A DNA stretch of 35,446 bases, from NCBI GenBank assembly GCA_030753015.1, contig JASMDC010000037.1, positions 1-35,446 of the forward strand, written 5' to 3'. The position numbers and the translations under genes are program-made. The stretch's first letter is position 1. Each line of letters starts with the position of its first letter. Below, in pieces: positions 1-35,446 of this stretch. The notes below the pieces were generated by a model. It saw only the letters and a list, made by a program, of their open reading frames with translations. It ran no database searches and was not told the origin of the DNA. The stretch comes from Candidatus Undinarchaeales archaeon. GTDB taxonomy: Archaea > SpSt-1190 > JASMDC01.

Positions 1-1608
1 ATAGGTTTATAAAATTAATGCGCCTAAATAGGCTCATGAAGAAGTACACCCGTATCAAGATCATCAACGGCCGCGAGTACGCGTACGAGATCACCCCGTA
101 CTACGACCCGAAGACCAAGAATACGCGGCAGAAGAGCAAGTATCTTGGCGCGGTCCAAAGCGATGGCTCGATACGCAAGGTGCGACAGAAGCTCCCGCGC
201 AACTCGTTTTCCTACGGTCAGTTCATCCCCGCCCTCCACGTCATCAGTGAGCTCAAGGTCGACGAGATCCTGACCCGGACCTTCGGCGAGGCGCGAACGA
301 AGCTCCTTCTCGCCCTCGCCATGAACCGGGCGCTTCGCCCTGTCGCGTTCCACAACGTCAGGAACTGGTACGAGGGCACGATCCTCGTCAAGGAGTACGG
401 CGACCTCCCGCTCTCGTCCCAGAACATCAGCAAGGTCCTCTCCGCCACCGGGCAGAGCTCGGCGCCCTACGAGTTCTGCAAGTCGTTCACGCGGAGCCGC
501 CCGAGCGCCGACACCCTCGTGTACGACATCACATCTCTCTCCTCCTACTCGGACCTGATCAGTCTCCTCGAGTACGGGTACAACCGTGACGGGCTCAGTC
601 TGCCACAGGTGAACCTCTCCATGGTCCTCGACAAGGAGCGCGGCATCCCCGTACTGTTCGACGTGTACCCGGGGAGCGTCCCGGACGTGTCCACCTTCAA
701 GAACACGCTGACGAAGCTCGGTGACTGCGGCGCCAAGTCCTTTCGCCTCGTCCTCGACCGCGGGTTCTTCAGCTCCGACAACGTCATGGACATGCTCGAT
801 GCGGAGCTCGACTTCGTGATCCCGGCCAAGGCGTCGCTCAAGGAGGTCAAGAACCTCATCTCGAAGAACCACACCAAGAAGGAGGACCCGTCCTTCCTCA
901 GGTTGTATCAGGACAGGACGCTCTTCGTCAAGGACGTGACGGTGAGGATCAAGAGCGACGAGAAGGAGAAGGACGTTCCGGCGTACCTCTACTACGACCT
1001 GAGACGGGCACAGGAGCAGAAGGACGCGTTCTACAAGGCTCTCCGCCGATGCGTAGAGCAGATCGAGGAGGCCAGACCGAGATCATGGCAGAAGCCGGCG
1101 AAGGTCGTGGGGGGGATCGCGAAAAAGCTCGTCACGTTCATCAGGTGGAAGAAGGTGGACGGGAACAGGATCAGCGTCACGCTGAAGAAGAAGGCGATCT
1201 CGCAGCGGGTGAACAAGATGGGGTTCACCGTCCTTCTCTACAACGGCGACCATACGTGGGACGGCGCGCTCACACTGTACCGGGAGAAGGACATCATCGA
1301 GAAAATCTTCCAGGTCCTCAAGCGCGACCTGGAGGCAATGCCCATGAACGTGCAGTCCACAGAGACCATGAAGGGATTCGTGTTCGTGACATTCCTCGCG
1401 CTAATCATCCGATTCAGGCTCATCAGGATGCTCAAGGATGCGGGCCTGGGAAGGAAGTGGTCCGTTGACAAGTTCCTCTTGGAGATGGAGAAACTAAGCA
1501 AAGTCGAGATGGAAAACGGGGAAATGTTCACAACCGAGATCACGAAGAAGCAGAGGGAGCTGATGGAGGCGCTCGGATTAACCTGTGCCTAAAACGGGGG
1601 AGCTCAGG
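1..1608 (+). mobile_element. IS1634-family insertion sequence (left end off-window; right end about 1608)
   Basis: Contains a full DDE transposase. The transposase stop (1592) is followed by AACGGGGGAGCTCAGG ending at 1608, where the interrupted host gene sequence resumes. The left inverted repeat is not in the window, so TIR and TSD cannot be verified. Confidence 0.8.
36..1592 (+). CDS. IS1634-family DDE transposase
   Basis: Motifs YDITSLSSY, YGYNRDGLSLPQVNL, VLDRGFFS and YREKDIIEKIF (D-D-E intact); N-terminus YYDPKTKNTRQKSKYLG is typical of archaeal IS1634. ATG36 preferred over ATG18 because TTTATAAA at 6-13 fits a leaderless start. Confidence 0.9.
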   Translation: MKKYTRIKIINGREYAYEITPYYDPKTKNTRQKSKYLGAVQSDGSIRKVRQKLPRNSFSYGQFIPALHVISELKVDEILTRTFGEARTKLLLALAMNRALRPVAFHNVRNWYEGTILVKEYGDLPLSSQNISKVLSATGQSSAPYEFCKSFTRSRPSADTLVYDITSLSSYSDLISLLEYGYNRDGLSLPQVNLSMVLDKERGIPVLFDVYPGSVPDVSTFKNTLTKLGDCGAKSFRLVLDRGFFSSDNVMDMLDAELDFVIPAKASLKEVKNLISKNHTKKEDPSFLRLYQDRTLFVKDVTVRIKSDEKEKDVPAYLYYDLRRAQEQKDAFYKALRRCVEQIEEARPRSWQKPAKVVGGIAKKLVTFIRWKKVDGNRISVTLKKKAISQRVNKMGFTVLLYNGDHTWDGALTLYREKDIIEKIFQVLKRDLEAMPMNVQSTETMKGFVFVTFLALIIRFRLIRMLKDAGLGRKWSVDKFLLEMEKLSKVEMENGEMFTTEITKKQRELMEALGLTCA

Positions 1609-1736
1609 TTCGGATGTGACAGAAACCGGAGCGCATCCGAGGTCCTTTCCCTCTTAATAATCTCCTCCCGTTCGAGGATCGCCTCCGTCTCTATCTGTTG
1701 GTCGGATATGATCCTCTTGAGGAGGTCTTTATTCAT
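1609..1736 (-). pseudogene. 5' fragment of a probable AAA_14/DUF4143-type ATPase gene, interrupted by the IS
   Basis: Manual translation from ATG1736: MNKDLLKRIISDQQIETEAILEREEIIKRERTSDALRFLSHPN, then IS sequence (stop at 1578-1580). Resembles the N-terminus that precedes the Walker A (G-x-RR-x-GKS) in archaeal AAA_14 ATPases. Confidence 0.65.
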
Positions 1737-1740
1737 AGAT

Positions 1741-1781
1741 ATTATATTGTCAAATATTTATTAATACTTTGTCAATATAAT
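1741..1781. promoter_or_regulatory. AT-rich imperfect inverted repeat over the promoter of the interrupted ATPase gene
   Basis: ATTATATTGTCAAATATT (1741-1758) versus AATACTTTGTCAATATAAT (1763-1781; reverse complement ATTATATTGACAAAGTATT). Confidence 0.55.
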
Positions 1782-1948
1782 GTTGGAGTTTTAATTTATC
1801 GGCTTCCCGAGCTAACTCAGTTCCAAAGCCCTCTGCCCTCGCGTTCCACGATCTTTTGAGTGCATCACTGTTAATGATTGGATGACGGGGACTGATATCG
1901 AGGAATGAGCGCCCCTCGTGATGTGATCGCGCTGGATTGGCGATTCGC

Positions 1949-4900
1949 TTAAGTCGTCTCCGTGATCTCGGAGTAGAAGTCCGAAAGCCTCTCGGGGAGG
2001 GCGTCCACGTTATCGAGCACACAGTAGTTACCGTGCCCGAACATGGTCTCCAGGTACTCGCCACCCCGGCTGTCGATGGCCATGGCATACGACTGGATGC
2101 CCATGTTGTGGCCCTCGTCGATGGCCTTGCGGATGTCGTTGAACACGTAGTCCTTGCCCTGCTTGTTGGGCGAGTCGCTGTAGTCGTTAGGCTCACCGTC
2201 GGTGAGGTAGAGGAATATCTTGGTGCGGGCGTCGGTCTGGTCGAGCTGGGCCATGGCGTGTCGCATGGCGGGGCCCATCTTGGTCATCGAACCGGGCTCC
2301 ATGCCCTCGATGCGGCCATGGGTTATCCCGTTGTAATCCTCCTCGAAGGATTTTACGCGGTAGACGCGCACGTCGTCCTTGCCCGACGTGTCGAATCCGT
2401 AGATGGCGAACTGGTCACCGAGATTATCGAGCGCCTCGCTCATGAGGATCATGGACTCTTTGGACTTCTTGATGATGTTGCCGTAGGTGGAGCCGCTCTG
2501 GTCGACAAGGATGCACACGGCCACATCGCGACCCTGCTTCCTCGACTCCTCGAAGATCTTGTCGTCCATGCCGTGGCCTGTTGCCCGGCGCTCGCCCCAC
2601 GCATCGGTGTAGGCGTCCATGTCCACGTCGGACCCCTCGGGGAGTCGGCGCTCCTTCTCGAGGTGGGCCGGTTTGAGCTCGGACATGGTGTCGATGATCT
2701 GGCGCCTGATCGTGTCCATGTCCCTGATTGTGGCTGAGTAGAACTCGGTGGAGGCCTTCTCGCGGATGATCTCTTTTACGGTGCAGAACTCGTAGAGGTA
2801 GTCGCTGAGGGTGGAGTCCCACTCGTCGTACTTGAACTCCTCGATGACCTCGTTGCGGTCCGTCGGATCGCCGCCACCGCCCTGGTCGGGATCGGGGGGC
2901 GCATCGCTGCCACCCTGGGGCTTGCCGCTGCCGCCCTGCTGCGGGTCGCCGTCACCGTCCTGCTGGTCGTCTCCCTGGTCGTCGCCGTCGCCACCGCCGC
3001 CGTCCTGGTCGTCGCCCTCGTCATCACCGGACTCTCCGCCGTCACCCTGGCCGTCCTGGGGCTCGCCGTCGCCGGACTCCCCTCCGCCCTGGCCCTCCTG
3101 TGGCTCGCCGTCGCCGCCGTGGTCGCCCACGTCGTCTCCCGGCTGCTGGTCCTGTGGCTCGGTGAGCTGGGGGAAGAGATCGGTGACAATGTCATAGACC
3201 TTGCGCGTGGCGCTCCATGTGTCGTACACAGTGCCCGGTTCGGATTCGGTCTTGTATATGTCGTAGCACTGGTCGAATGGTGCCTGGTACTGGGGATCTA
3301 TCTGGGTGACGGTCGTGCCCATCTTGACCTTCTGGAGGAGCGCGGACATGAACTGCTGCCCCGGGTCCTGGGCCTCGGGCCCCTCGAGAGGCTTCATGAT
3401 ATAAGCCGCGTTTGTGAGGTCCAGTTCCTCGGAGATGAGGCCGCCGTACTCGTCGCGGAGGTTGTGCTCGATGCGACCGTCCTCGAGCAGGTTCCAGATG
3501 TGCTTGGCAAGGCCCTGCTTCTCGTACTCTTTTACAGCTTCCTTGATCTCCACGGCGAAGGAGTCGTACTTGATGTGGGACATCTCATGGTCCATGAGGC
3601 CCCAGTAGAGCATGCGGTTCTGGTCGTTATCGGTGTACGCGTCCACGCGCTTGGGGATGAAGATGGTGTTGTTGTCAGTGTAGGCTATGGCGCTTCCCTT
3701 GACGATGTCCACGCCCACGGGTTTCTCGAGGATGCCGCCCACCCACTTGCCGGCGGAACCCTGGATGTCCTCGAAAGCCACGTAGTGGTACTTTTCCTTG
3801 AGATCGTCCATGAAGCCGCGGGTGAGCCCGAGCTTGAAGAACTTCTCCGCGGCGTCGACGCCGTGCTCCTTGTAGACGTCCAGGCCCTTCTCGGCCCAGT
3901 CCTGGAGGACACGACCGTCGAACTCCTTGAGGATGACGCCGAAGTTCTCCATGAACGCCTTGGCGAGCTTGGTATCGACCACCTCCACCTTCTGCTCGGC
4001 CTGGTAGACGGCTGCGAGCTGCTGTGGGTCCTTGACGGCCTCCATGGAGGTGATGGTGTTGTTGAGGTAGTTGTTCATCTGGGAGCTGTAATCGACGGAG
4101 AGCTTCTCTCCCAGGCCCAGTACGAAGTCCTTGATCATGTCGGGGAACTTGGAGAGGCGACCCAGCTCCTTCAGGTCGCTGATGGCGGCAGTGTCGTTCC
4201 GCTCGTAGATGGTGGCGTGGTAGTCGAAGAACTGCTGGCGGTCTTCGGGCTTGACTGTGCGGAAGAACGTCTCGGTGTTCTTGAGCAGGTCCTCCTTCCG
4301 GCCTTTGTAAGTGGTGCTGTCGAGCTCACCCTTCCAGGTGAGGTAGTCGGGCGCCGACATCTCGGCAAGGAAGGGTATCGAGCGCACAAAGGCACCGTAG
4401 GTAGCGGCATCGATGGCGTTCGAGGATGAGTAGTAGTAGCCACTGCTGGTGAAGTCGTCTTCGTTGATGGTGGTGCCCTCGCGGATGAACTGCTTGAGGC
4501 TGCGGTCGTTCATACCCTCCAGAGCGCGACCGTTCTCAAGGATGGCCCGGGCGAGGCTGGCGCGCTTCTTCTCGGTGGCCATGGTGGCCATCTCGAACAG
4601 GCGCCCCTTGTCGGTCACCTTCTCCAGGAGCTTGGCGTCCATGTGGTAGGGTGCGTACTCGTCCTTATCTGTGACCTCGTTGAGCTTGTAGGCGAGGGTA
4701 TTGAGGGTGTCGAGCTCTTCCTTTCCGAGGAAGGGAGTGAACGCGGCTGCCTTTTTGACCACCGTCTCCACGAGCTTCTCGTTGATCCCCTCGACGGCGT
4801 GGAGGTACTTGTCCTGTCCCTCCTGTTCGAGGGCGGCAAGCTCGTCACGGGAATGGTAGAGGACGGCCTTGCGGGCATCGTCGGTGGTGAGCCTGAGGGC

Positions 4901-6631
4901 GATCTCCTTCCATACCCCGAAGGCGTCGGGGCGGAGGATGTCGGTGATCCCGCCGGTGTGTGCGAAGTAGCGCTCGCCCACGTAGCCGTCGCCAGCAAGG
5001 CGCTTGTCCATAAGCTCCTTGCCGAAGGCCGCCCAGGTCTCGAGGTTCTCGTCGCCCTGACCGGGATCGTACTGCTCCTGCAGCTGGTTGAAGAACTCGG
5101 CGGCCGCCAGGCCGTTCGTCCCGGCGAGCTCGCGGGTGAGCTCGAAAGCCCGCTTGGTGGGCTTCCCCTCGAGGGTCGGGATGACCTTCTTGGAGTTCTC
5201 GAAGAACTTGTAGGCGGCGGGGTCGCCGGCGAAGACGTTGGCCGTCTTCACCCAGTCGAACATGAAGCGGTTACCGAGATCGTCGATGAGCTCCTTGGTG
5301 CGGTCGAAGTATGATTTCTTGAGCTGGTCGTCCAGACCGCGGCTGACATCGATCCACTTCCGTACATCCTTGAGAGAGCGGTCCTTGAAGTGGTCGTGGC
5401 TCTGGAGGACCTCCTTGGCAGCATCGCCCTCGCCCTCTTCCACAGCGTACTCCACCATACGGAAGAGCTTGCCGCGCTTGTGCCCGTCATAGGAGCGGAC
5501 GAACGTCTGTGTCCTGTCGAGCACGCGGTCGGCGACGTCAATGTCCTTCTGGGAGATGCGGTTGGCCACATCGCCGATCTGAGTGATCGTCTTGGCGTTG
5601 ACATCGCTCAGGGACGTCTTGGTCTTGTCCACGAACTTAACCGGATCGTAGTATGATGCACCGACATCGGCCCAAGCACTGAGCGTGGAGGCCTTGGCCT
5701 CCTCGATATACTGGCCCGCCTTGAAGGTGGCGGCGCCCATGGCTTCGTTCTGCTGGGCGACGTCCTTGACGATGCCCAGGACCTTGTCTCGGTCCTTGAC
5801 CTGTCTGAGAACGGCATAGGAGTCGTCGAAGTACCGCTTGCGCAGCTCCGGGTCGGAGAACGAGTCGGCGGTATCCTCCCAGGCAGCGACCGTGCCGGCC
5901 TCCTCCACCACGCCCCGGACGTCGCCGGAGGCGTTCATGAAGGAGTAGGCCAGGGGCTTGCTGTCCTGGTAGTATGATTCCATGCCCTCGATGACGTGCT
6001 CGCGCACGTCCTCGTCCAGGCGCTTGAAGGTGTTGGCGGCCTTGGTGAAGAACTGGCTGCGAGCAAGCTTGAACGAGCCATCCTCGTACTCCTTGCCCAT
6101 GGTGTAGATCCTGTCGTTCTGCTCATCGCTGAGATTGCTGAACAGGTCGTCGGCGTTAGTGAAGTAGGACTTCCCGTCAGCGGGTTTGTCTGCTGCGAGC
6201 TCGGCGGCCCGGCCTAGCACTGTGACGTACGCGTTCGGGTCCACCTTGTCCACAAAGGAGTCGATGGAGCGGGCCATTGTCGAGACATCGGAATTGTCAA
6301 CAGTAGAGATGAATGACGCGAGCTCACGGTGGGCGGGTGCGAGCTGTTCGCCCCGCTCAGCGAGCTTCTCCCACATCTCGGTGAAGTTCGAGACGTGGTA
6401 GCCGTACTCGGGCTTCTCCATGAATCCCAGGAGCTTGTCCCGGGCCTCGCTGTCGCTGAAGTGGGTGAAGACTTCTTTGGTCTTGTCGATGAACTTGCTC
6501 GCGTTCCACCTGTTGAGTCGCTCGAGCTTGTCCGCGACAGCGTTCCATTTGGTGAGCTGGTCGTCGGAGAGCCCCAACCCGGAGAGGTCGGGGCGTTCGA
6601 GAGGTTCTGTGGTGGTGGCGGAGGTATCCAT
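1949..6631 (-). CDS. Giant CbbO/NorD/CobT-like vWA protein: N-terminal helical repeats, HExxH metallopeptidase-like domain, acidic linker, C-terminal vWA (1560 aa)
   Basis: C-terminal ILVDQSGS (MIDAS DxSxS), TKMGPAMRHA and LTDGEPND; central DHEMSHIKY...WNLLEDGRIE; FKYDEWD motif seen in CbbO/NorD; lies directly downstream of a CbbQ/NorQ ATPase. Confidence 0.85.
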   Translation of the reverse strand: MDTSATTTEPLERPDLSGLGLSDDQLTKWNAVADKLERLNRWNASKFIDKTKEVFTHFSDSEARDKLLGFMEKPEYGYHVSNFTEMWEKLAERGEQLAPAHRELASFISTVDNSDVSTMARSIDSFVDKVDPNAYVTVLGRAAELAADKPADGKSYFTNADDLFSNLSDEQNDRIYTMGKEYEDGSFKLARSQFFTKAANTFKRLDEDVREHVIEGMESYYQDSKPLAYSFMNASGDVRGVVEEAGTVAAWEDTADSFSDPELRKRYFDDSYAVLRQVKDRDKVLGIVKDVAQQNEAMGAATFKAGQYIEEAKASTLSAWADVGASYYDPVKFVDKTKTSLSDVNAKTITQIGDVANRISQKDIDVADRVLDRTQTFVRSYDGHKRGKLFRMVEYAVEEGEGDAAKEVLQSHDHFKDRSLKDVRKWIDVSRGLDDQLKKSYFDRTKELIDDLGNRFMFDWVKTANVFAGDPAAYKFFENSKKVIPTLEGKPTKRAFELTRELAGTNGLAAAEFFNQLQEQYDPGQGDENLETWAAFGKELMDKRLAGDGYVGERYFAHTGGITDILRPDAFGVWKEIALRLTTDDARKAVLYHSRDELAALEQEGQDKYLHAVEGINEKLVETVVKKAAAFTPFLGKEELDTLNTLAYKLNEVTDKDEYAPYHMDAKLLEKVTDKGRLFEMATMATEKKRASLARAILENGRALEGMNDRSLKQFIREGTTINEDDFTSSGYYYSSSNAIDAATYGAFVRSIPFLAEMSAPDYLTWKGELDSTTYKGRKEDLLKNTETFFRTVKPEDRQQFFDYHATIYERNDTAAISDLKELGRLSKFPDMIKDFVLGLGEKLSVDYSSQMNNYLNNTITSMEAVKDPQQLAAVYQAEQKVEVVDTKLAKAFMENFGVILKEFDGRVLQDWAEKGLDVYKEHGVDAAEKFFKLGLTRGFMDDLKEKYHYVAFEDIQGSAGKWVGGILEKPVGVDIVKGSAIAYTDNNTIFIPKRVDAYTDNDQNRMLYWGLMDHEMSHIKYDSFAVEIKEAVKEYEKQGLAKHIWNLLEDGRIEHNLRDEYGGLISEELDLTNAAYIMKPLEGPEAQDPGQQFMSALLQKVKMGTTVTQIDPQYQAPFDQCYDIYKTESEPGTVYDTWSATRKVYDIVTDLFPQLTEPQDQQPGDDVGDHGGDGEPQEGQGGGESGDGEPQDGQGDGGESGDDEGDDQDGGGGDGDDQGDDQQDGDGDPQQGGSGKPQGGSDAPPDPDQGGGGDPTDRNEVIEEFKYDEWDSTLSDYLYEFCTVKEIIREKASTEFYSATIRDMDTIRRQIIDTMSELKPAHLEKERRLPEGSDVDMDAYTDAWGERRATGHGMDDKIFEESRKQGRDVAVCILVDQSGSTYGNIIKKSKESMILMSEALDNLGDQFAIYGFDTSGKDDVRVYRVKSFEEDYNGITHGRIEGMEPGSMTKMGPAMRHAMAQLDQTDARTKIFLYLTDGEPNDYSDSPNKQGKDYVFNDIRKAIDEGHNMGIQSYAMAIDSRGGEYLETMFGHGNYCVLDNVDALPERLSDFYSEITETT
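2860..3160 (-). repeat. Gly/Asp/Gln-rich low-complexity linker with duplicated GDGEPQ(E/D)GQG..GESGD units
   Basis: Seen directly in the translation between the HExxH domain and the vWA domain. Confidence 0.8.
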
Positions 6632-6667
6632 CGTCAGGTCCGTGTTAGTATCTTGTACAGGACGTGT

Positions 6668-7771
6668 CTACTGCTGGGCCTCGGCTTCCGCCTCTGGCTC
6701 CTGGGCGACCTCACCGCGGTTGTACTGGCCGTCGATGACGTCGACCTGCCGCATGATGGCCTCGCGCACGTCGGAGTAGTCGGGCAGCGGTTCCGTGATG
6801 ACGCTAACGATACCCATCTGGCACGCGTCGTGGAATGCATAGCCTTGGCCCATGAGCTCGGCAGTGGCGATAAGGGTGCGTGTACCGGCTCCCTCCTTGA
6901 GCTCCTTCATCTTGCGTGTGAACACGCCGATCTCGACGAGCATCTGTGAGTCCTTCATGGCGACGTTGCCCTCGTGGGCGACGATCTGGGTCTCGAGCTC
7001 GGCCTGAGGTGACTTCATATCGCGAGCGTAGTCGATGTCGACTGCCATGAAGCGCTGCTGGAGCGAGGGTTTCAGCTGAGCGCGCTGGTAACCGGGATTG
7101 TAGGCTGAGACGAAGTAGAAGTCTTCGGCAGCGTGAACGATCTCGCCACCTTTCTTTTCCAGTGTGATCTTGCGCTGGTGGTCGGTGGCCTCGTTGACCT
7201 TCGAGAGCACGTCCTTGCGCGCCTCGGCGATCTCGTCCAGGTAGAACACACCGCCGTACCGAGCGGCCAGGGTCAGCGGCCCGTCCTGCCACTTGATCTC
7301 ATCGCCCTTGACGATGTAGCGGCCGATGAGGTCGTTGGACGACAGGTCCTCGTTCCCTATGGCGTAGAACATGGGCTGGTCCGTCTTGAAGCAGAAGTGC
7401 TCTATAAGACGTGTCTTGCCGCACCCGGTCGGTCCCTTGAGCATCATAGGTTTCTTGACCGCATAGGCGTCCATGAGCACGTCGAGCTCGTTCACATCTA
7501 CCTGGTTGCCGTCCACTACCTTGTGGTACTCCTTGACGGGTAGGTAGTATGGCTCCTTGGTGATCTTGTAATCGTCGATGTTGATCTCGTCCGGCGCCCC
7601 TAGATTGAGGTCGACCTCTTCTCCGGTGTCCAGGTACTTCGCGTGCACCTCGTTGGACCCGTTGTCGATACCCTCGATCTTCAGATCTCTTGCCCTGCCA
7701 GTGTTCTCGTCATAGATCTTGAGCGTTTCACCGACTGGAATAGTGATATCCTCGCTGATTTCTCCGTACAT
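6668..7771 (-). CDS. CbbQ/NirQ/NorQ-family (MoxR clade) AAA+ ATPase with an N-terminal extension
   Basis: EPYY, Walker A LKGPTGCGKTR, WQDGPLTLAARYG, Walker B YLDEIAEARKD, YNPGYQ and LKPSLQQRF, all hallmark CbbQ/NorQ motifs. Confidence 0.92.
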   Translation of the reverse strand: MYGEISEDITIPVGETLKIYDENTGRARDLKIEGIDNGSNEVHAKYLDTGEEVDLNLGAPDEINIDDYKITKEPYYLPVKEYHKVVDGNQVDVNELDVLMDAYAVKKPMMLKGPTGCGKTRLIEHFCFKTDQPMFYAIGNEDLSSNDLIGRYIVKGDEIKWQDGPLTLAARYGGVFYLDEIAEARKDVLSKVNEATDHQRKITLEKKGGEIVHAAEDFYFVSAYNPGYQRAQLKPSLQQRFMAVDIDYARDMKSPQAELETQIVAHEGNVAMKDSQMLVEIGVFTRKMKELKEGAGTRTLIATAELMGQGYAFHDACQMGIVSVITEPLPDYSDVREAIMRQVDVIDGQYNRGEVAQEPEAEAEAQQ

Positions 7772-7833
7772 CGTCAGTACCCCACCTTCTCCAAGTTAAT
7801 AGAGAGGGTAGCCGTCTCCTGCCCGACTTCCGA

Positions 7834-7849
7834 CTTATATACTTTCTCT
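7834..7849 (-). promoter_or_regulatory. BRE-TATA promoter for the AAA+/vWA operon
   Basis: Minus strand AGAGAAAGTATATAAG about 60 nt upstream of ATG7771; GGTGGGG SD-like sequence before the start. Confidence 0.6.
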
Positions 7850-7864
7850 TTAGTTGTCCCTTGA

Positions 7865-7885
7865 AAGGTACGAATTTCGTACCTT
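7865..7885. promoter_or_regulatory. Perfect 21-bp palindrome (candidate operator) in the divergent promoter region
   Basis: AAGGTACGAA-T-TTCGTACCTT, 10-bp arms with a 1-nt centre. Confidence 0.65.
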
Positions 7886-7950
7886 ATTATAGACCCAGGC
7901 GACCTAGCGACATCCCTTTAAAGCTAGCCGGTCCTCCGGTCCAGAGCACC

Positions 7951-9246
7951 ATGCCCACCGTCCTCGTGCTCTGCTTCGATAGCCATGTGCGTCTCATCAG
8001 GGAGTTCTTCGAGCGCGATACCACCTACGACGCCGTCATCGATCCGCAGTCCGCTATCGAGCGCGATGGCGTGGGGGCCTACGTCGAGCGGATCGCAGAG
8101 AAGATACGATCGGGCCGGCTTTCGGTCGACGGTATCGCCACAACCACCGAGGACCTCGCGTTAGTTGCGTCCGTCATCGCACGTGAGGCCGGTCTTGCCG
8201 GACCCGCTCCGGGCGCTGTGTTCGCCTGTCAGAACAAGCTTGTGCAGCGCACGCTCCAGCGGGAATGCGCTCCCGAGGCCACGCCGGACTTCTTCCTGGC
8301 CCGGGACTGGCTTGTGGGAGAGGTCCCCGGTGTGCAGTTCCCTCTCTTTGTCAAGCCGGTGACCTCGGCCCTGTCCTTCTACTCCCACCATGTTGAGGAT
8401 GCGGGCGAGCTCCGACGGATCATACGCGAAGGACGCGATATAGTTCCTTCAGGCAACCGGCTCAACAGCGAGGTCATCGAGCTCGGTTACATCGACCACC
8501 CGTGGGCGCCCCTTCATAGTGAGCTGTTATGTGAGGGGGTGATCACGGGCACACAGGTCACCGTGGACGGCTATGTGCGAGAGGGGGGCGTTGTGCTCCT
8601 GGGGACGACCCTCTCGGTGTTCGTCCCGGGGACGATCAGCTTCTCACGCTTCGACTTCCCACATCAGTTCGATCCGGAGATCGACTCCCGGGTCGCTGGG
8701 CTCGTCCAGCGCGTGGTCACTCATATCGGTCTGGATGATACTCTGTTCAACATGGAGCTCATGGTGGACGGGGGAACGGGCGCGATAAGCATAGTCGAGC
8801 TCAACACCCGCCTCTCGTTCCAGTTCGTACCCCTCATCGAATGGGTGCGTGGCGTCAGCCCTCTCCGCATCATGTGCGACATAGCTGTAGGGCGAGAACC
8901 CAAAAGGTTAGCTACTGAAGGGGCCGGACCTTATTCAATGTCGAGCTCATGCGTCCTTCGCACGCCTGAGGACCGGTGGGTGGTCGACGTGCCCTCATCA
9001 GAGGACGTCGCGCGCATCGAGGCGGAGCGTCCCAATGTGCGTGTATTCCCCTTGGTGGCGCCAGGGACGCGCCTTTCGGACTACCTGCAGGACGCATATA
9101 CCTATCGGTACTGCCTGGTGAATATCGCTGGCGAGGACATCGACGAGGTCATCAGCACCCTTGCGGTCGTGAAGAATGGGCTAGGATTCCGGCTCGCACC
9201 GGCTGAGGACTCCCCTGCTTCGCCGGTCAAAAAAGAAAAAAGGTAG
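7951..9246 (+). CDS. ATP-grasp domain protein (putative carboxylate-amine/peptide ligase)
   Basis: CQNKLVQR, FPLFVKP, LCEGVITGTQVTVDG and FNMEL...IVELNTRL are ATP-grasp motifs. ATG7951 lies about 28 nt after TTTAAA (7917-7922). Confidence 0.85.
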   Translation: MPTVLVLCFDSHVRLIREFFERDTTYDAVIDPQSAIERDGVGAYVERIAEKIRSGRLSVDGIATTTEDLALVASVIAREAGLAGPAPGAVFACQNKLVQRTLQRECAPEATPDFFLARDWLVGEVPGVQFPLFVKPVTSALSFYSHHVEDAGELRRIIREGRDIVPSGNRLNSEVIELGYIDHPWAPLHSELLCEGVITGTQVTVDGYVREGGVVLLGTTLSVFVPGTISFSRFDFPHQFDPEIDSRVAGLVQRVVTHIGLDDTLFNMELMVDGGTGAISIVELNTRLSFQFVPLIEWVRGVSPLRIMCDIAVGREPKRLATEGAGPYSMSSSCVLRTPEDRWVVDVPSSEDVARIEAERPNVRVFPLVAPGTRLSDYLQDAYTYRYCLVNIAGEDIDEVISTLAVVKNGLGFRLAPAEDSPASPVKKEKR

Positions 9247-9270
9247 TGGGGTCCGGCAAAGCCGGACCCC
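9229..9270 (-). terminator. GC hairpin followed by an oligo-U tract on the minus strand
   Basis: Perfect 10-bp stem GGGGTCCGGC-AAA-GCCGGACCCC (9248-9270); the minus strand then reads ACTACCTTTTTTCTTTTTT. Confidence 0.7.
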
Positions 9271-9360
9271 GGGGGGAAGGAAATCCAAAAAGCATCACAC
9301 AATTGCCACCAATTCTCGCCTCGCTGCCACTCCCGCATTACCGAGAGTTCCATTCCTCTG
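9232..9360 (-). ncRNA. Candidate small RNA (about 125 nt)
   Basis: Minus-strand TATA-like TTTTAAGA (9379-9386), two small hairpins, a C/U-rich single-stranded tract, then a terminal hairpin and U tract. Ends are inferred. Confidence 0.4.
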
Positions 9361-9395
9361 AGGGATGTAATGGTTTTTTCTTAAAATAACCATTA

Positions 9396-9423
9396 TGAAA
9401 AAGAATATGAAAAACATTGAAAC
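9396..9423. promoter_or_regulatory. Repeated motif copy 1 (TGAAAAAGAATATGAAAAACATTGAAAC)
   Basis: 23/28 identical to 12599-12626, with the last 16 nt identical; three TGAAA units about one helical turn apart. Confidence 0.6.
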
Positions 9424-9437
9424 CTATCTAGATTGCC

Positions 9438-12400
9438 TCACACACGTCCGTCAACGAAGAGGTGGCGACCGCGCTCGGAGAGCTCCACGACCTTGCTCCT
9501 ACCCTTTTCGTGCTGGAGCAGGTGGCCGGCGCTCACGAGATTCCTTACCCGCTTGCGTACGGTGGGTTGGCTGATTCCCAGCTCAGCGCCGATTTCGGTG
9601 TTGGAGGGCTTGAGCCCGAGCAGGTTCCGCTGATATACGTACCGAAGGACCTCCAGAAGGTCCTCGGGAAGGCTTACCTTGATCATCGGATTGATCTCCA
9701 GACATTCCTTCTCGAGCAGCCTCAGCTCCCGCGGGTCCATGGTCGTAGGATCAACGGAGACAATGATGATGTGACCTTTGAGGTAGGCTACCTCACGCAG
9801 CCGTTCCACTAGAGACAGTGTCTCGCTGAACCCGATCTTCAGAACGAGGAAGTCCAGTCTGTCGATGAGAACCGTGTGTGCCCGTTGAAGCTCCTCGATG
9901 CAGTTCTCGACCTGTGCTGCTCGGGGTGCTATGCTACCAGCTCCTGCGCGGTCCGTGAGCCAATGGAACGTGTACTCCGCATCCAGATCCTTCTTGAACT
10001 CCTTCTCGGGGGCCCGGGAGATCACAAGGCCGGGGAATCCTGCCTTCAGGAGATCGGAGAACGCCTCGAGTGCAAGCCCTGCCGCTTGCTCTTGAGCGAG
10101 GTAGAGCTGTCCGTCCTCGAGGCTGTAGCGCATCAGGCGGCGTCGCATCTCCTCCTCGGAACGCTTGCGCTCGGTGATGTCCTTGAACACTGCAAGCCAT
10201 CCGGACGTAGCTGCGTCGGCACCCTTGATTGGCGCAGGTGTGATCAAGCAGTGGATGAGGTCCCCGTCCTTTCTCCGCAGGGCACCTTCGAACTCACCCT
10301 CCCCGCCCCGTTCTTCGAACACGTACCGTTTGAAGAGTGCCATGGCCCTGTCCCTCGTCCCCTCGTTCCAGAACGGGAATGGCGGCTTGATACCAACGAG
10401 CTCCTTCTCACTGAATCCCGTCATTGAGCAGAAGGCCGGGTTCACGTACGTTGTCATTCCATCGAGGTCGACGAGGAGGAGACCGTCCTTCATGGACTCG
10501 TGAAGGCTTCTGGAGAACGCCTCCTGCCTGACGAGCTGCTCCTCGGCCCTCTTGTGCTCGGTGATGTCCCGCCAGATGCCTTGGATGAAGGTCTTTCCCC
10601 CGGCCTGGATGGGCCTGGTGCTCACCATGATAACACGCGTCCTGCCGTCCTTTGTCCGGTGCTTGGTCTCGAAGAGGTCGCCACCCTCTTTCGTGATCTT
10701 CTTGATGTGCTCTGTGGTCTCCTCGGGGGACTCGATGACCTCGATGTCCGCGAGCGTGAGCTGAGCGAACTCCTCACGGGAATATCCTAGGTTCTTATGG
10801 GCCCGCTCGTTGAACTCGGTGAACGTCTTCGAACCAGTATCGATCAGAACGATGGAGTCTGCTGCCTGATCGAAGATGGCGCGGTATCGTTCCTCTGACT
10901 CACGCAGGGCCTTCTCCGACCTGGTACGCTCCGTGATGTCGCGAACGTAGGCGTGGACGAGCCGCTGTCCACCGACAGATGCTACCCTGAAGCTCACCTC
11001 TGTCGGGAACTCGGTACCGTCCTTACGTCTACCGGATGAACCGATGAACAGGCCCTCCTTCTTGAGCTGCTTCCTGATTGTCCGGGGGAGCGTGCCCGCG
11101 ACGTCATCCGGTACGAGGTCTATGGCGTTCATTCCACGAAGCTCGACCTTGGAGTAACCGAACATCTCGCAGGCAGTAACGTTACAGTCGATGATGTTCC
11201 CGTTGAGGGTCTCGAGGAGAACGGCGTCGGTGGACGTCTCCACGAGCGTCCTGTACTTCTCCTCGCTTGCCTTGATGGCCTGCTCGGCCTTCTTGCGTGC
11301 AGTGATGTTGCGGATCATGATGAGCACGGTGTCCTTGCCGGACGTGGCCATCCTCGCCTCGAATTCCCGCTCATCGCCACCAACCGTGAGCTTATACTCG
11401 TACACCTGCAGTTCACCGGTCTCCAGGCATTGCTTCATGTGACGCGTCGTCAAACGGGCAAGGTCACGCGGGAGGATGTCGTTCACCTTCTTTCCCAGGA
11501 ACTCCTCGGGAGTCGCATAAAGATCATCACTTCCGCCCTTGTAACTGATGAAAGTACCATCCTTGTGGACCTGGAACATGAGGTCGGGCATCGCGTCGAG
11601 GATGGCACGGGTCTTCGACTCGCTCTCCGCCAAGGCCGCCTCGGTCCTCTTTCGCTCACTGATGTCACGAGCGATGCCCATGCACACGCTCCTGCCATCG
11701 ATCGTTAAGGGGAATCCCTTCACCTCGACCTCGGCCATGCTTCCGTCCTTCCGGGCCAGGGTGACGGGGAGCGCATCGGTCGCTTCCCCGGTCCTTGCGA
11801 GATCAGCCAATACCTTTATCGCGTCCTTGATGGTCTTCTTAGTGATCAGGTTGAGCGTCAGGAAGCTCTTCCCGATCAGCTCCTCCTTCTTGTAGCCTAC
11901 CAACCGTTCGGCGGCCTCGTTGCCGTCGATGAACACCCCTTTCAGGTCGTGGAGGTAGATCGCGTCCGGCGACCTCTCGAAGAGGGCCCTGAACCGCTCT
12001 TCGGAGACACGTAGCTCCTCTTCGGCCTTCTTACGCTCGGTCACCTCACGCTCCAGTTCAACGGTCTTTGCCTGCAGTTCGGCAACACGCTCGTCCACCA
12101 AGTTTTGGAGGTGGTCCCGGTGATGCTCGAGCTCCTCTTCGGTATGCTTGCGCTCGGTGATGTCCCGGAGGATGCCCACTGCACCGATGATGCTCCCGCC
12201 CTTCCGGACGAGATGGTTGCTCGCTTCCACGGGGACGGTGGTGCCGTCTTTACGGATGAGCTCGAGAGTGATCAGTGGGCTCTCCTTGCCCTTCGTGACA
12301 GCGTCGGTGATCAACTTGGCGATCCGGGGTATCTCCCTGGAACTGAGAACACCGAGCTTGAGGACGTTCCGACCGATGACCTCTTCCTGCGAGTAACCGA

Positions 12401-12563
12401 CGAGGTTCTCCACACGCGGATTCACATCGATGACGGTGCCTGTGCGGTCGATGAACACCACCAGGTCGTTGATGCTCCCGCATATCTCTTCGTGGAGCTC
12501 AAGCAGGACGGTACCCGGCTCGTGCTCTACCGGGATCTCGTCCTTTCTCTTTGTCGAAGGCAT
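9438..12563 (-). CDS. One-component sensor/regulator: six PAS domains, DUF835 and a C-terminal winged HTH
   Basis: Six PAS/PAC units ending RDITERK, RDISERK, RNITARK, RDITERT, RDITEHK and KDITERK; DUF835-like GLVISRAPE...WLT...VLIDRLDFL...IIVSVDP...ELRLLEKE; wHTH TEIGAELGISQPTVRKRVRNL...VELSERG. No histidine kinase motifs. Confidence 0.88.
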   Translation of the reverse strand: MPSTKRKDEIPVEHEPGTVLLELHEEICGSINDLVVFIDRTGTVIDVNPRVENLVGYSQEEVIGRNVLKLGVLSSREIPRIAKLITDAVTKGKESPLITLELIRKDGTTVPVEASNHLVRKGGSIIGAVGILRDITERKHTEEELEHHRDHLQNLVDERVAELQAKTVELEREVTERKKAEEELRVSEERFRALFERSPDAIYLHDLKGVFIDGNEAAERLVGYKKEELIGKSFLTLNLITKKTIKDAIKVLADLARTGEATDALPVTLARKDGSMAEVEVKGFPLTIDGRSVCMGIARDISERKRTEAALAESESKTRAILDAMPDLMFQVHKDGTFISYKGGSDDLYATPEEFLGKKVNDILPRDLARLTTRHMKQCLETGELQVYEYKLTVGGDEREFEARMATSGKDTVLIMIRNITARKKAEQAIKASEEKYRTLVETSTDAVLLETLNGNIIDCNVTACEMFGYSKVELRGMNAIDLVPDDVAGTLPRTIRKQLKKEGLFIGSSGRRKDGTEFPTEVSFRVASVGGQRLVHAYVRDITERTRSEKALRESEERYRAIFDQAADSIVLIDTGSKTFTEFNERAHKNLGYSREEFAQLTLADIEVIESPEETTEHIKKITKEGGDLFETKHRTKDGRTRVIMVSTRPIQAGGKTFIQGIWRDITEHKRAEEQLVRQEAFSRSLHESMKDGLLLVDLDGMTTYVNPAFCSMTGFSEKELVGIKPPFPFWNEGTRDRAMALFKRYVFEERGGEGEFEGALRRKDGDLIHCLITPAPIKGADAATSGWLAVFKDITERKRSEEEMRRRLMRYSLEDGQLYLAQEQAAGLALEAFSDLLKAGFPGLVISRAPEKEFKKDLDAEYTFHWLTDRAGAGSIAPRAAQVENCIEELQRAHTVLIDRLDFLVLKIGFSETLSLVERLREVAYLKGHIIIVSVDPTTMDPRELRLLEKECLEINPMIKVSLPEDLLEVLRYVYQRNLLGLKPSNTEIGAELGISQPTVRKRVRNLVSAGHLLQHEKGRSKVVELSERGRHLFVDGRV

Positions 12564-12598
12564 TGATCCCCCTCAGCCCCCGAGGTGAAGGTCAATCT

Positions 12599-12626
12599 TG
12601 AAAAGGTTATTGAAAAACATTGAAAC
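12599..12626. promoter_or_regulatory. Repeated motif copy 2 (TGAAAAGGTTATTGAAAAACATTGAAAC)
   Basis: Lies between a TATA-like element (minus strand CCTATAAG, 12640-12647) and the start codon of the PAS regulator. Confidence 0.6.
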
Positions 12627-12763
12627 ACATAGTCCTTTCCTTATAGGTCTACTATCATCGTGCACAACCTGTCGAGAGCGGCCGCAATCCACGCAGGTAC
12701 GCACAGGCCGGGCCCAATAATCCACTGACTAGAAAGGCTACAATGAACGGACGACGACCGGTC

Positions 12764-13309
12764 CTAGATCTCACCGATCTCCTTGAACTTCTCCAAGAGC
12801 TTGTCGAAGGCTTCACGGACGTCCTCGATGCGCTTGGCGCCGGTGACCACGAAGCGGCCGGTACTGAATATGAGGATGGCCACCTTGGGCTTGATCATCC
12901 GGAACACCATGCCGGGGAACTGCTCGGGCTCGTACTCCACACCTTCGAGCTTGTAGGCCAGTCGGTCCAGGTTGAGCTCGAGATCGGTCTTGACCGAGGA
13001 GACGATGTTCTGGATCTCGATGAGGGGCTCGCCATTGAACTCCACTCCGTAATCGGCGAGGAGAACCTTGACCAGGCCAACGGCCCGCTTCACGTCCTCG
13101 ATGGACCGCGAACCAGTGCAGACCATCTTACCGGACCCAAAGAGGAGGTTGGCCGTCTTGGGCTCGGGCAGCCTGAGCACGAGACCGGGGAACTGCTCGG
13201 GGTTGAACTCTGCGTTCTCACTCCCGGCGGCTACCCGCTCGAGGGGAATTGAACAGTAAAGGTTGCAGGAGGCAACGATGTTCTCGACTTTAATCTCAAC
13301 GAGTGTCAT
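12764..13309 (-). CDS. tbp: TATA-box binding protein
   Basis: Two TBP repeats: IKVENIVAS...FNPEQFPGLVLR...LLFGSGKMVCTG and IQNIVSS...YEPEQFPGMVFR...LIFSTGRFVVTGAK. ATG13309 follows an AGGTGG SD. Confidence 0.97.
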   Translation of the reverse strand: MTLVEIKVENIVASCNLYCSIPLERVAAGSENAEFNPEQFPGLVLRLPEPKTANLLFGSGKMVCTGSRSIEDVKRAVGLVKVLLADYGVEFNGEPLIEIQNIVSSVKTDLELNLDRLAYKLEGVEYEPEQFPGMVFRMIKPKVAILIFSTGRFVVTGAKRIEDVREAFDKLLEKFKEIGEI

Positions 13310-13332
13310 GTGAACCACCTATCAATGAGTCT

Positions 13333-13356
13333 TTTATAAAGCAAGCTTTATAAAGC
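13333..13356. promoter_or_regulatory. Tandem palindromic TATA boxes upstream of tbp
   Basis: TTTATAAA at 13333-13340 and 13347-13354, each followed by GC. Confidence 0.6.
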
Positions 13357-13389
13357 GATTGTTGTGGTAGGGATTGTTGTCACTCGGTG

Positions 13390-13797
13390 TCAGTCTCGTA
13401 TAGGATTGAAACCATCGCCTTGCACACGCTCGATGGTGTCGCGGGCGGTGATGAGGAACACCTCGCAGGTAACAGAGACCCGGGCCGAGAGCAGGTGCCC
13501 TGCCGCCCGTTCACCAGAAGGCGATACGGCATGGATGTGACAATGGACCACAGGATCGCCCTCCAGTCGAGTGATGTTCCCCATCAGGGAGACGATCTCC
13601 ATGAAGCCCTTGAGCCTTCTTGGATCGTACCCACCCTTTTCGCGGTCAAAGAAGGCGTACTCAACCTCGTCCAGGGCGCCGATGGCCCAGAACGGCCCCG
13701 TCACCTGCCGTTCCTGTGCGTACTGCACAAGCGATGAGATTATCTCCTCACCCTCGCGTAGCCTGACCACGTGGATGTCGTTTACCCCGGTCTCCAT
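13390..13797 (-). CDS. PPC-domain (DUF296) putative DNA-binding protein
   Basis: VVRLREGEEI, AIGAL, EIVSLMGNI, HCHIH, AGHL and TCEVF motifs. Confidence 0.9.
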   Translation of the reverse strand: METGVNDIHVVRLREGEEIISSLVQYAQERQVTGPFWAIGALDEVEYAFFDREKGGYDPRRLKGFMEIVSLMGNITRLEGDPVVHCHIHAVSPSGERAAGHLLSARVSVTCEVFLITARDTIERVQGDGFNPIRD

Positions 13798-13820
13798 ACC
13801 TGTGAGCGGGCGGCCAAGAC

Positions 13821-14255
13821 TTATAATGCCGATACAGTGAGGCCCGCTTTGATGCTGGACGGCTCAACGTCCGAACCCCCCGGAGGCATGTCACCCTCCG
13901 GATCGTCGGAGCGGAAGAGATGGGAGGGGCAATCGCAGTCGGACGATCCGAATCCCTTCACTGCCCTGCATCGCTCCGCCAGCTCCCTGGCAAGAACGCA
14001 TTCATCGCTCCCGGGATAGATACGGATCGCGTTGACACCGCGGCCCTCGGTGAGCGCGTCGATATGCCAGTGCCTGCGCTTGTGCTTGCGAGCATGACGG
14101 GACAGACGCGCAGCGAGCCCTCCCGGACCATAGGCGGATCCCACGTAGAGGTACGTTCCCGGTTGGACCGTCCCTCCCCTACCGAAGGGTGTCAGTACGT
14201 CGATAATGACGGTGATTATGTAGGCGCCGCCCGTCTTTGGACAATCGTTGCTCAC
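13821..14255 (-). CDS. DUF123 / GIY-YIG (Uri superfamily) nuclease
   Basis: GAYII...GTYLYVGSA...RLSRH...HWHIDAL...ECVLA...GFGSSDCDCPSHLF. Confidence 0.9.
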   Translation of the reverse strand: MSNDCPKTGGAYIITVIIDVLTPFGRGGTVQPGTYLYVGSAYGPGGLAARLSRHARKHKRRHWHIDALTEGRGVNAIRIYPGSDECVLARELAERCRAVKGFGSSDCDCPSHLFRSDDPEGDMPPGGSDVEPSSIKAGLTVSAL

Positions 14256-14434
14256 AGGTGTTGGCCTCCATCATTCGTGATATACGGGTTAGTGTGAACG
14301 GACATTGGCGCACACCGAGAACGGAAATTCGTATTTTTTCAAGGTAGAACGTTTAATTGTCGACAAATGCTCATTTTAAGGCCGTTTTCGTTCAAATCGA
14401 ATCGCAAGACTTATATATTTCAATACATACATAG

Positions 14435-14512
14435 CGAATACTTTTTTATGAAAGCCTGGGGGGTGGCTCGACTGGCAGGGGGAAATGGCCCCTGCCAGCC
14501 CCTTTTTCCTTT
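14435..14512 (+). ncRNA. Candidate small RNA (about 75 nt) with its own TATA box and terminator
   Basis: TTATATAT at 14411-14418 with no credible downstream protein gene; a G6 tract, a perfect 10-bp hairpin and a pyrimidine tract follow. Ends are inferred. Confidence 0.4.
14472..14512 (+). terminator. Hairpin plus U-rich tract
   Basis: CTGGCAGGGG-GAAATGG-CCCCTGCCAG (14472-14498) followed by CCCCTTTTTCCTTT. Confidence 0.6.
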
Positions 14513-14587
14513 CCTATCCGGCGAGGCGGAGGAATGGTCCCCCGTGACAGTTCGACTGCGACGTTCCACTGTCTAGAACTGATGATT

Positions 14588-14607
14588 GGACGCACCACCG
14601 TGCGTCC
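14588..14607. terminator. Short hairpin downstream of the Pro-rich gene
   Basis: GGACGCAC-CACC-GTGCGTCC, 8-bp perfect stem, about 25 nt past the stop codon at 14631. Confidence 0.4.
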
Positions 14608-14630
14608 TTTACTCGTGCTCTTGTTCCCTA

Positions 14631-15404
14631 TTACTTGCCACCGATCTCCTTGCGGATCATGGAGAGCTCCATGTGCATCTGCTTTTCGAGATCACCGAAC
14701 TTCTTGTTGATCGCCTCAAGATCCCGCCCCTTATCATCGAGCTTCTCCTGGAGTTCGACGATTGTGGCGTTCTTCCGGTCGACCGCATCCTCGAGGTTCT
14801 TGATACGCTGGGAGAGCTCGTGGATGAACTTGATGTCCTCCGCCATCTCCTTGAGTATCATAGCTACACCGTCCTCTTTCTTAGCGCCAGGAGCAGCGGG
14901 CCCCTTGGTCTTGACCTGGTCCTCGATGATCCCGATCTTCTGTTTTAGCTCGTCGATCGTCTCACGGGCGGGGGACTTTGGGCGTTCCGGGGCCTTCTCG
15001 GGCTCCTTGACCTTAGGTGCCTCGGCCGGAGGTGCCATGACTGGTGGCGCAGGTCCGGGAGGAGGTGCGATCGTGGGTGCCTCTACCTTCGGGGCCTCGA
15101 CCACAGGCACCTTCACCTCGGGTACCGGTGGCGGCATGGGTCCTCCCATGGGCTTCGGCGGCATGGGTCCTCCCATGGGCTTTGGCGGCATGGGTCCTCC
15201 CATGGGCTTTGGCGGCATGGGTCCTCCCATGGGCTTTGGCGGCATGGGTCCTCCCATGGGTTTCGGCGGCATGGGTCCTCCCATGGGCTTTGGTGGCATA
15301 GGTCCACCGACGGGTTGTGGTGGCATGGGTCCCGCACCGGGTGGGGCAGGTTGAGGTGGTTGAGCATCCGTGTTCTTCTTACCGAGCAGCCAGTCGAGCA
15401 CCAT
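14631..15404 (-). CDS. Hypothetical protein: short amphipathic N-terminus, Pro/Gly/Met tandem repeats, C-terminal coiled coil (257 aa)
   Basis: Start at ATG15404 (MVLDWLLGKK) after TATA-like CATAAAAAG; the longer ORF call overlaps the divergent gene. C-terminal heptads IHELSQRIKNLEDAVDRKNATIVELQEKL. Confidence 0.75.
   Translation of the reverse strand: MVLDWLLGKKNTDAQPPQPAPPGAGPMPPQPVGGPMPPKPMGGPMPPKPMGGPMPPKPMGGPMPPKPMGGPMPPKPMGGPMPPKPMGGPMPPPVPEVKVPVVEAPKVEAPTIAPPPGPAPPVMAPPAEAPKVKEPEKAPERPKSPARETIDELKQKIGIIEDQVKTKGPAAPGAKKEDGVAMILKEMAEDIKFIHELSQRIKNLEDAVDRKNATIVELQEKLDDKGRDLEAINKKFGDLEKQMHMELSMIRKEIGGK
15130..15333 (-). repeat. 27-bp coding tandem repeat (GPMPPKPMG) x6 plus 2 degenerate copies
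   Basis: Plus-strand unit GGCGGCATGGGTCCTCCCATGGGCTTY, with only synonymous variation among the six exact peptide copies. Confidence 0.95.
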
Positions 15405-15492
15405 GGGGCCATGAATCCACCAAACCTTTTTATGTGCTATCATTAGCGGGATAGTGTAGTTGTCTGACAGTAGTACCTGTCGGAGGGATACC

Positions 15493-16431
15493 ATGGCTTC
15501 GGAGGACATGGACTCGATCATCGGCCCTTCTCTTTCCTTTTTCAAAGAGAACCTCCACCTTCTATCACTCTCGGTCGCGATAGGTGTCGTTATCACGGTG
15601 GTCGTGGCGTTCCTCCCCGTACCACACGACTGGTTCACTCTCATCAGTCTGAACGTGCTCGGGCCCGACTGGCGGAACGCGCGGGACATCGAGTTCATGT
15701 TCTTCACGACGCTCTACGGGTCCCTGCACAGGATCGCAACGCTCGCCATCTATCTCATCTACGCCGCTTCCGTGTACGGCTACCTGGGGAGGCGGGACCG
15801 GAGCGTCGGCTCCGCGATCATGCTCCTCCACGACCGCGCGCCGCGGTTGTTCACCCGACTGCTGCTCTACCTCCTGCTCTATGCCGCAGGTGTTTCGCTC
15901 CTCCACTTCGCTGTAGAGGAAGGTGGGAAAGTACGGGCCCTGAGCTCGTTGCTCGATACAATAGGTCCTCTCGTGCCCGTGCTCGTTGGCCTGCCCTTCT
16001 TCTTCATCGTCCATGACGCTCTCTTCATGGACGAGGATTATGATGCACTTGAGATCGCCTGGGCGACCGCTTCCCGCGCTATGTCCAGCGCGCCCGCTGT
16101 CATTGCCATCACGGCCGTGCTAGAGATGGGTAGGGTCGCTTGGCAACCGGCTTCGATGTTCTTCAAGCTCCTCGTAAAGGACTGGGAGCACACCGGTTTC
16201 TACTGGCACAACTCATACACTGCTGTCATCGCTGTCACGGGAGAACTTGCAGACTATGTCCTCTTCCTCCCGTTCACGGCCGTGGTTGCCACCTACCTCT
16301 ACATGCAGTGCAAGGACAATCCCTTGGTCCCTGCCATCGTCGCAGAGCGGGAGGCGCTCTACGCCCACATGGCCTCGCTCAAAAGCTACTACGGCTCCTA
16401 CCAGTACCAGCCGGTCCAGGAGGGCTGGTGA
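15493..16431 (+). CDS. Multi-pass membrane protein of unknown function
   Basis: About six hydrophobic segments; GGAGGGA SD before ATG15493; Tyr-rich C-terminal tail. Confidence 0.75.
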   Translation: MASEDMDSIIGPSLSFFKENLHLLSLSVAIGVVITVVVAFLPVPHDWFTLISLNVLGPDWRNARDIEFMFFTTLYGSLHRIATLAIYLIYAASVYGYLGRRDRSVGSAIMLLHDRAPRLFTRLLLYLLLYAAGVSLLHFAVEEGGKVRALSSLLDTIGPLVPVLVGLPFFFIVHDALFMDEDYDALEIAWATASRAMSSAPAVIAITAVLEMGRVAWQPASMFFKLLVKDWEHTGFYWHNSYTAVIAVTGELADYVLFLPFTAVVATYLYMQCKDNPLVPAIVAEREALYAHMASLKSYYGSYQYQPVQEGW

Positions 16432-16548
16432 GCCCGACATGAAGAAGAAGATGATGGGACGAAATAATAACCGGGCTCTACACACAGGCGAGCTTTGAGA
16501 AAGGTATAAATACACCGTGAGCTGCTGTGTCACACTGGGAAAACGGGT

Positions 16549-17478
16549 ATGGAGGACTTGGAACACCTCCCTTGGGACGGGGAGCTAGAAAAATATAGCG
16601 ACAATCCGGTACTGTCGCCCGATCCGTCGCTCTACTGGGAGCATGGCGCAGCCTATAACGCGACGGCCATCCAGAAGGACGGAAAGGTCTATCTTTTCTA
16701 CCGGGGCGAGGACAGAACACCCGAGGAGGATCCCGAGCAGCGCGAGTATGTCTCCCGCATAGGCCTGGCGGTCTCCGACGATGGCATTCACTTTCAGCGC
16801 ACCTCCGACGAGCCCATCATCGACGCGGACACAGGCCCCTACGCCGCAATGAAGTGCCGCGGAGTGGAGGACCCTCGGGTCGTGGAGGTGGAGGGCCAGT
16901 ACCTCATGACCTACACAGGCTACGATGGCGAGCATGTCCGGATGTTCCTGGCGACCTCGGATGACCTGGAGCATTGGACCGAGCATGGCCCCATCCTCGA
17001 CGGCATGAAGGCAGGGGCCATCGTACCACAGAAGGTGGACGGCCAGTACGTCATGTACTGCGGCGACACGAACCTCTGGCTTGCCCGCTCAGACGACGGT
17101 ATCAACTGGAACCGTGATCCCGATCCCGTGATGAAGCCGCGGCCGGCACACTTCGACAATGTGCTGGTCGAGTCGGGGCCCGCGCCCCTTGTGACCGACG
17201 ACGGCATCCTCCTGGTCTACAACTCGTGCGACGACACTGGACGCTACAATGCTGGCGCCGCCCTGTTCAGCCTGGAGGATCCGCGCCATCTGGTCCAGCG
17301 GACCGAGGGACCGATCCTCTCACCGACGGAGGATTACGAGCGCGACCACAAGCACGCCCACCTCACCGACGTGGTGTTCATCGAGGGTATGGTGGAGCGC
17401 GACGGCCAGTACATCTTCTACTACGGTGCCGGTGACGAGCATGTCGCAGTGGCCACCGCACGTTCTAGGAAGGAGTAG
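16549..17478 (+). CDS. Glycoside hydrolase family 130 (beta-mannoside phosphorylase/hydrolase, DUF377)
   Basis: YNATAI, LFYRGED, SRIGLAVSDDG, GVEDPRV, MTYTGYDG, VESGPAP, VVFIEG and YYGAGD; promoter GAGAAAGGTATAAATA at about 16497-16512. Confidence 0.92.
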   Translation: MEDLEHLPWDGELEKYSDNPVLSPDPSLYWEHGAAYNATAIQKDGKVYLFYRGEDRTPEEDPEQREYVSRIGLAVSDDGIHFQRTSDEPIIDADTGPYAAMKCRGVEDPRVVEVEGQYLMTYTGYDGEHVRMFLATSDDLEHWTEHGPILDGMKAGAIVPQKVDGQYVMYCGDTNLWLARSDDGINWNRDPDPVMKPRPAHFDNVLVESGPAPLVTDDGILLVYNSCDDTGRYNAGAALFSLEDPRHLVQRTEGPILSPTEDYERDHKHAHLTDVVFIEGMVERDGQYIFYYGAGDEHVAVATARSRKE

Positions 17479-17482
17479 GTCC

Positions 17483-17501
17483 GTCCGCGATACCGGCACG
17501 G
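17483..17501. repeat. 19-bp direct repeat, left copy
   Basis: GTCCGCGATACCGGCACGG, identical to 18311-18329. Confidence 0.9.
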
Positions 17502-17702
17502 GGATCACTGTCCATATGATTGAAGTGTCATCTTCAAAACGCACGTGAACATTCGATCCAATGATCAGGATCTCGATAGGTACTCCTTCAAAGGGTAGTG
17601 AAATGATTTAGGGGACCGCGTCCATTTCTTCCTGGAAACGACATAACATAGGATAAGTAATATATATTCGAACATCTAGTTATAATACTATGGAGTCGCG
17701 CC

Positions 17703-17987
17703 ATGAGCATCGAGCAGGACCCGTACGAAGAGATGAGGCGGAAGCCGCTTCGTATACTCAACAAGCATGCAGAACGCAGGGTGGAGGACAATGCCTCATT
17801 AGAGGCGGTAGTCGAGGCCATGAGGCACGGCGACATCTCGCCAGAGGGAAGGGGCAAGTACCGTGCGGTCCTCCCGGTCAAGGACGGGAAGCTCCTCGTA
17901 GTGATATTCAGGGATTGGGGGGAATACCTTATCCTGCTCACCGTTACATTGACTGGAGGTTCGCGACGGTGGCGACCATGGGGGTGA
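17703..17987 (+). CDS. Putative toxin, DUF4258/BrnT-RelE-like RNase
   Basis: 94 aa, basic; KHAERRV...GKYRAV...LLVVIF...ILLTV pattern; upstream of a Zn-ribbon/AbrB gene; TATA GTTATAAT at about 17679-17686. Confidence 0.65.
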   Translation: MSIEQDPYEEMRRKPLRILNKHAERRVEDNASLEAVVEAMRHGDISPEGRGKYRAVLPVKDGKLLVVIFRDWGEYLILLTVTLTGGSRRWRPWG

Positions 17988-17991
17988 TACG

Positions 17992-18306
17992 ATGAGGTGT
18001 GGTGAATGCGGGACGGATTTCAAGGAGTCTACCCGAGAGCTGTTCGGAGAGACGATCACGCTCTGGACCTGTCCGGGATGCGGTGAGGAACTCGTGGATG
18101 CACAAGAGCTCGCCGAGGTCCAGAAGCGCCTCCTAGGTGCTCGACCAGAACGCAGGCGCATCGTGCAGGTCGGTAACTCCTTGGCGGTCACGCTTCCGCG
18201 TCGGATTGTGGATCTGCTCGGATTGAAGAAGGGTGACGTTACCAGTATCTCTTACGATGTTGAGAAGAAGGCGTTCGTAGTCACCATAGGCACCTCGTCC
18301 AGTTGA
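17992..18306 (+). CDS. Putative antitoxin: YgiT/MqsA-type zinc ribbon fused to an AbrB/MazE/SpoVT DNA-binding domain
   Basis: CGEC...CPGCGEE followed by RRIVQVGNSLAVTLPRRIVDLLGLKKGD; GGGGTGA SD. Confidence 0.8.
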   Translation: MRCGECGTDFKESTRELFGETITLWTCPGCGEELVDAQELAEVQKRLLGARPERRRIVQVGNSLAVTLPRRIVDLLGLKKGDVTSISYDVEKKAFVVTIGTSSS

Positions 18307-18310
18307 GGCG

Positions 18311-18329
18311 GTCCGCGATACCGGCACGG
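18311..18329. repeat. 19-bp direct repeat, right copy
   Basis: GTCCGCGATACCGGCACGG, identical to 17483-17501. Confidence 0.9.
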
Positions 18330-18373
18330 CACCCCTGTCTGACTTATAAACTCGCGACACTGTTCCCTTTATA

Positions 18374-20266
18374 GTGGATGAGCAGGATGGTCCGGTCGAG
18401 GGAACGTTCCCATTCCAGGCCATACGACCGTATCAGGACGAGGCCGCGGACGCCATCACGGCGACGCTGGACGATGGGGCCCGGCTCCTCCTCTCTGCCC
18501 CGACGGGTATCGGCAAGACGGCCGCGGCCGTGTATGGTGCAGCACGGCATCAGGCAGTCACTGGTGACCGGCTCTTCTACGTTACAGCACGTACCACCCA
18601 TCAGCTCGTCGTGATGGACACCTACGCCAAGATGGTGGAGGCCGGTTGGGGACTGCGGGCGATCCGTATCGCGGCCAAGGGACGTATCTGTCCGGAGACG
18701 GACGGGGTGTGTCCCAGCTGTCCGCGCATGAACGCCTACCACCGCAAGGGATCAGGCGATGCGCTGGCGCGGCTGGCGGAACGCTCTATCATACTCCCCC
18801 GTCACGTGCTCAAGGTATCGGAGGCATGCGGGGGAGTATGTCCGTACGAGGTGTCCCTGGACGCCTCGATGTCCTGCTCGGTGGTGGTGTGCGACTACAA
18901 CTACGTCTTCCACCCGACCGTGTTCATCCAGCGGTACTTCTCGGGGCACTACGATGACATGTTGCTGGTGGCGGATGAGGCGCACAACCTCCGGGACAGG
19001 GCGATGGACGCTTTCAGCCCTGCGCTCTCTCGCGCCCTGGTCGATGACGTCATCACCCGATGTCGGGACCGTCGTGAACCGGTGTTCACCCGCCTGGCCG
19101 AGGCGTGGGGGGAGGTGGGTGCCGTGCTTGACTCCGTGTACCTGGACCCGGAGCGGTGGTACCGTCCCGAGGACTCCTTCCTTGTCGAGCTGGACGCCGA
19201 ACGCTTCCATCTTGTCGCTATGGCTGTGACGGAGGCCATGGAGGAGTACTTCTCACTCCCAAGGAAGCGGAGGTTGAAGGGAGAACGCCGGGACAAGCTT
19301 GCTGATGCCTTCTCCACGCTCCTCCACTTCCATGTGGTGCTCGATCAGGCCGGCGATGAGTTCGCCTACATCTACAGGCGGGAGGAGGACACTTTCCAGA
19401 TAGTGTGCCTCGATCCATCACGGGTGCTCTCGCGACGCATCAGCGGATTCCATGCCGCGGTGGGGATGTCCGCCACGCTCGAGCCCATGCGGTTCTTCCG
19501 GGACGTGCTGGGATTCCCAAAGGACTGTCGCACGGTCTCCCTGCCATCACCCTTCCCACGTGAGAACCGTCTTGTCAGCGTGGTCCCCGATCCGTCGACA
19601 CGGTATAGGGACCGGAACGACTCGGCACAGAGGGTGGCCGACACCATAACGGCGGTTGCACAGAACGCCAGGGGGAACGCCGTGGCATACTTTCCCTCGT
19701 TCGCTTACCTGGAGCTGGTGCGCGGTCATCTGACCGTCCCGCCCGAGAGGGAGCTGATCGTTCAGCGTTCGGGTATGAGAGATCTCGAGCGGACCCTGCT
19801 CCTTGAGCGGATGAAGCAGGCGCGTAACCTACTTCTACTCGGCGTCCTCGGTGGTACCCTCTCCGAGGGGATCGACCTACCGGGTGAGGCGCTGGCAGCG
19901 AGCGTTGTTGTAGGTCCTGCCCTCCCCAAGGTGTGCCTCGTACAGGAGCTGGTGAAGCGCCACTTCGATCGCACCCAGGGCTTCGGGTTCGCATACGCCT
20001 TCGCCTACCCGGGGATGAACAAGGTGGTCCAGGCCGCAGGCCGCGTCATACGCACACCTGAGGACGTGGGGACGATTGTACTGGTGGGTGAGCGCTTTGC
20101 CCAGCCCTTCTACGCTAGGATGATGCCCACTCACTGGTTCGACAAGCGTGCGGACGAACTGTGCACGGACGATATCATCGAGGAACTGTCGACCTTTTGG
20201 GGAGATCACCCCTCCCCGGAGAGCGTAGAGGAAGGTCCGATCATGTATCCAGCAGGTACCGCTTGA
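18374..20266 (+). CDS. XPD/Rad3/DinG-family Fe-S SF2 DNA helicase
   Basis: Q motif RPYQ, APTGIGKT, Cys cluster (ICP, CPSC, VCPYE), CDYNY, DEAHNL, MSATL, YFPSF, EGID and QAAGRVIR; TATA CTTATAAA at 18343-18350. Confidence 0.92.
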   Translation: MDEQDGPVEGTFPFQAIRPYQDEAADAITATLDDGARLLLSAPTGIGKTAAAVYGAARHQAVTGDRLFYVTARTTHQLVVMDTYAKMVEAGWGLRAIRIAAKGRICPETDGVCPSCPRMNAYHRKGSGDALARLAERSIILPRHVLKVSEACGGVCPYEVSLDASMSCSVVVCDYNYVFHPTVFIQRYFSGHYDDMLLVADEAHNLRDRAMDAFSPALSRALVDDVITRCRDRREPVFTRLAEAWGEVGAVLDSVYLDPERWYRPEDSFLVELDAERFHLVAMAVTEAMEEYFSLPRKRRLKGERRDKLADAFSTLLHFHVVLDQAGDEFAYIYRREEDTFQIVCLDPSRVLSRRISGFHAAVGMSATLEPMRFFRDVLGFPKDCRTVSLPSPFPRENRLVSVVPDPSTRYRDRNDSAQRVADTITAVAQNARGNAVAYFPSFAYLELVRGHLTVPPERELIVQRSGMRDLERTLLLERMKQARNLLLLGVLGGTLSEGIDLPGEALAASVVVGPALPKVCLVQELVKRHFDRTQGFGFAYAFAYPGMNKVVQAAGRVIRTPEDVGTIVLVGERFAQPFYARMMPTHWFDKRADELCTDDIIEELSTFWGDHPSPESVEEGPIMYPAGTA

Positions 20267-21053
20267 ACCTGTCCACGGCCGTCTCCAGCGCCACTTGTCG
20301 GGGAGGGCGCTCATCCGCTTCCGGGAAGAAGATTGAGAGGACATGCCGTCCATCTTCCACCCACACCATCTCGGCAGACCCCCCGGTGGCCTCGTAAATG
20401 GCGTCGGCGTTACGTGGGAACACGGTCCGGTCGTTTGTGCCATGGATGATCGTATGGGGTGTCGGGGAGATGTCCTTCGCGACGTTCCGAAGGTTCTCCT
20501 GAGTAGGATCGAGGACCTTTTCGATGAGCTCTCCGAAGTCGGCTGCATGGATCCCGTGGCGGTTGTACGGGAAGTGCAGGAGCCGGTGGATACCGATCCT
20601 GTAGAGCCAGCGGACGACGCTACCCATGGGATAGGACTCGGCGGCATCTGACAGGCTCGTCGGTGAACCCCAGGTGACGAGCGCATCAACGGGCGCATCA
20701 CTAGCGGCGACCCGCGATGCTACGTACCCGCCCATGCTGTGGCCGAATATCCCAACATTCCCATCGTCGAGCAGGTCACGCATGTAACCGACGACGGTCG
20801 TGGCATCGTCCACCATCCCGTCAAGGTCGAACTCGGCCGTTGACGCGCCATGGCACCTCTCGTCGTAGACCATGACCTTGAAGCCCTCGTCGCACAGCAT
20901 CCCTGCAAGGTCGTACAGGTCCGAGCGGCCTCCCGCGTACCCATGGCAGAGCACGACACCCGCACCATTGGGGTCGTCCGGTGTCCATACCTCACCGTGG
21001 ACATCTGTCCCATAGCCAGGGACCGTCACCTCTTCCACGGCATACTCGTACAT
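20241..21053 (-). CDS. Alpha/beta-fold serine hydrolase (paralog B)
   Basis: LCHGY, YDERCHG, nucleophile elbow GHSMGG, IIHGTND and GRH: complete Ser-Asp-His triad. Confidence 0.9.
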   Translation of the reverse strand: MYEYAVEEVTVPGYGTDVHGEVWTPDDPNGAGVVLCHGYAGGRSDLYDLAGMLCDEGFKVMVYDERCHGASTAEFDLDGMVDDATTVVGYMRDLLDDGNVGIFGHSMGGYVASRVAASDAPVDALVTWGSPTSLSDAAESYPMGSVVRWLYRIGIHRLLHFPYNRHGIHAADFGELIEKVLDPTQENLRNVAKDISPTPHTIIHGTNDRTVFPRNADAIYEATGGSAEMVWVEDGRHVLSIFFPEADERPPRQVALETAVDRFKRYLLDT

Positions 21054-21060
21054 ATCGAGC

Positions 21061-22197
21061 TCATACCTCCTCTACGGGGGTTCCCCGCTGTACCAGGCGT
21101 CCGAACCACCGGGCCAGCGCGTTCCGCCAGCCAGGATCGTCAGGCCTTGATGGTCCCTCGTACTCCTTGATATCGAACCGTTCGGCCCAGTCGCGCTTCA
21201 GGTCCACGAGCTGGAAAAGCGACACGGCGAACTGCTTGTCGCTCCCCGTACGCTCCCGCGCTCCACGAGCCACGGCCTCGATGACCTCGCGCTGGTCACA
21301 CAGCTTCTCCCTGCCCTCGGGGGTGTGGTAGTAAAGGTCGAACAGCTCCACCATGGAGCGGTGGCCGTACCCGGCCTCGGTGATGCCGAGGCTGACACCG
21401 ATATCCTTGTCGGGATAGGCCTCGTACAGCTTGTTGACGTGGTCGGTGAGCACCTTGTGGGCGAACGTGTCGGTCATGAAGGGCTTCAACGTCATGGAAG
21501 CGTAGCTCATCAGCTCGATACCGTCGAAGTGGGAGAGGTCCGGGAGCGGTGCTCCGAACCGTTCGAGGAAGCCGCGCTCGCGCTCGGGGAGGATGGCCAC
21601 CGAACCGATGCCCCGCTCCTTGAGGTAATCGGCGAGCCCTGTGAGCTTCTCACCAGCCTCCTTCACGGCCCGATCATGCTCCTCGCGACGTCCGGGGGAG
21701 AACAGCATGGCCACCTGGTCGATGATGTGGCCGGACCAGCTCTCCTGGGGTTCGATGTCCACCATGAGCCGCGAGTCCATCTCCCTGAAGGTGTCCCCGT
21801 ACCGAGCCTCCAGATCCTTGACGTAGTCGACGTACACGTCGATGTTCTCCTTGTTGACCCAGATTCCGTGCTCCTTGTTGAGCACCGGCCAGACGTCGAT
21901 ACCGAGACCGGCCTCCCTGGAAACGTCCATCAGCTCGTCGAAGAGACCTTCCTTGTAGAGGTCGAGCGGAAGGCATGCGCGTACCCGTATCCCGTTGTCC
22001 CGAAGATATCCGAGCGTTTCCACCAGATAGGCGTCGTCGCCCCCCGTCCCGCCATCGGCCAGCGCCCGTGTAGCGTCTATGAGGCTCCTGTAGCCGTCAG
22101 CGGCGTCTATGAGGCTCTGGTATCCATTGACGTCGTAGACTTCGAACCACACCCCGTCGAAACGTGAAGCTAGCTCTACGTCTTCGTACGCTTCCAT
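21061..22197 (-). CDS. Hypothetical protein, possibly a glycoside-hydrolase-like TIM barrel
   Basis: Alternating beta/alpha pattern with IDVWPVL..HGIWVN, LMVDIEP, IELMSYAS and IGVSLG; own TATA (minus strand TTTATATA, 22231-22238). The ORF is solid; the fold is an inference. Confidence 0.6.
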   Translation of the reverse strand: MEAYEDVELASRFDGVWFEVYDVNGYQSLIDAADGYRSLIDATRALADGGTGGDDAYLVETLGYLRDNGIRVRACLPLDLYKEGLFDELMDVSREAGLGIDVWPVLNKEHGIWVNKENIDVYVDYVKDLEARYGDTFREMDSRLMVDIEPQESWSGHIIDQVAMLFSPGRREEHDRAVKEAGEKLTGLADYLKERGIGSVAILPERERGFLERFGAPLPDLSHFDGIELMSYASMTLKPFMTDTFAHKVLTDHVNKLYEAYPDKDIGVSLGITEAGYGHRSMVELFDLYYHTPEGREKLCDQREVIEAVARGARERTGSDKQFAVSLFQLVDLKRDWAERFDIKEYEGPSRPDDPGWRNALARWFGRLVQRGTPVEEV

Positions 22198-22271
22198 ATG
22201 TCCCCAGTCGTGCGATGGCGTGGCACGGGGTATATAAAGGTTATGAACCCGCGCGGTGGAAAACTACCGTT

Positions 22272-23117
22272 CTATGCGTCGAGGAGGTATCGCTTGAACC
22301 GCTCCACCGCGGTCTCCATGGCCACGACCCGCGTGCCGTCGTCGTCCGCATATGGATGGAGCGGGTCGAGATTATGGTGGCCTCCGGGGACCCATGCGAG
22401 CTCGGTGGAACCACCTGCCGCTTTGTGGATGCCTTCGGCGTTGTACGGGAGGACCTCATCGTCCTCAGTGCCGTGGATGATCGTGTAGGGCACGTCGATC
22501 TTGGCCGCAAGCTCCGTGAGGTTAGGCTGGTCGGGGTCCATGACATCGGCAACGAGGGCCCCGAGGTCGTCCACGTGGAGGAAGTCGCGGGTGAACGGGA
22601 TGTGGAGGATTCGATATAGTTGACTAAAGTACAGGAAGCGGGGCAGTCGTCCGTCGGCGTGGTCCTTGGTCGCAGTGCGCATGCTGATCGGAGCGCCCCA
22701 GGTGACCAGGCAGTCCATGTTCCCGTACAGAGCGGCTGAGGAAGCGGTCACATACCCGCCCATGCTATGGCCGAACAGACCGACCTTGTCGCCATCGACA
22801 CGGTCCCGTAGCCACTCAACGGCAGTGGATGAGTCGTCCATCATACCGCGCAGATCGAAGTCGGCCTCCGAGGCGGCATGGGCACGCTCGTCGTATAGGA
22901 GGACGGTGAAACCCTCGTCGTAGAGCATCTGGGCGAGGTCGTAGTGGTTGGCCCGGCTCCCTTTGTACCCGTGACAGAGCACTACTCCAGCGCCATTCGG
23001 ATCGTCAGGCGTCCATACCTCACCAATGAGCTCAGCGCCGTCCCCGGGGACGGTGACCTGTTCCACAGTATAGCCTTCGGGAACGCTGAGTTCATCCTCG
23101 AGCTCGTATCCTCCCAT
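22272..23117 (-). CDS. Alpha/beta-fold serine hydrolase (paralog A)
   Basis: LCHGY, GHSMGG, IIHGTED and GGHH; ATG23117 about 30 nt after TATATAAA; clearly homologous to 20241-21053. Confidence 0.9.
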   Translation of the reverse strand: MGGYELEDELSVPEGYTVEQVTVPGDGAELIGEVWTPDDPNGAGVVLCHGYKGSRANHYDLAQMLYDEGFTVLLYDERAHAASEADFDLRGMMDDSSTAVEWLRDRVDGDKVGLFGHSMGGYVTASSAALYGNMDCLVTWGAPISMRTATKDHADGRLPRFLYFSQLYRILHIPFTRDFLHVDDLGALVADVMDPDQPNLTELAAKIDVPYTIIHGTEDDEVLPYNAEGIHKAAGGSTELAWVPGGHHNLDPLHPYADDDGTRVVAMETAVERFKRYLLDA

Positions 23118-23177
23118 CTGTCCCAGTAAGAACGGGCAGGTCACCCGGTTTATATACGTTTCGAGGCGGGAGGCGCC

Positions 23178-23645
23178 TCACGGCAGGACGATGTCCCTGA
23201 TACGCCTGTCCTTGGACACCTGGGGTATCAGTCGTGTACTGCTTGCAAGACCGCACCCAAGGGCACGACCTTTGTAGCAGACCAGCACGTACCGTCGTCC
23301 TTCGTCCTCATGCTCATCGGTGAGGGATACCTCCTCGCCAGCGATGAACCGCACCGCATGCTCCCTGTCGAGGCTCACCCTGTTGTGCGTGATGTGCTCG
23401 GCCAGTGCTTGGAGCGCCGTTCCGGTCGGACGCCAGCCATCGGGCCCTATGCTCGACGATCGCATGATCGTGATGCCCACCGTATCGTACCGGACACCCT
23501 CTGTGAGCCCATCGACCACCATCCAGACCGCGTTCGCGCCCTTGCGGAAGAAGACCATATCGTCGAAGGCCTCTTCAGGTATGCCGAACTGCTCGGCCCA
23601 CCAGGCAATGATGGCTTCACGCTCGACGCTTTCGAAGCGAGGCAA
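23178..23645 (-). CDS. NIP7/RsmF C-terminal PUA-like RNA-binding partner of the m5C methyltransferase
   Basis: WWAEQFGIPEEAF...WRPTGTALQ...NRVSL...FIAGE...ALGCGL; TTG23645 follows GGAGGT; conserved position after the NOP2-type gene. Confidence 0.75.
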   Translation of the reverse strand: MPRFESVEREAIIAWWAEQFGIPEEAFDDMVFFRKGANAVWMVVDGLTEGVRYDTVGITIMRSSSIGPDGWRPTGTALQALAEHITHNRVSLDREHAVRFIAGEEVSLTDEHEDEGRRYVLVCYKGRALGCGLASSTRLIPQVSKDRRIRDIVLP

Positions 23646-24531
23646 CGAAAAAACCTCCCGTATCGTTGAGGTGCGGGTACACGCGCAGGCACCGGCGCAT
23701 CTGGTCGGGGAACCGATGTTCCTCCCATTCGGTGAGCCCGGGGGAGCAGATGAATCCGGGTGGGGCCGACCCGTCCACGAGCTCGAACCCACGCTCCAGC
23801 GCTCGTGCGACCTGTACCTCGTTGTCCTCGGGCGCATAGGTGCAGGTCGAGTACACGAGCATACCACCGGGACGCACAAGCTCGCATGCCCGGTCGATCA
23901 TGGCCGACTGGCTTCGCTGGAGCTCCTGCCTGAACCTACGATGATAGCGCCAGAGCACGTCAGGTCGCTTGCGCGCCATGCCTTCGCTGGAGCAGGCCGG
24001 ATCGAGCAGTACCCGATCGAACGACGCGTTGGGGAACCTCCGGCCGTCAATAGAGGAGAAGCCCGTGTTCATCACTCCCAGCCGTTCGCAGTTCGCGCGG
24101 AGCATGGGGAGCCGTCCTTTGGCGACGTCGTTGGCGATGATGTGGCCGGTGTTCTCCATCATCTGAGCGAGGTGTGTCGTCTTGGAGCCGGGTGCAGCGC
24201 ACAGGTCGAGCACGCGCTCGCCGGGTCGCGGCGCGAGCACGATTGGTGGCACCATCGACACCTCCTCCTGTGAGTGGATGTGGCCGATGAAGTGCTCGAA
24301 GAGCGTACCGGGCCGATCAGCGTCGATTCGCAGCCCGGCCGGGTACCAGCTAAAGGGATCGGCAGCGATGCCCCGTTCTTCGAGCGACTCCCGCACAGCT
24401 GCCGGGTCGGCGCGAAGTGTGTTCACTCGCACGGTCGACGGTAGCGGCTGCTCACAGCTCTCAAGGAAGGCGTCGAAGTGGGGAACGATGTCCTGGTACC
24501 TGTACAACGGGGAGAGGTCAGGGACCTCCAT
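23617..24531 (-). CDS. NOL1/NOP2/RsmB-family RNA cytosine-C5 methyltransferase
   Basis: RVNTL, QEEVSMVP, VLDLCAAPGSKTT, FDRVLLDPACS, LVYSTCT, DNE and TGGFFVA. Confidence 0.95.
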   Translation of the reverse strand: MEVPDLSPLYRYQDIVPHFDAFLESCEQPLPSTVRVNTLRADPAAVRESLEERGIAADPFSWYPAGLRIDADRPGTLFEHFIGHIHSQEEVSMVPPIVLAPRPGERVLDLCAAPGSKTTHLAQMMENTGHIIANDVAKGRLPMLRANCERLGVMNTGFSSIDGRRFPNASFDRVLLDPACSSEGMARKRPDVLWRYHRRFRQELQRSQSAMIDRACELVRPGGMLVYSTCTYAPEDNEVQVARALERGFELVDGSAPPGFICSPGLTEWEEHRFPDQMRRCLRVYPHLNDTGGFFVASLRKRRA

Positions 24532-24533
24532 GG

Positions 24534-25604
24534 TCACGATGGCGTCCTGTGCCACATCTTGGGGTACACGCCGCGGGGGATGAAAACGCGATCGATGCTC
24601 GCGCACACGCCCTTCCTGCCCTGGGCCATGCGGTCGGAGTCCATGGTCGCCTTCCCGATGGCCACCAGTTCTCCCTTCAGGGACATGATCGCGACAAGGT
24701 CCTTCACTTCGATGTTGGACTCGAGCGTGGCCACACCGGGGAGGGCCAGGGGAGCTCCGTGGGCGACAGCGGACACGGCGCTATCGAGGATCGTGATCTT
24801 CGGGAGGTTCCCCACCGCATGCTCCACGGGGAGCACGGCCTTGCGCAGGAGGTCCTCACGCCCGTCCTCCTTCCAGAACACGTATGCATCCAGGAGGTCG
24901 TGAAGCGTGACTTGCGATTCGCCCTCCACGAACGGCCCGGCCCGTGTGCGACGGAGCTCGGCCATGTGGGCCCCGCTCATGAGGGCGGTCCCCATGTCAT
25001 GGCAGAGCTTACGGATGTAGGTGCCTGCCTCGCATCCCACCTGGAGGAGCACCTCCCTGCCCTTGAACTCTAGGAGGTGCATGTAGTAGATCGTACGCTT
25101 GCGCACACGACGACGGACGGCCGAGCGCACCGGCGGCTTCTGGAGTATCTCGCCCTTGAACTCATCTATGGTCTTTTGGAGGAGCCCGGGCTTCACATCG
25201 CCATGGAGCCGCATGAGAGCGATATACTCCTTTCCCGAGGGGAGCAGGGCCTGGACCGCTTTCGTAGCATCGTCGAGCGCGACCGGGAGAACACCCGTGA
25301 CGGCGGGATCGAGGGTACCGCCATGACCGGCCTTCTCAGCCCCGAGGATGTTCTTCACCCATGAGGATACCTCGTGGGACGTAGGGCCTGCAGGCTTGTC
25401 GAGGTTCACGATACCGAAGCGCAAGTGGGTGGCGATGTCACGCTCGCTCGGCGGGCAGCCGAACTTATCGTCAGTAGCTGTCTCTACCTTGACGGTGGTC
25501 TCCCTGGGCGTGGCAAAGAGCGGTGTGGTCCGGCGCGGACGTTCCGGAGACGGTAGGTCCCGTGTCCGGTGGCGCCTGGGAAAACGCTTTCCCGGTCGGT
25601 TCAT
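24534..25604 (-). CDS. cbf5: H/ACA pseudouridine synthase Cbf5 (TruB family)
   Basis: LDKPAGPTSHEV, GHGGTLDP, QKPPVRSAV, AGTYIRKL and C-terminal PUA domain. Confidence 0.97.
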   Translation of the reverse strand: MNRPGKRFPRRHRTRDLPSPERPRRTTPLFATPRETTVKVETATDDKFGCPPSERDIATHLRFGIVNLDKPAGPTSHEVSSWVKNILGAEKAGHGGTLDPAVTGVLPVALDDATKAVQALLPSGKEYIALMRLHGDVKPGLLQKTIDEFKGEILQKPPVRSAVRRRVRKRTIYYMHLLEFKGREVLLQVGCEAGTYIRKLCHDMGTALMSGAHMAELRRTRAGPFVEGESQVTLHDLLDAYVFWKEDGREDLLRKAVLPVEHAVGNLPKITILDSAVSAVAHGAPLALPGVATLESNIEVKDLVAIMSLKGELVAIGKATMDSDRMAQGRKGVCASIDRVFIPRGVYPKMWHRTPS

Positions 25605-25849
25605 TTCCCGCTCTTATCCTTGTCGAGCTTCTGGAGCGCCTTGGCCACGTCGGCGTCGCTGGCACCCTTCTTGACCTCGACCATATCGGTGAGGAGCTCA
25701 AGGTGAGCGATGTTCACCTTCCTCCGCCGCACGCCGTCACCGGACACCAGAACGTTGGTGTCGTCTACGATGTCGATGATCACGCACTTGCCGCCCATGT
25801 CGCGGCCAGCCATCTTGATGCAGACACGACCCACATCAATTGCTGGCAT
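25601..25849 (-). CDS. rpl14e: 50S ribosomal protein L14e
   Basis: IDVGRVCIKMAGRDMGGKCVIIDIVD...VRRRKVNIAHLE; conserved synteny. Confidence 0.95.
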   Translation of the reverse strand: MPAIDVGRVCIKMAGRDMGGKCVIIDIVDDTNVLVSGDGVRRRKVNIAHLELLTDMVEVKKGASDADVAKALQKLDKDKSGK

Positions 25850-26120
25850 CAGTGTCACCTCGCAGAGGGAGGACGGCGTTGTTCTTGATCATCTCACGGG
25901 TGCAGCGTGAGCACAGCTTTCCACCGTAGGGTCGATGGACGTTCCGCCTCGTCGAGCGCACCTTCGCGCCCTCCCGGGGTACCCCGCTGAGGATGGCGCC
26001 GCACTCGGCGCAGTGGGGGATACCCGCCTTCTTCCGGGAGTAGTGTGTGACCACCTTCCCGCCGGGCGTAGCCTTGTACTTCTTTTTCAGCGTCGTTGAG
26101 CGCAATGCCGGTCGTACCAT
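25836..26120 (-). CDS. rpl34e: 50S ribosomal protein L34e
   Basis: TPGGKVVTHY...CAECGAILSGV...RPYGGKLCSRC. Confidence 0.95.
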   Translation of the reverse strand: MVRPALRSTTLKKKYKATPGGKVVTHYSRKKAGIPHCAECGAILSGVPREGAKVRSTRRNVHRPYGGKLCSRCTREMIKNNAVLPLRGDTDASN

Positions 26121-26147
26121 ATTCTGTTCACCTCGCAAGCATTCCTA

Positions 26148-26654
26148 CTAATGTTCTACCCCCATCAGCTTCCGCAGGGGGAACGACACAGCCATGGATG
26201 ACATGATGTACCATCCGAGCCATCCCAGCTTGTCGTAGATGAATGGGAAAGGGATATAGGCGAGCGTCTCGAGCTGCAGCCCACCCGCGTACGAGCGGAG
26301 CCACATGAAGATAGTGATGATGGGGAGCATGGAGAAGAACGTCGGCTTCATGCTGGTGTTCATCATCTCCATCTGTGTCTCGGTGATCTTTGAGAACACC
26401 TCGCTCACCTTCTTGGGCTGGTTGTCCTTTTGATGCTTCTGGAGCTCCTTCTGGAGCTTCTCCAGCTTGGTCTTGTACCCTCGCATCTCCTCGGGGTCCA
26501 CGAACATCTTGTAGACGACCGTCGAGATGAGGCTGACCAGAGCGGCGGCGCCCATGATGACGAGCATGGCCTGTTGACGTTCGCCTGCTCCCACAGGAGC
26601 GAAGGTGCCCAACGGTAGCAAGGTGGCGTTCAGCACCGAGTCCACCGCATCCAT
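26148..26654 (-). CDS. DUF106 (EMC3/TMCO1, Oxa1 superfamily) membrane protein
   Basis: TM1, cytoplasmic coiled coil, QMEMM..SMKP..P and GWLGWYI..S motif; located after secY. Confidence 0.92.
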   Translation of the reverse strand: MDAVDSVLNATLLPLGTFAPVGAGERQQAMLVIMGAAALVSLISTVVYKMFVDPEEMRGYKTKLEKLQKELQKHQKDNQPKKVSEVFSKITETQMEMMNTSMKPTFFSMLPIITIFMWLRSYAGGLQLETLAYIPFPFIYDKLGWLGWYIMSSMAVSFPLRKLMGVEH

Positions 26655-26675
26655 CGACCATCTCACCTCCCGTCC

Positions 26676-28265
26676 TTATCCCTTCATAAAGCGCCTGAGC
26701 GCTGGGTACATGTCGACCATGTGCTGTGTGTGGACTTCCTCGTAGAGGTTGTAGACGATCATGACCGTCAGCAGGATCCCGGTACCGCCACCGATCGAAC
26801 CTGTGAGGTCGGCGAAGGCGGCCAGGAATCCCACGAACGCCCCACCCATGACGGTCAGGGCCGGGATGTAGCGGTTGAGGATGGCCTCCATCATCCGCGG
26901 ATCGCGGCGGAAGCCCCGCACGGACATGTTGGAGTCCTTGATCTGCTTGGCCACGGCCTTTGCGTCCATGTTCGATGTCCTGACCCAGAACACCGAGAAG
27001 ATCACAGCGCCGATGATCATGAACACGGTATAGATGATACCCCGCAGTACTTCTCCGAGCGCGCCATCGCCGATGAATCGGCACGAAGAGTATCCGAGAC
27101 CCGTGAGCTTGTCCCGTTCCAGCGGACATCCAAGATAAATTGATGTCATCACCGTCGGGTCCGTGAGCCCTGACATGAAGTTGCTCGCATCAACACCCAC
27201 TTGATAGAACCATAGCTCGTTCAAGGGTAACCGTTCTCCCGACACCCCCGTTGCGAACACAAACCACTTAGACGTGTCCAGCAGCTCCCGGGAGATTATC
27301 CCTCGGGGGGAGTCGATGAAGAACGCCAGCCCACCTGTGGGCGTGGCGCCACCACCAGCAAAGGTCCCCAGATAGGGGAATCCGTTCTGGTCGAGCAGTC
27401 CGGCCCACAACTGGAGGTTGGCGAGCACTGCTGCCGCCAGGATGACCGGGATGTTCGATGTGTAGACGAACCGCAACGGCCACTTGGTCGTGTAGCCACG
27501 CACACGCGCGAAGGTGAGGGGGATCTCGACCTTCATGGCCTGGACGTAGACTACCACGGTGAACACGAAGACCGTGAATAATATGGGCATCAGGCTGTAG
27601 ACCGCACCCTCTGGATTACCCTGCGCCATCTGTTGCATTGCGAACCAGACGATACCGGTAGGCACGTCCGGATTGGTCGGGCTGGGCATCGGGTTGAGCG
27701 ACGATACAATGATGCTGGTGCTCACACCGGCCGCGATGAAGAGCGACACTCCGGAGCCGAAGCCCCACTTGCTGATGATCTCGTCAAGGATGATAATGAG
27801 CAGTCCGCCGATGGAGAGCTGCGCTATGAGGAGCGCCGTCAGTCCAAAATTGCTGGGATCTGAAGGCGGTAGTCCTCCGGATATAACGTACACTGCGGCC
27901 TCGAAGATGGTGAAGCCGATGGTGACCAGCTTCTGTGTCCCTTGGAACCTGCGACGGCCCTCGGCCGTCGTGATATCGAACGGGAGCAGGTCCACACCCT
28001 GTAGCAGCTGCAGGATGATAGATGCGGTGACGATGGGCGAGATACCTAGGGTGATGATCGAACCGAAGTTACCTGCCACGATCGCGCGAAGGTTCTGGAA
28101 GTAGTCGATCGCCTGGGGGGAAAGCCCATAGAGCTTGAGCTGGCCGAGTATGAAATAGAGGATGAGCACTGTGCCCGTCCATTTCAGCTTCTCGTTGAAC
28201 GACAGCCGTCGCTTCGGTTTCTCAACCTCGGGGAGGTTGCCCAGGATCGAGTCGAGGTCCACCAT
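26676..28265 (-). CDS. secY: Preprotein translocase subunit SecY (Sec61-alpha)
   Basis: LGISPIVTASII, DEIISKWGFGSGVSLFI, YTSNIPVIL, GFRRDPR and GGTGILLTV. Confidence 0.98.
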   Translation of the reverse strand: MVDLDSILGNLPEVEKPKRRLSFNEKLKWTGTVLILYFILGQLKLYGLSPQAIDYFQNLRAIVAGNFGSIITLGISPIVTASIILQLLQGVDLLPFDITTAEGRRRFQGTQKLVTIGFTIFEAAVYVISGGLPPSDPSNFGLTALLIAQLSIGGLLIIILDEIISKWGFGSGVSLFIAAGVSTSIIVSSLNPMPSPTNPDVPTGIVWFAMQQMAQGNPEGAVYSLMPILFTVFVFTVVVYVQAMKVEIPLTFARVRGYTTKWPLRFVYTSNIPVILAAAVLANLQLWAGLLDQNGFPYLGTFAGGGATPTGGLAFFIDSPRGIISRELLDTSKWFVFATGVSGERLPLNELWFYQVGVDASNFMSGLTDPTVMTSIYLGCPLERDKLTGLGYSSCRFIGDGALGEVLRGIIYTVFMIIGAVIFSVFWVRTSNMDAKAVAKQIKDSNMSVRGFRRDPRMMEAILNRYIPALTVMGGAFVGFLAAFADLTGSIGGGTGILLTVMIVYNLYEEVHTQHMVDMYPALRRFMKG

Positions 28266-28276
28266 AAATGATCTCC

Positions 28277-28744
28277 CTAGGACTTGTCCTCAGCTGGTTC
28301 TTCCTCGAAACCGGCCGGGGCCTCGGCGACCCCGCCGCTTTTCTCGATGCCTGCGCGGGCCTTCTCTGTGAAGTACGGTGCCTTGATGTGTACCTTCTTT
28401 GTAAGGTAGCCGTTCCCCAGGACCTTATGGAATCCCAGGGCGCCAAGGTCCACAGCATAGGTGTCCTTCTTCTTCTCGGCCCTTCCGGCCTCGACCCACG
28501 CCTCTAGGGACTGGTCGAGTTCTTTGAGGTTGATTGTAATAGGGATGAAGCCCATGGGCTTGTTGAAGCCGTACTTGCCGAAGTGCTTCGGGTCGTACTT
28601 GACAACGTAGGTCCACTTGCCTTTGTGCATACCGGCGTTGCCATGTCCACCCTTGTTCCCAGCTCCGCGGCGCTTCTTCTTGGAACCGCCACCGCAGGAC
28701 TTGGTCCCACGCATGCTCTCGATCTTCTTTCGTTTTCGGATCAT
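28277..28744 (-). CDS. rpl15: 50S ribosomal protein L15 (uL15)
   Basis: RGTKSCGGG.KKKRRGAGNKGGHGNAG, HFGKYGF and KVLGNG. Confidence 0.95.
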   Translation of the reverse strand: MIRKRKKIESMRGTKSCGGGSKKKRRGAGNKGGHGNAGMHKGKWTYVVKYDPKHFGKYGFNKPMGFIPITINLKELDQSLEAWVEAGRAEKKKDTYAVDLGALGFHKVLGNGYLTKKVHIKAPYFTEKARAGIEKSGGVAEAPAGFEEEPAEDKS

Positions 28745-28761
28745 GATGTCCACCTCGGAGG

Positions 28762-29232
28762 TTAGATCATACGCTCGATGAGCTTGTCGATTTCTTCCTT
28801 GCGGTCGCCCAGAGCGCCGCCAATGGTCACGTGCCGCTTGATTGCACCGTGGCCCTTACGAGGCGGGTGAAGGCGGAACACGGGCTTCAGGTCAGGAAGG
28901 AGCTCTGTCGTCTCCTTGCTATCGGCCCATGCCTTTACGAAGGCATCGATGGTCTTGTACTTGCCTCCGGTCGACTCCTTCACGTACTCGTCTGTGATAG
29001 GCTTGTTACCTACCAGCTGGCCGCGCTTCTTCAGCATAGCGGCGAGCAAATCAAGGCTGGGTGTGCCCCAGGTGATGTAGTCCTTGGCCTTCTTGATCAT
29101 CCCGCGTGTTGTGGGGGAATCGTCCACCACGACACAGTGGTTGACCCGGTCAAGGCGCAGATAGGTGAGTGTCTGGTTGATCCCGGTGCGAACACCTATG
29201 GACCCGCGGACCCTTACGATAGCGAGCTTCAT
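28762..29232 (-). CDS. rpl30: 50S ribosomal protein L30 (uL30)
   Basis: AIVRVRG, KDYITWG and KPVFRLHPPRKG. Confidence 0.96.
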   Translation of the reverse strand: MKLAIVRVRGSIGVRTGINQTLTYLRLDRVNHCVVVDDSPTTRGMIKKAKDYITWGTPSLDLLAAMLKKRGQLVGNKPITDEYVKESTGGKYKTIDAFVKAWADSKETTELLPDLKPVFRLHPPRKGHGAIKRHVTIGGALGDRKEEIDKLIERMI

Positions 29233-29981
29233 AGAACAACACCTGCCGATTCAACGTACTCGTTCTGGTACTTGATGAGGTGAAGGTTTCGCAGAGCATC
29301 GAACGTCGCGTTAGCGAGGTTGGTGCGGCTTCGGGTCTGGCCCGTGGTCTTGGACCAGACGTCCTTGACACCAGCGAGCTCCAGGATCTTCTTGGACTCG
29401 TCGTTGATAGCAAGCTTGATACCCTTGGGTGCAGGCAGAAGGGTCACTCGGACGCTCCCGCACTTCCCCTCGACCTTGGCCGGGATGGAATGGGGTCCAG
29501 AGCAACCGCACTCCCAACTCCCGCACGCTCGGGGCACGCGGATCATGTTGAGCTTCGCGTTAGCGACGGCACGCTGCCTGGCGGGGACGCTGGATCGGCT
29601 GCTCCCACGACCAAGTCCTACGAGCCCGTCGCGGTTACCCACGACTGCGACATAGGAGAACTTGAGCCGTGCACCCTCACGCACCTTCTTCTGAGTGTGC
29701 TTGAAGGGGCGTCGGGCACCGCCGCCGAACTTACCCTTGGCCTGACCGATGAGGATGAGCTCTGACTCGAGGTTCTCGCGCAGGATGAAGTCAACGATTT
29801 GAGGTTCCTGGACAGTGAGGTTCAGACTGAGGATCTCCTCTACCGAGGTAATCTCGCCAGCCTTCACCTTCATTCCCAGCTTCGTGCGAGGGACCCAAGT
29901 CTCGAGCGCTTCCAGATCACGGTTGATCCTTTGTTGTGGTCGTTGTCTTGATCTTGATCTTTGTCCTGGTCCTGGTGCCAT
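29229..29981 (-). CDS. rps5: 30S ribosomal protein S5
   Basis: WVPRTKLG, VGNRDGLVGLG, CGSWEC, HSIPAKVEGKCGSV and LELAGVKDVW. Confidence 0.97.
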   Translation of the reverse strand: MAPGPGQRSRSRQRPQQRINRDLEALETWVPRTKLGMKVKAGEITSVEEILSLNLTVQEPQIVDFILRENLESELILIGQAKGKFGGGARRPFKHTQKKVREGARLKFSYVAVVGNRDGLVGLGRGSSRSSVPARQRAVANAKLNMIRVPRACGSWECGCSGPHSIPAKVEGKCGSVRVTLLPAPKGIKLAINDESKKILELAGVKDVWSKTTGQTRSRTNLANATFDALRNLHLIKYQNEYVESAGVVL

Positions 29982-29986
29982 GGTGA

Positions 29987-30487
29987 TCACGCCTTGTCGA
30001 TCTTGTTCTTGGTGGTCTCGACGAGCGTGTTCAGCTTCTCGTCGATGTGCTGCCCGTTGATGCGCTCTTCGGGCGGAAAGATATCATCACTGTGAGGGAT
30101 GGCGACCCCGCTGTCGAGGATGCCCTTGAGGGTCGCGTAGAGCCTGCCGCCACGCTGTGACGTCACAACGCCGAGGTCCAGTATCCCCTCCTTCACCTTC
30201 GCGGCCTGAGCACGCTTACCGATCAGGTAGCCGGTGAGGTAGGCTGCAGGTAGGTTCTTGGTCCCCTTGTCCCAGCCGAACTTCGCCAACTGCTGTGAGG
30301 TAGCGGAAGCCAGGGTAAGGTCACCCTTGGAGTCGAACTGCACGACCTGAGCACTGATGTACTTGTTCGAGCGCCTGACAACGAAGCGAGGCTTGCGTGC
30401 TTGGAGCAGGATACGCCGGCTCCGGTAATCGGTGCGCTTCTCCCGGCGACGCCGGAAGGGGACACGGTAGACTGCGTTCTTGGCCAT
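29987..30487 (-). CDS. rpl18: 50S ribosomal protein L18
   Basis: FRRRREKRTDY, RFVVRRSNK and NLPAAYLTG. Confidence 0.97.
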   Translation of the reverse strand: MAKNAVYRVPFRRRREKRTDYRSRRILLQARKPRFVVRRSNKYISAQVVQFDSKGDLTLASATSQQLAKFGWDKGTKNLPAAYLTGYLIGKRAQAAKVKEGILDLGVVTSQRGGRLYATLKGILDSGVAIPHSDDIFPPEERINGQHIDEKLNTLVETTKNKIDKA

Positions 30488-30488
30488 G

Positions 30489-30980
30489 CTACTCGACCTC
30501 CTTGGGGGCTTCCGGCGCCGGTTCCGGCGTCGGCTCGACGATCAGGTCGTGCTCCCGTATGTAGAGTTTCAGGTGAGCCTTGTTACGAAACATGTTACCC
30601 TTGATGTGGCGGTAGAGGTATCGGTAGTCCTTGGGCGTGAGCTTGCCCACGTCCCTGAGGTGGCGGATGAGCTCGCGACAGGGCCGCACCAAATTGATCC
30701 AACGCCGCTTGGCTGGGAGCCGGGCGTTCTTGGTACCCCTTCGGTTGCCATACCCACGGCGGTGACCCTTGGTGCGCTTGATATGGCGCTCCCGGGCCCT
30801 GTGTCGTGACGTACCCTTCTTCTGGTGGACGGAGATGACACCCTCGGAGATGAGGGTGCGTAAGTCCTCCCGGGTGAGGGCATCGCTTACCTGTGAGAGC
30901 CTCGTGGGATCGATCCACACGCGGTGGGTTCCCGTCTTCATGATCCTGCTCGCGACCTTCTTGTGATTTGAGACATTCAT
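30489..30980 (-). CDS. rpl19e: 50S ribosomal protein L19e
   Basis: RVWIDP, GHRRGYGNRRGTKNAR and LYRHIKGNMF. Confidence 0.96.
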   Translation of the reverse strand: MNVSNHKKVASRIMKTGTHRVWIDPTRLSQVSDALTREDLRTLISEGVISVHQKKGTSRHRARERHIKRTKGHRRGYGNRRGTKNARLPAKRRWINLVRPCRELIRHLRDVGKLTPKDYRYLYRHIKGNMFRNKAHLKLYIREHDLIVEPTPEPAPEAPKEVE

Positions 30981-30985
30981 CGTCA

Positions 30986-31348
30986 TCACCGGTTGAATAC
31001 CTGGATACCCAGGTCGTCGGCTTTCTTCAGGATGGTCTCGCGCTTGCGTGTCCCCACGGTCCCGCCGATGCGGGCACCCTGAGTCTTCGGGTCAATGGCG
31101 TCCAGCATTTTAGGATTGAACACCAGGACCTCGGTAAGTCCGGAGGGGTGGAGACCGCGGACTGCCTTGGGAGAACGGTACCCTGAATCGGGCATAGCGG
31201 GCTTACCACGTCTGCCCAACCGAATCTTGTTCGTGATCCCACGGGGCTTGCGCCACACGGGCTTGAGCTTCTTGTATCGGAACCATTCGGTGCGCTTGAA
31301 CGTCGGTCGGCGCGCCGCGATTCTCTTCTTCAAATCCATAAGATCCAT
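30986..31348 (-). CDS. rpl32e: 50S ribosomal protein L32e
   Basis: WRKPRG and GYRSPKAVRGLHPSG. Confidence 0.97.
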   Translation of the reverse strand: MDLMDLKKRIAARRPTFKRTEWFRYKKLKPVWRKPRGITNKIRLGRRGKPAMPDSGYRSPKAVRGLHPSGLTEVLVFNPKMLDAIDPKTQGARIGGTVGTRKRETILKKADDLGIQVFNR

Positions 31349-31351
31349 GGA

Positions 31352-31876
31352 TCATCCCTTCTTCATGATGAGGATCCCGTCCTGGAACACGCGCTTGTCC
31401 CGCGAGTTGTTCCATGCGCTCATCCTCTCGATGTTCGCGGCCGTCTGGCCGACATGCTCTTTGTCGATGCCCTCGACGTGGACCTCGTCCTTCTTGACGT
31501 TGACTTTGGTCGTTCCGATGATATTGCATCGGCGCGGGTGGCGCTCGCCAAGCAGGTTCTCCACGAAGACCTGTTTTCCCTTGACCTTCACGGTCATGGG
31601 GAAGTGGGTCTGGACCATCTTGAGTATGTAATGGAAGCCTTCGGTCGAACCCTTCACCAGGTTGGTGATGTGGGCTGCAAAGGTACCCACCATGGCGTGG
31701 GGTCCCGCGTGGGTCCCGGAGGTGGATACGACGAAACGGTCGTCCTTCAGCTCGATTTCGACCTTTCGATGGAACAGTTCCCTGCTCACCTCGCCCTTGG
31801 GTCCCTTGACCGTTATCTTCCGACCCTCAAGGCGTGCCTCGACGCCTTCCGGGATCGGTATTTCTCTGGTGATCAT
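31352..31876 (-). CDS. rpl6: 50S ribosomal protein L6
   Basis: VKGPKG, HFPM, NLLGER, VGQTAANIE and DKRVFQDGI. Confidence 0.97.
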   Translation of the reverse strand: MITREIPIPEGVEARLEGRKITVKGPKGEVSRELFHRKVEIELKDDRFVVSTSGTHAGPHAMVGTFAAHITNLVKGSTEGFHYILKMVQTHFPMTVKVKGKQVFVENLLGERHPRRCNIIGTTKVNVKKDEVHVEGIDKEHVGQTAANIERMSAWNNSRDKRVFQDGILIMKKG

Positions 31877-31889
31877 GGTCAAGACCTCC

Positions 31890-32282
31890 TTAGTACACGT
31901 ACGCCAGAAGCGTACCACCAACCTTCGACTTCCGGGCTTTCTCGTGATTGACGACCCCTTTCGAGGTCGTGAGGATGAGCATGCCGAGGTTCTTAGCGGG
32001 CAGGAACCTGCGCTCCCATTTCTCGAACTCGTCCACCTTCACCGAGTGACGAGGCTTGATCGCCTTACAGTAGGATATCTTGCCTCCCAGCTTGATGCGG
32101 TACACCCCGCCAACTCCGTTATCGATGACCTCGAAGTCTCCGATGTACCCGGCCTTCTGCATCACGCGAAGAACACCGGTGGTCATCTTTGAAGCCGGTC
32201 GGACCACGCACTCGGTCTTACCGATGCGCTCGTGGTTGTAGATGGTCGACAGGGCGACTGCGAGCGTGTCGTTGAGTGTCAT
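31890..32282 (-). CDS. rps8: 30S ribosomal protein S8
   Basis: GYIGDFE, IKPR, FLPA, TTSKGV and GGTLLAYVY. Confidence 0.97.
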
Positions 32283-32294
32283 ATCATCATCCTC

Positions 32295-32459
32295 CTATTC
32301 ATACTTCCTGAAGCCTAGCTCCTTTGCGACCTCGCGGAAGCACTGACGACAGATCATGAGCTCGTACTTGAGGATGAGGGCCCCATGGCGCCCGCAGCGC
32401 CGACAGGAACGGGACCCACGCCCACATGTTCTCTTATTGGGCTTGTTCGCCTTAGCCAT
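32295..32459 (-). CDS. rps14: 30S ribosomal protein S14 (zinc-binding; absent from the ORF track)
   Basis: Manual translation [54 protein letters not shown] (54 aa), between L5 and S8. Confidence 0.95.
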
Positions 32460-32460
32460 G

Positions 32461-33219
32461 TCAGTTCACCTCCACCTTGAACCGCTCCTTCATGAATGCG
32501 ATGCCTTCCTCTTGGGTGAGCAAGTGCTTCTCGGAGACGCGGTTCTTGTGGAACCGCCGCGCCTTGACCCTGTACCCGGGGCGAGCGATCGAAACACAGA
32601 CGTCCATCCCGAACACACCGACCTTAGGATCGTACTTGAAATCAGGGATGTCCAACGACTCCCTGATACCGAAGGAAAGGTTCCCATGGTTGTCGAAGTT
32701 ACGCGCCTTGAGCTTGTTCTCGAGGGCCCCGAGCGCCTGCACGAGCAGGGCCTCAGCGGCCTTGTGCCTGATCGTGACCTTCGCGCCCACGACCTGACCG
32801 GGCCTGATGCCCCAGGTCGGGATACGCTTGATCGTGCTCGTCTTGACAGGTTGCTGTCCTGTGAGCTGTTCGAGGAGCTGGATCGCGCGCTCGAGCAGGT
32901 CGTGCTCGGCACCGATGCCGATGTTGAAGGTTATCTTGTCGATATAGGGCTGTCGCATGGGATTCTTCCCCGGAGGCAGCTTAACCTTCTTCTTGACCGG
33001 GGCCTTGGTGGCGGCCTTCTTCGCGGTCTTCCCAGCGGTCTTGGCAGGGGCCTTCTTTGGCACGACCTTCTTGACCACAGCATTCTCCGGTTCGGCCTTC
33101 TTCGGCACGACCTTCTTGACCACAGCCTTCTCCGGCTCGGCCTTCTTCGCGGTCTTCCCAGCGGTCTTGGCAGGGACCTTCTTCGGCACGGCCTTCTTCG
33201 CGGTCTTCTTTTCTGCCAT
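32461..33219 (-). CDS. rpl5: 50S ribosomal protein L5 with a Lys/Ala-rich N-terminal extension of about 80 aa
   Basis: Core NPMR...KITFNIGIG...[11 protein letters not shown]...[12 protein letters not shown]...RPGYRV; ATG33219 follows the S4e stop. Confidence 0.96.
32989..33216 (-). repeat. Coding repeats in the L5 extension (45-bp tandem unit [14 protein letters not shown] x2; duplicated [12 protein letters not shown])
   Basis: Units at 33049-33093 and 33094-33138; the sequence starting at 33013 recurs at 33139. Confidence 0.9.
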
Positions 33220-33220
33220 A

Positions 33221-33925
33221 TTAACCACCCAGGTTGATGACCGGCTCCTCAACGCCCACGGGCATGACATAGTCGAGGATGGTCTCGAACCGGACCTTTC
33301 CCGCCAAGACTGCCACGTTGGGCTTCATGACCTTGTGACGGACATCCAGCAGCTTGACTACCTGACCCACGTGTGAGCCACCGGTCACAAGGATGAGGTT
33401 ACCCTCCTTGAGCGGGATATGTTCTGCGATCTTTTGACCGGGAATCTCCAGGAGAACGGAGTCGCCCACATGATAGGCCGAGCCGTCCTTTACGATGATG
33501 TTCCGGCCATCGTGGAGCTCAAGCTGGATCTTACCGCCCTTGACGGTACGCTTACCGTTGATTCGGCACAGCTTCCGCTTCGCGTCCTTCCCCTCGATGG
33601 GCACGAACTCGAGCCCCTTCTTGGAGGTGACGAGACGGAAGTTCTGCTTGAGCTTGGGGACGGAGAGGATGTCCATAGGCCCTACAGGGAAGCCGCTCGC
33701 TTTGACCTTCCGGCCGTCGACCACGACGTCACCCTGGTTTAGAACGAAGGACGCCTCGCGGGCGCTCTTCACGAGACCGAGGGTGTCGCAGATGGCGACC
33801 TTGACCGGAACACTTGTTGCGATGGAGTGGGCTCCCGGGGTTGGGCGGACGATGTATGTTCTCTCCTTCGTCCTGATGTTCCAGAATCCGGGTGCAGCAT
33901 ACCTCTTGAGGTGATTTCGTACCAT
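33221..33925 (-). CDS. rps4e: 30S ribosomal protein S4e
   Basis: HLKRYAAP, PGAH, VDGR, FPVGPMD, LHDGRN and TGGSHVG. Confidence 0.97.
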   Translation of the reverse strand: MVRNHLKRYAAPGFWNIRTKERTYIVRPTPGAHSIATSVPVKVAICDTLGLVKSAREASFVLNQGDVVVDGRKVKASGFPVGPMDILSVPKLKQNFRLVTSKKGLEFVPIEGKDAKRKLCRINGKRTVKGGKIQLELHDGRNIIVKDGSAYHVGDSVLLEIPGQKIAEHIPLKEGNLILVTGGSHVGQVVKLLDVRHKVMKPNVAVLAGKVRFETILDYVMPVGVEEPVINLGG

Positions 33926-33926
33926 A

Positions 33927-34286
33927 CTATTCGCCTCCTATGGCCTTCTGGCGGGTGCGGTCCTTGATGTCCAGATCGGTGATGAGGACGTTGGACGGGT
34001 GGATGGGGTATGCCCGCTTCGTGCCGTCAGCGCGCTCGCGCTGGATGCCCTCAACAAATATCTTGAAGGTCTTCCGGTCCACACGCTCCACCTTGCCTTT
34101 TGTGCCCTTGAACTCGCCGCGCACGATCTTGACCGTGTCGCCAACGCGGACGGTCACCGAGCGGCGGTTGAACTCACCGCTCAGCTTCTCGTTGAGGTGG
34201 GCGGCCATGCACTTGCCTCTCTGGTGGATCGGCTTCGTGAAGTGCCGCTTCCTCTGTTTTCTTGGTAGACGTGACGATGCGACCAT
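33927..34286 (-). CDS. rpl24: 50S ribosomal protein L24
   Basis: PRKQRK, VRVGDTVKIVRGEFKG and PIHPSNV. Confidence 0.97.
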   Translation of the reverse strand: MVASSRLPRKQRKRHFTKPIHQRGKCMAAHLNEKLSGEFNRRSVTVRVGDTVKIVRGEFKGTKGKVERVDRKTFKIFVEGIQRERADGTKRAYPIHPSNVLITDLDIKDRTRQKAIGGE

Positions 34287-34287
34287 T

Positions 34288-34713
34288 TCAGACCACCATC
34301 CTTGCGATCTTTCCTAGACCTGGCCAACGCTCCACGGGCTCGCGGGCGATGACGCTCTTGATCTCTGAGCCGCGGGGGTCGCCCTGATCGTTGACGACCA
34401 CAGCAGCATTTGTCTCGAACCTGACGTGCATGCCTGACGGACGCGCGAACTCCTTGCGCGTGCGTACCACGATGGCTCGCACGACCTCGTTGCGCATCTC
34501 AGGCGTACCCTTGACCACTCTAGCGACGACCATGTCGCCGATCATGGCCGTGGGCATCCGGCCGTGCGTGCCCTGGATACCGGGCACGGTGATGATCTCG
34601 ATGATTTTGGCCCCAGTGTTATCGATGACGGGCAGCCGGGCTCCGGGTGGGAGACACCTGACGTAACCCTTGGTGGGCGCCCTCTTCTTTGCTAGCTTTA
34701 CCCTTCGGACCAT
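34288..34713 (-). CDS. rpl14: 50S ribosomal protein L14
   Basis: DNTGAK, GDMV, KGTPEMR and VRFETNAAVVV..GDPRGS. Confidence 0.96.
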   Translation of the reverse strand: MVRRVKLAKKRAPTKGYVRCLPPGARLPVIDNTGAKIIEIITVPGIQGTHGRMPTAMIGDMVVARVVKGTPEMRNEVVRAIVVRTRKEFARPSGMHVRFETNAAVVVNDQGDPRGSEIKSVIAREPVERWPGLGKIARMVV

Positions 34714-34718
34714 GGTAA

Positions 34719-35006
34719 TCAACCGAGTTTCTCGATGACGACGAAGTACTTGCTCTTGCTGAGCGGTCTGCACTCAGCGATGCGGACAACATCGCCCTTC
34801 TTTGCCCCGATACAGGGCGGATTGTGGGCGGCCACTCGTGTGGAGCGCTTCGTGAACCGCTCGAACTTGGGGTAGTAGCGGTTGAAGCCCCAGTGGACGA
34901 TGACCGTCCCGTGCATTTTGTCCGACACCACGGTCCCGACGTGGGTCGAGCCCCGCGTTGAGAGGGTTCCGTGCTGCGGGCAGCGAGGATCGTTACATTC
35001 TACCAT
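34719..35006 (-). CDS. rps17: 30S ribosomal protein S17
   Basis: CNDPRCPQHG.LSTRG, GTVVSDKM, AHNPPC and ECRPLSKSK. Confidence 0.97.
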   Translation of the reverse strand: MVECNDPRCPQHGTLSTRGSTHVGTVVSDKMHGTVIVHWGFNRYYPKFERFTKRSTRVAAHNPPCIGAKKGDVVRIAECRPLSKSKYFVVIEKLG

Positions 35007-35292
35007 GGTCACACCCCATCTTCTTTCCTAACTTCTTAATCCGGTCCTCGGGCCGTGCTACGAGCACCGCGCCCTCCACCTCAACGCGCTCTCCCTGGGG
35101 GAGGGTGAAGTGGAACGCGCACTCGTCCTTGGCAACGGACCGTCGACCATCGGTCGTTTCTATGATGAGCATGTTCCGCGACTCATCGACCACCGTACCG
35201 GTGAGGCCGACCTTGGAGTCGTCGGTCGAACGGGCCACCGCGATCGGGAGTCCGATGAGCTCATGGCACACCAAGTCTCGTGGCGTTATCAT
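34993..35292 (-). CDS. rnp1: Ribonuclease P protein component 1 (Rpp29/POP4)
   Basis: HELIGL, GTVVDESRNML and LVARPEDRIK; conserved position upstream of S17. Confidence 0.95.
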   Translation of the reverse strand: MITPRDLVCHELIGLPIAVARSTDDSKVGLTGTVVDESRNMLIIETTDGRRSVAKDECAFHFTLPQGERVEVEGAVLVARPEDRIKKLGKKMGCDHGRM

Positions 35293-35446
35293 TTCTTCGC
35301 CTCCTTGGTAGCCACCTTCTTGGCGGGCGCCTTCTTAGCCGCTTCCTTCTTTGGCTCGGCCTTCTTGGTGGGCGCCTTCTTAGCCGCTTCCTTCTTTGGC
35401 TCGGCCTTCTTGGTGGGCGCCTTCTTAGCCGCTTCCTTCTTTGGCT
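35289..35446 (-). CDS. 3' end of a gene with a Lys/Ala/Pro/Glu repeat tail; probably ribosomal protein L29 by synteny (partial)
   Basis: Open frame ...PKKEAAKKAPTKKAEPKKEAAKKAPTKKAEPKKEAAKKAPAKKVATKEAKK-stop; its TGA overlaps the rnp1 ATG. Identity rests on gene order only. Confidence 0.6.
   Translation of the reverse strand, partial: PKKEAAKKAPTKKAEPKKEAAKKAPTKKAEPKKEAAKKAPAKKVATKEAKK
35312..35446 (-). repeat. 45-bp coding tandem repeat (EPKKEAAKKAPTKKA), about 3 copies, running off the window
   Basis: Period of 45: GGGCGCC at 35325, 35370 and 35415. Confidence 0.95.

Follow-up and report, generated by a model that had tools for sequence, protein, structure and literature searches.

What does a MoxR-type ATPase do in an archaeal genome when it is paired with a vWA protein far larger than the usual adaptors, and on what would the pair act? 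This is the question raised by two adjacent genes, encoding the ATPase P0002 and the adaptor P0001, in the 35,446-nucleotide stretch of DNA analysed here (the window). An earlier note had described them as an archaeal two-gene unit of a CbbQ/NorQ-signature ATPase and a large vWA partner, the latter consisting of helical repeats, the motif HEMSH followed by NLLEDGRIE, an acidic linker and an intact MIDAS vWA domain. All of these elements were found again, and are listed with their coordinates in Table 1.

Table 1. Features of the ATPase/adaptor locus, in window coordinates.
Feature	Residues (aa)	Positions (nt)	Strand	Basis or remark
Adaptor gene P0001		1949..6631	(-)	1560-aa vWA protein; ORF and translation
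vWA domain	1372-1535	2027..2518	(-)	VWA E 1.9e-7
MIDAS DQSGS		2489..2503	(-)	Within vWA domain
NorD-finger equivalent	~1323-1368	2528..2665	(-)	phmmer alignment to P. denitrificans NorD ~403-448
Acidic Gly-rich linker	1161-1255 (~95 aa)	2867..3151	(-)	Disordered in AF2 model
CobT_N-type zincin-like N-domain	969-1152	3176..3727	(-)	hhalign A1 vs A4, and DSSP of model
NLLEDGRIE	1047-1055	3467..3493	(-)	E1050 is candidate third metal ligand; model helix 179-202
HEMSH	1015-1019	3575..3589	(-)	On model helix 142-161
Helical lead-in	868-968	3728..4030	(-)	Common to mid-size NorD-like adaptors
Family-specific alpha-solenoid	1-867	4031..6631	(-)	AF2 model and self-hhalign
Gap from ATPase stop to adaptor start, 36 nt		6632..6667	(-)	Read from sequence
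ATPase gene P0002		6668..7771	(-)	367-aa CbbQ/NorQ-class MoxR AAA+ ATPase
CbbQ_C small alpha-helical subdomain	260-344	6740..6994	(-)	Pfam and complex model
Walker B YLDE	177-180	7232..7243	(-)	Y177, L178, D179, E180 invariant in A5
Walker A GPTGCGKT	113-120	7412..7435	(-)	G113, P114, G116, G118, K119 invariant in A5
N-terminal extension of ATPase	~60 aa	7592..7771	(-)	Family only: P0002, P0079, P0080
Divergent intergenic region		7772..7860	(.)	TATATAA element ~65 nt upstream of ATPase start
ATP-grasp gene, divergent		7861..9246	(+)	ATP-grasp_4 E 2.9e-6; true start probably downstream of 7861

The adaptor gene lies immediately downstream of the ATPase gene in the same orientation, and both starts are preceded by CTGACG. 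Pieces of both genes are matched without gaps by contigs of three RNA libraries from two studies, each piece differing in no more than one base, although DNA carry-over is possible; one of these contigs corresponds to 7384-7818 and runs across the ATPase start. The window encodes archaeal-type L19e and S4e ribosomal proteins and Cbf5, and the pair is chromosomal, about 18 kb from a SecY/ribosomal-protein cluster. The remaining neighbours among the scanned ORFs comprise the ATP-grasp protein, a sensor-regulator, an XPD-like helicase, GH130 and hydrolases, together with ribosomal proteins, genes for rRNA/tRNA modification and a single DDE transposase (18-1592).

The assignment of the ATPase is straightforward. 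Two Pfam domains score above cut-off, AAA_5 (PF07728, E 1.9e-30) and CbbQ_C (PF08406, E 3e-16), and the best match among solved structures is CbbQ (5c3c, E 6.9e-61), followed by a second CbbQ (6l1q, E 4.9e-55) and NorQ (9qhd_A, E 6.5e-49). It is 41-45% identical to CbbQ/NorQ proteins of about 267 residues, while the match to the CobS family TIGR01650 reaches only E 0.0051. With Walker A and B invariant in a 27-row ATPase alignment (A5), homology strongly supports a CbbQ/NorQ-clade ATPase whose ATP-binding and hydrolysis motifs are intact. In this clade the adaptor finger is gripped by a helix-2 insert with the motif GRxLL/IxxxxT (PMC13036017). Here the insert reads GRYIVKGDEI, against GRFLLEGDET in NorQ-like proteins, so that the G, the R and the spacing are kept and the final T is replaced by I. 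The N-terminal extension corresponds to a gap or an unrelated short leader in 23 of the 24 other rows of A5, and to a long unalignable leader in the remaining one (P0194).

The C-terminal 700 residues or so of P0001 are, on strong homology evidence, a complete adaptor of the NorD/CbbO/CobT type, in which a zincin-like N-domain is followed by an acidic linker, then by a NorD-like finger and finally by the vWA domain with its MIDAS. Residues 1253-1555 align with NorD 341-642 (phmmer, E 3.5e-35), which covers the finger (residues 403-448 of NorD; PMC13036017), the vWA domain and a C-terminal end that is of similar length in both. With hhalign, residues 956-1551 (A1) align end to end with a CobT-like profile of 19 sequences (A4) at a probability of 100 and E 7.7e-41, and that profile in turn matches solved CobT (9uka_G) at E 3.1e-42. 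The canonical CobT models TIGR01651 and PF06213 do not match P0001 at E<=0.01, and the link to CobT therefore runs through profiles. A NorD-like protein (P0008) aligns in two blocks, residues 868-1153 (E 1e-22) and 1268-1557 (E 1e-53) of P0001. In the AF2 model of the module (pLDDT 80.7) the N-domain and the vWA domain are joined by a disordered linker, and NorD vWA was ranked first both by Foldseek and by VIA. The linker contains 32.6% D+E, 35.8% Gly and 1.1% K+R, and its pLDDT is below 50 (26-41) at model residues 303-393, corresponding to aa 1163-1253. The finger segment is conserved in all five family members. The MIDAS residues D1377, S1379, S1381 and D1478 are invariant in a 30-row alignment of hand-picked relatives (A2), and T1450 is invariant in A1.

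The N-domain carries the HExxH motif, in view of which the earlier note considered an ATP-coupled metalloprotease possible. This domain is not a protease module added to the adaptor. The end-to-end alignment just described identifies it as the N-domain that adaptors of the CobT/NorD type normally have. DSSP on the AF2 model gives three short strands and then eight helices, a topology that agrees with CobT_N, which has been described as resembling an M48C peptidase and as binding the small subdomain of the motor (bioRxiv 10.64898/2026.07.21.739949, section 6 for the topology). The proposed zincin-like fold draws on homology to CobT_N, a single statement of that preprint and a matching order of secondary structure.

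By chance, 0.033 HExxH motifs would be expected in a protein of this composition, and the motif is conserved. All five members of the family, and most CobT-like relatives, have H1015, H1019 and E1050. An HExxH motif is present in 49 of 74 relatives. Among the 30 rows of A2, H1015 and E1050 are found in every one, E1016 and H1019 in 28, R1053 in 27, and D1051 and E1055 in 26 each. Canonical CobT has SMALR in place of the motif and NorD-like P0008 has HKYGQ. Because the His-His-Glu signature, lost from canonical CobT, is retained in the N-domain of P0001, this domain probably still binds metal. It may cleave the client, grip a peptide or pass metal on. As side observations on the A2 members, DUF3810, which we take to be a putative zincin, is matched once (E 0.009), and Peptidase_C80, which is not a zincin, is matched at E 0.12.

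The earlier note had suggested modelling the adaptor together with the ATPase. In complex models of the two the N-domain is placed on the C-terminal helices of the ATPase with an ipSAE of 0.73 in all three runs, against a best value of 0.00 in three controls; at least 76% of the contacts are common to the runs, and the pLDDT of the partners is at least 87. In calibration, 116 of 157 solved complexes passed the mark used for such models, as against 2 of 215 mismatched pairs, counts that hold only roughly here because our own alignments were used. Part of the result may also stem from likeness to CobST or NorQD complexes whose structures were determined in 2026. The predicted interface joins aa 284-290 and 333-352 of the ATPase, which lie mostly inside CbbQ_C and extend eight residues past its end, to aa 958-971, 1010 and 1062-1066 of the adaptor. 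By our own count these adaptor residues belong to helices alpha1 (the last helix of the lead-in), alpha2 and alpha5. CobT_N uses helices alpha1, alpha2 and alpha5 on CobS (bioRxiv 10.64898/2026.07.21.739949, 10.64898/2026.10.09.757910), and the NorD N-domain occupies the same class of surface on NorQ, the small AAA+ subdomain (PMC13036017). The models predict for the N-domain the role that it has in CobT and NorD, where it fastens the adaptor to the small AAA+ subdomain.

Ahead of this module lies the most unusual part of the protein. For aa 1-900, AF2 gives an all-alpha model of about 24 helix hairpins, the solenoid proper (aa 1-867) amounting to about 22 two-helix repeats of about 36 residues. 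A comparison of the region with itself by hhalign finds off-diagonal matches as strong as E 1.6e-13, so the region of helical repeats is real. Its global shape is uncertain: the input alignment had five rows, and the pLDDT of the five models ranges from 81.6 down to 40.8. Similarity searches with the solenoid match generic repeat or solenoid proteins alone. Among 74 relatives, just one from outside the family matches it (P0015, aa 416-586, E 1.4e-7); a further match, P0049, was rejected as a low-complexity artefact. The boundary at residue 868 is where the BLASTP alignment to P0008 begins, and phmmer matches begin between aa 790 and 890.

On the basis of these observations we propose, with a probability of roughly 0.6, that the pair is a MoxR-type motor with its adaptor, of the CbbQ-CbbO, NorQ-NorD or CobS-CobT kind, acting on a putative protein client. 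The adaptor finger would insert into the hexamer pore, as it does in NorQD and CobST, and the vWA domain would sit on the concave face of the ATPase ring. ATP-driven rotation would then stretch the linker and pull on whatever the adaptor holds. The solenoid of about 867 residues, fixed directly to the docking domain, would serve as the client-binding arm, and the MIDAS face as a second grip on the client.

Among the closest known systems is NorQ-NorD (cryo-EM structures 9qh4-9qhg; PMC13036017). The ATPase is of the same clade, and the adaptor has the same layout of N-domain, long flexible linker and vWA, with the same predicted seat for the N-domain. Unlike NorD, P0001 adds the solenoid and keeps HExxH...E; unlike NorQ, the ATPase has its N-terminal extension; and the genome has neither NOR nor heme-copper oxidase. 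CobS-CobT, the motor of aerobic cobaltochelatase (9uka), shares the CobT_N topology, the predicted docking helices and an acidic linker of about 90 residues, but its ATPase is CobS-like rather than CbbQ/NorQ-like, and the genome here lacks CobN.

An alternative that we consider unlikely, while taking it seriously, is that the pair is a true ATP-coupled metalloprotease, in which the solenoid and MIDAS capture the client, the ATPase pulls or unfolds it, and the HExxH...E site cuts it, the protease thus being on the adaptor and not on the motor. The conservation described above argues for it, with an invariant Glu 31 residues downstream of the motif in all five family members; so does the loss of the motif in canonical CobT, precisely the case for which a role other than proteolysis is known. 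The resemblance of CobT_N to M48C peptidases points the same way. Related ideas are in print: Zhang & Aravind (2012, PMC3495828) suggested that MoxR-vWA-TGL peptidase operons encode ATP-dependent degradation systems, and for a MoxR paired with a metallopeptidase-vWA protein the function of a processing chaperone was put forward (PMC7824862). The former resembles the present pair as an idea, with motor, vWA recruiter and peptidase in concert, but its peptidase is a transglutaminase-like membrane protein in its own right, whereas the zincin-like domain of P0001, in which no membrane segment was seen, is built into the adaptor. Against cleavage, we found no activity in the literature for any member of the N-domain family. 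No zinc peptidase is among the 25 families listed of the 35 Pfam families matched by A2 members at E<=1, and hhalign against one M48 protein of the same genome aligned 13 columns at a probability of 2.4. Moreover, W1010 of the HExxH helix lies in the predicted docking surface, and the conservation could therefore serve docking or a structural metal. Proteolysis by the pair is plausible but unproven.

A metal-insertion chaperone strictly on the model of NorQD and CobST, with the metal of the His-His-Glu site handed to a putative metalloenzyme opened by the motor, is considerably less likely. The closest characterised systems do insert metal (FeB into cNOR, Co into hydrogenobyrinic acid diamide), the ATPase is similar to NorQ and CbbQ, and the ligand set is conserved. 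However, the N-domains of NorD and CobT have no such site, and metal carriage by this domain would therefore be without precedent. No candidate metalloenzyme is nearby among the scanned window ORFs. As the earlier note had stated for the window, none of the 27 scanned ORFs (all those within 12 kb, and those of at least 150 aa beyond) encodes Rubisco, NorB, CO dehydrogenase or cobalt chelatase. Following its suggestion to search the genome, which is 98.9% complete, we found neither heme-copper oxidase/NorB (PF00115) nor CobN (PF02514).

That search did find one Rubisco large-subunit gene, of archaeal type, which raises the idea of a CbbQO-like activase for it. CbbQ-CbbO is likewise a two-gene motor-adaptor unit, CbbQ is the best solved match of the ATPase, and P0002 is the only CbbQ/NorQ-like ATPase in the genome (one match). 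This reading is very improbable all the same. The Rubisco gene is on another contig (C106), among GH57, TnpB, an HPS-PHI fusion and a PAN-type AAA and with no MoxR-vWA neighbour, and the adaptor has its long arm and its HExxH site, the latter absent from NorD-like P0008. The neighbourhoods of homologues, in one genome of the same genus and at one distant Woesearchaeota locus, tie the pair to no pathway.

It is likewise very improbable that the pair forms a peptide-modification or conflict module with the ATP-grasp ligase (the ligase writing, the zincin erasing and the motor presenting) or a defence system: the divergent gene is 89 nt from the ATPase gene in an arrangement kept in the sister genome, but conservation within a single genus carries little weight, an ATP-grasp gene is missing from the Woesearchaeota locus, the 19 homologues of the ATP-grasp protein (the next closest at 38% identity) include bacterial records at 31-38%, and PADLOC matched none of the three proteins.

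The giant-adaptor family is extremely rare, with near-full-length members in three other clusters among 1.84 billion representatives. Homologue searches found no characterised full-length homologue of P0001 and no link to Rubisco or NOR, and the HExxH residues proved conserved, so that none of the outcomes that the earlier note had named beforehand as refuting its proposal came about. Its remark on size also holds: at 1560 aa the adaptor is more than twice as long as solved NorD (638-646 aa) and solved CobT (637 aa). CbbO is presumably about 770 aa. Taken together, the data support an AAA+/vWA pair without prior characterisation in a marine archaeon.

The earlier note went further and called this the best candidate in the window for an undescribed system, which is right in part. 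In jumbo phages, MoxR is paired with a vWA protein bearing an N-terminal metallopeptidase domain (Iyer et al., 2021, PMC7824862), and this kind of machine is therefore already known. The pairs of phages and mobile elements, often labelled CobS/CobT-like, resemble the present one in having MoxR beside a vWA protein with an HExxH N-domain. A viral contigs scan found no relative, and Foldseek against BFVD aligned the 700-aa module with phage CobT/VWFA proteins, those of haloarchaeal tailed viruses included, over 670-900 columns (E 4.4e-19 to 1e-15). The targets among the BFVD matches listed are 428-863 aa long, and none has a comparable solenoid of about 900 aa. In contrast to the phage pairs, P0001 and P0002 are chromosomal, the ATPase is of the CbbQ/NorQ clade and the vWA domain is closest to NorD. 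What is new is thus the solenoid fusion and the CbbQ/NorQ-NorD pedigree.

On the minus strand of the window, an open reading frame of 367 residues is followed after 36 nt by one of 1560 residues. The window is one entire contig (C48), which belongs to a 3.85-Mb archaeal genome that is 98.9% complete. The first gene encodes the ATPase P0002, in which AAA_5 (E 1.9e-30) and CbbQ_C (E 3e-16) domains are recognised, and in which the Walker A and Walker B motifs are both intact. Among solved structures it matches CbbQ (5c3c, E 6.9e-61) and NorQ (9qhd_A, E 6.5e-49), and its closest relatives outside its own family, out of 6209 matches, are CbbQ/NorQ proteins of about 267 residues with 41-45% identity. 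Some 60 residues at its N-terminus are peculiar to the family. The sequence CTGACG stands directly before the ATG of both genes.

Positions of the gene pair, its parts and surrounding or related features (window coordinates unless a contig or locus is named)
Feature	Position	Strand	Remarks
DDE_Tnp_1 transposase	18-1592	+	contig start; convergent with adaptor gene
AT-rich stretch	about 1727-1790		within 1593-1948
Adaptor P0001	1949-6631	-	
HEMSH	3575-3589	-	P0001 aa 1015-1019
NLLEDGRIE		-	P0001 aa 1047-1055
Acidic linker		-	P0001 aa 1161-1255
CTGACG at adaptor ATG	6631-6640	-	
ATPase P0002	6668-7771	-	
CTGACG at ATPase ATG	7771-7780	-	
ATP-grasp gene	7861-9246	+	
Sensor-regulator	9438-12563	-	
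ORF without Pfam match	12743-13252	+	
ORF without Pfam match	14631-15707	-	
ORF without Pfam match	15460-16431	+	
ORF without Pfam match	21061-22197	-	
Woesearchaeota three-gene unit	L004:7497-11917		genes overlapping or abutting
Rubisco large-subunit locus (L019)	C106:52000-70000		

The second gene encodes the adaptor P0001, for which a Pfam scan finds a vWA domain only (aa 1372-1535). The earlier note had described helical repeats, an HEMSH motif followed by NLLEDGRIE, an acidic linker and an intact MIDAS vWA domain, and all of these are borne out. The AlphaFold2 model of aa 1-900 is helical throughout, with about 24 hairpins, and comparison of the protein with itself confirms the repeats. 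HEMSH and NLLEDGRIE are present, where the composition of the protein would lead one to expect 0.033 HExxH motifs by chance. The linker is disordered in the model and consists of 32.6% Asp+Glu and 35.8% Gly, and the MIDAS residues are invariant. Residues 1253-1555 align with NorD 341-642 (E 3.5e-35), a stretch that takes in the equivalent of the NorD finger, which is residues 403-448 of Pd NorD (PMC13036017).

In order to place the HExxH motif, P0001 aa 1-1150 was run exhaustively with phmmer against 1.84 billion cluster representatives, giving 74 matches. Three are near-full-length relatives, P0005 (44% identity), P0006 (35%) and P0007 (33%), the last without the first ~415 residues; the remainder, apart from P0015 and P0049, cover mainly aa ~790-1150. 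A Pfam scan of 30 of the 74 found CobT (PF06213) in 10, and most had VWA or CobT_C. In a 30-row alignment drawn from the matches, PF06213 is present in 19 rows and VWA in 28. Over aa 956-1551 the family profile aligns with one built from 19 CobT-like proteins (probability 100, E 7.7e-41), and the latter aligns over its whole length with the solved cobaltochelatase CobT, 9uka_G (E 3.1e-42). It follows that the last ~600 residues of P0001 make up a complete CobT/NorD-type adaptor, whose standard N-domain contains the HExxH.

The predicted fold is in keeping with this assignment. CobT_N is described as one helix and a three-stranded sheet followed by eight helices (bioRxiv 10.64898/2026.07.21.739949). 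In the model of aa 861-1560 (pLDDT 80.7) the elements follow one another in the same way, a helix, short strands and then eight helices; of these eight, the first carries the HExxH and the third E1050. In Foldseek and VIA searches with this 700-residue model the vWA domain filled both lists, which bear on the vWA and not on the N-domain fold. No zinc-peptidase family is among the 25 Pfam families listed for members of the 30-row alignment at E<=1, and an hhalign comparison of the CobT-like profile with one M48 protein of the same genome aligned 13 columns around the HExxH (probability 2.4). The searched text of the two CobT preprints mentions neither zinc nor HExxH.

Lack of conservation of the HExxH residues would have counted against the earlier note, and the opposite is found: H-E-x-x-H and LEDGRIE are kept in all five family members. 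Over the 30 rows, which were hand-picked from the matches for the same architecture and are not a random sample, H1015 and E1050 are present in every row, E1016 and H1019 in 28, R1053 in 27, and D1051 and E1055 in 26. An HExxH occurs anywhere in 49 of the 74 matches, accompanied downstream by E-[DEN]-x-[RH]-[IVL] in 41. Solved canonical CobT, the sequence of which was seen through the PDB alignment, has SMALR at the HExxH position and VEQARVE downstream; a search for canonical CobT among plasmid proteins gave plasmid CobT-like vWA proteins only. The NorD-like relative P0008 (787 residues; NorD E 4.3e-47) has HKYGQ and IENARVE at these positions. The HExxH...E signature is thus ancestral, kept in many lineages and lost in CobT, whose function is known to be something other than proteolysis. 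This pattern argues for a working metal site in P0001; catalysis is not implied by it.

The N-domain is also the part of such adaptors that docks to the motor. The NorD N-domain is reported to bind the small helical subdomain of NorQ, the NorD linker being essential and the finger lying in the pore (PMC13036017), and CobT helices alpha1, alpha2 and alpha5 to contact helices of the CobS small domain (bioRxiv 10.64898/2026.10.09.757910). When full-length P0002 and P0001 aa 861-1160 were modelled together as two chains, ipSAE was 0.73 in three of three runs, with at least 76% of contacts in common and a partner pLDDT of at least 87; the best of three controls gave 0.00. When the mark was calibrated, 116 of 157 solved complexes came up to it, as did 2 of 215 mismatched pairs; these counts are only rough here because our own alignments were used. 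The modelled interface joins aa 284-290 and 333-352 of P0002, in its C-terminal small subdomain, to aa 958-971, 1010 and 1062-1066 of P0001. By our own helix count they fall on alpha1, alpha2 (which carries the HExxH) and alpha5, which is the set reported for CobT_N. Part of this success may come from resemblance to the CobST and NorQD complexes, whose structures date from 2026.

The N-terminal arm is peculiar to the family. When the profile of aa 1-960 is compared with itself, off-diagonal alignments reach E 1.6e-13, and the repeats are therefore true internal ones. The best model of aa 1-900 has pLDDT 81.6, and because the five models, made from a five-row alignment, range down to 40.8, it is the secondary structure alone that is firm. 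Among the 74 phmmer matches, aa 1-867 have no counterpart beyond the family except in P0015 (weak, aa 416-586) and P0049; the latter, with seven matching stretches, is a collagen-like low-complexity protein and was rejected as a relative. Residues 868-968 are common to mid-size adaptors (790-1135 residues), which themselves have helical N-extensions. Grouped by the residue at which their first HExxH begins, 29 matches have it below 100, 7 within 100-299, 10 within 300-699 and 3 at 700 or beyond, which puts the family at the far end of a graded series. With the solenoid, fold searches gave generic repeat matches only: BurrH/TAL effectors were the best Foldseek matches (E 1.7e-4), but were rejected at TM 0.14-0.17 and rmsd >30 Å. 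The ESM Atlas gave no usable match.

The best-supported mechanism, to which we give a probability of roughly 0.6, is that of a twisting motor-adaptor pair in the style of NorQD and CobST, in which a client-binding arm is fused to the docking domain. The main rival, a rather unlikely one, is a true ATP-coupled metalloprotease, for which the retained signature speaks and for which the precedents are predictions only: a MoxR-vWA-TGL system (PMC3495828) and a jumbo-phage pair of a MoxR and a metallopeptidase-vWA protein (PMC7824862). In its fullest form, which we consider less probable again, this would be a new ATP-dependent protease architecture: a CbbQ/NorQ-type ring twists the adaptor, the 24-repeat solenoid holds a specific client, and a zincin docked on the small subdomain cuts the stretched client. 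Substrate would not be threaded into a proteolytic chamber, and ATP would be spent on controlling one processing cut. The modelled contact of the HExxH helix with the ATPase means that, on this reading, the nucleotide state of the docked subunit could turn catalysis on or off.

The component classes of the pair are all known already. The novelty lies in how they are combined, in how large the arm is, in a site left intact in a NorD-like adaptor, and in the lack of a known client. A literature search, with most subscription journals outside its coverage, returned no description of a CbbQ/NorQ-type pair with such an adaptor. To our knowledge, MoxR/vWA pairs are among the most widespread prokaryotic ATP-driven machines without an assigned function, with clients known for few. 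The P0002/P0001 unit joins a motor and vWA module so similar to NorQD that the 2026 structures can guide its interpretation, an N-domain retaining the zinc-protease signature that canonical CobT has lost, and a repeat arm, very large and peculiar to the family, which should hold its client firmly enough for fishing. If the site is active, the "docking" N-domain of CobT and NorD would be shown to descend from an enzyme and to be one still in many lineages, and the pair would be a tractable model for many phage and plasmid "CobS/CobT-like" pairs. An inactive site would make the locus a rare, elaborated form of a chaperone type already known.

Metal delivery, Rubisco activation and coupling to the neighbouring ATP-grasp protein are minor readings. 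Neither PF00115 (heme-copper oxidase) nor CobN was found genome-wide. P0002 is the genome's one CbbQ/NorQ-like ATPase, and the single Rubisco large-subunit gene lies on contig C106 beside a GH57 glycosidase, a TnpB/Cas12f-like gene, an HPS-PHI (OMPdecase+SIS) fusion and a PAN-type proteasomal ATPase. The ATP-grasp protein has only 19 word-index homologues, the next closest at 38% identity, and no solved relative at E<=0.01; in the sister genome it is less conserved (79-81%) than the ATPase (94%) and the adaptor (89-90%). Across the phylum its distribution is the same as that of the pair, which is uninformative because this genus stands apart from the others in all respects.

The pair is rare. 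A word-index search of 5.8 billion proteins gave three matches to P0001, namely the protein itself and two others, at 89% and 43% identity, and within the phylum 2 of 17 genomes carry the pair, both of one genus. JGI metagenomes, searched with the family alignment and with the ATP-grasp protein, gave no relatives, and nor did viral contigs; PADLOC found no defence match for the ATPase, adaptor or ATP-grasp protein. Scanning genome contigs with the family recovered only the sister genome, labelled Candidatus Undinarchaeota, and one distant Woesearchaeota locus. The sister genome has the same gene order: a PAS-DUF835-HTH regulator, divergent ATP-grasp, ATPase and adaptor. The Woesearchaeota version (23% identity) consists of an AAA_5 ATPase, a 446-residue protein and a 646-residue HExxH-vWA protein with HEILH at residue 81, NITEDGRIE and a DISGS MIDAS motif. 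Its middle protein is unrelated, belongs to no family, and was rejected as a detached solenoid (hhalign probability 0.2). Two APH-type kinase genes adjoin this unit.

Seawater or marine metagenome runs belonging to 10 studies contain this stretch. In three RNA libraries, which come from two studies, there are contigs that match parts of both genes, free of gaps and with no more than one differing base per piece; these are assembled contigs, with DNA carry-over, strand and co-transcription beyond their reach. One of them, at 7384-7818, crosses the ATPase start to 47 nt upstream, and its end near 7818 agrees with the presence of a TATATAA element some 65 nt before that start. No RNA-library contig covers 7819-9114, which does not indicate silence. 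A promoter and terminator scan gave near-background counts, its models being bacterial-type and not applicable to an archaeon.

Genomes of the genus measure 3.6-3.85 Mb (99% complete, about 5% contamination), against 0.6-1.2 Mb in the other 15 of the class or phylum. The difference points either to a lineage of large genomes within a DPANN phylum or to an error in the bin or in its placement. The 1041-residue sensor-regulator has five PAS domains, DUF835 and a C-terminal HTH, and a shorter PAS-GAF-DUF835-HTH version occupies its position in the sister genome. After the adaptor, the sister genome has two unknown ORFs and an inositol monophosphatase in place of the transposase. Two of the four long ORFs without a Pfam match overlap on opposite strands, so that one of them is probably not a gene.
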